Shown piece by piece: positions 1 through 64,000 of a stretch of DNA of 64,000 nt. Below the pieces are notes generated by a model, which did not search any database, was not told the origin of the DNA, and saw only the letters and a program-made list of their open reading frames with translations. The stretch spans positions 11,661 through 75,660 of the forward strand of contig JACKCW010000003.1 in assembly GCA_020633845.1 (NCBI GenBank). The letters run 5' to 3'. This DNA comes from Bacillales bacterium (lineage in GTDB: Bacteria > Bacillota_I > Bacilli_A > Izemoplasmatales > UBA1188). The stretch's first letter is position 1; each line of letters begins with the position of its first letter. The translations under genes were made by a program, and so were the position numbers.

Positions 1-1
1 T

Positions 2-1081
2 AGTCTTTCTAATATCTTCAATTATGATAAAGCCGATTATTTAAGCGTCTCAGACCAAACGGTAGTGGTTACCCTAGAAAGAAAAGACACTAGAGCCGGA
101 TATACCAGAAGTAATGTCGAAGAAGACGCCGCGGCCGTCCCTGGATTTAAGAGGATTTCTATTTATGGTGGATCAAGTATAGGGATGTCCGTTATTTCCA
201 TTAATTTTGCACAGTTTTACCAGTCTTCTTATTCGTCAACGACCAGTTTTGGCTTTTACCCGGTGGATAAAACGATTTATGAATATACGATTGAATACGG
301 AGCGGACTCCAATACAACTAACCAAATAGTAATCAGTAAATGGGAAGCCGATTTAATGCTTGATAGTGATAACGCTGCCCAAAACGGCTATACTACCTAT
401 GCGGATTTAATAGATCAAGTGGTCACGATAAACGTTAACTATAGTACTGGTGATTCTTATACTATATCCGGAATTTCTTCTTCAGATTGTCCGGTCGTCA
501 TCTTTGACCACGATTTATATGATTCTTTCGCCTTTGCGGTTAACACCAGCACCACAATTTATATTGAAACCACTGATAAAGCGCAAATGGTCGAAGCCTT
601 AAGCGCGAAATATTCTAATGTATCCGACCCGGTAAAAGATGGTAAAAACGATTATATTAAAAGCCAGTTAAGCGCCTACCAGAGTCAAATTATCTTTATG
701 TCAATTGTCGCTATCGCTATCTTTATTTATCTGACGCTGATGATTAGAGCCAGCATGTTTAAAAAGATTAAAGATATCGGTATCTTAAGAAGCGTCGGTG
801 CCAGAAAGAAAGATATTATTTCCATTTTTGCAGGAGAAATGTTTTCTCTTACAACAGTCACGAGTGTCATCGGATTTTCTTTAGTCTTCTTAATGATTTT
901 CTATATGAATACCGCTTTCTCTTTAGAGGCTTTAGGCCTTTCTTTTGGAAAGGTTACGATATGGAACTATCTTTTAGGAATATCTGTAATGTATCTCATC
1001 AACATTTTGGCGGGTCTTATTCCGATCTTTTCTTTAATGCATAAAACCCCGGTGGAAATAATAAAACAATATGATATATAA
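2..1081 (+). CDS. ABC transporter permease, FtsX/MacB-like (5' end outside window)
   Basis: Frame is open from base 2, so the Met at 65 in the ORF track is internal. A large extracytoplasmic region is followed by a C-terminal multi-TM FtsX-type domain with an IGILRSVGARKKDII motif. Confidence 0.75.
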   Translation, partial: SLSNIFNYDKADYLSVSDQTVVVTLERKDTRAGYTRSNVEEDAAAVPGFKRISIYGGSSIGMSVISINFAQFYQSSYSSTTSFGFYPVDKTIYEYTIEYGADSNTTNQIVISKWEADLMLDSDNAAQNGYTTYADLIDQVVTINVNYSTGDSYTISGISSSDCPVVIFDHDLYDSFAFAVNTSTTIYIETTDKAQMVEALSAKYSNVSDPVKDGKNDYIKSQLSAYQSQIIFMSIVAIAIFIYLTLMIRASMFKKIKDIGILRSVGARKKDIISIFAGEMFSLTTVTSVIGFSLVFLMIFYMNTAFSLEALGLSFGKVTIWNYLLGISVMYLINILAGLIPIFSLMHKTPVEIIKQYDI

Positions 1082-1126
1082 GCAATAACGATATATTTTA
1101 TCGGTAATTTGGTATGGAAAATCATA

Positions 1127-1156
1127 TTGATTTTCGTATGTTTTCTATGATATAAT
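1127..1156 (+). promoter_or_regulatory. candidate sigma-A promoter of hppA (TTGATT-N18-TATAAT, TG-extended)
   Basis: TTGATT at 1127-1132, TATAAT at 1151-1156, with TG two bases upstream of the -10. Lies about 30 nt before the GGAGG RBS. Confidence 0.35.
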
Positions 1157-1185
1157 TAATTCACTACTTAACATTTGGAGGATGT

Positions 1186-3270
1186 ATGGAAGAATACTAC
1201 CTTGTTTTTCTTGTTATCTTATTAGCCCTAGTCATTACCATAGGCTATGTTTTTTATTTGTTTAGGGCCGTCAAGAAAATAAAAGTCGAAAATCAAAAAG
1301 CCGATGAAATCAGCGGCTATATCCGAGAAGGAGCGCGAGCTTTCCTCAAAAGGGAATATAGAGTTATTATTCCTTTTGTGGTAATCGTCGCTTTAATTTT
1401 AACCGCCCTTGGGTTTATCCCGGCTCTATCCGGAGCTGAAGGCGTCGGCTGGCAAAGTGCGATATGTTTCGTTGTTGGCGCTTCCTTATCCGCTTTAAAC
1501 GGTTATGTCGGTATGAGAGGCGCCCTAATCGCTAACGTGAGGACTACCGACCAAGCGGAAAAGAAAGGCTTGTCTCATGCGCTTAGAGTCGCTTTTTCCG
1601 GCGGTTCTATTTTAGGTCTTGCGGTAGTCGGTTTCGGTCTTTTGGGCCTTGTATCTTTATTCTTTATTTTCCTTAAAATATTTAATCTAGATGAAGCTGT
1701 CCATGTGGTTCAAGGTTACGCTCTTGGCTGTTCGATGATTGCGCTTTTTGCGAGAGTCGGCGGCGGAATCTATACGAAAGCGGCCGATGTCGGCGCTGAC
1801 CTCGTCGGAAAGATTGAAGCGGGAATACCTGAGGATGATCATAGAAATCCGGCCACTATCGCCGATAATGTCGGAGATAATGTGGGCGATATCGCCGGTA
1901 TGGGTTCTGACCTTACCGAATCCTATATCGGTTCCATCGTTTCTGCGCTTGCGCTCGGTATAATTCAGGCCACGAGTGTCGCTTTTGAAGAGAAGAATGT
2001 TTTATTCGTCTTTATCATTGCGGCCATCGGTGCTGTATCCTCTCTTCTATCCGCCATTTTTATTAGAAGTAAAACTTGGAAGAATCCGCAAAGGACTTTG
2101 TCTCTTTCTACCTATATCGCAGGACTAATTACCATTATCGGCACCTTCTTTGTCTCCTTCTTTTTCTTAGATAGTATCAGACCTTTCTTATCGGTTGTGA
2201 TCGGTCTTGTGACCGGTATCATTTTAGGAAAGATTGCGGAGTACTATACTTCAGCTGACTTTAAAGCAGTTAAAGAAATCGCTAAAGAATCGGAAAGCGG
2301 CCATGCGACTAACGTAATTGCGGGACTCGGTTCCGGCATGCAGTCAACGGCACTAACGGTCATAGTTCTTGCGATTGGAATCGTGCTCGCTTATGTATCA
2401 GACAAGAATTTCGGTATCGCTCTCGCAGCGGTCGGCATGTTAACGACGGTTGGTTCCACCGTATCAGTAGATGGTTATGGCCCGATTGCGGATAATGCGG
2501 GAGGCATTGCCGAAATGAGCGGTTGCCCGAAAAACGTAAGAAAGATAACCGATAGACTAGATGCGGTTGGCAATACCACCGCCGCTATCGGTAAAGGTTT
2601 CTGTATTGGAAGTGCCGCCTTTACTGCGCTTGCGCTTTTCATGTCATATGCTAAATACGCAAATCTTGAATCAATCAATATTATTTCCGTTGAAGTAATT
2701 TCCGGTCTTTTAATCGGCGCTATGCTGCCTTTCCTCTTCAGTTCACTTGTTATCAAGTCTGTCGGAAAAGCGGCTAATAAGATGGTTATGGAAGTGAGAC
2801 GTCAGTTTAAAGAAGATCCAGGAATATTACAAGGTACTTCAACTCCTAACTACGCCGCTTGCGTGGATATTGCGACTAAAGCCGCATTAAAAGAAATGGT
2901 GTTTCCGGGAATAATCGCGATATGTTCGCCGATTGTGATGGGTCTAATTTTTGGCGCTGAAGGCTTGGGTGGTCTTTTAGTAGGCGGTTTAGCGAGCGCA
3001 ATTATGCTTGCGGTCTTCATGGCGAACTCGGGCGGTGCTTGGGATAACGCGAAGAAGTACATTGAAGAAGGAAATATGGAAGACGAAACCGGAGAAATTC
3101 ATAAAGCCACAATAACCGGTGATACAGTCGGTGATCCTTTAAAAGATACAGCGGGACCATCAATGGATATTCTGATTAAGTTGATGAGTGTCATAGCGTT
3201 AATCATCGCACCGATTTTAGCTAGTGATGGTTTCAAGTCACTCTGGGATATAATAAGCGAATTATTTTAG
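1186..3270 (+). CDS. hppA: membrane-bound proton/sodium-translocating pyrophosphatase
   Basis: 694 aa polytopic protein. Carries the signature DNVGDNVGDIAGMGSDL and the C-terminal GDTVGDPLKDTAGPS motifs typical of V-PPases. Confidence 0.95.
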   Translation: MEEYYLVFLVILLALVITIGYVFYLFRAVKKIKVENQKADEISGYIREGARAFLKREYRVIIPFVVIVALILTALGFIPALSGAEGVGWQSAICFVVGASLSALNGYVGMRGALIANVRTTDQAEKKGLSHALRVAFSGGSILGLAVVGFGLLGLVSLFFIFLKIFNLDEAVHVVQGYALGCSMIALFARVGGGIYTKAADVGADLVGKIEAGIPEDDHRNPATIADNVGDNVGDIAGMGSDLTESYIGSIVSALALGIIQATSVAFEEKNVLFVFIIAAIGAVSSLLSAIFIRSKTWKNPQRTLSLSTYIAGLITIIGTFFVSFFFLDSIRPFLSVVIGLVTGIILGKIAEYYTSADFKAVKEIAKESESGHATNVIAGLGSGMQSTALTVIVLAIGIVLAYVSDKNFGIALAAVGMLTTVGSTVSVDGYGPIADNAGGIAEMSGCPKNVRKITDRLDAVGNTTAAIGKGFCIGSAAFTALALFMSYAKYANLESINIISVEVISGLLIGAMLPFLFSSLVIKSVGKAANKMVMEVRRQFKEDPGILQGTSTPNYAACVDIATKAALKEMVFPGIIAICSPIVMGLIFGAEGLGGLLVGGLASAIMLAVFMANSGGAWDNAKKYIEEGNMEDETGEIHKATITGDTVGDPLKDTAGPSMDILIKLMSVIALIIAPILASDGFKSLWDIISELF

Positions 3271-3277
3271 AAGATAA

Positions 3278-3304
3278 ATGGAGCCGTCAGGGCTCCATTT
3301 TCTT
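3278..3304 (+). terminator. rho-independent terminator after hppA
   Basis: Hairpin ATGGAGCC-gtcag-GGCTCCAT followed by a T-rich tract. Confidence 0.7.
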
Positions 3305-3350
3305 CTTGATTATTTATTAATTTGTAGTATAATTATTATGCGTTTTGCGT

Positions 3351-3427
3351 ACGCCCATAGCTCAATTGGATAGAGCGTTTGACTACGGATCAAAAGGTTA
3401 CGGGTTCGACTCCTGTTGGGCGTGCCA
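3351..3427 (+). tRNA. tRNA-Arg (anticodon ACG)
   Basis: Hand-folded cloverleaf. Acceptor ACGCCCA/TGGGCGT, anticodon stem TTTGA/TCAAA with loop CTACGGA, T-arm ACGGG-TTCGACT-CCTGT, encoded CCA. Confidence 0.85.
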
Positions 3428-3447
3428 GTAGCATATAAAAAAATAAT

Positions 3448-3524
<77 letters not shown>

Positions 3525-3537
3525 TTTTTTTGAATAA

Positions 3538-3611
3538 GGAGCCATAGCCAAGTGGTAAGGTACGGGACTGCAACTCCCTCATCCCCAGTTCAAATCTGGG
3601 TGGCTCCTCCA
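3538..3611 (+). tRNA. tRNA-Cys (anticodon GCA)
   Basis: Acceptor GGAGCCA/TGGCTCC, anticodon loop CTGCAAC, T-loop TTCAAAT, encoded CCA. Confidence 0.8.
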
Positions 3612-3720
3612 AAATATAATTCTCCATTTTTGCTATTTCTTTCAAGAGATTTCAAGAATGGTTTTTTTATTTTATTTATTAAGTTTATACACAATAATAT
3701 AAAAAGATGCTAATATAAAA

Positions 3721-3745
3721 TGTCAAAAAGTGTCATAATTTGACA
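3721..3745. promoter_or_regulatory. inverted repeat TGTCAAA-N11-TTTGACA upstream of the GHKL ATPase gene (possible operator)
   Basis: Perfect 7-bp arms at 3721-3727 and 3739-3745, 26 nt upstream of the start codon. Confidence 0.25.
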
Positions 3746-3770
3746 AAAATAAATATAGAACGGAGGAAAT

Positions 3771-5969
3771 ATGGTTGATATAGGAGAATTATTGTCAATA
3801 TATACAGAGTCAGACATTGATGATTTTTTAAAAAAATATACAGGAATCACTCTTAATGAAAAAAACTTATCATATGAAAAAATTAAAAAAAATTACAGAT
3901 TCATAGGAAACAGTGAATCAAATGGATCAAATATTGGACAACTTACGAGTGGAGAAAAAGGTGTAGTAGAAAGAATAACTAATGCAATTGATGCAGTAAT
4001 TGAAAACGAAAAGAGCAAAAACAACATCCTAGTAGCAAAAGATTCTAAAACAATTATTAAAAAAGCTTTTCCAAATTTCTATTCAAATATGCATGATGTA
4101 ATGAGTGAAACTACTGATAAATCCCTAGCTAAGGATGCAGAAAACTTGGTTATTCTAGCAGTAAATGATGGATCAAAATCAAACAAACCAACACTTGATA
4201 TAGTTGATAGTGGAACAGGATTATCATCATACGAATTCGAGACGACGATTTTATCTATAAACCATGGAAATAAACTTCCGAGAGATAAATCATACTTAAT
4301 TGGTGCATTCGGCCAAGGAGGTTCTACGTCATTGGCTTTTGCATATGCGACAATTATCGTATCAAAAAAAGACGATAAAATATCATTTACTATAGTTAAA
4401 AGAGTTGAGCTAATAGACTATAAAAATATGGTATACGTCTATTTGACAATAGAAAGCCATATTCCAAATGCAGATTACTCAAACTTTATATCAGAAAACG
4501 AATATTTAAATAGATTTATTAATGAAACAAAGTCTGGTACTATTGTAAGAATGGTTGAATCTGAAATCTCAAAGAGATTTAGGGATAATGAAGTGACAAA
4601 ACCAGGAATGCTTGGAGACTACTTGAATACTGAACTTTTTAATGTTGGGTTACCAGTAAAAATTATTGAAAACAGAAGCCAATATAAAGACAATGTCCAT
4701 GTCCAAAACAGATCAGTATATGGCTCACTATCAAAATTAAAAACATCAAAAAAATACGTAAAAAAAGATTATTGTGGAATTATAAACTTTGAACACAACA
4801 ATCATTCATATAGTGTAGATTATTATGTTCTTTTGCCAACAGATGAAACCAAATGGGGAAGTGAATCTGAATGTAAAACAGTATTTGAACAATTTAATGT
4901 TTATTACGATCCAATAATTTATACCGTTAACGGGCAGACTATTACTACTGAGAGGTATACAAAGCTTAATAATGCCGGTCTCAATTTTCTTAGATATAGA
5001 TTATTGGTTGTTATTAATCTGGATGTACTTGAATCGGAAAAATACAAATTCTTTACTACAGATAGATCAAGAATTATTGATTCAGATTTAACTCATGGAT
5101 TTTTAGACAAAATAATAAAGGCTTTAGCTACAACAGAAAAACTGCTTAAAATAAATGAAATTGTTGGAGAAAAATCTATAAGCTCTTCAATTGATAAGGA
5201 ACTTATTGATGATGTTTCAAGGCAAATAAAAAACGAATATGATAAATATCTGAAAACTGGCATTTTGCTTTCTAGTAAACCTGGCCATCATTATAATCCT
5301 GATATTGAAGAAATATATGAAAATCAAATAACTTCTTTGGTAATTACCTCTGCAAAACGAGAGTTTTACAAAGATGAAAATATAATTTTTATTGTATCAA
5401 CAGGAGCACAAAAACATGTCAATTCGGAAGCAGTTATATATATGTATATTGATGAAAGGGCTTTTTATGATTATAACACGGCATTTATGAACGGAAGAAT
5501 TCAATATTCAATTAATGCAGGAGCAATTAAAACCGGATCTCATAGTATACAATATAGTTACTTTAAAGACAACATTTCTTACTTGCAGTCTGACAAATTA
5601 TTATTTGAAGTACTAAGTGATAAAGCGCCAGAAAGAGAAAGCAAAAATTCAACAAAGAATCTTGATATTAATATTAAAATTATCAATGAGTCAGGTTTAA
5701 TATGCGACATCGCTAGAGATCAAGTAAATAAAAAAATTGATGTAAAACTATGCTTTGAAAATGAAAAATTGAAGGCTGGAGTTTTTGGATTTTCCTCTTC
5801 ATCAGATGAAATCTTAAGAGTAAAAAACATTATAATTAAACCCACTGTTTTATTTTGCCTTTTTTATGGTGAAAAATATGATAATATTTCAGAGGATGAT
5901 GAAAAAAATAAAATTGTTATTTCTTTTATTAGAGCCTTTATTAGCTGTTCAAACAACAACATAAGTTAA
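3771..5969 (+). CDS. stand-alone GHKL-superfamily ATPase (MORC/Hsp90/HATPase_c_3-like) with a ~540-aa uncharacterised C-terminal region
   Basis: GGAGG RBS. N-box ERITNAIDA (aa 67-75), G1 box DIVDSGTGL (aa 143-151) and G2 box GAFGQGGSTS (aa 178-187) occur in the canonical Bergerat-fold order and spacing. The gene is much more AT-rich than its neighbours. Confidence 0.7.
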   Translation: MVDIGELLSIYTESDIDDFLKKYTGITLNEKNLSYEKIKKNYRFIGNSESNGSNIGQLTSGEKGVVERITNAIDAVIENEKSKNNILVAKDSKTIIKKAFPNFYSNMHDVMSETTDKSLAKDAENLVILAVNDGSKSNKPTLDIVDSGTGLSSYEFETTILSINHGNKLPRDKSYLIGAFGQGGSTSLAFAYATIIVSKKDDKISFTIVKRVELIDYKNMVYVYLTIESHIPNADYSNFISENEYLNRFINETKSGTIVRMVESEISKRFRDNEVTKPGMLGDYLNTELFNVGLPVKIIENRSQYKDNVHVQNRSVYGSLSKLKTSKKYVKKDYCGIINFEHNNHSYSVDYYVLLPTDETKWGSESECKTVFEQFNVYYDPIIYTVNGQTITTERYTKLNNAGLNFLRYRLLVVINLDVLESEKYKFFTTDRSRIIDSDLTHGFLDKIIKALATTEKLLKINEIVGEKSISSSIDKELIDDVSRQIKNEYDKYLKTGILLSSKPGHHYNPDIEEIYENQITSLVITSAKREFYKDENIIFIVSTGAQKHVNSEAVIYMYIDERAFYDYNTAFMNGRIQYSINAGAIKTGSHSIQYSYFKDNISYLQSDKLLFEVLSDKAPERESKNSTKNLDINIKIINESGLICDIARDQVNKKIDVKLCFENEKLKAGVFGFSSSSDEILRVKNIIIKPTVLFCLFYGEKYDNISEDDEKNKIVISFIRAFISCSNNNIS

Positions 5970-5984
5970 TTATATAAAGATATA

Positions 5985-6011
5985 AAAAAGACGAGATTAC
6001 TCGTCTTTTTT
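5985..6011. terminator. bidirectional rho-independent terminator (GHKL gene / def)
   Basis: AAAAAGACGAG-atta-CTCGTCTTTTT, flanked by A and T runs. Overlaps the def stop codon. Confidence 0.7.
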
Positions 6012-6575
6012 ATCTATTTGTGATAATGGCACAATATCTTTTAAATCCTCTTTCACCTTATCGGTAAAAAGAATGCCGTTAATATGATCAAACTCATGCT
6101 GAAAAACAATTGCGAGGTATCCTATAAAAGTTTCGGTTCTTTCTTCAAGAGTTTTATCTTTATAATTATAAAAGAGGGCTCTAAACTTTACCTTTTTATG
6201 TCTTGGAACAGTTCCTGATTGTCCCGGAAGCGATAAACATCCTTCTCCACCATCCAGGTAAGTCATTTGAACTGATTCTCCTAGAATAACCGGATTAATT
6301 ATGCCGTACTCTTTATCTATTCCATTCTCATCCGGCGCGAGTATTGCGAGCATTCTCTTGCTTAAATTTATCTGCGGTGCCGCGAGACCCACTCCTGGTT
6401 TTAAATCATATTTATCACAGAGGTCTTCATCTTGAGAGCGCTCTAGATATACCATCATATCTTTTAAAGCTTTCAAATCTTTTTTTGAGACCGGTGTTTT
6501 TACTTCATCCGCAATCTTTCTTAAGGTCGGATGATCATCTGTAATTATATCTTTAACTAAAATCATCTTCATCAC
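5997..6575 (-). CDS. def: peptide deformylase
   Basis: Motifs GLAAPQ, EGCLSLPG and QHEFDHINGILF (the three canonical PDF motifs). Confidence 0.95.
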   Translation of the reverse strand: MMKMILVKDIITDDHPTLRKIADEVKTPVSKKDLKALKDMMVYLERSQDEDLCDKYDLKPGVGLAAPQINLSKRMLAILAPDENGIDKEYGIINPVILGESVQMTYLDGGEGCLSLPGQSGTVPRHKKVKFRALFYNYKDKTLEERTETFIGYLAIVFQHEFDHINGILFTDKVKEDLKDIVPLSQIDKKDE

Positions 6576-6605
6576 CTCAACACATTATATCATAAAGATA
6601 AAAGA

Positions 6606-6614
6606 TGGTATAAT
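6606..6614 (+). promoter_or_regulatory. extended -10 element (TGgTATAAT) upstream of the MATE gene
   Basis: TGGTATAAT at 6606-6614, about 28 nt upstream of the ATG at 6642. Confidence 0.35.
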
Positions 6615-6641
6615 ATGTGATAAAATGAATTGAGGCAAATA

Positions 6642-8057
6642 ATGAAAAACAGGGATTTGATGTCTAAGGGTAACCCCTTTAAAGCGGTGATTGTATTTTC
6701 GATTCCATCAATTATCGGCATGTTAGTAAATTCAATATACAATATCGTCGATAAGATGTTTATCGGAAACTATGTATCACCAGTAGCCCTGGCGGGACTA
6801 CAGGTCGTCAATCCTATAACGATTTTATGGTTTGGTGTTTTAGTTGTCTTCGGTATCGGCGGATCTTCCTATGCCTCTAATAAACTTGGAGAGAAGAAGG
6901 ACGAAGAAGCCAATAAGGTATTTAATAACGCTATTGTTTTATCAACCATAACCTCTCTTGTTTTTATGGTATTATTTTATATATTTTATGATCCTCTCTT
7001 AAAACTAGGCGGAGTCTTGCCTGAGAACTATACTTACGCTAAAGAGTACTTCTTAATTTATATCTCCGGCTTTTTCTTTCAAAGTCTAGCTTATTTATTT
7101 ATGATGTCCATCAGAAGCGAAGGCCGTCCGGCCTTTGCGATGATATCGCAAGTAACGGGTTTCGTTGTTAATATTGTTTTTGATTATTTATTTATTGTTG
7201 TCTTTCATATGGGAGTAAAAGGAGCGGCCATCGCTACCGTTATGGGTAACATTGCTAACTTTATGGTCGGTCTTTATTTCTACTTTTTCTCGAAGAAGAA
7301 TTATTTCAAAATATCTCTAAAAGATATGAAACTAAATAAAGAATACGTTTCTCAGATTTTATCTATCGGTGTTTCCAGCATGGTGCTTAATTTCTGTACC
7401 GCGATTTCTGTCTTTGTCTTCAATAATGTCTTAAAAAAATACGATAACGCTCTTTCAATTCTCGGAATCTTATCTTCTCTTGGAACTTTATGCTTTATGC
7501 CGCTTGTCGGAATCAGACAAGGGCTGCTTCCGCTTTTCTCTTATAACTACGGAGATAAGAATAATAAACGGATCTTTAAATTATATAACGCCGGTGCTTT
7601 CTATGGTATTTTATACGGAGTTATCATTTCTCTTATCATGTCTTTATTCCCGGCTTTCTTCATTAATCTGTTTGTGGAAAACGCGGAAACAGCTATTATT
7701 AGCGAGGCGGTAAGAATTTCCAGATTCTACTATGCGGGCGTAATATTAATTGCGGTTAACATGAACACTTCAGCCTTATACCAGTCGACAAGACAAAAGG
7801 TGAAAGCAATCCTGCTTTCAATGATGAGACAATTCCTTTTCCTTATCCCTTCAATTTATATTCTAGATGCCATCTTTATGTCAGAAGGTGTCTGGGCCGC
7901 GACGCCGGTTTCTGATTTTCTCTCGGCTCTTATATCATTCTTATTCTTTATTACTACCTATATCGTCTTTAAAAAGACTGGTTATTTATCTTTAAGAGAT
8001 ATGAAAAACAATAAAAAAAGCGAGGAAGATTTAGTTGATTGCCGAAATTATTCTTGA
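6642..8057 (+). CDS. MATE family efflux transporter
   Basis: 12-TM protein with a typical MATE N-terminus (PSIIGMLVNSIYNIVDKMFIG). The ATG at 6642 is preferred over the TTG at 6630. Confidence 0.85.
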   Translation: MKNRDLMSKGNPFKAVIVFSIPSIIGMLVNSIYNIVDKMFIGNYVSPVALAGLQVVNPITILWFGVLVVFGIGGSSYASNKLGEKKDEEANKVFNNAIVLSTITSLVFMVLFYIFYDPLLKLGGVLPENYTYAKEYFLIYISGFFFQSLAYLFMMSIRSEGRPAFAMISQVTGFVVNIVFDYLFIVVFHMGVKGAAIATVMGNIANFMVGLYFYFFSKKNYFKISLKDMKLNKEYVSQILSIGVSSMVLNFCTAISVFVFNNVLKKYDNALSILGILSSLGTLCFMPLVGIRQGLLPLFSYNYGDKNNKRIFKLYNAGAFYGILYGVIISLIMSLFPAFFINLFVENAETAIISEAVRISRFYYAGVILIAVNMNTSALYQSTRQKVKAILLSMMRQFLFLIPSIYILDAIFMSEGVWAATPVSDFLSALISFLFFITTYIVFKKTGYLSLRDMKNNKKSEEDLVDCRNYS

Positions 8058-10380
8058 CCTCAAAGCCAAATCCGTCGATAAACCGTTTTCTTACCTGGTA
8101 CCAAAACGGTTTTTAGATATCGTGGAAGTGGGAGAAAGATGCTTTGTCGAATTCTCCTCTTTTAAACGGATGGGGATAATCGTCAAGTTAACTGAAGACC
8201 ATGAAAACAATGAAATAAAGCTTAAAGAAATTGACGACATGCTTGATATAACCCCGGTTTTATCGAAAGAGTTAATTGAAATTGCATCTTACCTTTCAAA
8301 GACCTCTTGTTATCCGATGATCTCATATCTTGAAACGATGATACCGAATGTCCTTAAAGTAAACTACTCGAAGAAGATAAGACTTTTAAATAAAGACGAT
8401 TTTAAACTGGGATTAATCTTCGGAAATGAAGAAGTAATCGATTATAAGAAAATTGATAAAGCCGACCTTTCTTTCATCAAAAAAGCCATTGATAATAAAG
8501 ACATTGAACTGATTTATGATTTTAAAAAGAAAGAATCGGTAAAGTACGAAAAGATAATAACTCTCGAAACTATTCCGGATAAGCTAACGGCAAGAAGAAA
8601 AGAAATCGTTGATTATTTGATTAAACATCAAAACAGTTCCGAATGGATCAAAATGAGAGACGACCTCTCTTTAAGTCCCGACACCATCAAACGGATGGTG
8701 GAACAAAATATTATTTCCGTTAAAGAAAAAGAAATCTACCGCGAGATTGAAACCATCAAACCTTTGTCCGATAAGAAGGTAGTTTTTACCGATGAACAGA
8801 ATGCGGTTTTTGATACGTTAAAAGAAAATTTAAATCATCAGAATGTTTTTCTCCTTCACGGTATCACCGGAAGCGGGAAAACAGAAATCTATTTAAACTT
8901 AATCGAAGAAGTATTAAAAGAAGGAAAAGAAGCGATTGTCCTTGTCCCGGAAATATCTTTAACCCCGATGATGGTCAACCGCTTCAAATCGCGCTTTAAA
9001 GACGATGTCGCTATCTTTCATAGCGGTCTTTTAGATAATACCAGATATGACGAATGGCGAAAAGTCTTAAGAGGTGAAGTAAAGATAGCGGTAGGCGCCA
9101 GAAGCGCCGTTTTCGCGCCGTTTAAGAACCTGGGAATAATAATTATCGACGAAGAGCATGAACAGTCTTATAAACAAGATACGGCCCCTTTATACCACGC
9201 TAAAGATGTGGCGGAGAAGAGGTGCGCTCTTCATAATTGCATGTTACTCTTAGGGAGTGCGACTCCTTCGATTGAAACCTATGCCAGATGTTATAAGGGT
9301 GTGTATAATCTGGTAGAACTTAAAAGAAGAGCGAATAATTTGGGTTTACCCAAGACTATTGTTGTCGACTTAAACGAAGAATTTAAAAAAGGAATGAAAG
9401 GAAATCTTTCATCTTTATTAAAAGAAGAAATCGAAAAAAGACTCGAAAAGGGCGAACAATCTTTACTCCTTTTAAATAGAAGAGGATATGCCAATTATTT
9501 GATGTGCAGATCCTGCGGTAAAGTGGAACAGTGTCCTAATTGTAGCGTATCTCTCACTTACCACGAATATGATAAGACTTTAAAATGTCATTACTGTGGA
9601 TATGAAAAGCACGTTAATGATGTGTGTTCTAAATGCGGGTCCAAATATCTCCAAAAGGTGGGATCCGGAACCGAAAAACTAGAAGAAGAATTAAAGAGTT
9701 TATTTCCTATAGCTAAAATTATCAGGATGGACAACGACACGACGAGAGGGAAAAATGCTCACGAAAAACTATTATATGATTTTGAAACGATGGGAGATAT
9801 TTTAATCGGCACGCAAATGATAGCGAAAGGTCTCGATTTTCCTAATGTCACTTTAGTCGGCGTAATTAATGCCGACCAATCGCTTCAGATACCGGATTTT
9901 AGAAGTAAAGAAACGACCTTTGAACTATTAACCCAAGTATCGGGAAGAGCGGGAAGAGGTGATAAGTCGGGACTAGTTATTGTGCAGACTTACAATAAAG
10001 ATCACTACGCGATAAAATACGGACTTCTCCAGGATTATAAAGGATTTTTCAATGAAGAGATGAAGGTCAGAAAAATCGCTAAGTTCAGTCCTTTTTACAA
10101 TATGGCCGAAATTAAAATAAAATCTAAGGATATGAAAGAATCATATACGGAAGCTTTAAAAATAAAGAATGAATTAGAGTCGTCTTTAGAAGGCGAAGAA
10201 GTCTTAATCTTGGGTCCGATTCCACCAACCATTTCTAAGGTAGACAGTTATTATATTTTCAATATTCTGATAAAATATAAAATAGTCGAAAAGCTGGATT
10301 TAACGCTTAAAAAAATCTATGAAAAAAGCGTTAGTAATAATATCCTTATTTCCATAGATCGCTTTCCGACATCTTTTTAA
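8035..10380 (+). CDS. priA: primosomal protein N' (replication restart helicase)
   Basis: Walker A HGITGSGKTEIY, DEEH box, Cys4 zinc-binding insert (CRSCG...CPNCS...CHYCG...CSKCG). TTG start overlaps the MATE 3' end. Confidence 0.95.
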   Translation: MIAEIILDLKAKSVDKPFSYLVPKRFLDIVEVGERCFVEFSSFKRMGIIVKLTEDHENNEIKLKEIDDMLDITPVLSKELIEIASYLSKTSCYPMISYLETMIPNVLKVNYSKKIRLLNKDDFKLGLIFGNEEVIDYKKIDKADLSFIKKAIDNKDIELIYDFKKKESVKYEKIITLETIPDKLTARRKEIVDYLIKHQNSSEWIKMRDDLSLSPDTIKRMVEQNIISVKEKEIYREIETIKPLSDKKVVFTDEQNAVFDTLKENLNHQNVFLLHGITGSGKTEIYLNLIEEVLKEGKEAIVLVPEISLTPMMVNRFKSRFKDDVAIFHSGLLDNTRYDEWRKVLRGEVKIAVGARSAVFAPFKNLGIIIIDEEHEQSYKQDTAPLYHAKDVAEKRCALHNCMLLLGSATPSIETYARCYKGVYNLVELKRRANNLGLPKTIVVDLNEEFKKGMKGNLSSLLKEEIEKRLEKGEQSLLLLNRRGYANYLMCRSCGKVEQCPNCSVSLTYHEYDKTLKCHYCGYEKHVNDVCSKCGSKYLQKVGSGTEKLEEELKSLFPIAKIIRMDNDTTRGKNAHEKLLYDFETMGDILIGTQMIAKGLDFPNVTLVGVINADQSLQIPDFRSKETTFELLTQVSGRAGRGDKSGLVIVQTYNKDHYAIKYGLLQDYKGFFNEEMKVRKIAKFSPFYNMAEIKIKSKDMKESYTEALKIKNELESSLEGEEVLILGPIPPTISKVDSYYIFNILIKYKIVEKLDLTLKKIYEKSVSNNILISIDRFPTSF

Positions 10381-10389
10381 AGGAGCAAG

Positions 10390-11328
10390 ATGAATAAAAA
10401 GATAAAAATATGTTTTATGGGCACCCCTGAGTTCGGGGCTAATGTCCTAAAAAAACTAATTGAAAACTATACGGTTGTATTAGTAGTAACGCAACCGGAC
10501 AAAAAAGGAAAAAGAGGTTCTGAACTCCTCTTTAGTCCGGTAAAAGAGTTAGCTCTATCTTATGATCTTCCGATTTTTCAACCGGAAGATATCCGGAATG
10601 ATTTTAATATGATGAAAGAATATGACTTTGATTTTTTAGTTACTGCGGCTTATGGTCAGTTTATTCCTTTAGACGTTTTACACCTAGCCCATTTCCTAAC
10701 TCTTAACGTTCACGGATCTCTCCTCCCGAAGTACAGGGGCGGGGCCCCGATTCAGCGGGCGATTGAAGCCGGGGATAAATATTTGGGTGTAACCATTATG
10801 AGAACGATCCTTAAAATGGATGCGGGAGTAATGTTTAAACAATCGAAAATTCTTCTTGAAGATGATGATACCTTCGCTACGATGATTGAAAAGCTATCCA
10901 AAAAAGGCGCTGAAGATTTGCTTGAAGTTATTGATAAGTTTTATAGCGGCGAAGAAATAGAAGGCATTCATCAAAATGTCGATGAAATAAGTTTTGCCTA
11001 TAATATCAAAAAGGAAGAATGTCTTTTAGATTTTAATAGCGACGCTTTAACTCTTCACAATAAAATAAGAGCGTTTAATCCGAATCCTTTAACCTTCTTT
11101 AACTATAAGAGCGAAAGTTATAAGGTTTATAAAAGCGAAGTCATCGAAAATGATGATTTAGTGTCGCCCGGAACTATTATTGATAATAATAAAAAACTGG
11201 TTATAAAATGTATGAAAAACGCTCTTTCCATTAAAGAGATACAATCCCCGGGAAAGAAAGCGATGGATATCTCTTCTTTTTTAAACGGAAAGCGGGATTT
11301 GTTTAAAATCGGGGAAATAATTAGATAA
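10390..11328 (+). CDS. fmt: methionyl-tRNA formyltransferase
   Basis: HGSLLPKYRGGAPIQRAI motif. Conserved priA-fmt synteny, with def nearby. Confidence 0.95.
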   Translation: MNKKIKICFMGTPEFGANVLKKLIENYTVVLVVTQPDKKGKRGSELLFSPVKELALSYDLPIFQPEDIRNDFNMMKEYDFDFLVTAAYGQFIPLDVLHLAHFLTLNVHGSLLPKYRGGAPIQRAIEAGDKYLGVTIMRTILKMDAGVMFKQSKILLEDDDTFATMIEKLSKKGAEDLLEVIDKFYSGEEIEGIHQNVDEISFAYNIKKEECLLDFNSDALTLHNKIRAFNPNPLTFFNYKSESYKVYKSEVIENDDLVSPGTIIDNNKKLVIKCMKNALSIKEIQSPGKKAMDISSFLNGKRDLFKIGEIIR

Positions 11329-11331
11329 TGT

Positions 11332-11362
11332 AAAAGGCCATGATATCCATGGCCTTTTCCTT
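11332..11362 (+). terminator. rho-independent terminator after fmt
   Basis: AAAAGGCCATG-atatc-CATGGCCTTTT followed by a T-rich tract. Confidence 0.7.
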
Positions 11363-11434
11363 ATTTTACTTAACCTATCTTTATTTTAATCATTTAATAT
11401 GATAAAATAAAAAAGCCAAGGGAGATAAATAAAA

Positions 11435-11977
11435 ATGGATACGAAAAAAATACTATTTTCAAGAGAAGAAATGTACGAACTAAACGTTGAAAGACTGAAG
11501 TCAAGAGGAGTAACCGTTGAAGACATCGCTTTAATTGCCCAAAAACAACAGGGACGTTATACACCAAATATTGATTATACGGTCTGCTACGAAAGCGCAA
11601 GAAAAATATTGTCATACCCGGATGCTTTTCATATGATTCAACTCGGTATTGAAATTGATGAACTTGCCGAAAAAGGAATGCTATCAAGCCCGCTTCAAGA
11701 AATCATTAAATCCGATTTAGGATTATTCGGAGTCGATGAACTTTTAGGATTGGAACTAGCCGGGAATTTCGGTATCATCGGTAAAACGAATTTCGGTGAA
11801 ATCGACGTCAACAAGCCGGGGATTATCAGTTTCTTAAATGAAGAAGGAAAAAAGCCGGGAGTTTGTCATACTTTCTTAGACGATATCGTCGGCGCTCTTG
11901 GAGCTTGTGCTTCAACCAGAGTAGCCCAGATATATAAAGCCAAAGACGCGCTTGATGCGGAAAAGCCAGCCAAATAG
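11435..11977 (+). CDS. phosphatidylglycerophosphatase A family protein (YutG-like)
   Basis: 180 aa. Resembles Bacillus YutG/PgpA-like proteins from memory (GxxGKTNFG ... HTFLDDIVGALGA). Not verified by any search. Confidence 0.55.
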   Translation: MDTKKILFSREEMYELNVERLKSRGVTVEDIALIAQKQQGRYTPNIDYTVCYESARKILSYPDAFHMIQLGIEIDELAEKGMLSSPLQEIIKSDLGLFGVDELLGLELAGNFGIIGKTNFGEIDVNKPGIISFLNEEGKKPGVCHTFLDDIVGALGACASTRVAQIYKAKDALDAEKPAK

Positions 11978-11979
11978 TT

Positions 11980-13395
11980 ATGAATGAAAAGAATCTCGAC
12001 GATTTCTTTAAAAAAGAAATTGACGAGAAGAATGTGAAGAGGGTAAGGGAAAAGCCAAGAAAACCCATCCTTGAGAAGGGCCCGAAAAGCACTTCTTTTC
12101 GTGAATTTTTCAGAAATCGATTTAGTTTCGACGTTAACGTCGATCTAACGAATCCGACAAGTGTTCTTTATAGAAGAAACTACGTAATAAAAAACATCAT
12201 TTTTCTCGCGAATTTGATTTTTACTTTGTTTGCCTTCATCGGAATCAGTAAGTCGAATTTTATTTTGACTTTGGTTTTTTGCTTGTTAATGACGACCATC
12301 TCCCAAACTATCGCCCAGATGAGAAAAAGAAAAACCGACGATTATTCTCATCAGACGATAATCATGTATCTCCAGTGTCTTTACGTATTCATTCTCGCGG
12401 TTATTCTTTATATTAAAGTTTGGGTTGGTTTCCGTTTAGTATCGGAAACGATGACTAATGCCGAATTCTCGGTAACCCAGGCCGCTTATCTTCTTATCTA
12501 TTTCTCTTTGGTTATAACCTCTCTTTATCAAAACCCGAAGTTGGTCAGGACAATGTTTATTTGGGCTCTTGTGGTAATGACCGTGCTTCATTGTTCTATC
12601 CTTCACCCGGAGTTATATCAAAACGCAACTAACCTTGGTGAATTAATCCGCTATGCCTTCGTGGATAATAATGAGATTGCGATTGATATATTCTTAAGGA
12701 CGATAGTGCTTCTCGCTTTCTTTGCCGCCTTATATAGTGCGGTTTCCATCACTTACTATATGAACGAACAAAGAAAGAATGAATTTAATAAAAGAAAGGG
12801 CGTTGAAACCAACTTCATAGACGTAGTTGAAAGCGTCTTTGAAGCCGTTAAAGTTTACAATCTTTCAGCTGATGATTTAGAACAGAAGATGTCGGCGAAA
12901 AGAGTAGCGGCATCCGCTAAGGAATTATCGATAGCGATGGCCTACGACCAAGAGACCATTGAAAAGATTTATGAATTTTCCGAGGTTCACTCCGAAAAAA
13001 TTAAAATGCTCGTCATTGATGAAAAGAAGGGAACCGATGGCGAAGATATGGAACAAATAATGGAAAAGACTAAGCTCGCGACCACCATTATTAAAAGGCT
13101 CCAATTATGCAAACAAGGTGAAGATATCGTTATGGCGGTTTTTGAACATCAAATAACGGACGATTTCCGTTATAATATGACGCATACGCAGAACGATAGA
13201 ATAAGCCAAATTATTCTTCTTTGTGAAATCTATGATATTTTAAGAAATGACCGAAGTTATAAAAAAGGCTTAAATCATCTAAGATCTTTAGAACTTATCA
13301 ATAATGATTTCGATATCTTCTTCGATAAAGATATCGTAAGCAGATTCACGAAATATAATCACGAAATAGAAACGGCCTACGAAAAGGCTATATAA
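11980..13395 (+). CDS. membrane protein with a C-terminal degenerate HD-GYP-like domain
   Basis: About 6 TM helices (aa 70-260). The cytoplasmic domain follows the HD-GYP helical pattern, but the catalytic positions are altered (VHSEK instead of HD; FEHQITDDFRYN instead of HHExxDGxGYP). Confidence 0.5.
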   Translation: MNEKNLDDFFKKEIDEKNVKRVREKPRKPILEKGPKSTSFREFFRNRFSFDVNVDLTNPTSVLYRRNYVIKNIIFLANLIFTLFAFIGISKSNFILTLVFCLLMTTISQTIAQMRKRKTDDYSHQTIIMYLQCLYVFILAVILYIKVWVGFRLVSETMTNAEFSVTQAAYLLIYFSLVITSLYQNPKLVRTMFIWALVVMTVLHCSILHPELYQNATNLGELIRYAFVDNNEIAIDIFLRTIVLLAFFAALYSAVSITYYMNEQRKNEFNKRKGVETNFIDVVESVFEAVKVYNLSADDLEQKMSAKRVAASAKELSIAMAYDQETIEKIYEFSEVHSEKIKMLVIDEKKGTDGEDMEQIMEKTKLATTIIKRLQLCKQGEDIVMAVFEHQITDDFRYNMTHTQNDRISQIILLCEIYDILRNDRSYKKGLNHLRSLELINNDFDIFFDKDIVSRFTKYNHEIETAYEKAI

Positions 13396-13414
13396 AAAAT
13401 AATAGGAAGGAAAT

Positions 13415-14575
13415 ATGAAATTTATTTTTACAAGCGAAGCGGTGACCGAGGGTCACCCAGATAAGATTGCGGATCGGGTTGCGGACAGCATTCTCGATGC
13501 GATACTTAAAGAAGATAAGTTTGCGAGAGTTGCCTGCGAAGTTGTGACTTCAACCGGTCTTCTCTTTATCTTCGGACAAATTACCACCTCGGCTCATGTC
13601 GATTACAAAGACATAGCGAGGAACACCGTAAAAGAAATCGGTTATACCGAAGGCAACTACGGTTTTGATGCCGAAAGCATCAACATTCTTACGGCTATCG
13701 ACAAACAATCTCCAGATATCGCAATCGGGGTAGACTCGGCCGAAGGCAAGAGTTTAGGGGCAGGAGACCAAGGCATCATGTTTGGGTTTGCCACCAAAGA
13801 AACGGATATATACATGCCTCTTGGAGAAGTCTTAGCGCAAAAATTAGCTTTAAGACTGACTGAAGTAAGGAAAAAGGGAATCATCCCTTATTTACGTCCG
13901 GACGGAAAAACTCAGGTTTCGCTTGAATACGAAAACGGAAAGCCTAAAAGAATCGATACCGTGTTAGTCTCCGCTCAACATAACGAAGAAGTTAATATTG
14001 AAGATTTAAGAAAAGATATCAAAAATGAAGTTATTTTAGAAGTAATTCCCAAAGAATTACTTGATAATAATACCAAGTTTTTAATTAACCCAACGGGAAG
14101 ATTTGTGGTTGGCGGCCCCGCCGCCGATACCGGTCTTACCGGCCGAAAAAATATTGTCGATACCTATGGTGGTTATGCAAAAAACGGCGGCGGTTCCTTT
14201 AGCGGTAAAGACCCGACTAAAGTCGACAGAAGCGCCTCTTATATGCTTAGATACGTGGCTAAAAATATTGTCGCAAGTGGCTTAGCCGATAAATGCGAAA
14301 TCCAAATTTCTTATGCGATAGGAGTCTCAAAACCGGTTTCAATTGCGGTTGATACTTTTAATACATCTTTATTAACCGATGAAGAATTAGTTGATATTAT
14401 CCAAGAGAACTTTGACTTAACCCCGGAAGGAATTATTGATAAGTTAGATCTTAGAAGACCGGTCTATAAAGATGTAAGCTGTTACGGTCATTTTGGTAGA
14501 GACGATCTTGATCTTTCCTGGGAAAGACTTGATATGGTTGATAAACTAGCAAAATATAATAAAAAGAACTGCTAG
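13415..14575 (+). CDS. metK: S-adenosylmethionine synthetase
   Basis: [21 protein letters not shown] and [16 protein letters not shown] motifs. Confidence 0.97.
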
Positions 14576-14587
14576 AAAAGCAGTTCT
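14565..14587. terminator. bidirectional terminator between metK and yidD
   Basis: AGAACTGC-tagaaaa-GCAGTTCT hairpin spanning the metK stop codon. Confidence 0.55.
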
Positions 14588-14590
14588 ATA

Positions 14591-14827
14591 TTATTTCTTC
14601 ATTCCTTCTTTATCTTTAAACTTCGGGATAGGATCATACCCGCCTTTAGATAAAGGATTGCATCTAAGTATTCGCCAAATAGTAAGAATTGTCGCAACAA
14701 AAAAATTATAGTTCTCGTATGCGTCTATCGCATAATTAGAACATGTCGGCATGAATCTGCAGGTTTTGTTTCGGTTTTTGGTCGCTTCCTGATAGTTTCT
14801 TATCAGTTTGATGGCTAGTTTATTCAT
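14591..14827 (-). CDS. yidD: membrane protein insertion efficiency factor YidD
   Basis: CRFMPTCSNYA ... RCNPLSKGGYDPIP signature of the YidD family. Confidence 0.9.
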   Translation of the reverse strand: MNKLAIKLIRNYQEATKNRNKTCRFMPTCSNYAIDAYENYNFFVATILTIWRILRCNPLSKGGYDPIPKFKDKEGMKK

Positions 14828-14860
14828 TATATTATGATTTTATCATAAGAAAGGATTAAT

Positions 14861-15346
14861 ATGAATAAGGTGCTTGAAAAGACTAACGATGCTGCCTTAG
14901 TCGCCCCTCTCGCCCATAAAATATGGATGGAATATTATCCTGATGTTATGGGGAGAGAATACACGATTTATGTTTTAGAGAATTATCACTCATTAAAGAC
15001 AATAAAGAGCGATATCGAAAAAGGCATGATTTATTATCTCATAAAGGATTCAATAAACCCGATCGGATATTTTGCCTATATTATTGACGATAAGGGTTTA
15101 TATATTTCCAAGCTTTATCTTTTAAAAGAATATCGCGGTAAAAATATTATGGAAGATGTCTTTTCTTTATTAACTCAAGAAGCAAGATTAAAGGGAAAGA
15201 AGATTATATATCTTAATGTAAATAAACATAACGTAGCCTCAATCAAATACTACCAAAGGAAAGGTTTTTCTATTATCGAAGACGTTAATATTCCGATCGG
15301 TCCAAGTTATTCTTTTGATGACTATATTATGGCTAAGGAGGTATAG
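14861..15346 (+). CDS. GNAT family N-acetyltransferase
   Basis: Acetyl-CoA binding motif region YRGKNIMEDVF ... ASIKYYQRKGF. Confidence 0.8.
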   Translation: MNKVLEKTNDAALVAPLAHKIWMEYYPDVMGREYTIYVLENYHSLKTIKSDIEKGMIYYLIKDSINPIGYFAYIIDDKGLYISKLYLLKEYRGKNIMEDVFSLLTQEARLKGKKIIYLNVNKHNVASIKYYQRKGFSIIEDVNIPIGPSYSFDDYIMAKEV

Positions 15347-15349
15347 GAT

Positions 15350-16285
15350 ATGGAATGGTATTATATCGTATTAATCGTCATCGGAGTGCTTCTCCTTTTA
15401 TGTTTTTTCATCGGCTTCCTTGTATGGAAAATGTCGATTCCAACCCCGCCTAAAGAGAAGTATGAAAATAAACCGACAACCGATCCGGAAGAAATAGCGA
15501 TTAGGAATTTTTCCAAGAAAATAAAAAGCGAACTGGAAAACATGAATATGGAAGAGGTGTGGATTAAATCAAAGGACGGCCTCAACCTTCATGCCTACTA
15601 TAAAGAAGCGGAAGAAAAAACTAATAAAACAATTATCAGTGTCCATGGCTGGCACGGCACCGCTTTTTCTACAGCCCCGATTTTTTCTCACTTCCTTACC
15701 GACTATAATTATAATATTCTCTTTATCGATTTAAGAAGTTACGGAAAATCTGAGGGGAAATATACTACCTATGGAGTGAAAGACTCCGAGGATTTAGTCG
15801 AATGGATTAACTACCTGATTGATAGAAATAATAATGATGTACTAATCGCTCTTTTTGGAATATCAATGGGTGGAAATACAGTAATATCTATTTCCGATAT
15901 CGTACCGAAGAATGTTAAATGCATAATTGACGATTGCGGTTTCACAACCGCTTTCGCGGAGTTTAAACATATCTTGAATCATCAGATGCATCTGCCGACT
16001 CTCTTCCTTTATTTCGCCGAATTAATCAATAAAATGATTTGCGGATGGGGGTATCAGAAAGTCTCGGGCTTAGAAGCCCTTAAAAATTCAAAGGTGCCGG
16101 TCCTTTTCATCCATGGAGGTAAAGACACTTTTGTTCCAACTAAAATGGGAGAAGAAGCATATAGCGTCTGCGCAAGCGAAAAAGAGATGAAAATCTTTGA
16201 TAACGCCAAACACGCCAGAAGTTATTTTATGAATAAAGAAGCATATAAAAATATCGTTCTCAGTTTCCTCGCGAAAAAATTATAG
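15350..16285 (+). CDS. alpha/beta hydrolase with N-terminal TM anchor
   Basis: HGWHG oxyanion region, nucleophile elbow GISMGG, and late D/H residues (HGGKDTFV ... AKHA). Confidence 0.8.
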   Translation: MEWYYIVLIVIGVLLLLCFFIGFLVWKMSIPTPPKEKYENKPTTDPEEIAIRNFSKKIKSELENMNMEEVWIKSKDGLNLHAYYKEAEEKTNKTIISVHGWHGTAFSTAPIFSHFLTDYNYNILFIDLRSYGKSEGKYTTYGVKDSEDLVEWINYLIDRNNNDVLIALFGISMGGNTVISISDIVPKNVKCIIDDCGFTTAFAEFKHILNHQMHLPTLFLYFAELINKMICGWGYQKVSGLEALKNSKVPVLFIHGGKDTFVPTKMGEEAYSVCASEKEMKIFDNAKHARSYFMNKEAYKNIVLSFLAKKL

Positions 16286-16291
16286 GATGTT

Positions 16292-17239
16292 ATGGATAAA
16301 GACAGCGCTACCGAAAAGATTTTAAATTTAATGAAAGACTTCACCGATCTTGCGGGGAGTCTTTTTAACGTAAGTAAAGATAAAGCTTTTATTGCCGCAT
16401 CTTATCTTTTATCACAAAAGAAACTGCCTTATTTCTCTAGTTTAAAGGAAAATGAAAACCGCGAAATACAGGGATATTTTGATCGGTTTCATGAGATAGA
16501 TTATAAGCCTTATGAAATGAGAAGAGCGTTTAAAGAAGCTTATCTTTTTTCTTTAAGAGAAATGGAAAAGGTCAATGTCGATACGACGCTTGAACTGCCG
16601 CTTTTATATCTTAAAATGATTACGGAAACGATTTTCTCGAAACTGAACTATGAACATACTATCGTTTTAAATCCCTCTTCCAACGACGGATCTTTAGCCC
16701 AGAGTTTAGCGGATTCTCAAATAATTAAAGAAGAGGATTTATACGTTATTGAAGAAAGAAATGATTTTTTACGGCTTTCGGAGAACTTAAGAGATTTATC
16801 CGCCTTTAACTATAAAATACAGGACTCGCTTCCGCGCTTATCCTTTAAAGCGGACATTATCGTTTCCGATCCGTTTCTTAGAAGCGTAGAAGATATTCTG
16901 ATATTTTTTGAAGATTACATCGAGTATTTGAATAACGACGGGTTTATGGTTATCGTACTGATGAACGAATTTGTCCGTTCCCGCGTTTTTACCGATAATA
17001 TCTTAAAATATAAACTGGTTTTAATCGGTATCATTGAATACCCGAAAGATCTCTTAGATGGTCTTATCGATTCTTCAATCGTCATTCTGGAAAAGAAAAA
17101 TGAAATGAATAATGAATTTTTCACCGTAGAGATGCCAAGTATCAAAAAGATTGAAGACAATCTTAAAGTGATGAACAATATTAAAGAATATATTGATGAA
17201 TACATAGGAGGATCAACCAATGAAAATAATGTCAATTAA
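16292..17239 (+). CDS. class I SAM-dependent methyltransferase-like protein (YtxK family)
   Basis: Sits immediately upstream of, and overlaps, ackA, as ytxK does in Bacillus. Has an IVSDPFL (D/NPPY-like) motif. Confidence 0.55.
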   Translation: MDKDSATEKILNLMKDFTDLAGSLFNVSKDKAFIAASYLLSQKKLPYFSSLKENENREIQGYFDRFHEIDYKPYEMRRAFKEAYLFSLREMEKVNVDTTLELPLLYLKMITETIFSKLNYEHTIVLNPSSNDGSLAQSLADSQIIKEEDLYVIEERNDFLRLSENLRDLSAFNYKIQDSLPRLSFKADIIVSDPFLRSVEDILIFFEDYIEYLNNDGFMVIVLMNEFVRSRVFTDNILKYKLVLIGIIEYPKDLLDGLIDSSIVILEKKNEMNNEFFTVEMPSIKKIEDNLKVMNNIKEYIDEYIGGSTNENNVN

Positions 17240-18410
17240 TTCCGGCTCTTCGAGTCTCAAATTCAAACTCTTCGAAATGCCGGAAGAAAAAGTGATTACC
17301 GAAGGGGTCTTTGAGAGAATCACTTTTAAGGAAGAAGGTATTTATACCATCAAAATCAACGGGGAAAAAATAAAAGAATTCCTGCCTCTTCCAAACCACG
17401 CCGTCGCGGTAGAACGTCTTTTAAAGGATTTAGTCGACCGGAAAATCATTTCGTCCTTATCGGAAATTAAGGGCGTTGGGCACCGGATAGTCCAGGGAGG
17501 AAAGTATTTTGATAAATCCGTCCTAGTCGATTCGTGGGCTAAAGACAGAATCAGAGAATTAATCGATCTTGCGCCTCTTCATAACGGACCGCACTTAATT
17601 GGAATCGAAGCTTTTGAGAAAGCTCTTCCTAATGTGAAACAAGTTGTAGTATTCGATACTGCCTTCCATCAGGGAATGGAACCGGAAGCTTTCATGTATG
17701 CCGTTCCTTATTATTGGTATACCGATTACGGCATTAGAAAATACGGAGCCCACGGAACGAGCCATCAGTTTGTCGCAAACGAATACGCAAGACTGACTAA
17801 TCAGGATATCAATAAACTGAAAATAGTTACTTGTCATCTCGGAAACGGCTGTTCACTCTGCGCGATTGAAAACGGAAGATGTAAAGATACATCCATGGGC
17901 CTCACTCCTCTTGAAGGGGTACCGATGGGCACAAGAACCGGCAACATTGATCCGACCGTTGTATCCTATATCGTCGAGAAAGAAGGCAAAACCGCTTGGG
18001 AAGTCGTTAATGAATTAAATAAAAAGAGTGGTTACCTCGGAATTTCCGGTATCTCGAATGATGCGAGAGACTTAGAAGATGCGATGGCGGAAGGCAACGA
18101 AAGAGCGACCTTGGCTATCAAAATTCAGGAAAAGAGAATTGCCGATTATATCGGGTCTTATTATCTCTACCTTGAAGGAATTGATGCGATAATCTTCACA
18201 GCCGGTATCGGCGAAAACGCGAAAGAATATCGGGAAAGAATTTGTAAGAGACTGGAGATTTTAGGAGTGGTGATTGACGATGAGGCCAATTCACAAAGAG
18301 GATATCCGTTTAGAATATCCGCGCCATCTTCTAAAATAGATGTTTGGGTAGTCCCGACCAACGAAGAATTAGTTATCGCCAGAGACACTATGCGACTGAT
18401 AAATGAATAA
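17220..18410 (+). CDS. ackA: acetate kinase
   Basis: INSGSSSLKF N-terminus. VFDTAFH, RKYGAHGTSH and TCHLGNG motifs. Confidence 0.97.
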   Translation: MKIMSINSGSSSLKFKLFEMPEEKVITEGVFERITFKEEGIYTIKINGEKIKEFLPLPNHAVAVERLLKDLVDRKIISSLSEIKGVGHRIVQGGKYFDKSVLVDSWAKDRIRELIDLAPLHNGPHLIGIEAFEKALPNVKQVVVFDTAFHQGMEPEAFMYAVPYYWYTDYGIRKYGAHGTSHQFVANEYARLTNQDINKLKIVTCHLGNGCSLCAIENGRCKDTSMGLTPLEGVPMGTRTGNIDPTVVSYIVEKEGKTAWEVVNELNKKSGYLGISGISNDARDLEDAMAEGNERATLAIKIQEKRIADYIGSYYLYLEGIDAIIFTAGIGENAKEYRERICKRLEILGVVIDDEANSQRGYPFRISAPSSKIDVWVVPTNEELVIARDTMRLINE

Positions 18411-18436
18411 AAAATCCCTTTTCGGGGATTTTTTAT
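18411..18436. terminator. bidirectional terminator after ackA
   Basis: AAAATCCC-ttttc-GGGGATTTT hairpin. Confidence 0.7.
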
Positions 18437-19133
18437 TTTAAAGATATTTTAGATAGATAAATAATATTATCGGTTAAATCACTAATTTTCATTGTCTTTC
18501 CGTGACCGGGATATATAACAAGCGGTTTAAGTTCAATGATTTTTTGCCAAGATCTGATGTATGAAGAAAGATTTTCAATGACGAAAGATACCTTATGGAA
18601 TGATAAAGGAATGTTCATCGCCGCATCGCCTACAAACATTTTTTATCTGTAAGAAGAAGAGAAAGAGAGTCTTTTGTATGTCCGGTAGTTTCAATTATGT
18701 CTCCGCCAAGCATATCTTTTAATAATTCTTTATTTTGTTCAGTATAAGGGATAAACCGTTTATCATCGTCAATAGAAGGATATGATATTCTGGATTTATT
18801 CAGTTTTCCTAAGAAAGAGGATAAAAATCCTACATAAAAAGCTTTTTGATTTTGGCCGGTTTTCATTCTTTCTTTAGCTTCTAAAGATGATATAATTAAA
18901 GCTTTTTTATTTACTTCTAATAGTCTTTTTAAAAAACCGACATGATCGCTATGGGAATGGGTAATAAAAACATAATCTATCATTAATAAAGTAAAACCCG
19001 CTTTCTCCATCATCTTTTTAAAATGATCATAATCATTTTCATAGCCTGTATCAATCAGAATCATTTTATCATTGTGAAAGTAAACGTAATTATTAACGAA
19101 AGAAGTCCCAAAATTATAAATTATCTTTTCCAT
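18433..19133 (-). pseudogene. MBL-fold metallo-hydrolase, split by a -1 frameshift in a homopolymer
   Basis: ORFs 18630..19133 (contains HSHSDHVG) and 18433..18639 are the two halves of one MBL protein. They join if the T6 run at 18639-18644 (A6 on the coding strand) is one base longer: ...LTDKK-MFVGDAAM... Confidence 0.6.
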
Positions 19134-19270
19134 TATTTCACCCTTATAAAAATATCATATCTTAGGAAAAGAAAAAAGCCAATAAAAAAGACCATTTTTA
19201 AGCGAACCCCTTCGGTTTGTTGTTCAACTTTTGGGTTTGCTTCACGATTAGAGTCTTTTTATTATTTCCA

Positions 19271-19290
19271 TTTTTGACTATTATTTGAAT
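19271..19290. repeat. left copy of an imperfect direct repeat, TTTTTGACTATTATTTGAAT
   Basis: Matches 29879-29897 (TTTTTGACTAT-ATTTGATT). The two copies bracket the holin-sigma-NTase-rhs-immunity core. Confidence 0.25.
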
Positions 19291-19433
19291 GTTTTTAAAA
19301 AACACGTCTTAGTTGAAGCGTTTTTTCCACCTAATTATTTTATATTTGACAGATAAGTAGTACAATTCAAAATAGTTTTATTATTTTTTAAGAATATTTT
19401 TAGTTTCCACTTATTATTAAGTAAACTAGACAA

Positions 19434-19811
19434 TTAGTTCTTAAGCGTATTAATAATTGATTCTATTTCGGTCGTGAGCCAAGTGTTTAGGTCTCCATAG
19501 GTGTCGCTTATATAAGTTTTAACATCCTCACTCATTTGTGTTAGAGCCGATTCTTTGGCTTTAGAAAGCGCCGTTTTCTGCGCTTCTTCATTAAACGTAC
19601 CGCTTGTCTTAAGACTCTCGACATAGGTTTGAAAAACCGACTTTACTGCGGCAGTAACTATCTCGGTTGCTGTAGACAAAAGTTTCGCCTCTTCACTGTC
19701 TTTTATTTTAGAATTAATAAGTTTAACCAGTTTGGTTCCCGCGATAGATATTAGCGGTAAAACCACCGCCGTCACAACTACGCTGATTATATTAAGTAGA
19801 ATCTCGTTCAT
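19434..19811 (-). CDS. LL-H family phage-type holin
   Basis: GGAGG RBS and one N-terminal TM. The charged C-terminus has the pattern QTYVESLK..G.F.EEAQK.A...K......M.....Y....YGDL, which I recognise as the Holin_LLH family. Confidence 0.75.
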   Translation of the reverse strand: MNEILLNIISVVVTAVVLPLISIAGTKLVKLINSKIKDSEEAKLLSTATEIVTAAVKSVFQTYVESLKTSGTFNEEAQKTALSKAKESALTQMSEDVKTYISDTYGDLNTWLTTEIESIINTLKN

Positions 19812-20115
19812 TTACACTTCCTCCTAAATTTAAATGAATATTTTGATTTTTTATATGATCATCGATTTTCTGTTCGGCTTTTATCAGTCTTGTCAGAAGA
19901 TCGTCATATTTCTCTTCAAGCTTTTCAAGCGTTTTTTCTATCCTTTCAATGCTGGATTTGATATATCCGATATCGCTTATCAGCACTCCTTCATTTTTTC
20001 CTTCCTGTTTATGGTCCTCTTTCTTAGTTCTTTTAAAAGCCAGAAAGGCAAAAAGAATGCTGGACGCGGTTCCAAAAATGCTGATGATTGAAAGAATGAT
20101 TGTTATATAGTCCAT
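19792..20115 (-). CDS. small N-terminal-TM plus coiled-coil membrane protein (BhlA/UviB-like holin-type architecture)
   Basis: The start at 20115 (MDYITIILS...) has a GGAG RBS, while the upstream Met in the ORF track lacks one. A single TM is followed by a heptad-rich helix. Overlaps the LLH holin gene by 20 nt. Confidence 0.55.
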   Translation of the reverse strand: MDYITIILSIISIFGTASSILFAFLAFKRTKKEDHKQEGKNEGVLISDIGYIKSSIERIEKTLEKLEEKYDDLLTRLIKAEQKIDDHIKNQNIHLNLGGSVNERDST

Positions 20116-20134
20116 AGATTTCTCCTCTCTCAGA

Positions 20135-20166
20135 ATATAAAGAGAGGCAAACATGAAGAAAAACAA
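20135..20166 (-). promoter_or_regulatory. shared module motif, copy 1 (upstream of holin operon): TTGTTTTT-N13-TCTCTTTATAT
   Basis: The reverse complement of 20135-20166 reads TTGTTTTTcttcatgtttgccTCTCTTTATAT. It ends 19 nt before the ATG at 20115. Confidence 0.5.
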
Positions 20167-20239
20167 CCAGAAAGCTTTTAATTTGTTTTCCTATTTGCCC
20201 CAAGACAGTGATAAAGAAAGAATAATTGCCCCTAAAAAA

Positions 20240-20271
20240 TTGTTTTTCCACGCCAAGGCTTCTCCTTATAT
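20240..20271 (+). promoter_or_regulatory. shared module motif, copy 2 (upstream of sigma factor gene): TTGTTTTT-N13-TCTCCTTATAT
   Basis: TTGTTTTTccacgccaaggctTCTCCTTATAT. It ends 15 nt before the ATG at 20287. Confidence 0.5.
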
Positions 20272-20286
20272 GAGAGGAGAACATTT

Positions 20287-20829
20287 ATGGATAATAATTA
20301 TAAAAGGTATTATTCTATCTTAAAAAACATTGCGAGGGGGTACGGAAAAGAATACGAAGACGATTTGAGACAAGACCTCTATCTTTATCTTGAAAAACTT
20401 CTGCAAGACAAAAACACCAAGAAAGCAGATAAACCGTATGCTTATATCAAAACCGCTCTTATAAATAAGGCCAAGCACCTTTTTGCGTGCGAAAAACATA
20501 TTAGAGACAAAACCATTTCTCTTGATTCAAAAAACGTGATCGATGTTCCTATTCTAGATCTTATAGCCGACATGAAGGGCTATGAAGAAGATTTAATACT
20601 CGAGGAAGTTAAAATATATTTTTATAACAACATAAAAGAAATAATGAACGAATCTTTAACCAAAAAAGAAGAAGATGTCTTTATGCTGGTTTTCTTTGAA
20701 GAAAAACCGCAAAAAGAAATTAAAGATAAACAAAACGTTTCACAACAAACTATCTCAGAAACATACAGAAGAGCCTGTCGAAAACTGAAAGATGTATTTC
20801 AGAAAATGTATGACGATTGGCCCGATTAA
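20287..20829 (+). CDS. small sigma-70 family factor (ECF/group-5, TcdR/UviA-like)
   Basis: 180 aa. Region 2-like EDDLRQDLYLYL...YIKTALINKAKHLF and region 4 HTH LTKKEEDVFMLVFFEEKPQKEIKDKQNVSQQTISETYRRACRKLK. Size, charge and layout resemble TcdR as I remember it. Confidence 0.7.
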   Translation: MDNNYKRYYSILKNIARGYGKEYEDDLRQDLYLYLEKLLQDKNTKKADKPYAYIKTALINKAKHLFACEKHIRDKTISLDSKNVIDVPILDLIADMKGYEEDLILEEVKIYFYNNIKEIMNESLTKKEEDVFMLVFFEEKPQKEIKDKQNVSQQTISETYRRACRKLKDVFQKMYDDWPD

Positions 20830-20852
20830 TGTATGTTTCTTTTTTGTTTAGG

Positions 20853-20883
20853 TTGTTTTTTCTTGATTTCCATCTCTTATATA
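20853..20883 (+). promoter_or_regulatory. shared module motif, copy 3 (upstream of NTase-A/NTase-B/rhs operon): TTGTTTTT-N12-TCTCTTATATA
   Basis: TTGTTTTTtcttgatttccaTCTCTTATATA. The TTATAT part ends 14 nt before the ATG at 20897. Confidence 0.45.
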
Positions 20884-20896
20884 ACGGAGGGTGAAA

Positions 20897-21757
20897 ATGT
20901 TAGACAATCTTAAAGCCACCGATTTTAATCCGAAAATTGAATTCAAAATGCTTAGTTTTTTAGATCTGAGTTCGGCTACAAAGTTAACGTATAAAGTAAA
21001 TAGAAAAATATTTGAAGGCAAAAAAACACCAAAGGCAATTGGAGAATTTATTTTTTATTGTTCATTTACTGTTTACCAAAAACTGAAAAACGAAAAACTT
21101 TCTTTAGATTTATTTAAAGAGTGCGCCTATGTTTATGGAGCGGTCTTTAATGAGAATAAAATAAATAATTTCTTGTTATGGTATGAAAGCATATCAGCCT
21201 TGCACCTATATTTAAGAATAGCCAAAACTCTTAAATATATAGTGAAGGAAAGGACCTTTTCAGATAAATCAACAGAAATGGCAATTCTTATTACGAATTC
21301 TTTTTTGTACAAAGCACACCACTTAGTCATTATTTATAAATGCCCTAACATCATCTATTTAGTCGGGGCAATCAAAAATGGTATAAGCGATGAATCACTC
21401 TTGAAATGCCTTGATATATTTAGCGAACTTCCGCCTCAACTAAATAATAAATACGAATTAGTTGATAAAAATACTATCATTTTGCTTCTTAAAGCCAATA
21501 AAGAAAAAATATATTCTCTAGGAATAAAAAAGCTATGGCTTTTCGGTTCTTTTGTTAACGAAGAACAGAACGAATATAGTGATGTTGATTTATATGCTTT
21601 AACCACCGAAGACGCCATCGACTCAAAAGAAGAGATATTAGTTGAACTTAAAAAAATTGTTAAAAGGCCAGTCGATTTTCATATGAATGATGATAAAACA
21701 CACTTTAACGAAAATATTTTAAAAGAAATGGAGTTGATCTTAGATGCAGATAAATAA
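20897..21757 (+). CDS. two-domain protein: helical N-terminal (degenerate Fic/Doc-like?) domain plus C-terminal MNT-type nucleotidyltransferase
   Basis: ATG at 20897 lies behind a GGAGGG RBS. The C-terminal Pol-beta NTase signature is LWLFGSFVNEEQNEYSDVDLYAL (GS at 21545-21550, DVD at 21581-21589). Confidence 0.7.
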   Translation: MLDNLKATDFNPKIEFKMLSFLDLSSATKLTYKVNRKIFEGKKTPKAIGEFIFYCSFTVYQKLKNEKLSLDLFKECAYVYGAVFNENKINNFLLWYESISALHLYLRIAKTLKYIVKERTFSDKSTEMAILITNSFLYKAHHLVIIYKCPNIIYLVGAIKNGISDESLLKCLDIFSELPPQLNNKYELVDKNTIILLLKANKEKIYSLGIKKLWLFGSFVNEEQNEYSDVDLYALTTEDAIDSKEEILVELKKIVKRPVDFHMNDDKTHFNENILKEMELILDADK

Positions 21758-22604
21758 CAGAATCAATATAAAACTTTTTTATCGTTTTATCGAATTTACT
21801 TCAAAGCTTTTAGGCACGGGGTTAACCCACGAAAAGATAAAACTCCTAGCGCTTGACATAGATAAAGCGGAATCGCTTGAAGAGATAAACCTCAAGCGAT
21901 TCTCAAGCGCCCATCTTTATCTTTTAAACAGCGTTTCCCAGAGCTTTACCAAAGATATACTAGATACATCTTATTTTATTCTTTCGGGAGAAAAACTTGA
22001 TGATGAAGTATCCGAAGGAATTTTAAATAAATATTATATGAACCTGGATGATGCAGCACACTATTTATCGAGCCTAATCCATTTCGCAGTTTTGGATAGT
22101 GTGAGCTTCAGAAAGGTTGAATTCGCTTTTTTGCTTTCAAACTATGTAATGCTTAAAAAAGAAACAAATCCGATTATCATCTATGACTGTACGAAAGACA
22201 AGTACAACAAAGCAATTGAAGATAATGACATAGACGAACTCGGACTCGTATTCTTTGAAGCCGAACAAGTGGAAAAGCCCAAAGAAAGCGACGTTTTCAT
22301 ATCTAAAGAACAAATATTCTCTTTAATTAAAGAAAACAGACCAAAAATCAAAGATTACTATAACGTTAAGAAATTATATTTATACGGTTCTTACGCCAAA
22401 GAAAAAACAACGGGATACAGTGATCTCGATTTTTTGGTTGTTTATAAAGATAAAATTCTAAACACAGAAAAAACCATGGCAACCATGCTCCTCAGAGAAT
22501 ATCTTGATTCTTTATTTCATGTTAAGACAGATATAATCGATTTTACACACGCCTTAGAAAAGCTTGATATCGGCGAAATGGAAAACACAATAACACTAAT
22601 ATAA
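21744..22604 (+). CDS. paralogue of the preceding gene: degenerate Fic/Doc-like N-terminal domain plus C-terminal MNT-type nucleotidyltransferase
   Basis: Overlaps the upstream gene by 14 nt. NTase motif LYLYGSYAKEKTTGYSDLDFLVV. The N-terminal HYLSSLIHFAVLDSVSFRKVEFAFLLSNYVMLKKETNPIIIY follows the Fic core helix pattern but has no HPFxxGNGR. Confidence 0.7.
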   Translation: MQINNRINIKLFYRFIEFTSKLLGTGLTHEKIKLLALDIDKAESLEEINLKRFSSAHLYLLNSVSQSFTKDILDTSYFILSGEKLDDEVSEGILNKYYMNLDDAAHYLSSLIHFAVLDSVSFRKVEFAFLLSNYVMLKKETNPIIIYDCTKDKYNKAIEDNDIDELGLVFFEAEQVEKPKESDVFISKEQIFSLIKENRPKIKDYYNVKKLYLYGSYAKEKTTGYSDLDFLVVYKDKILNTEKTMATMLLREYLDSLFHVKTDIIDFTHALEKLDIGEMENTITLI

Positions 22605-22617
22605 AAGGAGATTTAAA

Positions 22618-25600
22618 ATGATTCAAAAAATTACAAACAACACAATAAACCCGGGAATCACGATAGTTGATTCCAAAATTTATGGCACAAACGGAACTCT
22701 ATATTCTTATTCTTCTAGCGGCCACTATTATTCTGGTTTTAACAGCACAAAATTAATGTTTATAAAATTAACTTTCAACATTTTGTCGTCATCAGATATT
22801 CAGAGATCATACTTAAATTTAAAATATTCTGGAGTACACAATTCTACAATGCTTAGAATCTATGACACCAACCAAACTGCCACGACTTCGGCGGCGCTGT
22901 TATCTGTTATTTCCAATTACTCAAACACAGCTTATTTTGATGATGCGGTCATTATTGATGAGAGTACTATGACTGATGGATACGGACGTGCATCTTTTGA
23001 TATAACAAACATTATCAGAAGCAAAGCGACAAGCACCACTTTCAGCGTTGTGCTCATGATAGCCTCAGACTATTCAAGTGCAACTGAATTAAAATTATAT
23101 GATCCAGTTTATGATACTGATGATGTTTGTGTTACAACTTTGTCCGCGATTGACGGATTATCATCAAATTATCAATACCAGGAATCCGATGCCGGATTTG
23201 CCGGAAAAACATACGTAAATCTTGCAACGGGAAAAATGCTTTTAAATTTTGCCGGGCCATCTAGCAAAGATACAAAAATGCCTTTAGCATTTGGTTTTAC
23301 CTATAATTCAAATAGATACCAACTATCATATGATTTGGGCAACGGGGCCAAGTCCTTTTTCAATTATAAAATATATCAAAGCGGATCGTCTTTAATCGTT
23401 CAAGATCCATCTGGTTATGACAATGTTTTTACACCTATTGATGATGAAGAGGCCGAAAATCTTGATATTGATACCTCAAATCAATCTTGTGACTACTATT
23501 ATTCATACGAGACGGGATCGCACATTGCGTATAATTCATCTACTTCTTTGTTGAGGTTATACGATAAAAACGAAAACTTGATGAGTTTTTATTATAATAC
23601 GATCGTTACAAGACTTATGAGCATTTCAAATAAGCTTGGCAAAACCACAGATTATAATTGGGACATACTAAACGGCAATCCACCAGAATCAATTGAAAAC
23701 TCTGTTGGAGAGATAATGTCTTTGGTTTATGACTCTTCAGACAGAGTTGTTACAGCAACATGTAACTCTATTATTTTAACTTTCGCTTATGACGCGTCTG
23801 GTCGCTTATCAAGTGTGATAGAAAACAACGGGTCCACTAATTTGTATACTGCAACTTACGGATATGATACAAACGGATATATGAACGACATTCACGACTC
23901 TTATTCAGATACCGGAATCAGTTTTACATATACCGGAGGAAAAGTGACCAGAATAGACTATTATAAAAACTCAACAACTGAATCTGCCGGATATAAAGTA
24001 ATTGCTTACAACGATAATTTTACTAGTGTAGCCAATGAAAAAGGAGAGATTAATTATTACTACTTCAATGAAAACGGCAAATGTATTATGGTTATGGATG
24101 ACAAGGGAAAAACTATTTCATTTAACTATGATGAAATAAAAAATGGTTTATCTAGTAATCTTTCCGGTCAGTCTCACGTTCAACATAATTCTAGAAATTT
24201 GATTGAAAATAATAGTTTTGAAAGCAATGATGATTTATTTGGAGATGACTCTTGTTGGACTATTTCAGGAGCGTCTTCTACAACTGCGGAAACAGTTGAT
24301 GATGGAGTATATGGGCAAAAATCTTTAAAAGTATCTCACGCTGCCGGAGAAACGATAACAATTTCTCAAAATTTGCATAATGTCTATGAGGGAACATACA
24401 TTTTAAAAGGATTTTTAAAACGTTATACACAAGCAAGTGCGATTACTTCAAGCAATATAAAAATCAAATTAATCGGAAGCTACGACATAACTGAAAGCGT
24501 TCCTGTGACCACAACGCAAAGCGATGGCACAACAGTCACAACATATGTTAATCAAACAAATCATTGTGACAATTTATCAGTAGAAAATGCATCTTTTTCC
24601 GGAGATTCTAATTGGGTTGCTTTTAGTCTTCCTGCTTTAAGTTTTCCTACAGCATCATTTAATAATACCTTAAATATTACAATCCAATTAATCGGAAACA
24701 CATATGATGTTTATTTTGACGAACTACAACTTAACAGCAAAGATATGAGCGCTAGATATAATTATGTTGAAAATGGATATATGGAATATGGAAGCGTGCT
24801 GCCTACTGGATTCGCAATGAATAGCGTTGGCCTTTTGGATTCTATTTATACTCTTACTTCATCAGATGAACATGCATCTATTCTGGGCAAAAAAGTAATG
24901 CGGCTTTATGAAACATGTGCCTATACTCAAACATCTGGAACTATCAATTCAAAAAAATTCTATCGAGAGATTCCGATAAAAGGAATTGAAGGAGAAGAAC
25001 TAGTATTTAGCATCTTTGCCAAGGCTTTAGCTACAGAAAATAATATTTTCAGAGCCTATATAATTTTTAATTATGTTGGCCAAAGTGCCGTATCAACCTA
25101 TAGGTTCGATTTTATCAAAGACTTTTCTAACTGGCAAATGCTTACAAAAAGCATAACAGCCGAGCACTCATACGATGGAATTATTCTAGGAGTGGAGTAT
25201 GCCGGAAAGTCAAACGCATATATTGATGCCTTCCAGCTTTATAAAGATAACTATGGAAAGTACTATTCATATGATAAAAAAGGCAACCTTATTAACACAG
25301 TGGATGGCGCATCTTCCTCGAGCTTTTCTTACAACGATCTAAATGAAATTGAAAGCGCCTCTTTGAGCGACGGCAGTTACTATAGATATGAATATGATGA
25401 CGATAGACAAATTACCGGCGTATATGATTCAAACGGCAATCATCTAGTGATGGAGTACGACGATAATGGAAATAGAACCAGCGTTCAATTATTTGATGTC
25501 AATGGCAAAGCACTAAATGTGTCATCAGCCTATAATTCCTACAGCAAAGCACTTAGTTATACTAATGAATTAAATGAAACTACAACATACAGCTTTGATG

Positions 25601-28600
25601 CAAAAGGATTACTTCAAACTACTACAGATCCAACTGGGCAAGTCGAAAGAAATTCTTATGATAGTTATGATAGGCTCATTTGTCTCGATTCATTTCACGG
25701 AGGAAACGCACCAACAAATGCAGAAAACCAATACAGCTATAACAGCCTTAATCAATTGGCCTCAATTTCAAGTAACAACGGCACGACGTATGGATTTGTT
25801 TATGATGACTTTGGAAGAATAACAGAGATAAACATAGATGGAGCAAGATACCAATCAAAAGAATACAATTTAAGTCACGGTACTCCGTCTGTGAATACCG
25901 GATTATTAACTATGAAAAGATATGGGACATCAGGAGACTACTATGCTTTTACTTATGACGATAATGATAGAATAGCTACTGTTTTACTAAACGGAAACCA
26001 AATTGCAGCCTATGAATATGATGAAAACGGACAAATATCCAAATCAACCGACTCTGTAAATGATAATACTAGAAATTTCTCCTATGATTTAAAGGGAAAT
26101 TTGAAAAAATCAACCGACTCTGACGGCAACTCTATTTCTTATTTTTACGACAATCTTGGTGCTGTTCAAAAAACCATCTATGAAATAAACGAAAAAAATA
26201 GAACATTTGATTACCAGTATACATATGAAGAAAATGAATACTCAAAAGAAGGATATTTTGAAAGACTGAGTACTGTTTATGGAGACGAGATAATAAAAGG
26301 AAATATGCTCGGAAAAGGAACATACGGAGCTACACCCGATGAAGATATCCCTAGTTCTATGGTTTATACAGACGACGTTATTAAAATGTCTGTTTATAAG
26401 TTTTCAACAGCAGATAACAAAATAGAATATGAACTATCTAAATTTAATAATGATAGGGATGGGATATATTATAACTCCACTCAGTTTAACTACAATGTCT
26501 GGAAATCAAACTTTGCAAACGAAAAGACTTTCTATGCCTGGATAAAACCGATGGGCAGTTTTTCTGAGGAATGCATTTTCCAGTTTGCCGATATTACTAA
26601 TCAAACGACATATTGCAGTTTGGTAGTCAATTCAACTGGGCATTTAGGACTAAAACCATATAATTCAAGTAGTATGGCCTTAACCTCGAGCGCCTTAACA
26701 ATAGGAGTTTATAACCTTGTTGGAGTCCAGTTTATCAAATCTTCTTCTTCAATTACCGCGAGATTAATTGTAAACGGAAATGTAACAGAATTTTCAACAA
26801 CCATTGACCCTAGTAATTTTGGATACTTAAAAGTGGCCGATCAAAGGGAATATAATTACTCAAGTTTACTCCCTATGTATATTTATATAGCATTTATGTC
26901 TGCCGGCTCTTATCCATATACAGCCGATGACTTTCAAGCAATTTATAAAGCCGGCGCGCCTTATCTTTCTAGCATAATAAACAGAGAAAGTAAAACGAGT
27001 GGAGTACTGTATTATAATAAAACACCATATGAAAGCTTTGATATTATAACGCTTAATGGGAGCTTCGTGTCCAGCAAGGGCTTAGAGCCGAAAACTATTG
27101 TTGAAACCGATAATTCATATAAGGTTGACAAGGCAAAACTATTCAAATACGACCTTACTCTTAAAAAACATATATATGGAAGTTATAGTAGTGTTGTGAA
27201 TTTAACTCCTGGTAACAATTCTAAATTGGTATATGATTTAGGGCTAGGTGCATCAGGCACTATATCAATTAGATATCGCTTTGACGCATCAGCAAGTCAA
27301 GATACTTATCCTAAAATGTTGTTCTCTTTCATTAACGGCAGTACAACACATTTATATGCCGAATATCAAAGTAGCACTGGCTTTAAAATATACGATAATG
27401 CAGGTCATTCTACTGTTATTCCTTTTGATACAGGAGTTTGGCATACCTTATCATTATCATATAACTCAAGCGGAACTCTACTTTATCAAGACTTAACAAG
27501 TATATCCAACTCACTAAGCATAAATTTAACCGGTTGTGAAGCGTATATAGGCTCCGGAAGTTCAGACAACACTCAAATGGATGGAGACATGGAAATGCTT
27601 GTATTTGGAAATTCTAAAGCTACGGCAACACAACTTCAAGCATTCTACAGCGGAAGAAAATCATACTCTGTGTTAAAAACACACGACTTACTAGATCGTA
27701 TTACCAAAAAAGAGATAATAAAAAATTCTGCAACTGCTTCTCATACTACCACAACATATTATACTCATGGGGATACTACAACCGCAATTCATCCACTTGT
27801 TCATAGTGAGGAGACTACAACTAAAGAGCAAAATGTAAGCACAACAGAAGTAACAATTTACTCATATGATTCTTTAAATAATGTTACGTCAAAACTAGTA
27901 ACAGACGCAAACGGAGTCGGAAAAGAAAGAGTCGATTACTCATACGATGAGATTGGCAGATTATCTGAAGAGGATACATACACTTATGTGAGCGGCACCG
28001 GTCTCGTCTTAACTTATAAATTTAAGTACACATATGATCAAAACGGAAATATTACATATAGAAAAAAATACAGTTCCACAGACAGTCTTCTTGCAACAAA
28101 ATCCTATGTATATGATCAAACAATAAAAGATAGATTAGCAAGCGTCACCGATGGAAATACCACCACCACTATTACATATGGTACCGGCTTTGCATTTAAC
28201 CCGACATATATAGGATCTACCCCACTAGCATGGAGCGGAAGAAGATTAACCGGATATGGCTCAAACCTATTTGTTTACAACGAAGATGGAATAAGAATTA
28301 GAAAAACATCAGTTGGATTTGCAACTCATACTTATGATTTAGAAGGAAAAAGGGTAGTCGGCGAAACAATAGATAGTCCATCAATTCACTTTGATTATAA
28401 CTATGATGAAGAAGGGACACTTATTGGACTTACTTATAATGGAATTGAATACTTCTATTTAAGAGATATAACTGGAAATATTGTCAAAATAGTTGATGAA
28501 TCTGGAAATACAGTAGTAAAATATAGTTATGATGCATGGGGCACAGTAACAAAAACAAATATTGCAAACACCACTGCATCAGGTATCCTCTATACATACA

Positions 28601-29325
28601 ATCCATATTTATACAAAGGCTATTATTACGACAGAGAAACTAATTTGTATTACTGCAACAGCAGATACTACAGTCCTTCTTTATGCAGATGGATATCGGC
28701 TGACGCAATAGACAATCTTGATCAATCAACGATTGATGGAATAAATCTATACGCGTATTGTGGTAATAACCCAGTAATGGGATATGATCCAGAAGGAAAA
28801 TGGAATTGGAAAAAATTCGCCATTGCACTTGCTGTATCTATTGTTATAGTGGCGGTTACTGTGGCTATAGTTGTTGCAACCACCGCAACTGGTGGACTTG
28901 CAATGCTTATTATTGGGGCTGCAGTTACCACTGGTGTAGTTTTGTCTTACGCAGCAGGCGCAGAAAAAACAGTGGTCATAGATTTAAGTTGTTATTTATG
29001 GGATGTTGGCGGAGGAAATTCTCTGGTCATTGATTTTAAAAATGATTCATGCGAACTATACTCTCATGGTGGGTTTGTGATGGGAGATAGTCCCATGGCT
29101 ATTTCTTTCTCTGTCGGACTTGTTGATAATTATAAAGGAAAACGCGGATACGAAGGACCATTTATGAAGATTGGAGGAGGATATAAAATTGGAATTGAAC
29201 ACGCTTTTGATCCGACTAAACCATATGATGAAACCGTTAGAGCTACAACAGTAACTTTTTCAAATTCTTTTGGAGTATACGCAGGATTTGATTATTATAC
29301 TAGTTTATTTTATTTTAATTTCTAG
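22618..29325 (+). CDS. Rhs/YD-repeat polymorphic toxin (2235 aa) with a variable C-terminal toxin domain
   Basis: Many YD repeats (YDASGRL, YGYDTNGY, YEYDDDRQ, YDDNGN, YSYDEIGRL, YTYDQNGN). Rhs core end YNPYLYKGYYYDRETNLYYCNSRYYSPSLCRWISADA...NLYAYCGNNPVMGYDPEGK (DPEG at 28786-28797). No signal peptide, LXG, WXG or PAAR-like N-terminus is visible. Confidence 0.9.
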   Translation: MIQKITNNTINPGITIVDSKIYGTNGTLYSYSSSGHYYSGFNSTKLMFIKLTFNILSSSDIQRSYLNLKYSGVHNSTMLRIYDTNQTATTSAALLSVISNYSNTAYFDDAVIIDESTMTDGYGRASFDITNIIRSKATSTTFSVVLMIASDYSSATELKLYDPVYDTDDVCVTTLSAIDGLSSNYQYQESDAGFAGKTYVNLATGKMLLNFAGPSSKDTKMPLAFGFTYNSNRYQLSYDLGNGAKSFFNYKIYQSGSSLIVQDPSGYDNVFTPIDDEEAENLDIDTSNQSCDYYYSYETGSHIAYNSSTSLLRLYDKNENLMSFYYNTIVTRLMSISNKLGKTTDYNWDILNGNPPESIENSVGEIMSLVYDSSDRVVTATCNSIILTFAYDASGRLSSVIENNGSTNLYTATYGYDTNGYMNDIHDSYSDTGISFTYTGGKVTRIDYYKNSTTESAGYKVIAYNDNFTSVANEKGEINYYYFNENGKCIMVMDDKGKTISFNYDEIKNGLSSNLSGQSHVQHNSRNLIENNSFESNDDLFGDDSCWTISGASSTTAETVDDGVYGQKSLKVSHAAGETITISQNLHNVYEGTYILKGFLKRYTQASAITSSNIKIKLIGSYDITESVPVTTTQSDGTTVTTYVNQTNHCDNLSVENASFSGDSNWVAFSLPALSFPTASFNNTLNITIQLIGNTYDVYFDELQLNSKDMSARYNYVENGYMEYGSVLPTGFAMNSVGLLDSIYTLTSSDEHASILGKKVMRLYETCAYTQTSGTINSKKFYREIPIKGIEGEELVFSIFAKALATENNIFRAYIIFNYVGQSAVSTYRFDFIKDFSNWQMLTKSITAEHSYDGIILGVEYAGKSNAYIDAFQLYKDNYGKYYSYDKKGNLINTVDGASSSSFSYNDLNEIESASLSDGSYYRYEYDDDRQITGVYDSNGNHLVMEYDDNGNRTSVQLFDVNGKALNVSSAYNSYSKALSYTNELNETTTYSFDAKGLLQTTTDPTGQVERNSYDSYDRLICLDSFHGGNAPTNAENQYSYNSLNQLASISSNNGTTYGFVYDDFGRITEINIDGARYQSKEYNLSHGTPSVNTGLLTMKRYGTSGDYYAFTYDDNDRIATVLLNGNQIAAYEYDENGQISKSTDSVNDNTRNFSYDLKGNLKKSTDSDGNSISYFYDNLGAVQKTIYEINEKNRTFDYQYTYEENEYSKEGYFERLSTVYGDEIIKGNMLGKGTYGATPDEDIPSSMVYTDDVIKMSVYKFSTADNKIEYELSKFNNDRDGIYYNSTQFNYNVWKSNFANEKTFYAWIKPMGSFSEECIFQFADITNQTTYCSLVVNSTGHLGLKPYNSSSMALTSSALTIGVYNLVGVQFIKSSSSITARLIVNGNVTEFSTTIDPSNFGYLKVADQREYNYSSLLPMYIYIAFMSAGSYPYTADDFQAIYKAGAPYLSSIINRESKTSGVLYYNKTPYESFDIITLNGSFVSSKGLEPKTIVETDNSYKVDKAKLFKYDLTLKKHIYGSYSSVVNLTPGNNSKLVYDLGLGASGTISIRYRFDASASQDTYPKMLFSFINGSTTHLYAEYQSSTGFKIYDNAGHSTVIPFDTGVWHTLSLSYNSSGTLLYQDLTSISNSLSINLTGCEAYIGSGSSDNTQMDGDMEMLVFGNSKATATQLQAFYSGRKSYSVLKTHDLLDRITKKEIIKNSATASHTTTTYYTHGDTTTAIHPLVHSEETTTKEQNVSTTEVTIYSYDSLNNVTSKLVTDANGVGKERVDYSYDEIGRLSEEDTYTYVSGTGLVLTYKFKYTYDQNGNITYRKKYSSTDSLLATKSYVYDQTIKDRLASVTDGNTTTTITYGTGFAFNPTYIGSTPLAWSGRRLTGYGSNLFVYNEDGIRIRKTSVGFATHTYDLEGKRVVGETIDSPSIHFDYNYDEEGTLIGLTYNGIEYFYLRDITGNIVKIVDESGNTVVKYSYDAWGTVTKTNIANTTASGILYTYNPYLYKGYYYDRETNLYYCNSRYYSPSLCRWISADAIDNLDQSTIDGINLYAYCGNNPVMGYDPEGKWNWKKFAIALAVSIVIVAVTVAIVVATTATGGLAMLIIGAAVTTGVVLSYAAGAEKTVVIDLSCYLWDVGGGNSLVIDFKNDSCELYSHGGFVMGDSPMAISFSVGLVDNYKGKRGYEGPFMKIGGGYKIGIEHAFDPTKPYDETVRATTVTFSNSFGVYAGFDYYTSLFYFNF
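28499..28803 (+). repeat. rhs core 3' homology block (recombination substrate), master copy
   Basis: Nucleotide-level similarity to 32348-32626 over the full block and to 30984-31186 over its 3' two-thirds. Similarity ends at the DPxG codons. Confidence 0.8.
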
Positions 29326-29334
29326 GGAGGATAT

Positions 29335-36069: not shown

Positions 36070-37368
36070 ATGAAAAAAATAATTGTTTTTTTGATAATTA
36101 TGGCTTTGACGCTTACTCTTAATATTAAAAACGTTAAAGCGGAAGAAAAAGTGGATGAACCTGTTTATTACACGCTTTTAGAATCATCGCTTAAAAACGG
36201 CGGTAAAATAGCCATCCAAAGAGAAAATGAAAACTTTACCTACCGGACGGTCCTAAACGATAAAACCGCGATGACGATTGATTTTGGCGGGATGAATATC
36301 GGCTGGGTTAAGTTTATGGAGTCATCTTCTTATTACCTATTTTTCGGGTCGTTAATGGATGATTTTAATGTTACGAAAACCTATCCTTATATTCTTCGAA
36401 TAAATAAGGATTTCAGCAATTATAAATTATACAAAAATATGGACGTGAGTGGACCCGCTTATTGTCTTTCACTTCTAGAGTTTTCAAGTGGTAAATTTAT
36501 TGTGACCGAATTTGTGGAAGGAAGATTCTCTTTTGGCATGTACCTTGGGTATTACCGTCTTTTCTCGATGGATGATGATTTAAATGTCTTATCGTCAATT
36601 GATATCGGCGATAAAGAATGTGATTTAAGTATCGCTTATGATGTGATTGAAATTAAAAGAACGGATAAAACTATCACCTATTTCGACAGGGAATTTAATA
36701 TCGTTTCTGATTATGATAGAGAAGTCACGGAATACGGAACTTTTGAGCTTTTAGCTCCTTCTTTAGTCAACGGAATAAGTTATGATATCGGCGCATCCTT
36801 TAATACTCCCGGCGAATATATTTTAAACGACGGATTGCACGAAGAAAGAATTGTGCACCTTTACCCGGAAATAAAAGGTGTTAAGGAAGGAGAAGAATAC
36901 GACGATTATATTGCTTATCAGATCTCCGGCGGTAATATTTATGTGAACGGGAACCCAGCCTATTTAAACGGAACAATAGCTGAGGTCGGTTCTTATACGA
37001 TAACGATTAAAGGATTAGGAGATTTTGAAGAAATTGTTAATTTTAAAATACTCCCGGCGCTTATATCGTCGATAGAAACTGGTGATTCATTAGATATCGG
37101 CGATGAAATACTTTTTACCGGTAAGGCGACATTAAACGGCGATGAAATAGAAAGCGGATATACTATTTTAAATGCTGGAGCTTACGAACTTTGTCTTTAT
37201 AGCGACGGTATCATCGAAAAAACTGTTTATTTCTCGGTGGCGGAAGAAGAAGTCAAGGAAAACAGTAAAGTTTGGGTTTATATCGTTGAAGGTCTTGCGG
37301 TAGTCTCTCTCGGGGTAACGTGTTTCTTTATTTTTCGAAGAAAAAAAGTAAAAAAAGCGACGAAATAG
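36070..37368 (+). CDS. secreted protein with C-terminal TM anchor, function unknown
   Basis: Signal peptide (…NVKA-EEK) and a C-terminal hydrophobic helix followed by RRKKVKK. Confidence 0.6.
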   Translation: MKKIIVFLIIMALTLTLNIKNVKAEEKVDEPVYYTLLESSLKNGGKIAIQRENENFTYRTVLNDKTAMTIDFGGMNIGWVKFMESSSYYLFFGSLMDDFNVTKTYPYILRINKDFSNYKLYKNMDVSGPAYCLSLLEFSSGKFIVTEFVEGRFSFGMYLGYYRLFSMDDDLNVLSSIDIGDKECDLSIAYDVIEIKRTDKTITYFDREFNIVSDYDREVTEYGTFELLAPSLVNGISYDIGASFNTPGEYILNDGLHEERIVHLYPEIKGVKEGEEYDDYIAYQISGGNIYVNGNPAYLNGTIAEVGSYTITIKGLGDFEEIVNFKILPALISSIETGDSLDIGDEILFTGKATLNGDEIESGYTILNAGAYELCLYSDGIIEKTVYFSVAEEEVKENSKVWVYIVEGLAVVSLGVTCFFIFRRKKVKKATK

Positions 37369-37446
37369 TGATGGGTTCCCTCTTTTAATTTACTTTACTC
37401 ATTTTATGGGTTAAAATGAGAGTGAAAAAAATTACGGAGGATTTTT

Positions 37447-38202
37447 ATGCCCTATTTTATTTATATTGTGATGTTTACATCAATCGTTCTTTCCGGTCTT
37501 TACATAGTCTTCAGCAAAAGCACAAAACCGCATATTTCTTTAATATTCAAAATCTTATCCAGTCTATCGTTTTTTGCTCTTTCAGTAGCGTCCGCTCTGG
37601 CGGTACTCGGCGGAATTTATGGTGATGAATTATTATTTATTATTTTGATGTTGGCTTCGGTATTTGTCGCTTTCGCTTCTGATCTCTTTAATGGCCTTAC
37701 AAGCGATGGATTAATTTTAAAGAAAGCCAATAAGACAAAGGTTAATGTTGCTTCTGAAATAGTATTCATGGCCTCTTTAGGCCTGGCTATTGCGGCTTCA
37801 ATAATTCTTCTCGGCTTTTCTTATTACACTCTTATTTTCTGGCTTATTCTGCTTATTCTCTTTTACTACGTTAATGTTGCGATCAATAAGACTGACTTTG
37901 GGAAAAACAAAACTTTCGTTTTAATATACGGCGCTTTTATTTCCTTCATTTTAGCGCAATCAATCGGCGCTCTTATCTTCAATTCTGTTTCGGATGGATC
38001 AGTTAATCAGATAGCTCTATTCCTTACTATTGGTTATTCTTTTGTTTATTTTTCCGACATCATCAAATTCAACGATCTCTTTGCGGTTAAAAAAGGCAAA
38101 GTTAATAAAAAAGAAGAAGAATCTTCAGGATACTTTGATTCGGCATTTTATTACATCGGAATGCTCCTTATTGCGCTTTCTATTGCGTTTATCTTCTTCT
38201 AG
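37447..38202 (+). CDS. polytopic membrane protein, function unknown
   Basis: About 7-8 TM helices and a GGAGG RBS. I cannot assign a family with confidence. Confidence 0.6.
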   Translation: MPYFIYIVMFTSIVLSGLYIVFSKSTKPHISLIFKILSSLSFFALSVASALAVLGGIYGDELLFIILMLASVFVAFASDLFNGLTSDGLILKKANKTKVNVASEIVFMASLGLAIAASIILLGFSYYTLIFWLILLILFYYVNVAINKTDFGKNKTFVLIYGAFISFILAQSIGALIFNSVSDGSVNQIALFLTIGYSFVYFSDIIKFNDLFAVKKGKVNKKEEESSGYFDSAFYYIGMLLIALSIAFIFF

Positions 38203-38261
38203 ACTTGTAAAAATTTGATTTTTATAGTACCCTAAAAGGGTATATAAAATGATGATGAAGA

Positions 38262-38473
38262 GCGCGGAACAAGTATGGTATAAACAAGAGAGCGGGGACT
38301 GGTGAAAAACCGTTATACGAAAACTGGGCCGGAATCACTTCGGAGTTGTTTGGGCGAACTAAAAGTAACTCAAACCGGGATGAACCGTTACATTCAAGAC
38401 ATATGATAGTATGTTTAAATAAGTGGTTATGAACGAATAAAATCTTCATCTTGTTTAAGGTGGAGATTTTTTA
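38262..38473 (+). promoter_or_regulatory. T-box riboswitch leader, Ile specifier (AUC)
   Basis: Stem I AGAGAG ... GGTGAAA elements at 38287-38308 and a specifier-loop GGAATCA with ATC at 38334-38336. A T-box-like AAATAAGTGGTTATGAACG sits near 38417-38435. The terminator AAAATCTTCA...TGGAGATTTTTT ends at 38472, directly upstream of ileS. Confidence 0.7.
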
Positions 38474-38494
38474 TTTAAGAGAGAGGTTTTATTT

Positions 38495-41400
38495 ATGTAT
38501 GAAAAAGTGGATATATCCAAAAAAGTAACCGAAAGAGAAAATGAGATATCGGCATTTTGGGAGAAAAACGATATCTTCAACGAGTCGATAAAATTAAGAG
38601 AAGGTTGTCCGACTTTTACTTTTTTCGATGGTCCTCCGACGGCAAACGGCAAGCCGCATATCGGCCACGTGATCACAAGAGCGATAAAAGACTTAATCCC
38701 GCGATATAAAACAATGAAGGGTTATCAAGTCTTAAGAAAAGCCGGATGGGACACTCACGGACTGCCGGTGGAACTGGAAGTCGAAAAACAACTGGGATTT
38801 TCCGGGAAAGATAAAATAGAAGAATACGGGATTGCGCCTTTCATCGACAAATGTAAAGAAAGCGTCTTTAAATATGAAAGTATGTGGGAAGAGTTTTCTA
38901 AGAAAGTCGGTTTTTGGGCGGATATGAAAAACCCTTATGTAACCTACTCTAATGACTATATCGAGTCGGAATGGTGGGCTTTAAAGAAGATATATGAGAA
39001 AGGTCTTCTTTATAAGGGATATAAAATAGTGCCTTATTGTCCTAGATGCGGAACTCCTCTTGCCTCTCACGAAGTGGCACAGGGATATAAAGACGTCAAA
39101 GAAAAAACATGTATCGCTAAATTTAAATTAAGAGACCTTGACGCCTACTTTTTAGCTTGGACGACAACACCTTGGACACTTCCTTCAAACGTGGCGCTTT
39201 GCGTTAACCCATCTGAAGAGTATTCGCTCGTTAAAGCGGGAGAAGAAAAATATATTTTAGCTTCGGCTCTTATCCAATCGGTATTTAAAGAAAAAGAAGT
39301 TGAAGTGCTTAAAACATATCAAGGTAAGGATTTGGAATATACCAAATACGAACCTCTTTATGATTTTAAAAATCTTTATGATGATGCTTACTATGTAACC
39401 TGCGCTTCTTATGTAACCCTAACGGAAGGAACCGGTATTGTTCATATCGCTCCGGCTTTCGGACAAGACGACTATAATGTCGGAAGAAAATATCATCTTC
39501 CTTTCCTTCAACTGGTGGATTCTAAAGGCGAGATGGATGAAGCTACGCTTTGGCCGCATGTCTTTTGTAAGAACGCTGATGAACTGATCATGAAGAATTT
39601 AAAAGAAAGAAACTTGCTTTTCAAAGTTATGAGTGTTGAGCACTCCTATCCTTTCTGTTGGCGTTGCGGAACTCCTCTTGTTTATTACGCAAGAGACTCC
39701 TGGTATATTGAAATGACCAAACTGAAAGAAGAAATGATCGAAAACAATAATAAAATCAACTGGATACCGGATTCAATCGGTAAAGGAAGATTTGGGGATT
39801 GGCTCGAAAATATTCAAGACTGGAGTTTATCAAGAAACAGATACTGGGGAACACCGCTTAATATTTGGATTAACGATAAAACCAAAGATATGGTTTCCGT
39901 TGGTTCCATAAAAGAATTAAAAGAATTATCCGGATTAATTAAGGACATTGAACTGCATAGACCTTATATTGATGAAGTGACTTGGGAAGATAAAGTAAAC
40001 GGCGGGACATATAGAAGAGTGGAAGAAGTTATTGACTGTTGGTTTGATTCCGGTTCGATGCCTTTTGCCCAGTGGCATTATCCTTTTGAAAACGAAGATG
40101 TCTTTAAATCTCATTTCCCGGCTGATTTCATTTCGGAAGCCGTTGATCAGACAAGAGGATGGTTCTATACTCTTCTTGCGATTTCGACCTTAATTTTTGA
40201 TCAAGAAGCTTTTAAAAACGTTATAGTGCTCGGTCTTGTCCTCGATGAGAACGGTCAAAAAATGTCCAAATCTAAAGGAAACAGCGTTGACCCGATGCAG
40301 GTATTAAATAAATTCGGGGCGGATGCGACCAGGTGGTTTTTCTATGAAACATCGGCGCCGTGGATATCAAAAAGTATTAGTGACGACGCGATTCTTGATG
40401 GCCAGAAAAAATATCTCAATACTCTTTATAATACTTATTCATTCTTTGTCTTATATGCGAATATTGATAATTTTAACCCGAAGGAATATAAACTTGACTA
40501 TGAAAACTTACCGGCCATGGACCGTTGGCTTTTATCTAAACTAAATTCTCTAATCGCCTTTGTGGACGACTCTTTAAACCAGTATAAAATCTTAGAGCCT
40601 TCAAGAGCGATTGAAGAATTTGTGGAAGAACTTTCCAATTGGTATGTCAGAAGATCAAGAGACAGATTCTGGGCCAAAGGTATGGAAAAAGACAAGATTG
40701 ACGCTTATATGACCTTGTATACTACTCTTGTCGATATCTCTAAACTAGTTGCGCCTTTTTCTCCGTTTATGGCGGAAGAAATCTATCGGAATTTGGTTTG
40801 TTCTATAGATAGCGCGGCCAAGAAGAGTGTTCACTTAACCTCATATCCGGTTGTTCATAAGGAATATATTGATAAAACTCTAGAAGAAGAGATGGACGAA
40901 GTTTTAGAGGTAGTACAACTTGGAAGAGCGGTAAGAGCGGAAAAGGTTATTAAGAACCGTCAGCCTTTAAGAAAAATGTTTGTCGTGGGCGGAGAAACAC
41001 TAAACGATTATTACGCTTCGATAATTGAAGACGAACTGAATGTTAAAGAGATTTCCTATACGGAAGAACTTTCTTCTTTTGTAAAACACAATCTTAAATT
41101 AAACTTCCATTCAGCCGGTCCTAAACTTTCGAAAGACGTCATGAAAGTTAAAACGGCTCTCGAAGCTTTAAATCAAGAAAAAGCTTATGAAAGTTTCCAA
41201 AAAACCGGCGAACTTCAAATCCTCGGCTTTACGCTTTTAAAAGAGGATCTTATTGTTGAAACCTTGGAAGCCTCAGGCTATGCTTCTCAATCGGACGGCA
41301 AAATTACGGTAGTCCTCGATACCGCCTTAGATGATGAACTCGTCTTTGAAGGTTATGTTAGGGAACTGGTTTCCAAGATACAACTTGAAAGAAAAGAAGC

Positions 41401-41608
41401 CGGCTTCGAAGTGGTTGACCATATCAGGTTATCTTTTGTAGGCGATAAAGAATTAATCGAGGTGGCCAAAAAGTATGAGGATAAAATTGCTTCTCAGACT
41501 CTAGCCGATAATGTATCATATGAGACGCTCTCCGGTTACACCAAAAAATGGGAAATATCTCCGTACCAGATAGAAATCGGGGTAGAAGTAATAAGAGGAC
41601 AAAAATGA
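38495..41608 (+). CDS. ileS: isoleucine--tRNA ligase
   Basis: HIGH motif (PHIGHV), KMSKS motif (QKMSKSKGN). 1037 aa. Confidence 0.97.
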   Translation: MYEKVDISKKVTERENEISAFWEKNDIFNESIKLREGCPTFTFFDGPPTANGKPHIGHVITRAIKDLIPRYKTMKGYQVLRKAGWDTHGLPVELEVEKQLGFSGKDKIEEYGIAPFIDKCKESVFKYESMWEEFSKKVGFWADMKNPYVTYSNDYIESEWWALKKIYEKGLLYKGYKIVPYCPRCGTPLASHEVAQGYKDVKEKTCIAKFKLRDLDAYFLAWTTTPWTLPSNVALCVNPSEEYSLVKAGEEKYILASALIQSVFKEKEVEVLKTYQGKDLEYTKYEPLYDFKNLYDDAYYVTCASYVTLTEGTGIVHIAPAFGQDDYNVGRKYHLPFLQLVDSKGEMDEATLWPHVFCKNADELIMKNLKERNLLFKVMSVEHSYPFCWRCGTPLVYYARDSWYIEMTKLKEEMIENNNKINWIPDSIGKGRFGDWLENIQDWSLSRNRYWGTPLNIWINDKTKDMVSVGSIKELKELSGLIKDIELHRPYIDEVTWEDKVNGGTYRRVEEVIDCWFDSGSMPFAQWHYPFENEDVFKSHFPADFISEAVDQTRGWFYTLLAISTLIFDQEAFKNVIVLGLVLDENGQKMSKSKGNSVDPMQVLNKFGADATRWFFYETSAPWISKSISDDAILDGQKKYLNTLYNTYSFFVLYANIDNFNPKEYKLDYENLPAMDRWLLSKLNSLIAFVDDSLNQYKILEPSRAIEEFVEELSNWYVRRSRDRFWAKGMEKDKIDAYMTLYTTLVDISKLVAPFSPFMAEEIYRNLVCSIDSAAKKSVHLTSYPVVHKEYIDKTLEEEMDEVLEVVQLGRAVRAEKVIKNRQPLRKMFVVGGETLNDYYASIIEDELNVKEISYTEELSSFVKHNLKLNFHSAGPKLSKDVMKVKTALEALNQEKAYESFQKTGELQILGFTLLKEDLIVETLEASGYASQSDGKITVVLDTALDDELVFEGYVRELVSKIQLERKEAGFEVVDHIRLSFVGDKELIEVAKKYEDKIASQTLADNVSYETLSGYTKKWEISPYQIEIGVEVIRGQK

Positions 41609-41847
41609 ATTACGAATATCCGCTGGACTATGAAACATACTCGGTTAAAGACATCGAAAAAATAATTGATTTTCTTTCCTATCTTGAAGATAATCTCAAA
41701 GTGTTAGATCCGGATACTTTTAAAAAGAAATACAACATCTACAGAAATACTTTGTCTTCAATAAAAGAAGAAAAAAGAATTGATAAAGAATTTACATCTT
41801 TATCTGGTATTTCGATTTATAAGACCGCTAAAAAGTTTGGCCTTTAA
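41605..41847 (+). CDS. UPF0223 family protein (YktA-like)
   Basis: The ATG at 41605 overlaps the ileS TGA (ATGA). MNYEYPLDYETYSVKDIEKIIDF resembles UPF0223. The upstream part of ORF-track 41548 lies inside ileS. Confidence 0.6.
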   Translation: MNYEYPLDYETYSVKDIEKIIDFLSYLEDNLKVLDPDTFKKKYNIYRNTLSSIKEEKRIDKEFTSLSGISIYKTAKKFGL

Positions 41848-42069
41848 TCAATAAATAAAACGTCATATGAACAACTTGTGAACGGAATAATGTTTTAAAA
41901 AAAAGAATTGTTCATATATAATATGGCTATAGCCAAAAAGAAAACACGTAATCAAAAACTTTTCTTCTAATTATTTTCTAAACCAAATAAGTGTTTGGTT
42001 TTGGAAAATTGTTTGACATATTTATTAGAAAATAAAAAGAGTAATATAATTGCGTATTGAGGAGAAAAA

Positions 42070-42297
42070 ATGATAAAAAGAGTCGAATTATTAATATATT
42101 TCAATTATCGAAGTGACACATCTACTTATCTTAAGTCACTTAATTTGACAATTCAATATATTAATAAAAAAATGGGATATGCAGTTTGTTACCTAGACGA
42201 AGAGAGTTTAAAAAGCACCACGGAAAAAATAAAACGGATGAGAGGATTTAAAAAGTACGAGATTTCACCATCGGTTTTAGTCGATCTTCCAATATAA
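42070..42297 (+). CDS. UPF0298/DUF2129 family protein (YlbG-like)
   Basis: 75 aa. The pattern ...YINKKMGYAVCYLDEE...KIKRMRGFKKYEISP matches my memory of YlbG. Confidence 0.55.
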   Translation: MIKRVELLIYFNYRSDTSTYLKSLNLTIQYINKKMGYAVCYLDEESLKSTTEKIKRMRGFKKYEISPSVLVDLPI

Positions 42298-42304
42298 AAA
42301 TATG

Positions 42305-42341
42305 TGACTGTCAATATATTTTACTTGACAGTCATTTTTTT
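42305..42341 (+). terminator. rho-independent terminator after the ylbG-like gene
   Basis: TGACTGTCAA-N10-TTGACAGTCA followed by T7. Confidence 0.7.
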
Positions 42342-42353
42342 AAGAATTACAAT
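42325..42353 (+). promoter_or_regulatory. sigma-A promoter of rpsP (TTGACA-N17-TACAAT) embedded in the preceding terminator
   Basis: TTGACA at 42325-42330 and TACAAT at 42348-42353, with a 17-nt spacer. Lies 29 nt upstream of the rpsP ATG. Confidence 0.6.
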
Positions 42354-42382
42354 ATGATTGTAAATAATTAGGAGGAAATTCT

Positions 42383-42658
42383 ATGGTAAAACTCAGACTT
42401 CAAAGATTCGGTGCGGCTAAAAAACCGTTCTACCGTATTGTAGCAGCGGACGCTCTTGTAAAACGTGACGGACGCTTTTTGGAAATAGTCGGAACATATG
42501 ATCCGGCCAACAAAAACAAGGAACTTCAGGTTCAACTTGATACCGAAAAGGTATTGAACTGGTTAAAAGTCGGCGCTCAGCCAACGGATACCGTTAAAAG
42601 CATTCTTAGAAAAGAAGGCGTTCTGAAGGAATTTGCTGAATCAAAAGAATCAAAGTAG
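42383..42658 (+). CDS. rpsP: 30S ribosomal protein S16
   Basis: [25 protein letters not shown]-terminus. Confidence 0.97.
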
Positions 42659-42667
42659 GGTGACTCG

Positions 42668-42919
42668 ATGAAAACAGAATTTGAACAATTGCTGTTAGAG
42701 CTGGTTAAACCCCTGGTTACTAACCCAGATGATGTTTCAATTTCTTCTTTTGTCGATGTTGATGAATCAATCGTGCTCCAGGTCCTTGTGAATAAGGACG
42801 ACCTTGGAAGGGTCATCGGAAAGGGCGGGCGTATCGCTAACGCCATTAGAACCATCTGTTATGCAAGCGCCACAAGAGCTGGCAAAAAGATTAATATTGA
42901 ATTTGATTCTTACGAATAA
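42668..42919 (+). CDS. KH domain-containing RNA-binding protein (YlqC family)
   Basis: GRVIGKGGRIANAIR is a GXXG KH motif. Conserved position downstream of rpsP. Confidence 0.85.
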   Translation: MKTEFEQLLLELVKPLVTNPDDVSISSFVDVDESIVLQVLVNKDDLGRVIGKGGRIANAIRTICYASATRAGKKINIEFDSYE

Positions 42920-42969
42920 AGACAGCCATCGGCTGTTTTTATTTTGCTTTTTTGTAATATAATTAAGAT

Positions 42970-43386
42970 ATGAAAGAAATTATTGCGTGCTCCGCCTGTC
43001 TTTTGGGCCTTAATACCAAATATGACTCTTTAAACAATTTTAATCAAAAAGTATTTGCTTATCTTCGGGATAAAACCGTAATCGTTATTTGTCCCGAAGT
43101 TTTCGGCGGTTTACTAATACCCAGAAATCCTTCGGAAATAAGAGGAGAAAAACTTTACGATAACTTTGGTAAAGACGTCAGTGAATATTTTATGAAGGGA
43201 GCGGAGGAAACTCTTTCTCTTCTTAAAAGGTATGGATGCACGAAAGCGATATTAAAAGATGGTTCCCCTTCTTGCGGAACAACCTATATTTACGATGGGA
43301 CTTTTACATCTACTTTGAAAAAAGGACTCGGTATAACCGCTAAACTATTAATAGAAAACGGTATCGAGATAATTGAAATAGAATGA
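42970..43386 (+). CDS. DUF523 (TudS/YbbK-like) Cys-rich protein
   Basis: CSACLLGLNTKYD N-terminus, plus CPE and SPSCG cysteines typical of DUF523. Confidence 0.65.
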   Translation: MKEIIACSACLLGLNTKYDSLNNFNQKVFAYLRDKTVIVICPEVFGGLLIPRNPSEIRGEKLYDNFGKDVSEYFMKGAEETLSLLKRYGCTKAILKDGSPSCGTTYIYDGTFTSTLKKGLGITAKLLIENGIEIIEIE

Positions 43387-44330
43387 AAACAAAAAAGCTT
43401 GTCACCCTGGCTGGTCTTTTATCAATCGCCGTTGTCCTCGGCATTGTCGAATCATTTATTCCTCTAGGGATTCCGGGAGTTAAACTTGGCCTCGCCAATA
43501 TCGTGACTCTATTGGTTTTTTATATCTATTCTCCGAAAGAAGCTTTTCTAGTTCTTATCCTCAGAATCTTTTTGGTCGGTCTTCTTTATTCCGGTCTTCT
43601 TTCTCAGGCTTTTCTTTTATCGCTTTCAGGCGGTATTTTTGCCTTCCTTCTAATGTGGATGCTCTACGCCATTAAAAAGAGTTCGATTGTCACAATCAGC
43701 GTCATCGGAGCTATCGGGCACTCCATCGGTCAGATTGCTCTTGCGGCCTTTATTCTCGAAAGCACCTCGCTTATTTATTATTTACCGTTAATGCTTTCGG
43801 TATCAATACCATCCGGGATAATTACCGGAATTATCGGAAGACTAATACTAAAAGCCCTCAAAATAAATCTCGGTAAAACAAGAACCGTCTCGTTTGTTGT
43901 TTTTTCTTTGGCTTTTGCCTTATCGCTTACCGGTTTTATCTTAATGGTGTCTTATAATAAGAAAAGTGATGAAGGGACCATTGCCACTATCACTTATGCT
44001 AACGAAACAATTATGAAAATATCTTTAGATGATCCTTCGGATTATAAAACCTATGCGGCATCAGAAGGAGTATTTGAAGAATACGAAGAAAGCGAAGGTT
44101 CTTTCCTATATACCTTTAGTGTCTATAATAAGGATGAAAAAGAAACCTATGATTTGATAGTTGAGGTTAAAGACAATGAAATAAGGATTAAAGACGAAAC
44201 CTCTTCTAAACATATTTGTAGTAGGATGGGTTACATCAGTTCCAAATACGAGAGTCTGGTTTGTCTTCCTAACCAATTCATTATTACTTTAAATGATTAT
44301 AAACTTGATGAGATTGATGCTGTAATGTAG
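43383..44330 (+). CDS. Gx transporter family membrane domain fused to a NusG_II-like extracytoplasmic domain
   Basis: The N-terminal 5 TM resemble heptaprenyl diphosphate synthase component I / Gx transporter proteins. An extra TM is followed by a ~130-aa beta-rich domain. ATGA start/stop overlap with the DUF523 gene. Confidence 0.5.
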   Translation: MKTKKLVTLAGLLSIAVVLGIVESFIPLGIPGVKLGLANIVTLLVFYIYSPKEAFLVLILRIFLVGLLYSGLLSQAFLLSLSGGIFAFLLMWMLYAIKKSSIVTISVIGAIGHSIGQIALAAFILESTSLIYYLPLMLSVSIPSGIITGIIGRLILKALKINLGKTRTVSFVVFSLAFALSLTGFILMVSYNKKSDEGTIATITYANETIMKISLDDPSDYKTYAASEGVFEEYEESEGSFLYTFSVYNKDEKETYDLIVEVKDNEIRIKDETSSKHICSRMGYISSKYESLVCLPNQFIITLNDYKLDEIDAVM

Positions 44331-44332
44331 AA

Positions 44333-44358
44333 AAAAACGCCTTAGTGGCGTTTTTTAA
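44333..44358. terminator. bidirectional terminator
   Basis: AAAAACGCC-ttagt-GGCGTTTTT. Confidence 0.7.
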
Positions 44359-45485
44359 CTTCCGTAATCAATTAATTCAAAACCATCTTCCACCGTCACG
44401 ATATCTTTTAAACCCGGGGTTATAACCACTTGATTACTAGTGGTATAAAAGATAGCTTCAACCCCTTCATGATTTATCACAAAATCATAGCCTTTTTCGA
44501 GTCCCATCATGAAGATGGCGGTGGAGTAAATATCACCTAAGGCACCATTTTCCATAATAATGGTGACGGCTCTGATATCGGTATCAACCGGGTAATTTGT
44601 ATTAGAATCAAGAATATGACAATATCTTTTAGAATTATAGGTTATATATTGTTGGTAATCGCCGCTCGTGATAATCGAATAGTTAAGCGGAAGAATGATT
44701 GTTGCATAATAAGATTTAGCCTCATCTAGTGCATCACAGCCAACTGATGCCGGATTTTGTAAGGCCACAATATACTGGTTATTCTTTCTTGACGGGTTCC
44801 CGATATTAGTTTTGATATTGGAACTGCCGGCATTAAGGATGTATTTTATGTCGTTTTCCTCATAATATGATGATAAAATCTCTGATACATAGCCTTTGGC
44901 CACGCCGCCCATGTCGAGACTCATACTTGATGGAATTTTGATTGTCAGATTCTCTTCGTTCATTTCGATTTTACTGACATCGGTGTCGTAAGATTGAAGA
45001 AGAAGAGAAGCATCGGGTAAAACCGCATCTCCACTCCCACAGGAAGTGGCTTCGTTATACTCACTAAAAATGGGATGCCAGAGATCACTTATTTTACCGA
45101 TGCCGATGGTAAAGTAAGGATGAGAGTTTTCGTCGACGATTTTCTCTCCTTCATTTATCGCGAAGTCGATAGCGTCGTATAGCTCCCTAGAAATTGTTAT
45201 GGTTTCACCGGCATTCTCGTTTATAGTGAATATGCCGACTTCATTACCGGTTTCTTCTTCGTATCGGTTGAAAAGGATATGATATTCTTTAAGAACGGTA
45301 TTGGTGTAATCAAATACTGTTTCCGCTTCTTTTTCGGATTTTGCGTATATTTTTAAAGTGATTATCGTATCGAAATAAGAGTAAGCGATAGTGAAATCTT
45401 TAAGGGCACAAGATGAAAGAGCGAAAACGAAAAATAATAAAACCGGAATTGTTAAGAAAGAAAGAAATTTACTATATTTTCTCAT
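44355..45485 (-). CDS. apbE: FAD:protein FMN transferase (ApbE family) lipoprotein
   Basis: Lipobox LSSC. ApbE-like MGGVAKGY motif and the overall pattern. Confidence 0.8.
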   Translation of the reverse strand: MRKYSKFLSFLTIPVLLFFVFALSSCALKDFTIAYSYFDTIITLKIYAKSEKEAETVFDYTNTVLKEYHILFNRYEEETGNEVGIFTINENAGETITISRELYDAIDFAINEGEKIVDENSHPYFTIGIGKISDLWHPIFSEYNEATSCGSGDAVLPDASLLLQSYDTDVSKIEMNEENLTIKIPSSMSLDMGGVAKGYVSEILSSYYEENDIKYILNAGSSNIKTNIGNPSRKNNQYIVALQNPASVGCDALDEAKSYYATIILPLNYSIITSGDYQQYITYNSKRYCHILDSNTNYPVDTDIRAVTIIMENGALGDIYSTAIFMMGLEKGYDFVINHEGVEAIFYTTSNQVVITPGLKDIVTVEDGFELIDYGS

Positions 45486-46081
45486 AGGTATATTTCCTCC
45501 TCTTTATAACCTATTTGGCGGTATGAGGAAGAAAAAGAAAGAAGCAGGTTTTTATATTTTAGGTAGTCATCTTGGAGGACTCTCAGTGTGTATACTACAT
45601 TATCTTGATATTCTTTTTCGATTGAAATAGGATTATCCATAATCTTATCAAAACGGGAAGCGTCCTGGTAAGACAAAGAAAAACTAAAAAGAACCGTTTT
45701 CTTAAGGAATATAAACTGGGCTTTAAGAAGCGCATCACTTAAGGTTGACGAATAGGCTCTAACGAGCCCGCCCTTCCCTAGTTTTATACCACCGAAATAA
45801 CGAACAGTTAAAGAAAGCACATTATCTAGTTCCATTTTATGAAGAATATCCATCATGACTCTTCCAGCCGTCCCCTTCGGTTCTTTATCGTCGGATGATT
45901 TTTCGGTTTCTTTTAAAATGTAGGCATAAACTATGTGGGTCGCATCATAATATTGTTTTCTCATGGAGGAAATAATATTTTTAATTTCATCTAAAGAATT
46001 AATCGGAAAAACAAACGTTATAAAACGCGACTTATTGATGACTATTTCATTTAAAACGGTATCTTTGATTGTCTTTTTCAT
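45482..46081 (-). CDS. YigZ/IMPACT family protein
   Basis: Start at 46081 (MKKTIKD). INKSRF, ATHIVYAY, DDKEPKGTAG and RYFGGIKLGKGGLVRAY motifs. 4-nt overlap with apbE. Confidence 0.85.
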   Translation of the reverse strand: MKKTIKDTVLNEIVINKSRFITFVFPINSLDEIKNIISSMRKQYYDATHIVYAYILKETEKSSDDKEPKGTAGRVMMDILHKMELDNVLSLTVRYFGGIKLGKGGLVRAYSSTLSDALLKAQFIFLKKTVLFSFSLSYQDASRFDKIMDNPISIEKEYQDNVVYTLRVLQDDYLKYKNLLLSFSSSYRQIGYKEEEIYL

Positions 46082-46282
46082 AACTACTAGAATTATAACA
46101 CTAATAGGCAATTAAAGAGAGTAGAGAACTCTCTAAAACCAATTTCGTCTTGTTTTGAATAATTTGTGTATAAAGAAGATAGAAAATGGCCTAAATGTTG
46201 ATTGAATAATACACAAAAACATAACAATCTTATTGTGTTTATAGTATAATTAAGTGTATAATTACAAAAAACGGAGGAAAAA

Positions 46283-47689
46283 ATGAAAAAAATATTTGCA
46301 TTTGTTTTAGCATTAGCTAGCGTTGCTCTTCTTTCTGCATGCGTAACGACGACAGAAACTCCTGTTACTGAAGCTCCGACTGAGGCCCCGACAACTGTTG
46401 TTACCGAAGCCCCTACCACTTTAGCTCCTGTAACTGAAGCCCCTACTGAAGCGCCGACAGAAGCGCCGACAACTACGGTTATTGAAGCTAAAGATATATA
46501 TGAGTCAGTTATTGACCAACTGGCAACTAGCGCCGATTCAACACTTAGCGCCGTTGTAAATCTTAAAGGTTCATTTGCTACTACCGAGTACTATGAAAAT
46601 GAGTCAACGGAAACCATTACCATTAGTCTTGAAGGACAATTAACTGTGGAAATTGATATTAAAAACTATACACTGTTTATTGGTATTGATGTTACCCCAA
46701 CTTATATTAGTGATGGTGACCCAGTTGAAGGTATGGAACAGTTTGAATTGATAAACAACAAACGTTTGCAGGCTCACTTCTATGTTGACCTTGGAAGTGC
46801 CACTAATTATATGTACATATATGCAAACGAAGATCTTGTTCACTTCTTACACGAAATAAGTTATGACGAAGAAACCGAAGCGTATAATTTCCCGGTTGAT
46901 GCGATGGAACTTGCGGTAAAAGGTGACATAACTACTTATGTAAATCAGTTTAAAGCTTTAGTTCTTTCTGATTTGGATCTTGAGTCTCTTCCTCAGAACC
47001 TTTCATTTGGCGTTCTTTCGACTTATATACTTAGTCTTGCCACTTCTGCCGGATTTATGGATCCTGCTGATTATTCAATTGATCTTAACGCCATAATTAA
47101 TGTTATCGCAGGTATGTTAGCTGAACAGGCATACGGCGAAGAGGCAGAACCGATATACAACGTCGTAGAAGAAACAACTACCGAAACTACCGAGGAACCT
47201 ACTACTACTCAAAGTCTTGAAGAACTCACAGCATTATACGCACAGATGATTACTCAATACTTAACTTGGTTTGAAGGCAAACTTGATTTCAATGAACCAT
47301 ATGTTGATGAAGGACTTGTAATTTTCGGTGTTGATCTTCCAGAATTTGATCTTGTAACTGATGAAACTGTTGGCCCGCTTTTGGCTCAAAGTGATTTAAC
47401 GGAACTTAAAGTATCGGCTGGTGTTAGCGTAGCTATTGATCCGGATTATAAGGTTGCTAATTTATCATTCGAAGCCGCTGGATCTGTTGTAAATCAATAC
47501 ATGACCGCTGAAGAAGCCGCCGAAAACGACTATGAAGATCGTTTAGCTGAAGGCGTTCAATTCTCGGTTGAAATCTCTTGTGATTTAAGCAATGTCTTAT
47601 CATTTGATACTCAAGGTATGGAATACACCCTTCTTTCAAGTGAAATGGTTGATGCGATTTTCGCAAGTTTAATGCAGTCAGACAACTAA
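46283..47689 (+). CDS. acidic lipoprotein, function unknown
   Basis: Lipobox LLSAC, a TEAPT-repeat linker and a D/E-rich body. Confidence 0.7.
   Translation: MKKIFAFVLALASVALLSACVTTTETPVTEAPTEAPTTVVTEAPTTLAPVTEAPTEAPTEAPTTTVIEAKDIYESVIDQLATSADSTLSAVVNLKGSFATTEYYENESTETITISLEGQLTVEIDIKNYTLFIGIDVTPTYISDGDPVEGMEQFELINNKRLQAHFYVDLGSATNYMYIYANEDLVHFLHEISYDEETEAYNFPVDAMELAVKGDITTYVNQFKALVLSDLDLESLPQNLSFGVLSTYILSLATSAGFMDPADYSIDLNAIINVIAGMLAEQAYGEEAEPIYNVVEETTTETTEEPTTTQSLEELTALYAQMITQYLTWFEGKLDFNEPYVDEGLVIFGVDLPEFDLVTDETVGPLLAQSDLTELKVSAGVSVAIDPDYKVANLSFEAAGSVVNQYMTAEEAAENDYEDRLAEGVQFSVEISCDLSNVLSFDTQGMEYTLLSSEMVDAIFASLMQSDN
46361..46475 (+). repeat. degenerate 15-nt tandem repeats encoding (V)TEAPT linker units
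   Basis: ACTGAAGCNCCNAC(N) recurs about 7 times, encoding TEAPTEAPTTVVTEAPTTLAPVTEAPTEAPTEAPTT. Confidence 0.7.
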
Positions 47690-47701
47690 ACCTAAACAAA
47701 T

Positions 47702-47732
47702 AAAAGACGAAAGTTTACTTTCGTCTTTTTTC
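47702..47732 (+). terminator. rho-independent terminator
   Basis: AAAAGACGAAAG-ttta-CTTTCGTCTTTT followed by a T run. Confidence 0.75.
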
Positions 47733-47793
47733 TTTGCCTTTTAATTAACCAACGAAAAAGACGGTTTCTATTGTATAATAGAAAAGAGGAATT

Positions 47794-48948
47794 ATGGAAG
47801 AAGATCTAAAGTTAAGAAACGCCATTAAAATACTAAATGTCTTAAACGAAAAAGGTTTTGAGGCCTATATCGTCGGCGGTTATGTAAGAGACCGTCTTTT
47901 AGGTATTGAAAGTAAAGACATTGATATTACGACTAACGCGCTTCCAAGTGTTGTCCAGGAATTATTTCCTTCGAATTTTTCCAAAAGCCTGAAATACCAG
48001 ACGGTTAACGTAATATTAGATGAAACAGAATACGAAATAACGACTTATAGGGTAGACCTATCTTATAAAGACCATCGTCATCCCGAGTCTAAAGTATCTT
48101 CGTCTCTTAAGTCCGATTTAAGAAGAAGAGATTTTACCGTTAACGCGATGTGTATGGATAAAGATCAAAAGATTATTGATTATGTCGGCGGTAAAGAAGA
48201 TTTAGAAAATAAAATCTTAAGAACGGTCGGCATCCCGAGAAAAAGATTCAGTGAGGACGCTCTTAGAATGTTCAGGGCTTTCCGCTTTGCCTCAAGACTC
48301 GGTTTTACCATCGATAGTGATACTTATGAAGGAATAAAGAAAAACGCGTCTTTAATCAAATATGTATCGAAAGAAAGAATAAAAGACGAACTTACAGGTA
48401 TTCTTATAGCCCCTTATTTAAAAGATAATTTATCTTTGATAAATGACTCCGGCATTTTTAAATTGTATCCGGGATTAAAAGCGGCTTTTATGGTTCTTGA
48501 AAGAAATTATTACCCGCTCGACTTTTTGTCTCTTACCGCCCTTTCGTCATATCTTTTAGGCGACTTATCGGAAGAGCTTTTATTGAGCAAGAAGGAAAGA
48601 AAAACCGTTAAAGACATTCTTCATTTCATTGAATTATTTAAAGAGAAAAAAGCCACGCCTTTATCTTTTATCGACTTTGAATATCAGCCGATAGAATACG
48701 CGATTTTAATTATGAAAGTTTTGGATATGCCGATTTACGATAACACAGAAATCAAACAAATTTATGAAGATATGCCGATTAAAAATATGAAGGATTTATC
48801 GATTAACGGCGACGATATCAAAAAGTATCTTCAATTATCCGACTCTCCGCTTATTAAAACCTATTTAAATAAAGCCGCATCTTTAGTTATTTACGATCAT
48901 ATTCCCAACGAAAAGGAGATTCTCCTCGAAAAACTGAGAGAATCATAA
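47794..48948 (+). CDS. cca: CCA tRNA nucleotidyltransferase
   Basis: GGYVRDRLLG..KDIDITT head-domain motif, and RRDFTVNAM. Confidence 0.9.
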   Translation: MEEDLKLRNAIKILNVLNEKGFEAYIVGGYVRDRLLGIESKDIDITTNALPSVVQELFPSNFSKSLKYQTVNVILDETEYEITTYRVDLSYKDHRHPESKVSSSLKSDLRRRDFTVNAMCMDKDQKIIDYVGGKEDLENKILRTVGIPRKRFSEDALRMFRAFRFASRLGFTIDSDTYEGIKKNASLIKYVSKERIKDELTGILIAPYLKDNLSLINDSGIFKLYPGLKAAFMVLERNYYPLDFLSLTALSSYLLGDLSEELLLSKKERKTVKDILHFIELFKEKKATPLSFIDFEYQPIEYAILIMKVLDMPIYDNTEIKQIYEDMPIKNMKDLSINGDDIKKYLQLSDSPLIKTYLNKAASLVIYDHIPNEKEILLEKLRES

Positions 48949-48954
48949 TACTAT

Positions 48955-51009
48955 ATGTCGCAGAATTTTTACTGTTATCTAGACGCTTTTGACGAGATAA
49001 CGATTATTGTCCCGAAAGACAAATATCATCCAAACACTAAGTACCAACTTCAGGGAAATGATGAAATCATCGATCTGGAAATCAAAGAAGTCACTTCAAT
49101 CGGCTCTGAGGAGAAACTTATAGCCTTTTTCGACGCCTATGTTAATCTCGAACTTACTTATCAGGTAGTATCATCAGATCTTTCAAGAGCCGAATTATAT
49201 GTCGGGAAGGTGGTTAGAACCTCGCTTTTCGATTCTATTTATTATTACCGGAAAGACGATCTCGGTTTTACTTACACCAAAAAGTCCACCAAATTTAAAA
49301 TTTGGTCTCCGGTAGCTAAACAGGTAGTCATTGAACTAATTGATAAGACAGGCGAGGTAAGAATGCGGAACCTTTTCTATAAAAACCAGGGAATCTGGCG
49401 AATAGAAGAGGAAGGGGATCTTGAAGGTTTTAAATATAAATATCACGTTTACGTTAATGGTCAGGTTAAAACCTGTCTTGACCCGTACGCCATTTCCTCT
49501 TCGATAGATAACGAATATAACTATGTCATCGATAAAGAAAAGTTATATAAGATGGTTTATTCCCCGAAAAAAATCTCTTCACCTCTAGAAGCAATCATTT
49601 ATGAAACTTCAATCAGAGATTTTACTTCTGAATTCAAAGATTTAGAGGACCGGGCAACTTACACCGCTTTTACCAAAGAAAACCTTAAAACTGAAGGAAA
49701 TGGTCCGGCCGGTTTTGATTATTTAAAATCCTTAGGTGTTACTCATGTCCAAATTATGCCTTTCTTTTCATTCGGAGGGATAGAAGAAGGGGATCGTTTC
49801 TTAAAATACAATTGGGGTTATAACCCGGTTCAATATAACGTCCCTTCAGGTCTTTATTCTCTTAACCCTGATGATCCTTACGATCGAATTAATTCGCTCA
49901 AGAAAATGATAGATAATCTGCATAAAGCCGGCTTAAACGTCGTGATGGACGTTGTCTATAATCATGTCTATAATGCCGATTTATTTCCTTTTGAAGTATT
50001 ATGCCCCGGATATGCCTATCGATACAATAGAGAAGGCATCAGAACCAATTTTTCCGGCTGTTCAAACGACATTTATTCTTCCAAAAAAATGATTAGGAAG
50101 TTCATTTTGGATTCAATTTTATATTGGGCGAAAGAATATAAAATCGATGGATTCAGAATGGATATTATGGGACTTCTCGACTTTGAAACCGTGAACGATA
50201 TAAAAAATGAACTGACCGATATTGATCCTTCGATAATTCTTTATGGAGAAGGGTGGAAAATGATTTCTTCAAACGCCTCGGATTCTTTAGCCCATATGTT
50301 CAATAAAAACGTGCTTCAGACAATCGGTTTCTTTAATGATAAAATCAGAGAAGCCATAAAAGCTTATGTGATTGGGAAACTTAATGATCAGGCTCTTATT
50401 AAAGAAGTTATTCTCGGCTCTTCATCTAACCGTTTTCTTTTTAAATACACGAACCAATCGATTAACTATGTGGAATGTCACGACGATATAACGCTTTTCG
50501 ATTTTATAAGGGAAAACCTTAAAGAAGAAGAAATGGAAATATCGAGAAAAAGAGCGCTTCTTGCGACTTCAATGATTATTTTATCGCAAGGGATTCCTTT
50601 CATTCATTCGGGAGAAGAAATTTATCGGACGAAGTCTTTTGAAACCAACACCTATAAAATGGGCGATGAAATCAATATGATTAAATGGGAAGATACCGAT
50701 AAATATAAGACTGATATCGCCTTTTTAAAAGAATTAATCGCGATAAGAAAAGAATACCCAGCCTTTCGTCTTCAAACCTCGACCGAGTTATCTTCCTATG
50801 CTTCCCTCTCTTTTAATGAAGCCGGAACGATTCTTTATACGCTTTCTCTTCAAGACGAATTATTGATTTTATTTAAAAACAGGGAAGAGAAAGAAGAAAT
50901 ACCTTTATTAAAAAAATATAAAGTACTATCCTCTTCGCTGATATATGAACTAACGGAAGATAAAATTACTTTATCATCAATTGGAACAATAGTACTTAAA
51001 AAGGAGTAA
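48955..51009 (+). CDS. pulA: type I pullulanase (GH13)
   Basis: YNWGYNP, GFRMDIMG, YGEGW and YVECHD conserved regions. Confidence 0.9.
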   Translation: MSQNFYCYLDAFDEITIIVPKDKYHPNTKYQLQGNDEIIDLEIKEVTSIGSEEKLIAFFDAYVNLELTYQVVSSDLSRAELYVGKVVRTSLFDSIYYYRKDDLGFTYTKKSTKFKIWSPVAKQVVIELIDKTGEVRMRNLFYKNQGIWRIEEEGDLEGFKYKYHVYVNGQVKTCLDPYAISSSIDNEYNYVIDKEKLYKMVYSPKKISSPLEAIIYETSIRDFTSEFKDLEDRATYTAFTKENLKTEGNGPAGFDYLKSLGVTHVQIMPFFSFGGIEEGDRFLKYNWGYNPVQYNVPSGLYSLNPDDPYDRINSLKKMIDNLHKAGLNVVMDVVYNHVYNADLFPFEVLCPGYAYRYNREGIRTNFSGCSNDIYSSKKMIRKFILDSILYWAKEYKIDGFRMDIMGLLDFETVNDIKNELTDIDPSIILYGEGWKMISSNASDSLAHMFNKNVLQTIGFFNDKIREAIKAYVIGKLNDQALIKEVILGSSSNRFLFKYTNQSINYVECHDDITLFDFIRENLKEEEMEISRKRALLATSMIILSQGIPFIHSGEEIYRTKSFETNTYKMGDEINMIKWEDTDKYKTDIAFLKELIAIRKEYPAFRLQTSTELSSYASLSFNEAGTILYTLSLQDELLILFKNREEKEEIPLLKKYKVLSSSLIYELTEDKITLSSIGTIVLKKE

Positions 51010-51011
51010 AA

Positions 51012-51935
51012 ATGGAAATAAAATTAAATGAAAAATATGATTTTTACGGATCGGCAGAAGCTATTAATCCATCGACCTATCCGACTTATTCGGTTATCAT
51101 CTCTCTTCCGGAAAATGAAAGCGCGGTTGTGAGATTAAATCAGGACCAGGTAATCGAAAAAGGCGAAATATACCACTTTCAAGGCCAGGCGGTTGATTTT
51201 AAAGGACGCCTTCATATTCTTTTAAGCGATTATAAAAATCTCCGTGAAGAAGAGATTAGCGAGGAAGAAAAGAATTTAATCAGAACATCATTAAATAAAG
51301 ATTTGGTGATTGATTATAAACTATGTGAAAATTACATTGAAGAGGCTATGGCTTCTATTGAAAACAAGGTTGTCAAAGAAATAACCAAGACGATGTATGA
51401 TTCCTCTAAAGAAGATTTTCTTATCTATCCGGCCGCGACTAAATTCCATCATGCCTATAAATACGGCCTTCTCTTTCACACCTATAATATGCTTAGATTA
51501 TCTAAAGCATACACCTCAATTTATCCGCATTTAAATAAAGATCTAATAGTAGCGGGAATTGTCCTGCATGATTTAATGAAAACTAAAGAAATCAAAGCTT
51601 ACACCGGCGAATATACCATTGAAGGAAAACTTTTAGGCCACATTTCTATGGTAACCTCGGAAGTTGCCAAAACCGCAGAAAAACTAGGATATTCTCATGA
51701 AGAAGAGACGCTTCTTTTAGAACACATTGTCTTATCTCATCATGAACAATCCTTTTACGGTTCTCCGAAAAGACCGCAGATAATCGAGGCGTTAATTGTT
51801 CATTTATGCGACATGGCCGACGCTAAGGTCGAACCGACTATTGAAGCCCTATTAAAGACTCAAGCCGGGGAATTCAGTGAACCAATCCCCGTTAACGATA
51901 AAGAAAAATATTTAAAACACTCATTATCTAAATAA
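51012..51935 (+). CDS. yhaM: 3'-5' exoribonuclease YhaM (OB-fold plus HD domain)
   Basis: HD-domain residues (HHAYKYGLLFH, LHDLMK, HHE). Size and layout match YhaM. Confidence 0.8.
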   Translation: MEIKLNEKYDFYGSAEAINPSTYPTYSVIISLPENESAVVRLNQDQVIEKGEIYHFQGQAVDFKGRLHILLSDYKNLREEEISEEEKNLIRTSLNKDLVIDYKLCENYIEEAMASIENKVVKEITKTMYDSSKEDFLIYPAATKFHHAYKYGLLFHTYNMLRLSKAYTSIYPHLNKDLIVAGIVLHDLMKTKEIKAYTGEYTIEGKLLGHISMVTSEVAKTAEKLGYSHEEETLLLEHIVLSHHEQSFYGSPKRPQIIEALIVHLCDMADAKVEPTIEALLKTQAGEFSEPIPVNDKEKYLKHSLSK

Positions 51936-51977
51936 AAAAAGGACCCGGAATAATTCCGAGTCCTTTTTTATTCTTTT

Positions 51978-54554
51978 TTAATTATTTGCATCAAGGAAAT
52001 ACTGATAGATAGTTTGATAGGTAGCGTAGTCTTCATAGCCTTCTTCCTGAGATAAAACCCCGGCGAAGAAGATATTGACAAAACTCTCGCTGTAGAAATA
52101 ATTGTCGGCTGCTGTAACGTAGTCGCTGAAGTCGACATCACTCGGGAATAAATCCGGGAAATACGAGATGTTGAAATCGCTAAGTGCGGTATCGCTGTCA
52201 GTCAGAATTACCTCATAAAATTCAATATACATCGCATTGATGAACTGAGTCATAGTTGGTGTGTCGCTATCGTTATTGGCGGCGTTATTGTATTCGCTAT
52301 CCTCATCCTCATCTTCGCTGTATTTGAAACTCGGCTTGGTAGTACCACCATCACCCTCGGTTGCGAGAATGAAGTGAGCGCCAACTTCGTCGATTGTAAG
52401 ACTATCCGCGATGGCAAACACATCGTCATATGTGTCGCTTATAACTTTGTCATAAACTGAGAGGTAAGCGGCATTCATTTGGGCGGTCGCGGTATCACCA
52501 TAGTTGTAGTAAGTGATCGAAACGGTATTGCTGTCGTCATCGGTTGTCGATACAGCGCTATAGGAAAGCATGAAACCAAGCTCTTTGTATTCGCTGTAAT
52601 CGCCGTCGATTCTAGATGAATTATTATATTCATCGATGAAATCTTTAATGATAGTAGCCGCATCGCTTGCGCTGTCGGCATCCTCAACCTTATCCTTGAT
52701 TAATTCATAGAAACTGTCGAGTTCGGCCTCATATGCCGCTTGCAGGGCCGCCTTATCCGTAATCAGATTATCGGAGCCGTCATAAAGTTTAATCCCGTAT
52801 TCGTCGATATTGTCGATAACCTGTTCTAAATCGTCTTTTTCAAAGTCGCCGTCATAATCGGTATAAATTGATAGTTCGTAAGTGTAAAGGTCATAGTAAT
52901 TATTGTAATAATCATCCATTATCGACTGGAGTTTAGCCTCATAAAGTGGGTTAACGCTGACATTATTGTCATCGTCGATATTAAAGAGAAGAGAATATAC
53001 CACCATCGTCTTAAGATCGTTAGACACATAGTAATAATTTAAAGCGTCCTCGAAATTATTGAAACCGAAGGTATCGAAAATATAATCTGATTCAAGTTCG
53101 TAATCGTCTGCACTATAGTTGCTAGAGATATAGCTTTCAAGATCGTCGTAATAAGAAATATATCTTAAGGAAGCATTTTTGGTAACGTCTCTTTCATCGC
53201 CGTAAAGAAGAGTATAAGCATCCATTGTTTCCTCAATTTTGAGGACAGCGGCATACATTAAATAATAAGCAAGGTCTCTTTCTGTGGCGTAGTTATAGAA
53301 ATCGTCGGCGGTAATGCTGAAATCGTTAAGCTTAACTAAAATAGTTGAATCTCCTGCAATACTGGAATCGTCATAAGATGAATCATAAGAAACGTAGTCA
53401 GCGGCAAAGTATCTGTCGTTAAAGGTAATACCGTTTTCGCTTCTTAAGTTAGCCATGGCGGCGGTCACAACCGAAGTAGTGGCGACATAGGCGTCAATGA
53501 AGTGAGAAAGAATCTCATTCTTTACCTCGTCGGTTGCATCAGCGTAGTCGGCCTTATCTTCACCCGTAAGCTTGTATATAATAGTGTAAGCAGTTCCGTA
53601 TCCTACCGTGTATGGAGCGACGGTATAAGTATAATCGTCAGCGCTCATACTAAACATATAAGAGGCAAGATCTTCGGAAACTGTCGATAATTTGATGAAA
53701 TTATAATTAAAATCATCGGAAGTATAAACGTTTGCGGCAGTTGCTTCTTCTTTATAAGAAGAATACACAATATTATAGAGTTGAATAAAATAACTTAAGG
53801 CTTCCGCATTATCATTAAATTCTCTGGTGTTTTCATCGTTTAATTCTCTTTGGGCTACGTTATTAATATCTTCACTTCCAGTATATACTCGAAGTTCGGA
53901 ATTATATATTACAAGACCTAAAGATTTAACGGCCGAACGATAATCGTTCATTGAACTGAAGGAGATAACGATAGCCTTGGTATCAGCCCAGTAAGAGTCG
54001 GTGTAGTAAGACTCCAGAGTGTCTTCCGAAACGTAGTAATCGCTATCTTCGTCATTCTGACAATCGTTGATATATTCTTCGGTATAAACGTCTCTTGCGG
54101 CCAGAAGTTTGATATATTCTTCCTGTTTAGCCTCGGTATCAAGACCCATAATATACATTGTATAGTTATATTCTTGAAGATCGGTGGCTTTTTCTTCATC
54201 CGATAAGGCAGCGATAGTGTCTTCGTCATCCGTTGAGTAGACAAGTCTATTGTATCTCGAGATGTATTCCGGACTGAGAGTGGTGATGTTTTCGACATAA
54301 GACGATAAGAGTTCTTTATCAATCTCTTGCAGAAGAAGACCGATTCCTCCGTAATATCTAACCATAGTATTGATTTCTTTTTTGGTTACTTCATAAGCAT
54401 GACTATTATAAGAAGAGTTGAATACTACGGTATCGCCCGAGGTAATACTTGGTTGGACATAATCGGTAGTTGTTTCGGTTTCGTCTTTACATCCCGCTAA
54501 GGCAAGGCTGATTAATACTACTAGTAACAGAGTGAAAAGTTTTTTAATTTTCAT
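51978..54554 (-). CDS. giant acidic lipoprotein with PrsA/SurA-like N-terminal region and a parvulin-like remnant
   Basis: Start at 54554 (MKIKK) 9 nt after GGAGG. Lipobox LAGC. Very D/E/Y-rich. C-terminal ...DEVGAHFILA resembles the parvulin fGyHII strand. Confidence 0.65.
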   Translation of the reverse strand: MKIKKLFTLLLVVLISLALAGCKDETETTTDYVQPSITSGDTVVFNSSYNSHAYEVTKKEINTMVRYYGGIGLLLQEIDKELLSSYVENITTLSPEYISRYNRLVYSTDDEDTIAALSDEEKATDLQEYNYTMYIMGLDTEAKQEEYIKLLAARDVYTEEYINDCQNDEDSDYYVSEDTLESYYTDSYWADTKAIVISFSSMNDYRSAVKSLGLVIYNSELRVYTGSEDINNVAQRELNDENTREFNDNAEALSYFIQLYNIVYSSYKEEATAANVYTSDDFNYNFIKLSTVSEDLASYMFSMSADDYTYTVAPYTVGYGTAYTIIYKLTGEDKADYADATDEVKNEILSHFIDAYVATTSVVTAAMANLRSENGITFNDRYFAADYVSYDSSYDDSSIAGDSTILVKLNDFSITADDFYNYATERDLAYYLMYAAVLKIEETMDAYTLLYGDERDVTKNASLRYISYYDDLESYISSNYSADDYELESDYIFDTFGFNNFEDALNYYYVSNDLKTMVVYSLLFNIDDDNNVSVNPLYEAKLQSIMDDYYNNYYDLYTYELSIYTDYDGDFEKDDLEQVIDNIDEYGIKLYDGSDNLITDKAALQAAYEAELDSFYELIKDKVEDADSASDAATIIKDFIDEYNNSSRIDGDYSEYKELGFMLSYSAVSTTDDDSNTVSITYYNYGDTATAQMNAAYLSVYDKVISDTYDDVFAIADSLTIDEVGAHFILATEGDGGTTKPSFKYSEDEDEDSEYNNAANNDSDTPTMTQFINAMYIEFYEVILTDSDTALSDFNISYFPDLFPSDVDFSDYVTAADNYFYSESFVNIFFAGVLSQEEGYEDYATYQTIYQYFLDANN

Positions 54555-54569
54555 AAGTCTCATCCTCCC

Positions 54570-57500
54570 TTAATCACTCAAATCCCCAAAGAGGACAGAA
54601 TAGTAAATGTCTTTCAAAGCCTCGAATTGGCTTTGATATTCCGACGATTCGTTAACGAGAGTCAGAAGCATAATGTAGTTGGAATGGTAAGTTGCCGATT
54701 CGTCTAAAACAATTGACATGAAATCGGAATAATAAGTATCAAAAGCGTCGGTAAGATCGGTTGGAAGATTCGGATATTCAAAGCCGGCTTGTTCTTCCGG
54801 ATCATCCGTATCGCCATAAATATCGTTATATACATATTGCTGCATGTAAAGAGCTAACTGGGATTCGCTGACTGATGAAGAAGTGTTAACCGATCCTTCA
54901 GCATAGTCACTATCCGGATCACTAATTTCAAAGGTAGTCTTATCGAAATTGTCTCCCGGGAGTCCTACAATAAAATGAAGACCGAAAGAAGTTTCAGTAA
55001 GGCCGTCGCCGATAGAATATCCGAGGAGGTCATTATCGACTCTTTCCAGTTTTTCCGCAATCTTAGTTACGGCTTCTTGGAAAGGTTCAACATAAGACGA
55101 GACAGTGGAGTTGGTCACATCGCCCAAATCTTCATACATGAGAGAAATTCCCAAAGCTTTAAATTCTTTATATTTACCGTCTTCTCTAGAAGATTCGTTA
55201 TACTCGGTAATAAAATCACTTAGGATTGTCTCGCTGCTGGATGCAAAGTTAGTATCACTGCTATAGACATAGTCGAGAAGAAGTTTTTCGAGTTTATTTA
55301 TTTCTGTATTAAATTCGGAAAGAGTAAGAGCGTTTCCGCTGGCGTCTTTTAGTACGCTGCTTTCTCCGGTTGTTTCATCGAAACTTGCGAGGAATTTGTC
55401 GTAGTCGTCCGGACTTCCGTCTTCATCTAAATCCATATAGATTAAAAGGTGAGATATGTCGACATCGTAGTAATCATTAAAGATAGTGGTAAATTTGTCG
55501 CTTGCGAATAATGCTTTCGCATAATCGGTTAATTCGGTAGTGTCTAAAGCCCCAACCATTTCGTTATAGATGAAGACATCTCTCATCGTGCTTCTTTCAA
55601 GAGAACTTACCATATCATCAAAACTTCTGGCTCCGTAGCTATAGAGGAATTCGTTAAGCGAGTTGTAATAATCGTATCCGTAAGAAGCATAGATTGATTT
55701 ATAGTACTCGTAATAATAGTTGTAATACTCGGCTGTTTCAGCATATTCTTCCATCTTCCAGTTATCGCTTGTTAAATAGTTCATACTGGTTCCGTGAATC
55801 TCTTCAAAAGCGTCTAAAGTGAAGTATACGGCATTAAGACAAGCAGAAGAGATGTAAGACGCTGAACTGTATTCTAAAGCGTAATCGTATAAGTCATCAG
55901 GAGTAATAGAAATTTCGCTGACAGTAGTTCCCATAACGTCTACTTCTTTGGTTAGTTCAACAAGTTTCTTAGCAACATACTTTTTCATGCTGTAATAATC
56001 GGTATAAAGATCGGAATCAACGCCAGCCGCTAAATCATCTTCGTCATAAGCGATATCGCTTTGATATTCATAGACAAAGAATTCATCGTATATTTTAAGT
56101 CCGGCTTCAGCTCTCAGTTCAGCAATAGCCATCGTAGTAAAGCCGGTAGTGTCTAAATATTCTTGAATTTTTTCTTCTTTGTATGCAGCAAGTTCGCTTT
56201 CACTTGGAGTGCTGCTTTCCGATGTGCTTAACTTATAAATGAGATAATAAGGAGTTTCGGAATCTTGGACTCCGTCATAACTTGTCGGAGTGGCGAGATA
56301 ACTTCCCGATGCGGTATCGCCAAAAGTTAGAGTTTCAAATATTTCTTTTGCCAAATCTTCTCTTATGGCATTTAAATCATCGTAGTTATATGTAATTTGA
56401 CTTAAAGTATTTTCCATGAGCGTCGAATAATCACTGCTCCAAGTAACACCGGTCAAATCTTTATATATTTGTACAAAAGCGGAATATAGTTGAGCGTTGG
56501 AAGCTTCAATAGTATTGGTAAGATCAAAAGTTGTTTGATCCTCGATTGCAAGCTTACTGTCGTTCGCAATAATATTTCCTTCATTATCTAAGTAATACAT
56601 AAAATCGTCTTCCGAATCTAAGATAGGGTTTCCATCGCCGTCGGTGGCAATTTTATAGTTAGGAATGTATTCTTCGTTGGTGCTGTCTTCTTTATAGGTC
56701 GGGAAGCCGTTTACTCCTTGTGCTACTCCGTCAACGGTTTCAACGAGATATTCATCATTTCCGATATATTTTCTGATTTCCTGGACGGTATTGTTTTCGC
56801 TATCAGTATAAGTAACGAGAACGAGTCCATAGTTTTCTAAGGCGGCATTAAGAGTGATAACATCAGCATCATTTATAAGTCCGGCCGAAGTCGTAAAATC
56901 AAAAGCATCGATAAAGTTTTGTAAAACGACAGAAGTCTCAAGACTGTCTCTTTGTTGAGAATAGTAGTCGTTATACATTTCTATGTAAAGGGAGAGAACC
57001 TGATCGGCACTGAGAATAGCGGTATTCTTTGTTGTGAAACTATCGCAATCCTCATAACTTACAACATTGCTGACGACGGTAGTGCTTGAGTATTCCCAAG
57101 CATCAAGTTCGGAATTCCAAACATAATTTCCGTCATCATCAGTTTCGACATTCGCATTTGGAACTTTTTCGTATCCGGTAGTTCCGTCGCTGTAAGTCAC
57201 TTCCTGTTCTAAATATGGATAACTGAAATCGTCATTAACATAGTAGTTTCCGTCATCATCTTTATCGACTACGTATTCACTATCTCCTATGTAATAGCGT
57301 ATTTTGCTGCTGACGATTGCTAAATGATATAAATTGAGGAAGGTATCGGCGTCATCTTCGCTGTAGAATTTAATGACGAGCGCTATTGTGTCGGCATATT
57401 CTGCTTCGTATTCGCTTAGAATTGTCTCATCACTGACATCCGGCGTAATAGAACCGACATCAAGGCCGTTTTCAATCCGATATCTGGCGTACTCGTCGTA

Positions 57501-64000: not shown

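Follow-up and report, generated by a model that had tools for sequence, protein, structure and literature searches.

A MORC-type ATPase gene beside a tRNA cluster as a probable stranded subunit of an AIPR–paraMORC module

The closest described systems are the paraMORC GHKL+S5 ATPases of R-M-type operons. In the survey by Iyer, Abhiman & Aravind (2008; PMC2292703), these proteins are linked to HNH endonucleases, C5 cytosine methylases and AIPR, the last being listed among the neighbors of paraMORC genes in R-M operons, and are distributed in a patchy, laterally mobile manner at hotspots. The comparative-genomic outline of such a module, in which a paraMORC ATPase is combined with AIPR, HNH or Dcm, thus dates back to 2008 in published work. 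Surveys of defence islands count AIPR (PF10592, "abortive infection phage resistance") as an Abi/defence marker (PMC10121019), and a DndB-like similarity was detected in it by HHpred (PMC8546572). VcSduA (GHKL-Shedu, a paraMORC3 protein) is an experimentally validated anti-phage protein, in which protection depends on the ATPase motif and control of the nuclease has been ascribed tentatively to the GHKL domain (PMC12137116). The protein family described below shares the linkages and the distribution of the paraMORC ATPases, and resembles VcSduA as a GHKL ATPase in prokaryotic defence. VcSduA, however, is fused to a DUF4263 PD-(D/E)xK nuclease within a single chain, whereas the family uses a separate AIPR or HNH gene.

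The window, a stretch of 64 kb taken as a whole, contains an intact ORF of 732 aa (3771..5969 on the + strand, stop codon included), for which 305 full-length homologues of 46-72% identity were found. As originally described, it directly follows three + strand tRNA genes, identified by ARAGORN as tRNA-Arg(ACG) (3351-3427), tRNA-Pro(UGG) (3448-3524) and tRNA-Cys(GCA) (3538-3611), and the islet begins directly 3' of tRNA-Cys. The flanking protein-coding genes are those for H+-PPase and peptide deformylase; the surroundings as a whole consist of housekeeping genes (H+-PPase, tRNAs, def, priA and fmt). The GC content drops to 0.25-0.31 over 3600-6000, against 0.43-0.49 for hppA and 0.35-0.38 for def/MatE. 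The GC of the ORF itself was 0.286 (z=-2.1) and its GC3 was 0.194 (z=-3.0), the lowest among the 40 window ORFs, and the gene is compositionally foreign. The same islet is carried, in identical form, by a second assembly. Around it, no att-like direct repeats were found beyond short AT-rich chance matches.

The 159-bp AT-rich region upstream of the gene (3612..3770, + strand) includes an RBS, GGAGG (3762-3766), and a putative promoter element, the extended -10-like TGTCATAAT (3731-3739), both read directly from the + strand sequence; a two-hexamer promoter scan gave no + strand site in 3612-3770. A terminator scan of both strands identified a bidirectional intrinsic terminator (5982..6013) with a stem of 14 bp, a loop of 4 and T-runs on either side, which is common to the ATPase ORF and the convergent def. 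The RBS and the shared terminator of the original prediction were thus both confirmed, and since the ATPase gene has these two signals as well as a plausible extended -10, it may well be expressed. A perfect inverted repeat, TGTCAAA-N11-TTTGACA (3721-3745), is also present as had been pointed out, but its significance did not hold, because perfect 7-nt inverted repeats with loops of 3-20 nt turned up, once or more, in 57% of shuffled versions of this 159-nt stretch and in 29% of equal-sized window tiles. Being at chance level and having no counterpart in relatives, it was rejected as an operator.

The product of this ORF is a MORC/paraMORC-type GHKL+S5 ATPase. The Bergerat motifs lie where they had been placed (aa 67-75, 146-150 and 178-184), and each of them is invariant in an alignment of 59 family members, the window copy included: the N-box E67xxxN71AxD74A (nt 3969-3995), with E67, N71 and D74 invariant, the G1 box D146xG148xG150 (4206-4220), and the G2 box G178xxG181xG183G184 (4302-4322). 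G256-T257, which is motif IV-like, is invariant in the same alignment. The AF2 model of the whole protein (pLDDT 85.8) matched, by Foldseek, the N-domains of MORC, GyrB/ParE, Hsp90/TRAP1 and GRP94 with E values of 5e-11 to 1e-4, as expected for a Bergerat fold. The best match was MORC3 (6o1e, E=4.9e-11 over 411 columns), followed by MORC2, MORC4, ParE, SMCHD1 and TRAP1; 7k7t was matched at TMt 0.55. Similarity to MutL, GyrB or Hsp90 did not extend past the generic fold. A profile search against PDB sequences returned nothing, and the fold search alone was informative. The check by HATPase_c profile, proposed with the original prediction, gave a divided answer: the window protein itself has no Pfam HATPase_c match even at E<=1, but PF13589 (HATPase_c_3) was matched by 26 of the 59 homologues (best E 7.5e-8), and the GHKL assignment is based on these homologues together with the fold search.

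The domain order along the + strand could be delineated as follows. A family-specific N-terminal helical cap (aa 1-60, 3771..3950; pLDDT 80-96 in the AF2 model) precedes the GHKL (Bergerat) ATP-binding domain (aa 61-300, 3951..4670), which is defined by the invariant columns, PF13589 in homologues and Foldseek. The ATPase module is completed by an S5/transducer-like domain (aa 301-435, 4671..5075) directly after GHKL, as indicated by Foldseek alignments of ~410 columns that span the entire ATPase modules of MORC3 and MORC4 and by many invariant columns (e.g. R302, Q312, R314, N387, G388, Q389, R410, D418 and K424). The invariant K277, R410 and K424 are candidates for the conserved S5 basic residue contacting the ATP gamma-phosphate. 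C-terminal to the ATPase module is an extension of ~300 aa that is conserved within the family. It consists of two long helices, forming a hairpin or coiled coil, and a disordered linker (aa 436-510, 5076..5300; AF2 pLDDT <50 at aa 496-509), an Ig-like beta-sandwich domain (aa 511-662, 5301..5756), and a helical bundle (aa 663-732, 5757..5966; AF2), which in the model is a possible element of constitutive dimerisation or partner binding. The Foldseek search with the C-terminal model, which had been called for, gave only Ig-like sandwiches (RAGE 3cjj, 5.7e-5; ICAM, PD-1 and titin), and no nuclease fold was found in this model. Of the ~540 aa that had been left without assignment, ~130 aa are thus the S5/transducer of the ATPase module itself, and the C-terminal region is made of helices and the Ig-like sandwich only. 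A phmmer match of aa 327-431 to the DddB immunity protein/MEI (9k3e_C and 9pw2_B, E~7e-4) was rejected, since it was not reproduced by the family profile and the region is S5 by fold.

The best structural matches are therefore the ATPase modules of eukaryotic MORC2/3/4 (6o1e, 5ix1, 9cdh and 7k7t), which align over ~410 residues of GHKL+S5, and this likeness implies that the heads may dimerise in an ATP-driven manner and clamp DNA. The sequence identity to the eukaryotic MORCs is, however, only 11-13%; the window protein is devoid of their CW or chromatin-reader domains, its C-terminal Ig-like and helical domains are different, and the family belongs to modules of bacterial defence islands, in which it is paired with a nuclease-type protein. 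Among the prokaryotic groups, paraMORC1 is the closest by its description in PMC2292703; the family has the conserved extension and, in one context (L103/104), an HNH_2+Dcm linkage. The conserved ExxxH motif of paraMORC2 is absent: in E341-H-N-N-H345 of the window protein the second His is not conserved, and no E/H pair exists among the invariant or near-invariant S5 columns. Also absent are the C-terminal RE-fold (DUF4263) nuclease of paraMORC3, with no Pfam match and an Ig-like C-terminal model, and the TIR domain of paraMORC4, for which neither a fold nor a Pfam match was found in the ATPase protein and none adjacent to it in the window. The operon partners of the paraMORC genes are all missing around the window copy.

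The homologues constitute a tight family of ~730-aa proteins, and a total of 18 other distinct genomic contexts were compared. In 16 of these, the order was HTH(-)|AIPR->ATPase (L001-L011, L013-16, L018, L101/102, L105/106 and L107-112), and the remaining two were Dcm->HNH_2->ATPase (L103/104) and ATPase->MTaX1->Dcm (L099/100). The partner was directly adjacent in all 18, AIPR and HNH being separated from the ATPase by 1-30 bp, and no copy was solitary (0/18), so that the stand-alone nature assumed originally is not a property of the family. The identity of the AIPR partner, which is the usual immediate upstream gene, was established by Pfam (E=1e-31), and a VDGGHT motif was noted in these proteins by eye. 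The HTH of the relatives matched the R-M "Control_protein" model (E=3e-10), and the module as found in relatives includes this divergent C-protein-like HTH_3 regulator together with a structured leader and a palindromic operator. Metagenomic lineages of low-GC Gram-positive and Mollicutes-like type commonly carry this compact HTH|AIPR->ATPase module, which is characterised by interchangeable nuclease-type partners, its C-protein-like regulator and a covarying structured 5' UTR.

The hosts of the homologues (Bacilli, Acholeplasmataceae, Cloacimonadota, Delongbacteria and code-4 Mollicutes-like) carry the gene in unrelated and variable contexts, with defence-island neighbors such as type I M/S genes, DarTG, ParE, PLD-helicase, ThsA-Macro, ABC-3C and integrase; the proposed neighborhood analysis thus gave defence islands instead of a fixed housekeeping site. 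In L006, L007, L009, L101, L107 and L015, a tRNA or tmRNA of matching orientation was located at a distance of 80-400 bp from the edge of the module, and in the first five of these it adjoins the HTH side. Carriage by phages or plasmids was rejected, since no relatives were found in IMG/VR or among GenBank phages and PLSDB gave only distant GHKL matches (26-29% identity). In the defence-system database PADLOC-DB v2, no system model was matched significantly by the window protein, and so no named system was supported. The sole match, a weak one to PDC-S33 (E=3.4e-4, aa 7-114), was put down to chance, as none of three homologues matched any model; two AIPR partners gave no match either. The AIPR-paraMORC module is without an entry in PADLOC.

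Within the 64-kb window, no homologue of AIPR (searched by tblastn), HTH, HNH_2, MTaX1 or Dcm was found; the originally noted lack of an adjacent partner thus extends throughout the window. The window copy nests inside the AIPR-linked clade and keeps all the invariant family residues, deviating at 9 of 201 conserved columns (family mean 9.0). With true outgroups, no rate acceleration was detected (p=0.24-0.93), and accelerated or relaxed evolution was rejected, the excess with close outgroups being an artefact of topology. The private changes of the window copy are distributed over the domains inside the range of the linked copies. In relatives, neither the leader between HTH and AIPR nor the AIPR-ATPase junction resembles the 159-bp upstream region of the window copy.

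These observations altogether are best explained, and in our judgement probably explained, by the ORF being the ATPase subunit of an R-M-like AIPR-paraMORC module, acquired horizontally and now left behind after loss of its partners. Its solitary state would then be a derived exception, probably due to the loss of HTH and AIPR. The canonical module would consist of a divergent C-protein-like HTH regulator, AIPR and then the ~730-aa paraMORC-type ATPase, AIPR being replaced in some clades by an HNH nuclease or MTaX1, in many cases accompanied by a C5 DNA methylase. If the ATPase acts like MORC, MutL and GyrB, its GHKL heads would dimerise upon ATP binding and clamp or loop DNA, the dimer would be held together by the C-terminal helices, and the Ig-like domain would touch the partner or DNA. 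Because the ATPase has no nuclease fold, the DNA-targeting or killing step would be the task of the partner, a division of roles between ATPase and AIPR that is likewise drawn by analogy, and the orphan would presumably be unable to restrict DNA alone. The gene would have arrived horizontally at the tRNA-Cys side of the tRNA cluster, in the orientation that complete modules show beside tRNA or tmRNA elsewhere, and the tRNA-proximal HTH and AIPR genes are missing, most simply by deletion. As the 159-bp upstream region has no trace of AIPR or HTH, which stands against this history, we infer the deletion and do not see it. Also against a stranded subunit are the intact gene, the retained invariant residues and the absence of relaxed constraint: a useless remnant should decay, and so either the loss was recent or the protein is still functional. 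A further point against it is that the partner search spans 64 kb, and a partner gene may lie in another part of the genome.

This last point leads to a split system, in which an AIPR, HNH or MTaX1 partner, possibly with a methylase, is encoded elsewhere and assembles with the ATPase in trans. The intact, motif-complete and unaccelerated gene would fit such a system, and the partner differs between clades (AIPR, HNH_2 or MTaX1), so that the ATPase evidently tolerates different partners and gene orders; unlinked partners were considered as a possibility for stand-alone paraMORC3 genes in PMC2292703, and the search covered 64 kb of an 83-kb contig. We nevertheless regard a split system as unlikely, given the immediate adjacency of the partner in 18/18 other contexts, the lack of partner homologues in the 64 kb, and the disappearance of the regulator and the structured leader as well. 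Rather unlikely, too, is the reading of the original prediction, a true single-gene defence or accessory factor acting, for instance, by MORC-like, nuclease-free ATP-dependent clamping or compaction of invading DNA. The independent RBS, extended -10-like element and terminator, the intactness of the gene and the identical islet in the second assembly are in its favor, as are the solitary state of a distantly related GHKL+S5 protein encoded by a Pontibacillus megaplasmid and the fact that eukaryotic MORCs act without a nuclease. Set against these are the complete lack of solitary copies in the 18 other core-family contexts and of a PADLOC model match; moreover, no domain has changed in a burst exceeding what linked copies show. 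With no effector fold in the protein itself, single-gene defence is not the likeliest reading.

Since the window copy is nested in the AIPR-linked clade, an autonomous function would have to be newly evolved. The solitary ATPase might then be retained for an activity that requires no nuclease partner, for example one by which, as with eukaryotic MORCs, DNA that is incoming or unmodified is clamped, compacted or silenced at the expense of ATP. It would in that case be a bacterial single-gene, nuclease-free MORC-type factor of defence or silencing, derived from a two-gene restriction module; we hold this to be improbable. A housekeeping GHKL protein in a fixed chromosomal context (a chaperone, a topoisomerase-like or a MutL-like factor) might be suggested by the position among H+-PPase, tRNAs, def, priA and fmt. 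It is very improbable indeed: the gene is a GC3 outlier, shares nothing with MutL, GyrB and Hsp90 except the generic fold, and lies in a tRNA-def arrangement that is not common to def relatives, and the variable, unrelated contexts of the homologues effectively refute it.

With the stranded-subunit reading preferred, the result for the window is mainly a correction, in that the gene would be a leftover subunit and not a new stand-alone system. The orphan is at the same time a possible natural "ATPase-only" control, and any activity that it had without partners would reveal how a clamp of the MORC type can work nuclease-free in bacteria. An empty-site comparison through metagenome def relatives was uninformative, as the best relative was 49% identical and a tRNA was near def in 0/19 loci. 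Concerning the control region of the complete modules, the leader of the relatives is a covarying structured 5' UTR of 75 nt, with no Rfam match at gathering thresholds or at E<=10, and AACGCTATATATGACGTT is a candidate HTH-binding sequence in the same relatives. At L003/L004, AIPR has been independently inactivated by a TAA nonsense codon, with the ATPase remaining intact.

The window protein is a known kind of ATPase in an unusual orphaned state. Its full-length homologues, about 730 aa long and 46-72% identical, number 305, and the three Bergerat motifs, E67xxxN71AxD74A, D146xG148xG150, and G178xxG181xG183G184, located where the original prediction had placed them, are invariant in the family alignment (n = 59). 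The expected HATPase_c profile match was obtained for relatives and not for the window protein itself, which gave no Pfam match even at E ≤ 1, whereas 26 of the 59 sampled homologues matched HATPase_c_3 (PF13589; best E 7.5e-8). With the window protein, searches of PHROGs and NCBIfam gave nothing and PDB sequence searches nothing credible. An exhaustive profile search yielded about 20 clusters (50% identity) that match over the full length and form a tight core; the wider radiation around this core comprises 680 clusters (E ≤ 1e-10) with the GHKL+S5 part in common.

The AlphaFold2 model, for which the family alignment was the input, was confident (pLDDT 85.8, pTM 0.76). Its top fold matches in PDB were the ATPase modules of MORC3, MORC2, and MORC4 (E 4.9e-11 to 1e-9, about 410 columns), followed by ParE/GyrB, SMCHD1, and TRAP1. 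Based on these matches, aa ~61-435 form a GHKL domain plus S5/transducer domain, the ATPase engine of MORC/MutL/GyrB type. The C-terminal region first described as devoid of recognizable motifs is thus shorter than supposed, with the transducer reaching aa ~435; the remaining aa 436-732, modelled separately (pLDDT 77.5) as two long helices and, beyond a disordered linker, a beta-sandwich followed by a helical bundle, matched Ig-like domains only. Neither a nuclease nor a TIR domain nor any other effector fold was detected in fold searches of the models.

By motifs and fold, the window protein belongs to the GHKL superfamily and to its GHKL+S5 class, and it would work in the manner of the MORC and paraMORC ATPases. 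Among the paraMORC classes, paraMORC2 was ruled out by the absence of the conserved ExxxH, paraMORC3/GHKL-Shedu by that of the DUF4263 nuclease (compare VcSduA; PMC12137116), and paraMORC4 by that of TIR. By description, the closest class is paraMORC1, which combines a C-terminal extension with linkage to HNH and Dcm. The proposed PADLOC check gave no model for the ATPase or for AIPR, its partner in relatives, and no experimental study of an AIPR-GHKL pair was found by literature search.

The ATPase gene (3771-5969, plus strand, 732 aa) lies, as predicted, downstream of tRNA-Arg(ACG), tRNA-Pro(UGG), and tRNA-Cys(GCA) (3351-3611), with its own GGAGG 4 nt upstream of the ATG. The stop codon of the convergent peptide deformylase gene is located 27 bp beyond its end, and the terminator claimed to be common to both genes is an intrinsic hairpin with a 14-bp stem (5982-6013) that scores on both strands. 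The surroundings are housekeeping, since the flanking genes encode H+-pyrophosphatase, Def, a MatE transporter, PriA, and Fmt. The suspected AT-richness was confirmed: GC is 0.286 versus a mean of 0.364 for the 39 other window ORFs (z = -2.1), and GC3 of 0.194 versus 0.344 (z = -3.0) is the window minimum. By composition, the gene is foreign. No att-like direct repeats were found around the islet. The inverted repeat TGTCAAA-N11-TTTGACA, once considered a notable feature, is present at 3721-3745 at chance level; a comparable repeat occurred in 57% of shuffles of the same 159 nt and in 29% of equal-sized window tiles.

The evidence that decides the matter comes from the gene neighbourhoods of relatives: 18 other distinct contexts were surveyed, the window excluded, and none contained a solitary ATPase. 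The original interpretation as GHKL/MORC-like, foreign, and defence-related holds, and 'stand-alone' describes an exception. In 16 of the 18 contexts, an HTH_3 gene (~84 aa, minus strand) is followed by AIPR (~400 aa; PF10592, E = 1e-31) and, after a gap of 12-30 bp, the ATPase; the HTH protein matches the R-M 'Control_protein' model (E = 3e-10). In the L103/L104 clade (L103:2617-7193), a C5 methylase (Dcm) and HNH_2 precede the ATPase. The L103 ATPase gene (5001-7193), with rpmH-rnpA-yidC as neighbours, is interrupted by four in-frame TGA codons when translated with table 11 and by none with table 4, so the module is also present in a TGA=Trp (Mollicutes-like, genetic code 4) host. The L099/L100 clade (L099:4673-9967), without AIPR, carries a 71-aa ORF, the ATPase, MTaX1, and Dcm, and the same MTaX1-Dcm pair flanks the AIPR-linked copies of L013-L016. 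This change of partners between clades suggests that AIPR, HNH_2, and MTaX1 are interchangeable nuclease or discrimination subunits.

The neighbourhoods are typical for defence islands, with genes for type I M and S subunits, DarT/Macro, ParE, PLD-helicase, ThsA-Macro, an ABC-3C system, and integrases. In L006, L007, L009, L101, and L107, the HTH side of the module has a tRNA or tmRNA gene at a distance of 80-400 bp, and in L015 such a gene adjoins the MTaX1 end; the gene order matches that of the window, i.e., tRNA, the site where HTH and AIPR would lie, and ATPase. Loci L101 (1-5061) and L102, with tRNA-Lys, HTH, AIPR, ATPase, a tyrosine integrase, and DUF6076, and a Dam/DpnII R-M system farther out, look like a compact tRNA-Lys-integrated island with the complete module, a good model for the possible arrival route of the window islet. 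Searches of IMG/VR and GenBank phages yielded no family member, and PLSDB plasmids gave distant GHKL matches only (26-29% identity). A distant 755-aa GHKL relative, annotated hypothetical, is encoded on a Pontibacillus sp. ALD_SL1 megaplasmid (NZ_CP062975.1, 128862-131129; 28% identity over aa 37-316). Its gene stands alone between chemotaxis receptor and sigma factor genes, and the vicinity lacks AIPR, HNH, and methylase genes; thus, solitary members occur in the wider superfamily.

The HTH-AIPR intergenic region, outside the window, is highly conserved (L001:6608-6773; equivalents in L002, L003, L005-L011, L015, L018, and L105). The probable HTH operator is a near-palindrome, AACGCTATATATGACGTT, that overlaps the AIPR promoter at its -35 box (TTGAGA). 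Downstream, the AIPR 5' UTR of ~75 nt contains two hairpins, for which RNAalifold gave 15 pairs, six with compensatory double changes (e.g., TGCAT/ATGCA to TGCTA/TAGTA in L015; CTGCT/AGCAG to GCGCT/AGCGC in L003). Rfam gave nothing at E ≤ 10, and the leader may be an undescribed cis-regulatory element of the defence operon.

GHKL+S5 engines such as GyrB, MutL, Hsp90, and MORC dimerize via ATP-bound heads, and their cycle clamps, loops, or hands over DNA or client proteins. By analogy, the ATPase dimer of the canonical module would be a clamp or motor, AIPR (HNH_2 or MTaX1 in other clades) would supply DNA discrimination and/or cleavage, the C5 methylase, where encoded, would mark self DNA, and the C-protein-like HTH would limit expression via AACGCTATATATGACGTT over the AIPR -35 box. 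These roles agree with the 2008 proposal of paraMORCs as R-M components acting with diverse nucleases, in which AIPR was named as a neighbour (PMC2292703). Likeness of AIPR to DndB was reported from HHpred (PMC8546572); the AIPR proteins of relatives carry a VDGGHT motif. At the family level, the module would be a reasonable choice for experiments; the window holds the ATPase gene only.

The window ATPase is a derived orphan. In a neighbour-joining tree, it falls inside the AIPR-linked clade beside P0008, a member whose locus has both HTH and AIPR. The predicted lack of an adjacent partner extends to the whole 64-kb window, in which tblastn with AIPR, HTH, HNH_2, MTaX1, and Dcm proteins gave no matches, and the 159-bp upstream region (3612-3770) is unrelated to the HTH-AIPR intergenic region and AIPR-ATPase junction of relatives. 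The orphan gene is not decaying: all invariant family residues (n = 59) are retained, deviations at nine of 201 highly conserved columns equal the family mean, and a rate test against P0008 with true outgroups showed no excess (p = 0.24-0.93). The Ig-like and C-terminal helical domains seemed enriched in private changes, yet their share of 0.49 is inside the range of AIPR-linked copies (0.10-0.52). An independent precedent for loss of AIPR first with the ATPase kept is given by L003 (6777-7985) and the identical L004, two assemblies with an in-frame TAA in AIPR (PVYL*KFYQ versus KYKSKFY in L001) and an intact ATPase downstream.

Since the engine is complete and no effector, regulator, or partner is encoded nearby in the 64-kb window, the gene most likely represents a stranded subunit that was acquired or truncated recently and is unable to restrict alone, a reading that we regard as fairly probable. 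That this well-preserved ATPase works with an unlinked partner is ranked second and considered unlikely, and an autonomous function, for a protein with its own engine and no effector fold, is ranked third as rather improbable. A housekeeping role, for a gene set among housekeeping neighbours and foreign to them by composition, is effectively excluded.

An independent 2,409-bp contig (L017, Logan SRR12358676) is 100% identical to 3588-5996 of the window and breaks off at the islet edges, on the left within the 3' end of tRNA-Cys and on the right in the terminator loop, shortly past the ATPase stop. The breaks could reflect an assembly-graph branch, e.g., presence/absence variation; little weight is placed on them because a repeated tRNA could explain the left one. 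Three other low-GC window ORFs, encoding a metallo-beta-lactamase-fold protein (18630-19133, minus strand; GC 0.282, GC3 0.22), a Pol-beta/NTP_transf_2 nucleotidyltransferase (20891-21757, plus strand; GC 0.294), and a 153-aa protein without Pfam match (29335-29796, plus strand; GC 0.303) directly after a 2,235-aa ORF (22618-29325), are possibly additional accessory genes or horizontal acquisitions.

Follow-up and report, generated by a model that had tools for sequence, protein, structure and literature searches.

A conserved two-block motif before the three transcription units of a sigma factor, holin and Rhs toxin module, and its probable role as the promoter of a TcdR-like sigma factor

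The module and its three motif copies

The window, by which we mean the whole 64-kb stretch of DNA analysed here, comes from an uncultured 'Bacillales bacterium' MAG and contains a module of three transcription units. [quoted passage not shown] On the reverse strand, a holin operon (19434-20115 overall) begins with a gene for a 107-aa protein that combines an N-terminal transmembrane segment with a coiled coil (20115-19792; phrog_1863/1009), and this gene overlaps that of a 125-aa holin (19811-19434; phrog_13712, 7.7e-28). Identification of the 107-aa protein as a BhlA/UviB holin-like peptide, the partner of UviA, was rejected; hhalign gave a probability of 10% over 22 columns for homology with UviB, and the resemblance is one of architecture alone. 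Downstream of the sigma gene, a toxin operon on the forward strand (20897-29796 overall) encodes a nucleotidyltransferase, NTase-A (20897-21757), its paralogue NTase-B (21744-22604) and a 2,235-aa RHS-repeat protein (22618-29325), all assigned with Pfam, followed by a 153-aa protein (29335-29796) whose putative role in immunity is taken from its position only. Judged from its translation, the RHS-repeat protein has no N-terminal signal peptide, and its C-terminal domain, past DPEGKW, is rich in transmembrane segments.

The initial annotation had proposed that one sequence block precedes all three units, and both direct reading of the sequence and pattern searches bear this out. Copy 1, before the holin operon (20135-20168, reverse strand; TTGTTTTTcttcatgtttgccTCTCTTTATAT at 20166-20135), consists of the −35 block GGTTGTTTTT (its GTTGT at 20167-20163), a 13-nt spacer, a T, the −10 block CTCTTT (20144-20139) and ATAT. 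Copy 2, before the sigma gene (20239-20271, forward strand; TTGTTTTTccacgccaaggctTCTCCTTATAT at 20240-20271), has the −35 block ATTGTTTTT, again a 13-nt spacer and a T, the −10 block CTCCTT (20262-20267) and ATAT. Copy 3, before the operon of NTase-A, NTase-B and Rhs (20851-20883, forward strand; TTGTTTTTtcttgatttccaTCTCTTATATA at 20853-20883), has GGTTGTTTTT as its −35 block (GTTGT at 20852-20856), a spacer, the −10 variant CTCTTA (20874-20879) and TATA; read from the sequence, a one-base deletion inside the CTC..TTA block gives rise to this variant. From the end of the block to the start codon there are 19 nt in copy 1 (ATG at 20115-20113, reverse strand), 15 nt in copy 2 (ATG at 20287) and 13 nt in copy 3 (ATG at 20897). 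The previously stated range of 14-19 nt was therefore nearly exact, copy 3 being slightly shorter, and each gap holds a ribosome-binding site, as had also been noted (GAGAGGAG, GAGAGGAG or GGAGGG for copies 1, 2 and 3).

The combination of blocks is confined to the module. A strict two-block pattern matched copies 1 and 2, against 0.00 matches expected from 100 shuffles. The looser pattern TTGTTTTT-N15-19-TTATAT matched exactly the three copies and nothing else when the 64 kb was searched on either strand, and so did the still looser GTTTTT-N15-19-TTATAT, although the halves are common singly in the window (21 occurrences of TTGTTTTT and 159 of TTATAT). All three sites fall inside 750 bp. Pattern and matrix scans of the window did not find the motif upstream of the flanking housekeeping genes or of the downstream cassettes, in agreement with the original remark that backbone genes and orphan cassettes lack it. 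A repeat finder returned the −35 blocks and a TAWTTGCCCC pair, and otherwise short chance repeats.

Conservation of the motif in other lineages

A conserved core, (G)GTTGTWT-N~14-CTCYTTA(T), precedes sigma genes that are 24-33% identical to that of the window in six other lineages, and often precedes neighbouring genes too. Upstream of these sigma genes it takes the form GTTGT-N17-18-[C/G]TCTTTA, 14-22 nt from the start codon; we estimate the chance of such a site lying within 60 nt of a start codon at ~3e-5 per locus. Loci with the motif are L006/L007, L013 (the same as L008/L016, Tissierellaceae), L009/L015 (a Mollicutes MAG), and L017 and L018 (47% GC), and in L014, from Paenibacillus antibioticophila (48% GC), the motif flanks a partial sigma gene. 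A (G)GTTGTWT-type −35 block is present in 3 of 3 window copies and in 13 foreign copies, copy 2 being without the G of GTTGT. The −35-like element of the initial annotation is thus present, its conserved core now narrowed to GTTGT.

Like the window, 6 of the 7 other lineages have a cognate motif before the sigma gene. In the lineage of L010, L011 and L012 the sigma gene has no recognisable copy directly upstream, and the only copy is 4-5 kb away. Several loci carry more than one copy (three in L013, three in L015, two in L017 and two in L014). Those of L013 stand before the sigma gene, before a divergent operon for a transmembrane-coil protein and a holin-like protein, and before an operon with an NTase and an RHS-like gene; the Tissierellaceae loci L008 and L013 share with the window the 107-aa-type/holin gene pair, and have an NTase and a large RHS-like gene behind the motif. 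Some copies, in L013 (that of the NTase), L010, L014 and L015, are farther from the gene start, at 56-136 nt.

The same signal can be recovered out of sample. A two-block matrix trained on the 13 foreign sites only ranked window copies 1, 3 and 2 first, fifth and seventh among 127,900 positions, with copy 1 as the top score (26 bits). Closer relatives show which parts of the motif are held constant: copy 1 is identical in L003 (whose sigma factor is 73% identical) and L004, and copy 2 differs in both at 4 of 13 spacer positions, with both blocks invariant. The L003 counterpart of copy 3 reads GTTGTATTTT-N13-CTCCTTTCTCA, and has therefore retained GTTGT and CTCCTT and lost TTATAT. Retention of the blocks and their spacing in six lineages, around a variable spacer, gives strong comparative support to the earlier proposal that these may be dedicated promoters for the adjacent sigma factor, with autoregulation of the TcdR kind.

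These data also bear on the suggestion that the sites are housekeeping sigma-A promoters, or a chance likeness in AT-rich DNA, with TTGTTT as the −35 and TTATAT as the −10 hexamer. Each hexamer matches sigma-A at 4 of 6 positions, and in copy 3 the two are separated by 18 nt, but copies 1 and 2 have 20 nt there, against a TTGACA-N16-18-TATAAT geometry. A consensus scan of the relevant strands of the two intergenic regions flagged no sigma-A-type promoter and did not report the three sites. Moreover, the bases that the lineages have in common (G-T-T-G-T and C-T-C) are not those that determine a sigma-A promoter, TTATAT is dispensed with in copy 3 of L003, the number of matches expected by chance is zero and the motif is retained in genomes of 47-48% GC. 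On spacing and conservation we rejected the sigma-A reading, which we regard as extremely improbable.

Relation to TcdR-type sigma factors and promoters

The window sigma factor is a near-orphan, with 15 matches at E ≤ 1e-3 in an exhaustive search of 1.8e9 representatives. No ECF subfamily model matched it at cut-off, and neither scanning viral contigs with the sigma alignment nor searching a phage collection by tblastn yielded phage or viral relatives; the sole phage match, L025, was rejected as a generic ECF-like sigma factor without the motif. Aligned with hhalign, its family (alignment A3) matched the TcdR/UviA family (A2) with a probability of 99.07% (E 1.5e-18) over nearly the full length, the TcdR family being the sole comparator. 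TcdR is probably the closest relative of the window sigma factor, on three grounds: a −10 block in common, the architecture of the locus and weak tblastn matches to TcdR-like plasmid genes, which are pairwise insignificant (E 0.03 to 3).

Residue comparisons separate the two halves of promoter recognition. Two TcdR residues with roles in recognising and unwinding the −10, Y74 and N81, align to invariant Y53 and N60 in A3. In region 4.2, which in the window sigma factor reads VSQQTISETYRRACRKLK, TcdR-family proteins have S159, R160, Q161 and N164 invariant in 6 of 6 sequences (S-R-Q-x-[VI]-N), and SRQ has been proposed as the marker of the family (PMC4031146). The window sigma factor and its relatives have S-Q-Q-x-[IV]-S instead (S-I-Q in one), so that alignment A3 shows SQQ..S where the marker would stand.

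The promoters show a parallel pattern. PtcdA, a promoter of TcdR, the toxin regulator of Clostridioides difficile, reads GTTTACA-N17-CTCCTTAT, and its mutagenesis defined a 6-bp −10 element, CTCCTT, in which the T at position 2 (T-12) is essential and the C at positions 1 and 4 is tolerant of change (PMC10223161). Copy 2 has CTCCTTAT, identical to the PtcdA −10 region. The −10 blocks of the window (CTCTTT, CTCCTT and CTCTTA) and those of foreign loci ([C/G]TCTTT) are all of the PtcdA type as judged by the text and Table S1 of PMC10223161: position 2 is invariant, position 4 is C or T and position 1 is C or G. The initial annotation had placed the −10-like element at TTATAT; the conserved element is CTCYTT, with its T at −12, and TTATAT lies mostly downstream of it. 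Promoters of the UviA/TcdR family read in L019, L023 and L024 have the form TTTACA-N15-18-(C)TCTTTA, as in a bcn-like promoter, ATTTACA-N16-CTCTTTATATAG. The −35 to −10 spacing of our motif equals that of TcdR promoters within one base. PtcdB (...CAACGCTTTTATTC; PMC10223161 supplement) allowed no confident alignment and was excluded from the comparison.

It is the −35 block that differs. TTTACA is absent from the −35 position of the window and foreign copies and occurs in those loci at background level, and the change from GTTTACA to GTTGTWT accompanies that from SRQ..N to SQQ..S in region 4.2. Sites of the GTTGT type number 0 in 24.9 kb of TcdR-family loci and 22 in SQQ-family loci, with 18 of the 22 at sigma modules; TTTACA-type sites number 9 in the TcdR-family loci, and 6 are scattered over 144 kb of SQQ-family loci. 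The sigma factor thus most likely represents, as far as these comparisons indicate, a sister lineage of the TcdR/UviA group, with few members, that has kept the −10 specificity and re-specified the −35. Given the differing −35, we predict that it is not interchangeable with TcdR, UviA, BotR or TetR. The layout agrees with the autoregulation 'as in TcdR' proposed earlier, but the sigma factor is not a canonical member of the TcdR family, whose hallmarks TTTACA (−35) and SRQ are here replaced by GTTGTWT and SQQ.

Among known systems, the TcdR-related 'group 5' (TcdR, UviA, BotR, TetR and TcsR; PMC4885068, PMC4031146, PMC10223161) shares with the window a small two-domain sigma factor, a sigma gene directly upstream of and co-oriented with a large toxin operon, a holin-type gene nearby, a promoter copy before the sigma gene (at the level of sequence) and the −10 CTCYTT(A), in which the T at position 2 is invariant and positions 1 and 4 tolerate change. 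It differs in its −35 and region 4.2, as described above, and in its cargo, which is a large clostridial glucosylating toxin, a neurotoxin or BCN5, whereas the operon of the window encodes an RHS-repeat polymorphic toxin and two nucleotidyltransferases. The predicted leaders are ~10-16 nt here and ~25 to >150 nt in group 5, and the relatives of the window sigma factor come from Tissierellaceae, Mollicutes-like Bacilli and Paenibacillus, not from Clostridium. ECF (group 4) sigma factors resemble ours in the sigma-2 and sigma-4 domains (the TIGR02937 superfamily match), in a −35/−10 geometry with a flipped base at about −12 and in frequent autoregulation, but their AAC (−35) and CGT (−10) signatures are absent here, and no anti-sigma gene is evident beside the sigma gene. 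Phage late activators such as PBSX Xpf ('positive control sigma-like factor') likewise have a small sigma-like protein beside a holin cassette, and the window sigma factor gives a weak NF005385 match (E 0.004) and matches to phage sigma PHROGs (1e-8); these scores are far under family cut-offs, however, and the module has no phage structural genes.

Could the blocks instead be operators for a DNA-binding repressor or activator other than a sigma factor, with transcription starting from another promoter? Inverted repeats of 6-7 bp flank TTATAT in copies 1 and 2 (CCTCTCT..AGAGAGG and TTCTCC..GGAGAA), and a conserved AATTTGTTTTCCTATTTGCCCCA between the divergent promoters could bind a regulator. 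Yet GTTGT does not repeat CTCTTTA in either direct or inverted orientation, and the inverted repeat at the DNA level is missing from copy 3 and from many foreign copies. The spacing, the placement with respect to the genes and the agreement with a −10 defined by mutagenesis are all promoter-like, and across the seven lineages no regulator gene is shared besides the sigma gene. We accordingly give operators very little credence.

Proposed regulation and its meaning

The reading that we favour, with considerable confidence, is that the 180-aa sigma factor encoded at 20287-20829 reads all three blocks as its cognate promoters. RNA polymerase carrying this sigma factor would contact (G)GTTGTWT as the −35 element through region 4.2, and CTCYTT as an ECF/TcdR-type −10 element through region 2, with the T at position 2 (about −12) flipped into a pocket; in this register, the G of GTTGT and the first C are 22-23 bp apart. 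Transcription would begin ~13 nt past the first C, right at the Shine-Dalgarno (SD) sequence. With the T(-12) geometry of PMC10223161, the predicted starts are ~20131 (±2) on the reverse strand for copy 1 (leader ~16 nt) and, on the forward strand, ~20275 for copy 2 (~12 nt) and ~20887 for copy 3 (~10 nt). Such short leaders, foreseen as a caveat in the initial annotation, appear to be a conserved trait of the promoters of this sigma family. They are unusual in placing the SD at the extreme 5′ end, and either the start sites are slightly shifted or translation is tolerant of the arrangement.

Copy 2 would drive the sigma gene itself in a positive feedback, set off by a first inducing signal, while copy 1 would drive the divergent transmembrane/coiled-coil and holin operon and copy 3 the NTase-NTase-Rhs-immunity operon. 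With one copy per unit, the whole module would be switched on together, as are the PaLoc by TcdR and uviAB-bcn by UviA. A motif before a sigma gene is no guarantee of autoregulation, because a B. subtilis reporter showed no activity for the two TcdR-type promoters that precede tcdR (PMC10223161).

The CT-rich −10 block raises the question of whether the motif acts mainly as an RNA element, in which CUCU or CUCC and the 3′ part of the spacer pair with the SD and control translation instead of, or besides, transcription. Hairpins between the CT stretch and the SD are predicted in 8 of 11 copies (z −1.5 to −2.6), among them that of copy 1 (CCUCUCUU/GAGAGAGG) and, in L006, a helix of 16 bp. Two arms of one site pair slightly better (−8.9 kcal/mol) than arms exchanged between lineages (−7.7 kcal/mol; permutation p = 0.02). 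Even the exchanged arms thus reach −7.7 kcal/mol, and the pairing energy is for the most part generic, since GGAGG is complementary to a CT-rich −10 of any kind. No fold is predicted for window copy 3 (z +0.94) or for the holin copy of L013 (z +0.89), several further copies pair weakly (−2.4 to −5.9 kcal/mol), the invariant GTTGT has no pairing partner and the L013 (NTase), L010, L014 and L015 copies stand at the larger distances from the gene start given above. With transcription starting at the position predicted from the −10, the 5′ arm would also lie outside the transcript. Rfam returned a single match, below threshold, to a plant microRNA model (25.9 bits; gathering score 171). The complementarity between TCTC and the ribosome-binding site that had been pointed out earlier is therefore real but mostly generic, absent in copy 3 and silent on GTTGT. 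As the covariation of the hairpin arms is a small effect (p = 0.02), we do not claim a structure, and we consider an RNA element as the main function to be most unlikely.

A more speculative combination, for which the odds are poor, would make the module the founding example of a sister lineage of the TcdR sigma factors in non-clostridial Bacillota, with the −10 kept and the −35 specificity rewired (TTTACA to GTTGTWT, SRQ..N to SQQ..S), and would have the cognate promoters double as safety hairpins. The CT-rich −10 and spacer would then form a 5′ arm that hides the SD in read-through transcripts, whereas transcripts begun by the cognate sigma factor would start inside the hairpin, and only those would be translated. 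Inhibition of read-through transcripts by fold-back is a feature of IS10 and IS50; the logic would be the same if the CT-rich −10 arm hides the SD only in upstream-initiated transcripts, although the complementarity here is, by comparison, mostly generic. If true, a holin that is lethal and the Rhs toxin released through it would be insulated from leaky expression.

For the cognate-promoter reading, the motif provides a promoter code for small sigma factors of a rare and uncharacterised lineage, from which regulons may be predicted from sequence alone. It would also represent a natural specificity switch relative to TcdR, with the same −10 and with differences in the −35 and in two recognition-helix residues. 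Most likely, an autoregulated TcdR-like regulon here drives a holin and an Rhs polymorphic toxin in an uncultured member of the Bacillota. The PaLoc-style design, in which a self-activating sigma factor is combined with a holin and a giant toxin without a signal peptide, appears to extend beyond clostridial glucosylating toxins and neurotoxins, and this suggests that holin-dependent release may be a route for Rhs toxins in Gram-positive bacteria.

The sigma factor and its gene neighbourhood

The sigma-70-family protein proposed to read the three promoters (180 aa, 20287–20829; domain matches to region 4 and, weakly, to region 2) is close to being an orphan. Two relatives, P0001 (97% identity) and P0002 (73%), came from a word-indexed search, and only 15 proteins at E ≤ 1e-3 from an exhaustive phmmer run over 1.8 billion representatives. 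The credible phmmer relatives are sigma factors of 164–197 aa, with 24–33% identity to the window protein, and have the motif S-Q-Q-[YT]-[IV]-S in region 4.2 in common with it. The P0002 gene has, in the region 1225–1302 of contig L003, one added base in a poly-A run, and thus a frameshift just before region 4.2, beyond which the frame still codes for SQQTISETYRRACRKLK; this is either a pseudogene, a phase switch at a slippery run or an assembly error.

Divergent from the sigma gene are genes for a 107-aa transmembrane and coiled-coil protein (20115–19792) and a holin (19811–19434; phrog_13712, 7.7e-28). On its 3′ side, two tandem genes for paralogous nucleotidyltransferases (NTases) of 286 aa each (20897–22604) directly precede the gene for a 2235-aa RHS-repeat protein without a signal peptide, which is followed by a 153-aa ORF. 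The window derives from a 'Bacillales bacterium' MAG, and the same locus is carried by two Logan metagenome contigs. Many transmembrane segments are predicted in the C-terminal domain of the Rhs protein after DPEGKW (28900–29325), which hints at a membrane-active toxin. Each NTase consists of an unassigned N-terminal domain of ~190 aa and a C-terminal MntA/Pol-beta-type nucleotidyltransferase domain, and a 287-aa homologue (3996–4859 of contig L008) occupies the matching position in a Tissierellaceae module. The NTase–Rhs partnership is conserved, and the NTases may act as chaperones, adaptors or modifiers.

A two-block signal conserved across lineages

Re-reading of the sequence places the signal exactly where the initial annotation had it: before the holin operon (20166–20135, minus strand), the sigma gene (20240–20271, plus) and the NTase–NTase–Rhs operon (20853–20883, plus; one base less inside the CTC..TTA block). 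Each copy is followed by a strong Shine–Dalgarno (SD) sequence, as had been described, and ends 13–19 nt from the start codon, a slightly wider range than the 14–19 nt first reported. The expected number of matches to the strict pattern was 0.00, and a loose GTTTTT-N15–19-TTATAT search of both strands of the 64 kb matched just the three copies, which bears out the reported lack of the motif at the orphan cassettes. Because the halves are common singly (21 and 159 occurrences in the 64 kb), it is their combination that is special. Several short ORFs downstream of the Rhs gene (30968–33633, within 29800–33650) resemble those cassettes, and none has the motif. A gap of 300 nt separates the far end of the holin operon from a gene for a 167-aa MBL-fold protein (18630–19133, minus strand; precomputed Pfam match to Anti-Pycsar Apyc1, PF23023), with a 68-aa ORF next; no motif precedes the MBL-fold gene.

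We compared the window with contigs encoding sigma relatives and with scans of genome and metagenome collections. The close relatives L003 and L004 differ from the window at 4 of 13 spacer bases of the sigma promoter but keep its two blocks unchanged, and the holin promoter is identical throughout. The counterpart of the third copy in L003 is GTTGTATTTT-N13-CTCCTTTCTCA, which keeps GTTGT and CTCCTT and loses TTATAT. Among the distant relatives, a Tissierellaceae MAG (L013, equivalent to L008 and L016) has three copies, before the sigma gene, a divergent operon and an NTase unit. Of the two proteins encoded by the divergent operon, a transmembrane-coil protein of 95 aa matches phrog_1009, as does the 107-aa window protein, and the other, of 155 aa, is weakly holin-like. 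The NTase unit encodes a 287-aa NTase and then a protein of >1700 aa. Three copies of a GTCTTTA form occur in a Mollicutes MAG (L009/L015), two flank the sigma gene in L017, two lie either side of a partial sigma gene in Paenibacillus antibioticophila (L014, 48% GC), and single copies precede the sigma gene in L006/L007 and in L018 (47% GC). The exception is L010/L011/L012, with no copy directly 5′ of the sigma gene and the sole copy 4–5 kb off.

After refinement the consensus reads (G)GTTGTWT-N~14-[C/G]TCYTTA(T), with 22–23 nt from the G of GTTGT to the first C. A two-block matrix trained on the 13 foreign sites, window copies excluded, ranked the window copies 1st (26 bits), 5th and 7th among 127,900 positions. 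The second-best match in the window (13541–13573, plus strand; 14 bits; GTTGTGACTT..CTCTTTATC) falls inside the coding sequence of metK, most probably by chance. Where motifs lie 80–95 nt from a gene, an SD and ATG still follow at the usual distance and open a mini-ORF (in L013 at about 6340–6290, minus strand, 10 codons, MRNLYFKKPP; in L015, with sites at about 5880–5850 and about 4740–4710, both minus strand, 8 codons, MIKKIEYG). Promoter, SD and ATG seem to move as one unit.

Predicted short leaders and alternative readings

If the T at −10 position 2 is −12, transcription would start at ~20131 (minus), ~20275 (plus) and ~20887 (plus), and we infer leaders of ~16, 12 and 10 nt for the holin, sigma and NTase copies, each beginning at the SD. 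The initial annotation had raised such very short leaders as a caveat. Across the family, the start codon of the sigma gene keeps a conserved distance of 14–22 nt from where CTCTTTA ends, and the caveat therefore points to a genuine, unusual property; it is no argument against a promoter.

The same annotation had suggested that the TCTC stretch pairs with the ribosome-binding site. In silico, 8 of 11 copies are predicted to fold into a hairpin that joins the CT-rich −10/spacer to the SD (z −1.5 to −2.6); the NTase-operon copy of the window and the holin copy of L013 are not. Swapping arms between lineages costs a mean of only ~1.2 kcal/mol (P = 0.02), and the pairing is therefore mostly generic complementarity of CTCC/CTCT to GGAG/AGAG. 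Moreover, a hairpin leaves the GTTGT block unexplained and would be missing from transcripts begun at the predicted starts; silencing of read-through transcripts is a possible role. An Rfam search gave no match. We rejected an operator, as the blocks are not repeats of one another and an inverted repeat is absent from many copies, and also a sigma-A promoter, for which both the spacing and the conserved bases are wrong.

Between the divergent promoters, AATTTGTTTTCCTATTTGCCCCA (20180–20202) is unchanged in L003 and almost unchanged in L004. A TAWTTGCCCC direct repeat (20192–20201 and 20223–20232, 31 nt apart) is also found there, and its second unit is not kept in L003. This region may bind a factor that initially switches on the sigma gene.

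Relationship to TcdR-type regulons

Sigma factors of the TcdR family are marked by SRQ in region 4.2 and by promoters with a TTTACA −35 and a variable −10 (PMC4031146); they are autoregulated and encoded immediately 5′ of toxin genes, with holin-like genes close by (PMC4885068). We took six genuine members from plasmids: TcdR of a C. difficile plasmid, P. sordellii TcsR, UviA-like proteins of C. perfringens, C. tetani and C. argentinense, and one member from Clostridiaceae 14S0207. Their promoters read TTTACA-N15–18-(C)TCTTTA, and that of the bcn-like gene of pSM101A is ATTTACA-N16-CTCTTTATATAG. On the same C. perfringens plasmid (L019, 2331, minus strand), a TTTACA-N16-ATCTTT site faces away from the uviA-like gene and towards one for an N-acetylmuramoyl-L-alanine amidase; a divergent unit linked to lysis, comparable to the window's holin operon, may thus be part of UviA-type modules too.

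In PtcdA, ATGTTTACA-N17-CTCCTTATC (Table S1, PMC10223161), mutagenesis defined a 6-bp −10 element in which positions 1 and 4 (both C) are tolerant and position 2 (T, T−12) is essential, with a pocket of Y74, F63 and I71 as its proposed reader (PMC10223161). The sigma promoter of the window contains CTCCTTAT, and across all copies in the SQQ-type sigma family T is fixed at position 2, with C/T at position 4 and C/G at position 1. This pattern and the spacing match PtcdA, and the −10 block and spacing are therefore common to both promoter types; the sole difference is the −35, and GTTGT-type and TTTACA-type sites split cleanly by sigma family.

At the protein level, a profile–profile comparison of the two families gave 99.07% probability (E 1.5e-18), and Y74 and N81 of TcdR align with the invariant Y53 and N60 of the window family, whereas the recognition helix differs (R160 to Q/I, N164 to S). 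This is consistent with joint change of region 4.2 and the −35 against a preserved region 2 and −10. Recurrence across lineages and the TcdR-type −10 both support dedicated promoters for the adjacent sigma factor, the main proposal of the initial annotation. Because two defining features of the TcdR family proper, TTTACA and SRQ, are lacking, we file the module as a sister lineage of the TcdR family, a new variant rather than a member. On the sequence comparison on which the whole finding rests, it is best described as a TcdR-like sigma regulon, putatively self-activating and re-specified in its −35, which would control a holin operon and an NTase–NTase–Rhs toxin operon.

Follow-up and report, generated by a model that had tools for sequence, protein, structure and literature searches.

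What two overlapping genes contribute to the giant Rhs toxin gene directly behind them is the question raised by the 64-kb stretch of DNA analysed here (the window). The genes, P1 and P2, encode proteins in which a predicted Fic-fold domain precedes a minimal nucleotidyltransferase (NTase) of the MNT type, a new architecture of known parts, and our literature searches uncovered neither this fusion nor any NTase partner of Rhs proteins. The near-constant adjacency of Rhs genes to this family, together with a small sigma-factor regulon that contains a holin cassette, indicates that the family is probably a new accessory enzyme in toxin production or release. Rhs toxins are widespread, and their handling and export beyond the T6SS and T7SS are poorly understood, notably in wall-less Bacilli and those with reduced genomes; some of these lineages are found repeatedly across metagenomes. 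The locus offers a compact, testable system that combines a sigma factor, a promoter motif, a holin cassette, a toxin with its immunity gene, and a linked enzyme pair.

Organisation of the locus

The features of the locus are listed in Table 1. The open reading frame of P1 is listed as 20891..21757 on the forward strand, giving 288 aa counted from a GTG; the ATG at 20897, 6 nt downstream of a GGAGG, yields 286 aa and corresponds to the database protein MCB9498815.1. This spacing and this identity together show that the start assigned to P1 in an earlier, sequence-only reading of the window was right, and the 14-nt overlap of P1 and P2 (21744-21757) that it described was also recovered, as were all three peptide strings that it quoted from the two translations.

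Table 1. Coordinates of the features of the locus, in order along the window.
Feature	Position	Strand	Details
Holin	19434..19811	-	125 aa; PHROG 13712 'holin' E 4.6e-27; Phage_holin_6_1 E 5e-4
XhlA-like single-pass membrane / coiled-coil protein	19792..20115	-	weak XhlA PF10779; phrog_1863 E 9e-9
Promoter-like motif, N18 spacer	20135..20166	-	5' of XhlA-like/holin operon; followed by GGAG RBS and ATG 20115
Promoter-like motif, N18 spacer	20240..20271	+	ends 15 nt before sigma start codon
ECF-like sigma-70 family factor	20287..20829	+	180 aa; TIGR02937 E 3e-14; Sigma70_r4 E 1e-9
Promoter-like motif, TTGTTTTT-N16-TTATAT	20853..20882	+	ends 14 nt before P1 start codon
P1, upstream paralogue	20897..21757	+	286 aa; predicted pseudo-Fic N-domain aa ~1-185, MNT-type NTase aa ~190-286
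P2, downstream paralogue	21744..22604	+	286 aa; architecture as P1
Rhs/YD-repeat toxin	22618..29325	+	2235 aa; RHS_repeat E 4e-34
Putative cognate immunity protein	29335..29796	+	153 aa; membrane protein; directly 3' of toxin gene
Hairpin, 16-bp stem	29821..29858		probable operon end
Orphan Rhs C-terminal fragment	30968..31765	+	phmmer vs Rhs E 2e-41
DUF4275 gene	31780..32238	+	DUF4275 E 1.8e-15

P1 and P2 align by BLASTP at 29 % identity over 164 aa (E 3e-8), and the profiles of their respective orthologues align in hhalign with 99.9 % probability over 275 columns (E 7e-33), so that the shared architecture proposed earlier reflects paralogy over the full length of both proteins. The upstream copies, including that of the distant locus L080, form one clade, indicating that the duplication is old; P1 and P2 are ancient paralogues that have been retained in tandem, P2 being the widespread and better conserved member.

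Family-HMM matches confirmed that the pair is flanked by a sigma factor gene and by the Rhs gene, which begins 13 nt past the stop codon of P2. Co-transcription of the pair with rhs, as had been suggested, is supported by the junctions of 13-14 nt, by a promoter-like motif 5' of P1 and by the absence of any convincing forward-strand terminator from the P1-P2-Rhs-immunity operon upstream of 29821. The Rhs protein starts with a conserved N-terminus (MI[KQ]x[FI][ST]NxT; MIQKITNNTINPGITIVDSK in the window) that contains no hydrophobic segment, and no signal peptide is apparent, while its C-terminal tip is variable beyond ~aa 2100 and holds hydrophobic helices. Further downstream, the orphan Rhs fragment and the DUF4275 gene (30968..32238) form a spare toxin-tip/immunity cassette.

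Domain content of P1 and P2

Searches of Pfam, NCBIfam, PADLOC and PHROGs with the full proteins and with isolated N-domains gave matches confined to the NTase part. Both proteins exceed the gathering cut-offs of Pfam Polbeta PF18765 (E 5e-12 for P1, 6e-10 for P2) and NTP_transf_2 (E 1e-8 and 6.5e-10), placing the NTase assignment far beyond chance, and these matches and the retention of the catalytic residues bear out the canonical C-terminal Pol-beta/MNT domain recognised in the sequence-only reading. The best PDB profile match of the C-terminal domain is MntA 5yep (E 6e-9), and Foldseek comparison of AF2 models likewise matched this domain to MNT (P1) and MntA (P2). The P1-type orthologue alignment (A2) contains invariant G217, S218, S228, D229, D231 and D260, and the P2-type alignment (A1) invariant E47, L213, G215, S226, D227 and D229, with S216 and D263 retained in at least 90 % of sequences; the catalytic residues are also kept, with one exception, in 25 distant members sampled. 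Their retention in both paralogue families and in distant members argues for real enzymatic activity, and each protein is predicted from these motifs to contain an intact minimal MNT-type nucleotidyltransferase.

MntA-type antitoxins of type VII HEPN-MNT systems (Shewanella SO_3166, 5yep and 7bxo; Aphanizomenon MNT, 7ae2) share this minimal Pol-beta fold and the hGS-x10-12-SDhD motif with a downstream Asp, and provide the best profile and fold match for aa ~185-286. AMPylation of a protein tyrosine is a feature of the MntA antitoxin. P1 and P2 differ from these antitoxins in carrying a 185-aa N-terminal Fic-fold domain, in having an Rhs toxin as their genomic partner and in lacking a HEPN partner: as the earlier reading had noted for the window, no HEPN/DUF86 match was found in the scanned neighbouring ORFs, nor in the small ORFs beside relatives. 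Scores of 40.1 and 39.6 bits fell short of the NCBIfam MntA equivalog NF047752, whose cut-off is 60. HI0073 (1no5) was also among the NTase-domain matches, and the HI0073 NTase with its HI0074 helical subunit resembles P1 and P2, as do KNTase types, in joining a minimal NTase to an all-alpha partner; in P1 and P2, however, the helical part adopts a Fic fold and precedes the NTase.

The N-terminal domain was assigned mainly from structure. The AF2 models of P1 (pLDDT 87.9, pTM 0.80) and P2 (pLDDT 88.5, with 93-99 across the N-domain) matched exclusively Fic proteins over this domain (~180-230 columns) in Foldseek searches of the PDB at E <= 1e-3. These included CdFic 4x2e, with TM 0.62-0.73 normalised by target length over 177-189 columns, and BT_2513 3cuc and FICD at E ~1e-4; a BFVD fold search additionally yielded phage and nudivirus Fic proteins. 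In profile searches of the PDB, the full-length profile matched the NTase alone, and a Fic signal emerged only once the NTase domain was removed, with Fic proteins then making up 9 of the 11 weak, sub-threshold matches (E 0.07-0.85). Pfam Fic PF02661 matched neither the full proteins nor 24 isolated N-domains at E <= 10. The Fic/Doc-like fold read earlier from the helical pattern is thus supported by the fold searches and by weak but specific profile matches, and neither of the folds named as competing assignments, HEPN and KNTase_C, appeared in the Foldseek results. A HEPN reading was also rejected at the level of motifs, the sole Rx4H string of P2 (R52-H57) being unconserved. Single-sequence phmmer searches of the PDB returned nothing for P1 and, as the top match for P2, a plant asparaginyl endopeptidase (6azt, E 0.004), which we treat as chance, as it gains no support from either the profile or the fold search.

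The elements of Fic catalysis appear to have been lost from this fold. The motif HxFx[D/E]GNGRxxR is absent from P1 and P2 and from 55 aligned and 25 distant relatives, and profile alignment to 3cuc and FICD places the catalytic His within a 2-residue deletion, the Arg of GNGR at an invariant E126 and the second Arg at F129, in agreement with the replaced HPFxxGNGR loop of the sequence-only reading. DSSP of both AF2 models identified no flap beta-hairpin in the N-domain, the expected site in the P2 model being a loop of 5 residues (aa 82-86), and a weak alignment suggests that Leu occupies the site of the class II inhibitory Glu. The register of helices alpha4-alpha7 relative to Fic is recoverable by sequence profile, and A128 and N133 are conserved as the Ala and Asn of the Fic post-motif helix. 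Residues conserved across the N-domain include K10, E47, K51, Y59, N63, Y77, Y98, D102, E126, N133, K138, Y147 and Y154. P1 and P2 hence share the helical fold of the class II Fic AMPylases (CdFic 4x2e, BT_2513 3cuc, human FICD 4u04/6i7l) but have neither HPFx[D/E]GNGRxxR nor a modelled flap; without the motif the N-domain would not be an AMPylase, and profiles and models together identify it as a predicted catalytically dead Fic-fold domain. Among the top N-domain HMM matches sampled, we found no relatives with a live Fic motif or with a different C-terminal domain.

Distribution, Rhs linkage and the sigma-holin neighbourhood

An exhaustive search with the N-domain profile identified 197 representative clusters among 1.84 billion proteins, almost all of them 275-313 aa long, and this nearly uniform length indicates that the fusion architecture is fixed. 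The hosts are Acholeplasmatales, Izimaplasma and uncultured Bacilli, and one member, P0087, occurs on 646 contigs. The family is not a characterised one, its annotation being only 'nucleotidyltransferase domain-containing protein'.

The linkage with rhs extends to the homologues: 25 of the 31 non-redundant loci carry a co-oriented Rhs gene next to the family gene. In 19 of these the Rhs gene starts 10-26 bp 3' of the family gene (205 bp in the one exception, L028), and in six it lies 0.4-2.6 kb upstream; most of the 6 loci lacking Rhs are short or decayed contigs. Full-length Rhs orthologues were identified downstream of P2-type genes in 19 loci, and the linkage holds in the distant clades L079 and L080. 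A reciprocal test, asking whether every such Rhs has an NTase upstream, returned a single metagenome locus (L081), which is Rhs-linked and thus concordant, without statistical power.

P2 orthologues of 34-51 % identity accompany Rhs proteins with differing tips and immunity genes, and the window's own tip recurs, together with homologues of its immunity protein, only in L011 and L017. This conservation across different toxin tips led us to reject the reading of P1 and P2 as immunity proteins; in 19 loci, moreover, the gene lies upstream of Rhs. A phage origin was also rejected, there being no PHROG match and no tblastn match in 50,697 phage records. In one subclade (L004/L006, L026, L029, L035, L037) the family gene lies 3' of Rhs and its immunity gene or genes, and the Rhs proteins have just the C-terminal shell region in common with the Rhs of the window, making a specific N-terminal docking site on Rhs unlikely. 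Small ORFs of ~123 aa next to P2 in this subclade encode soluble, acidic proteins with no family match; they were considered as HEPN or holin partners and rejected, as they resemble immunity genes, with Imm44 found at that position in one locus.

The sigma factor also matches phage sigma PHROGs (E 1e-8), and a sigma gene is again present in L001, L003, L015, L021, L023, L024 and L080. In the window we counted three copies of the motif TTGTTTTT-N16-18-TTATAT, where 0.10 are expected and none of 100 shuffles reaches this count; each copy lies 14-20 nt 5' of a start codon or of the ribosome-binding site that serves it. By its sequence and positions the motif is a putative promoter that the locus sigma factor may recognise, and the copy upstream of the sigma gene suggests autoregulation. 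The exact motif is not conserved at equivalent positions of other loci, which contain lineage-specific repeated elements instead, a looser pattern of the motif matching in L011 only. One such element, the 16-mer TTCCCAGTAYWAGTGA of another lineage, precedes xhlA in both L080 and L015 and, in L080, the sigma gene as well; among 81 loci it is restricted to these upstream sites.

The motif copy on the reverse strand precedes a small operon in which the gene for a holin with one N-terminal TM segment overlaps the 3' end of the XhlA-like gene, whose true start is likely to be ATG 20115 and not TTG 20166. XhlA-like orthologues lie directly 5' of holin, NTase and Rhs genes in L011, L015, L016, L030, L080 and L081, and Phage_holin_5_2 was identified in L004, L011 (E 4e-13) and L080; no holin or sigma gene was present in the fetched flanks of L008, L017, L028 and L032. 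We found no endolysin among the ORFs scanned near the locus, which form part of those present, and an endolysin may be dispensable in peptidoglycan-deficient hosts. The host clade is largely peptidoglycan-deficient or thin-walled (PMC10868615).

A proposed accessory role and its alternatives

The combined evidence disfavours the embedded TA or defence pair that had been among the roles first considered, and favours an accessory role dedicated to Rhs. Our tentative reading, held at a little short of even confidence, is that P1 and P2 serve a self-contained Rhs toxin system as its dedicated accessory enzyme. The sigma factor would activate the toxin operon and the holin cassette along with transcription of its own gene, in a manner similar to TcdR of the C. 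difficile PaLoc, and the signal-less Rhs protein would leave the cell through holin-mediated permeabilisation or lysis, with release possible without an endolysin in Bacilli that are often wall-less or thin-walled. P1 and P2 may form a heterodimer in the producer cytoplasm, and P2 a homodimer at loci where it occurs alone. The MNT domains would transfer a nucleotide, most likely AMP, to a protein hydroxyl, with the dead Fic domain serving as a partner- or substrate-binding scaffold, a role equal to that of the HEPN or HI0074-type helical partners of other minimal NTases. The likeliest target would be Rhs, or else a protein of the producer cell that handles Rhs, and the modification might constitute a maturation, safety or licensing step preceding release. 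Minimal NTases can also produce nucleotide signals and modify RNA or small molecules, activities that sequence alone cannot separate. The specific proposal that Rhs toxins of wall-less and reduced-genome Bacilli need covalent nucleotidylation, with a Fic/MNT heterodimer AMPylating Rhs or the holin machinery and so licensing maturation or release as part of a 'suicide release' programme driven by the sigma factor and carried out by the holin, is speculative, and we consider it unlikely as formulated. If it were true, an enzymatic licensing factor would be described for the first time for an Rhs toxin, and one AMPylase fold would for the first time be seen to act as the targeting domain for a second.

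Parts of this arrangement resemble known systems. For this toxin, the host clade is not known to employ a T6SS or T7SS. The C. difficile PaLoc (TcdR sigma, TcdE holin, TcdA/B) and the holin-cassette (type 10) release of Tc toxins in Yersinia similarly bring together, at one locus, a dedicated regulator or alternative sigma factor, a phage-derived holin cassette and a giant signal-less toxin, with a repeated promoter element of which one copy lies 5' of the sigma gene itself. Holin-dependent release of giant signal-less toxins thus has precedent (PMC10847048; review PMC9527704). The present locus differs from both in that neither endolysin nor spanin was seen among the scanned neighbours, in that the pseudo-Fic/NTase genes have no counterpart there, and in its cargo, an Rhs polymorphic toxin whose immunity gene and spare tips point to inter-bacterial use. 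EagR/DUF1795 of T6SS Rhs toxins and Lap1/Lap2 of T7SS LXG toxins are also encoded by small genes directly 5' of the toxin gene, and are conserved with its constant part, independently of the variable tip; their folds are unrelated to P1 and P2, however, and they are non-enzymatic, whereas P1 and P2 keep an intact NTase active site.

Several other explanations have to be weighed against an Rhs-dedicated enzyme. P1 and P2 might synthesise a signal nucleotide or oligonucleotide that times lysis, and with it the release of Rhs from the producer cell, keeping a holin or membrane effector closed or opening it, much as the product of the MNT-like HalB acts on the HalA channel in Hailong defence. The NTase genes do directly follow the XhlA-like and holin genes in the six loci named above, the pair shares its promoter motif with the holin operon in the window, and HalB is among the weak matches of the NTase domain (NCBIfam E 0.004; PDB 9dbh E 0.007). 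However, the HalB match covers a core motif of ~35 residues, some 35-40 of the model's 211 positions, and its 16.8 bits against a cut-off of 190 led us to reject membership in NF051895; linkage is both tighter and more general with Rhs than with the holin, P2 and Rhs occur without a holin in the flank at L008/L020, L017, L028 and L032, and P2 lies ~8 kb from the holin in the Rhs-downstream subclade. We assign lysis timing a low probability. A slightly lower one attaches to a TA or anti-phage module hitch-hiking in Rhs islands, of a type VII-like form in which the MNT domain would AMPylate and so neutralise a toxin, and the Fic-derived domain would be a former or present toxin. Fic proteins act as toxins in the FicT/FicA and VbhT/VbhA systems, and the family may plausibly descend from a fused Fic toxin and MNT antitoxin that decayed afterwards. 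The closest characterised relatives of the C-terminal domain are MntA antitoxins, and the PADLOC candidate family PDC-S09 matches the NTase domain (E 4e-15 for P2). Yet the Fic motif is missing from all members examined, so no toxin activity is expected of the N-domain, and no HEPN or other toxin partner was found. The 10-26 bp synteny with Rhs across lineages of 34-50 % identity is unlike mobile TA or defence cassettes, matches to phage proteins and genomes are lacking, as noted, and the putative sigma-type promoter of the pair is common to the holin operon and the sigma gene.

Regulation of the sigma factor is an improbable function: P1 and P2 would act by nucleotidylation as an anti-sigma or partner-switching device and thereby determine how many cells of the population fire the toxin/holin programme. 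It would accord with the position of the pair immediately 3' of the sigma gene, with the recurrence of sigma genes in the seven loci listed, and with the suggested autoregulation, as autoregulated systems usually require a brake; but a sigma gene is missing from the flanks of many P2-Rhs loci, and in Acholeplasma loci the gene directly behind the sigma gene, and overlapping it, is not P1 but that of a small membrane protein, a more conventional anti-sigma candidate. Equally improbable is a non-catalytic chaperone or adaptor, similar to EagR or Lap1/Lap2, that holds or targets the giant Rhs protein and uses the NTase fold as a dimerisation module. Position directly 5' of the toxin gene and tip-independent conservation are typical of effector chaperones, but a purely structural role does not predict the G-S...S-D-x-D...D constellation, (near-)invariant in both paralogue families and in distant clades. 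Least credible, and very improbable, is a small-molecule NTase of the ANT/KNTase type, acting on an antibiotic or metabolite, with the helical domain as substrate pocket and the Rhs link incidental. KNTase-type enzymes also consist of an NTase and a helical domain and function as dimers, and ANT(9), ANT(4') and KNTase gave weak matches to the NTase core; the scores lie far under family cut-offs, with ANT membership rejected at 18 bits against 340, the two domains come in the opposite order, the helical domain has the Fic fold and not that of KNTase_C, and the strict Rhs linkage is left unexplained.

For the study of AMPylation, the family provides a natural case in which the Fic fold appears to be retained with its catalytic elements all lost, the resulting pseudo-Fic domain being permanently fused to an AMPylase-type domain of a different fold that is predicted to be active. 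Some 200 clusters labelled 'nucleotidyltransferase domain-containing protein' are now recognisable as Rhs-associated pseudo-Fic/NTase proteins.

Fold and conservation of the fused domains

We identified two overlapping open reading frames on the forward strand of the window (P1 and P2; Table), the second followed after 13 nt by the 2235-aa Rhs frame. P1, read from the ATG at 20897 (preceded 6 nt upstream by GGAGG), is 286 aa long and identical to MCB9498815.1; P2 has the accession MCB9498816.1. The source of both entries is a 'Bacillales bacterium' MAG, and their sole annotation is nucleotidyltransferase (NTase) domain-containing protein. The peptide strings quoted in the sequence-only reading were all found in these translations. 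Pfam Polbeta and NTP_transf_2 matched the last ~90 residues of both proteins above gathering cut-offs (E 5e-12 to 1e-8), and the first ~185 residues had no family match in Pfam, NCBIfam, PADLOC or PHROG.

The AF2 models of P2 (mean pLDDT 88.5; residues 11-170 at 93-99) and P1 (pLDDT 87.9, pTM 0.80) each comprised nine helices joined by a low-confidence linker to an alpha/beta NTase domain. In Foldseek searches of the PDB, the N-terminal domains of both models matched Fic proteins exclusively: for P2, BT_2513 (3cuc, E 1e-4), Clostridioides difficile Fic (CdFic, 4x2e; TM 0.70-0.73 by target length, 183 columns), Bordetella Fic and FICD; and for P1, FICD (6i7l, E 1e-4), BT_2513 and CdFic (TM 0.62-0.69). 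An N-domain-only profile gave weak but specific sequence matches, nine of its eleven PDB matches at E < 10 being Fic proteins (3cuc E 0.07; FICD E 0.3-0.85), which we used to set the register. In this alignment the 'HyLaaLiHl...' segment corresponds to the helix at whose end Fic proteins normally have the catalytic His, and the position of this His falls in a 2-residue deletion; an invariant E126 stands in place of the GNGR Arg and F129 in place of the second Fic Arg, while A128 and N133 correspond to the Ala and Asn conserved among Fic proteins. In a very weak second alignment, FTSKLLG of P2 was placed on the inhibitory TVAIEG of FICD with Leu for Glu, so that Leu appears to occupy the place of the class II inhibitory Glu. 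Neither model had a flap beta-hairpin at its expected place.

The N-terminal domain is thus a Fic-fold homologue without the nucleotide-binding loop and, in the models, without the flap. The sequence-only reading had called it a degenerate Fic domain, which both the Fic-only structural matches and the missing catalytic loop bear out; the HEPN/KNTase_C fold that it had set against this assignment was not seen among the N-domain fold matches. The domain shares its fold with Fic enzymes but has neither their catalytic motif, their flap nor an HMM match, and therefore should not be classed as one.

The C-termini of both models matched MntA/MNT chains. A filter-only HMM search with the N-domain profile recovered 197 clusters at E <= 1e-3 among 1.84 billion representative proteins, and full-length family members were nearly all 275-313 aa. 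The two-domain architecture was kept in all 25 distant members inspected, none of which had an HPFxxGNGR loop; one distant member (P0186) has lost the NTase motif, and another (P0261) has an N-terminal extension. As the catalytic constellation G-S ... S-D-x-D ... D was also invariant or nearly so in the P1-type and P2-type families, the architecture is fixed and the enzyme half is under purifying selection. The C-terminal domain resembles that of MntA, but the proteins score below the MntA equivalog cut-off and have no HEPN partner, and hence are not MntA equivalogs. A search of a viral structure library matched Fic proteins of phages and nudiviruses and, separately, Pol-beta NTases, with no fusion of the two among the matches.

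Duplication of the pair and its linkage to Rhs

P1 and P2 overlap by 14 nt and share 29 % identity over 164 residues (E 3e-8). About 107 full-length relatives of P2 were found at the 90 % cluster level; P1 as query retrieved itself alone. The genes directly upstream of P2 orthologues in related loci align with P1 from end to end (21-30 % identity in the P1-type alignment, A2), and profile-profile comparison joined the P1-type and P2-type alignments with 99.9 % probability (E 7e-33, 275 columns). In a distance tree, all upstream copies, among them that of the distant locus L080 and two solitary extras, formed one clade, and all downstream, single-copy and Rhs-downstream copies the other, indicating that the tandem duplication is ancient. 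Of the two types, P1 evolves faster and P2 is always retained. Acholeplasma equirhinis carries the whole module at least twice, the second copy directly after the first (L003 18462-20885: 302 aa on the minus strand, 53 aa, sigma, 130 aa and so on), and an extra solitary P1-type gene lies nearby both there (L003 5315-6121) and in Candidatus Izimaplasma HR2 (L001 1268-2125).

Full-length relatives occur in these two organisms, in Acholeplasmataceae and Acholeplasmatales MAGs, in Anaeroplasma, and in uncultured 'Bacilli', 'Mollicutes' or 'Firmicutes' MAGs. One further relative lies in a 'Prevotella' bin; its contig (L022) resembles the Anaeroplasma locus, sharing its order (NTase, GH9 cellulase, and so on) with an Anaeroplasma bactoclasticum contig (L033), and is probably mis-binned rather than a Bacteroidota occurrence.

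The ORFs of every locus were called and searched with purpose-built HMMs, and gene arrangements were counted over 31 non-redundant loci. An Rhs/YD-repeat gene lay directly downstream of the NTase gene in 19 (10-26 bp away; 205 bp in L028) and 0.4-2.6 kb upstream in six, usually with one or two immunity-like genes between (Imm44 in L029); the remaining six, mostly short or decayed contigs and in some cases with remnants of PT-HINT toxins, had no visible Rhs. The linkage to rhs that the sequence-only reading had proposed as a test therefore holds in 25 of 31 loci. The distant clades follow this pattern too: L080 has the order sigma, XhlA-like, holin, NTase, NTase and a >2168-aa protein, and L079 an NTase then a YD-repeat protein; a reciprocal scan with the Rhs N-terminus found one metagenome locus ordered XhlA-like, holin, P2-type, Rhs.

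This near-obligate linkage does not depend on the toxin tip. Rhs proteins of the downstream type are orthologous to the window Rhs over their full length (26-35 % identity), with C-terminal tips that diverge past about residue 2100, and the window tip and immunity gene were found only in the same two loci (L011 and L017). Since P2 is kept while tips and immunity genes vary, its association is with the system's constant part rather than with a particular toxin domain, which excludes an immunity role for P2. The extreme N-terminus MI[KQ]x[FI][ST]NxT..P.I, common to the window (22618-22680) and Rhs starts in L001-L032, may be a recognition or export tag; no signal peptide was apparent in the downstream-type proteins. 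In L006 (9249-14432), a unit of toxin tip, small ORF, ~120-aa ORF and P2-type NTase occurs twice with an IS (rve) element between, and in this lineage the NTase gene travels with toxin-tip cassettes.

Holin cassette, candidate regulon and possible function

The XhlA-like membrane/coiled-coil gene and holin (PHROG 13712, E 5e-27) beside the sigma gene form a phage-derived lysis-type cassette without endolysin, none being found among the ORFs scanned near the locus. Peptidoglycan-deficient or thin-walled cells prevail in the host clade (PMC10868615), and an endolysin would be unnecessary if the window organism shares this trait. Orthologous XhlA-like and Phage_holin_5_2 holin genes lie on the same strand as the NTase gene(s) and directly before them in six loci (L011, L015, L016, L030, L080 and L081), and in the Rhs-downstream subclade an XhlA-like gene and holin precede the Rhs gene. 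Acholeplasma and Izimaplasma loci instead have the sigma gene and then a small protein with a charged tail; in Acholeplasma-type loci this conserved protein, which has no family match, directly follows or overlaps the sigma gene, and may serve as a holin or as an anti-sigma factor.

Coordinates of the window locus and of related features (L-numbers, comparison loci)
Feature	Locus	Position	Strand	Remark
Holin	window	19434-19811	-	
XhlA-like	window	19792-20115	-	
Lysis-type cassette	window	19434-20115	-	XhlA-like overlaps holin; divergent from sigma gene
Promoter-like motif	window	20135-20166	-	upstream of XhlA-like/holin operon
Promoter-like motif	window	20240-20271	+	upstream of sigma gene
Sigma gene	window	20287-20829	+	
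Promoter-like motif	window	20853-20882	+	upstream of P1
P1	window	20891/20897-21757	+	
P2	window	21744-22604	+	
Rhs	window	22618-29325	+	YD-repeat toxin
Immunity gene	window	29335-29796	+	putative
Orphan Rhs C-terminal fragment and DUF4275 gene	window	30968-32238		spare toxin-tip/immunity cassette
TTCCCAGTAYWAGTGA	L080	1530-1545 and 2025-2040		upstream of sigma and xhlA
TTCCCAGTAYWAGTGA	L015	5695-5710		upstream of xhlA
Small protein	L003	8699-9103		~120-134 aa, 1-2 TM helices, acidic tail (EEQRG motif)
Small protein	L021	8768-9154		same
Small protein	L023	8759-9154		same
Small protein	L024	9053-9448		same
Small protein	L001	8591-8953	-	same

The motif TTGTTTTT-N16-18-TTATAT, spotted upstream of sigma and P1 on reading the intergenic DNA, occurs exactly three times in the 64-kb window by pattern search (0.10 expected; none of 100 shuffles reached three), and each copy ends 14-20 nt ahead of a start codon or its ribosome-binding site. 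Given the third copy, the XhlA-like gene likely starts at ATG 20115, not TTG 20166. Other loci do not have this exact motif at the equivalent positions; L080 and L015 have their own 16-mer, TTCCCAGTAYWAGTGA, preceded by CCCCCTCAAA and found nowhere else in the 81 loci, and promoter and sigma factor appear to co-evolve. On the simplest reading, the candidate regulon of this locus-specific sigma factor comprises the sigma gene itself (autoregulation), the holin cassette and the P1-P2-Rhs-immunity operon.

The locus resembles the C. difficile PaLoc (TcdR, TcdE, TcdA/B) and holin-cassette Tc toxin release (PMC10847048, PMC9527704), and by analogy would work like PaLoc or a type-10-style release system with an Rhs polymorphic toxin as cargo. 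No counterpart of the pseudo-Fic/NTase genes is described in those systems, and neither the 2012 polymorphic toxin survey (PMC3482391) nor other literature searched mentions an NTase partner of this kind for Rhs. What is new is the domain architecture and the accessory component; the system classes are already known.

We tentatively favour P1 and P2 as a dedicated catalytic accessory of the Rhs system, at somewhat less than even chances, with Rhs itself as substrate taking about half of that weight. Minimal NTases, MntA and KNTase among them, act as dimers; P1 would pair with P2 in a heterodimer, and P2 on its own would form a homodimer. The MNT domain would nucleotidylate a protein, in analogy with MntA probably by AMPylation, and the surface for binding would come from the Fic-derived domain. 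The target would be Rhs or a producer-cell factor acting on Rhs before holin-mediated release.

Against an accessory role stand the subclade in which the NTase gene lies downstream of a different Rhs class, common with the window Rhs only in the C-terminal part of the shell, and the loci with no holin or sigma gene within the fetched flank. A HalB-like signal synthase timing the firing of the holin is unlikely, and a hitch-hiking toxin-antitoxin or defence module less likely still. We give equally small chances to a regulator of the sigma factor and to a non-catalytic chaperone, and regard an ANT-like small-molecule enzyme as very improbable.

Other genes around the loci

In the Rhs-downstream subclade (L004/L006/L007 1571-3784), Rhs is immediately preceded by the opening genes of the operon, which encode a holin, a 187-aa protein and a Mur-ligase-like protein (Mur_ligase_M/C), the last an odd toxin companion. 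A further toxin-tip/immunity cassette may be formed by two overlapping window ORFs (32717-33633; 170 and 139 aa) that match no family. Three large window ORFs of 732, 861 and 1155 aa (3771-5969, +; 51978-54563, -; 54570-58037, -) had no Pfam match at E <= 1e-5. A metallo-beta-lactamase-fold gene (18433-19133, -) is split into two overlapping ORFs (167 and 68 aa), which points either to a frameshifted pseudogene or to an error of assembly. Finally, the toxin locus has acetate kinase and alpha/beta-hydrolase genes a short way upstream in the window (15350-18410) and likewise in A. equirhinis (L003 464-5273), suggesting either a conserved chromosomal placement or that the window organism is close to Acholeplasmatales.
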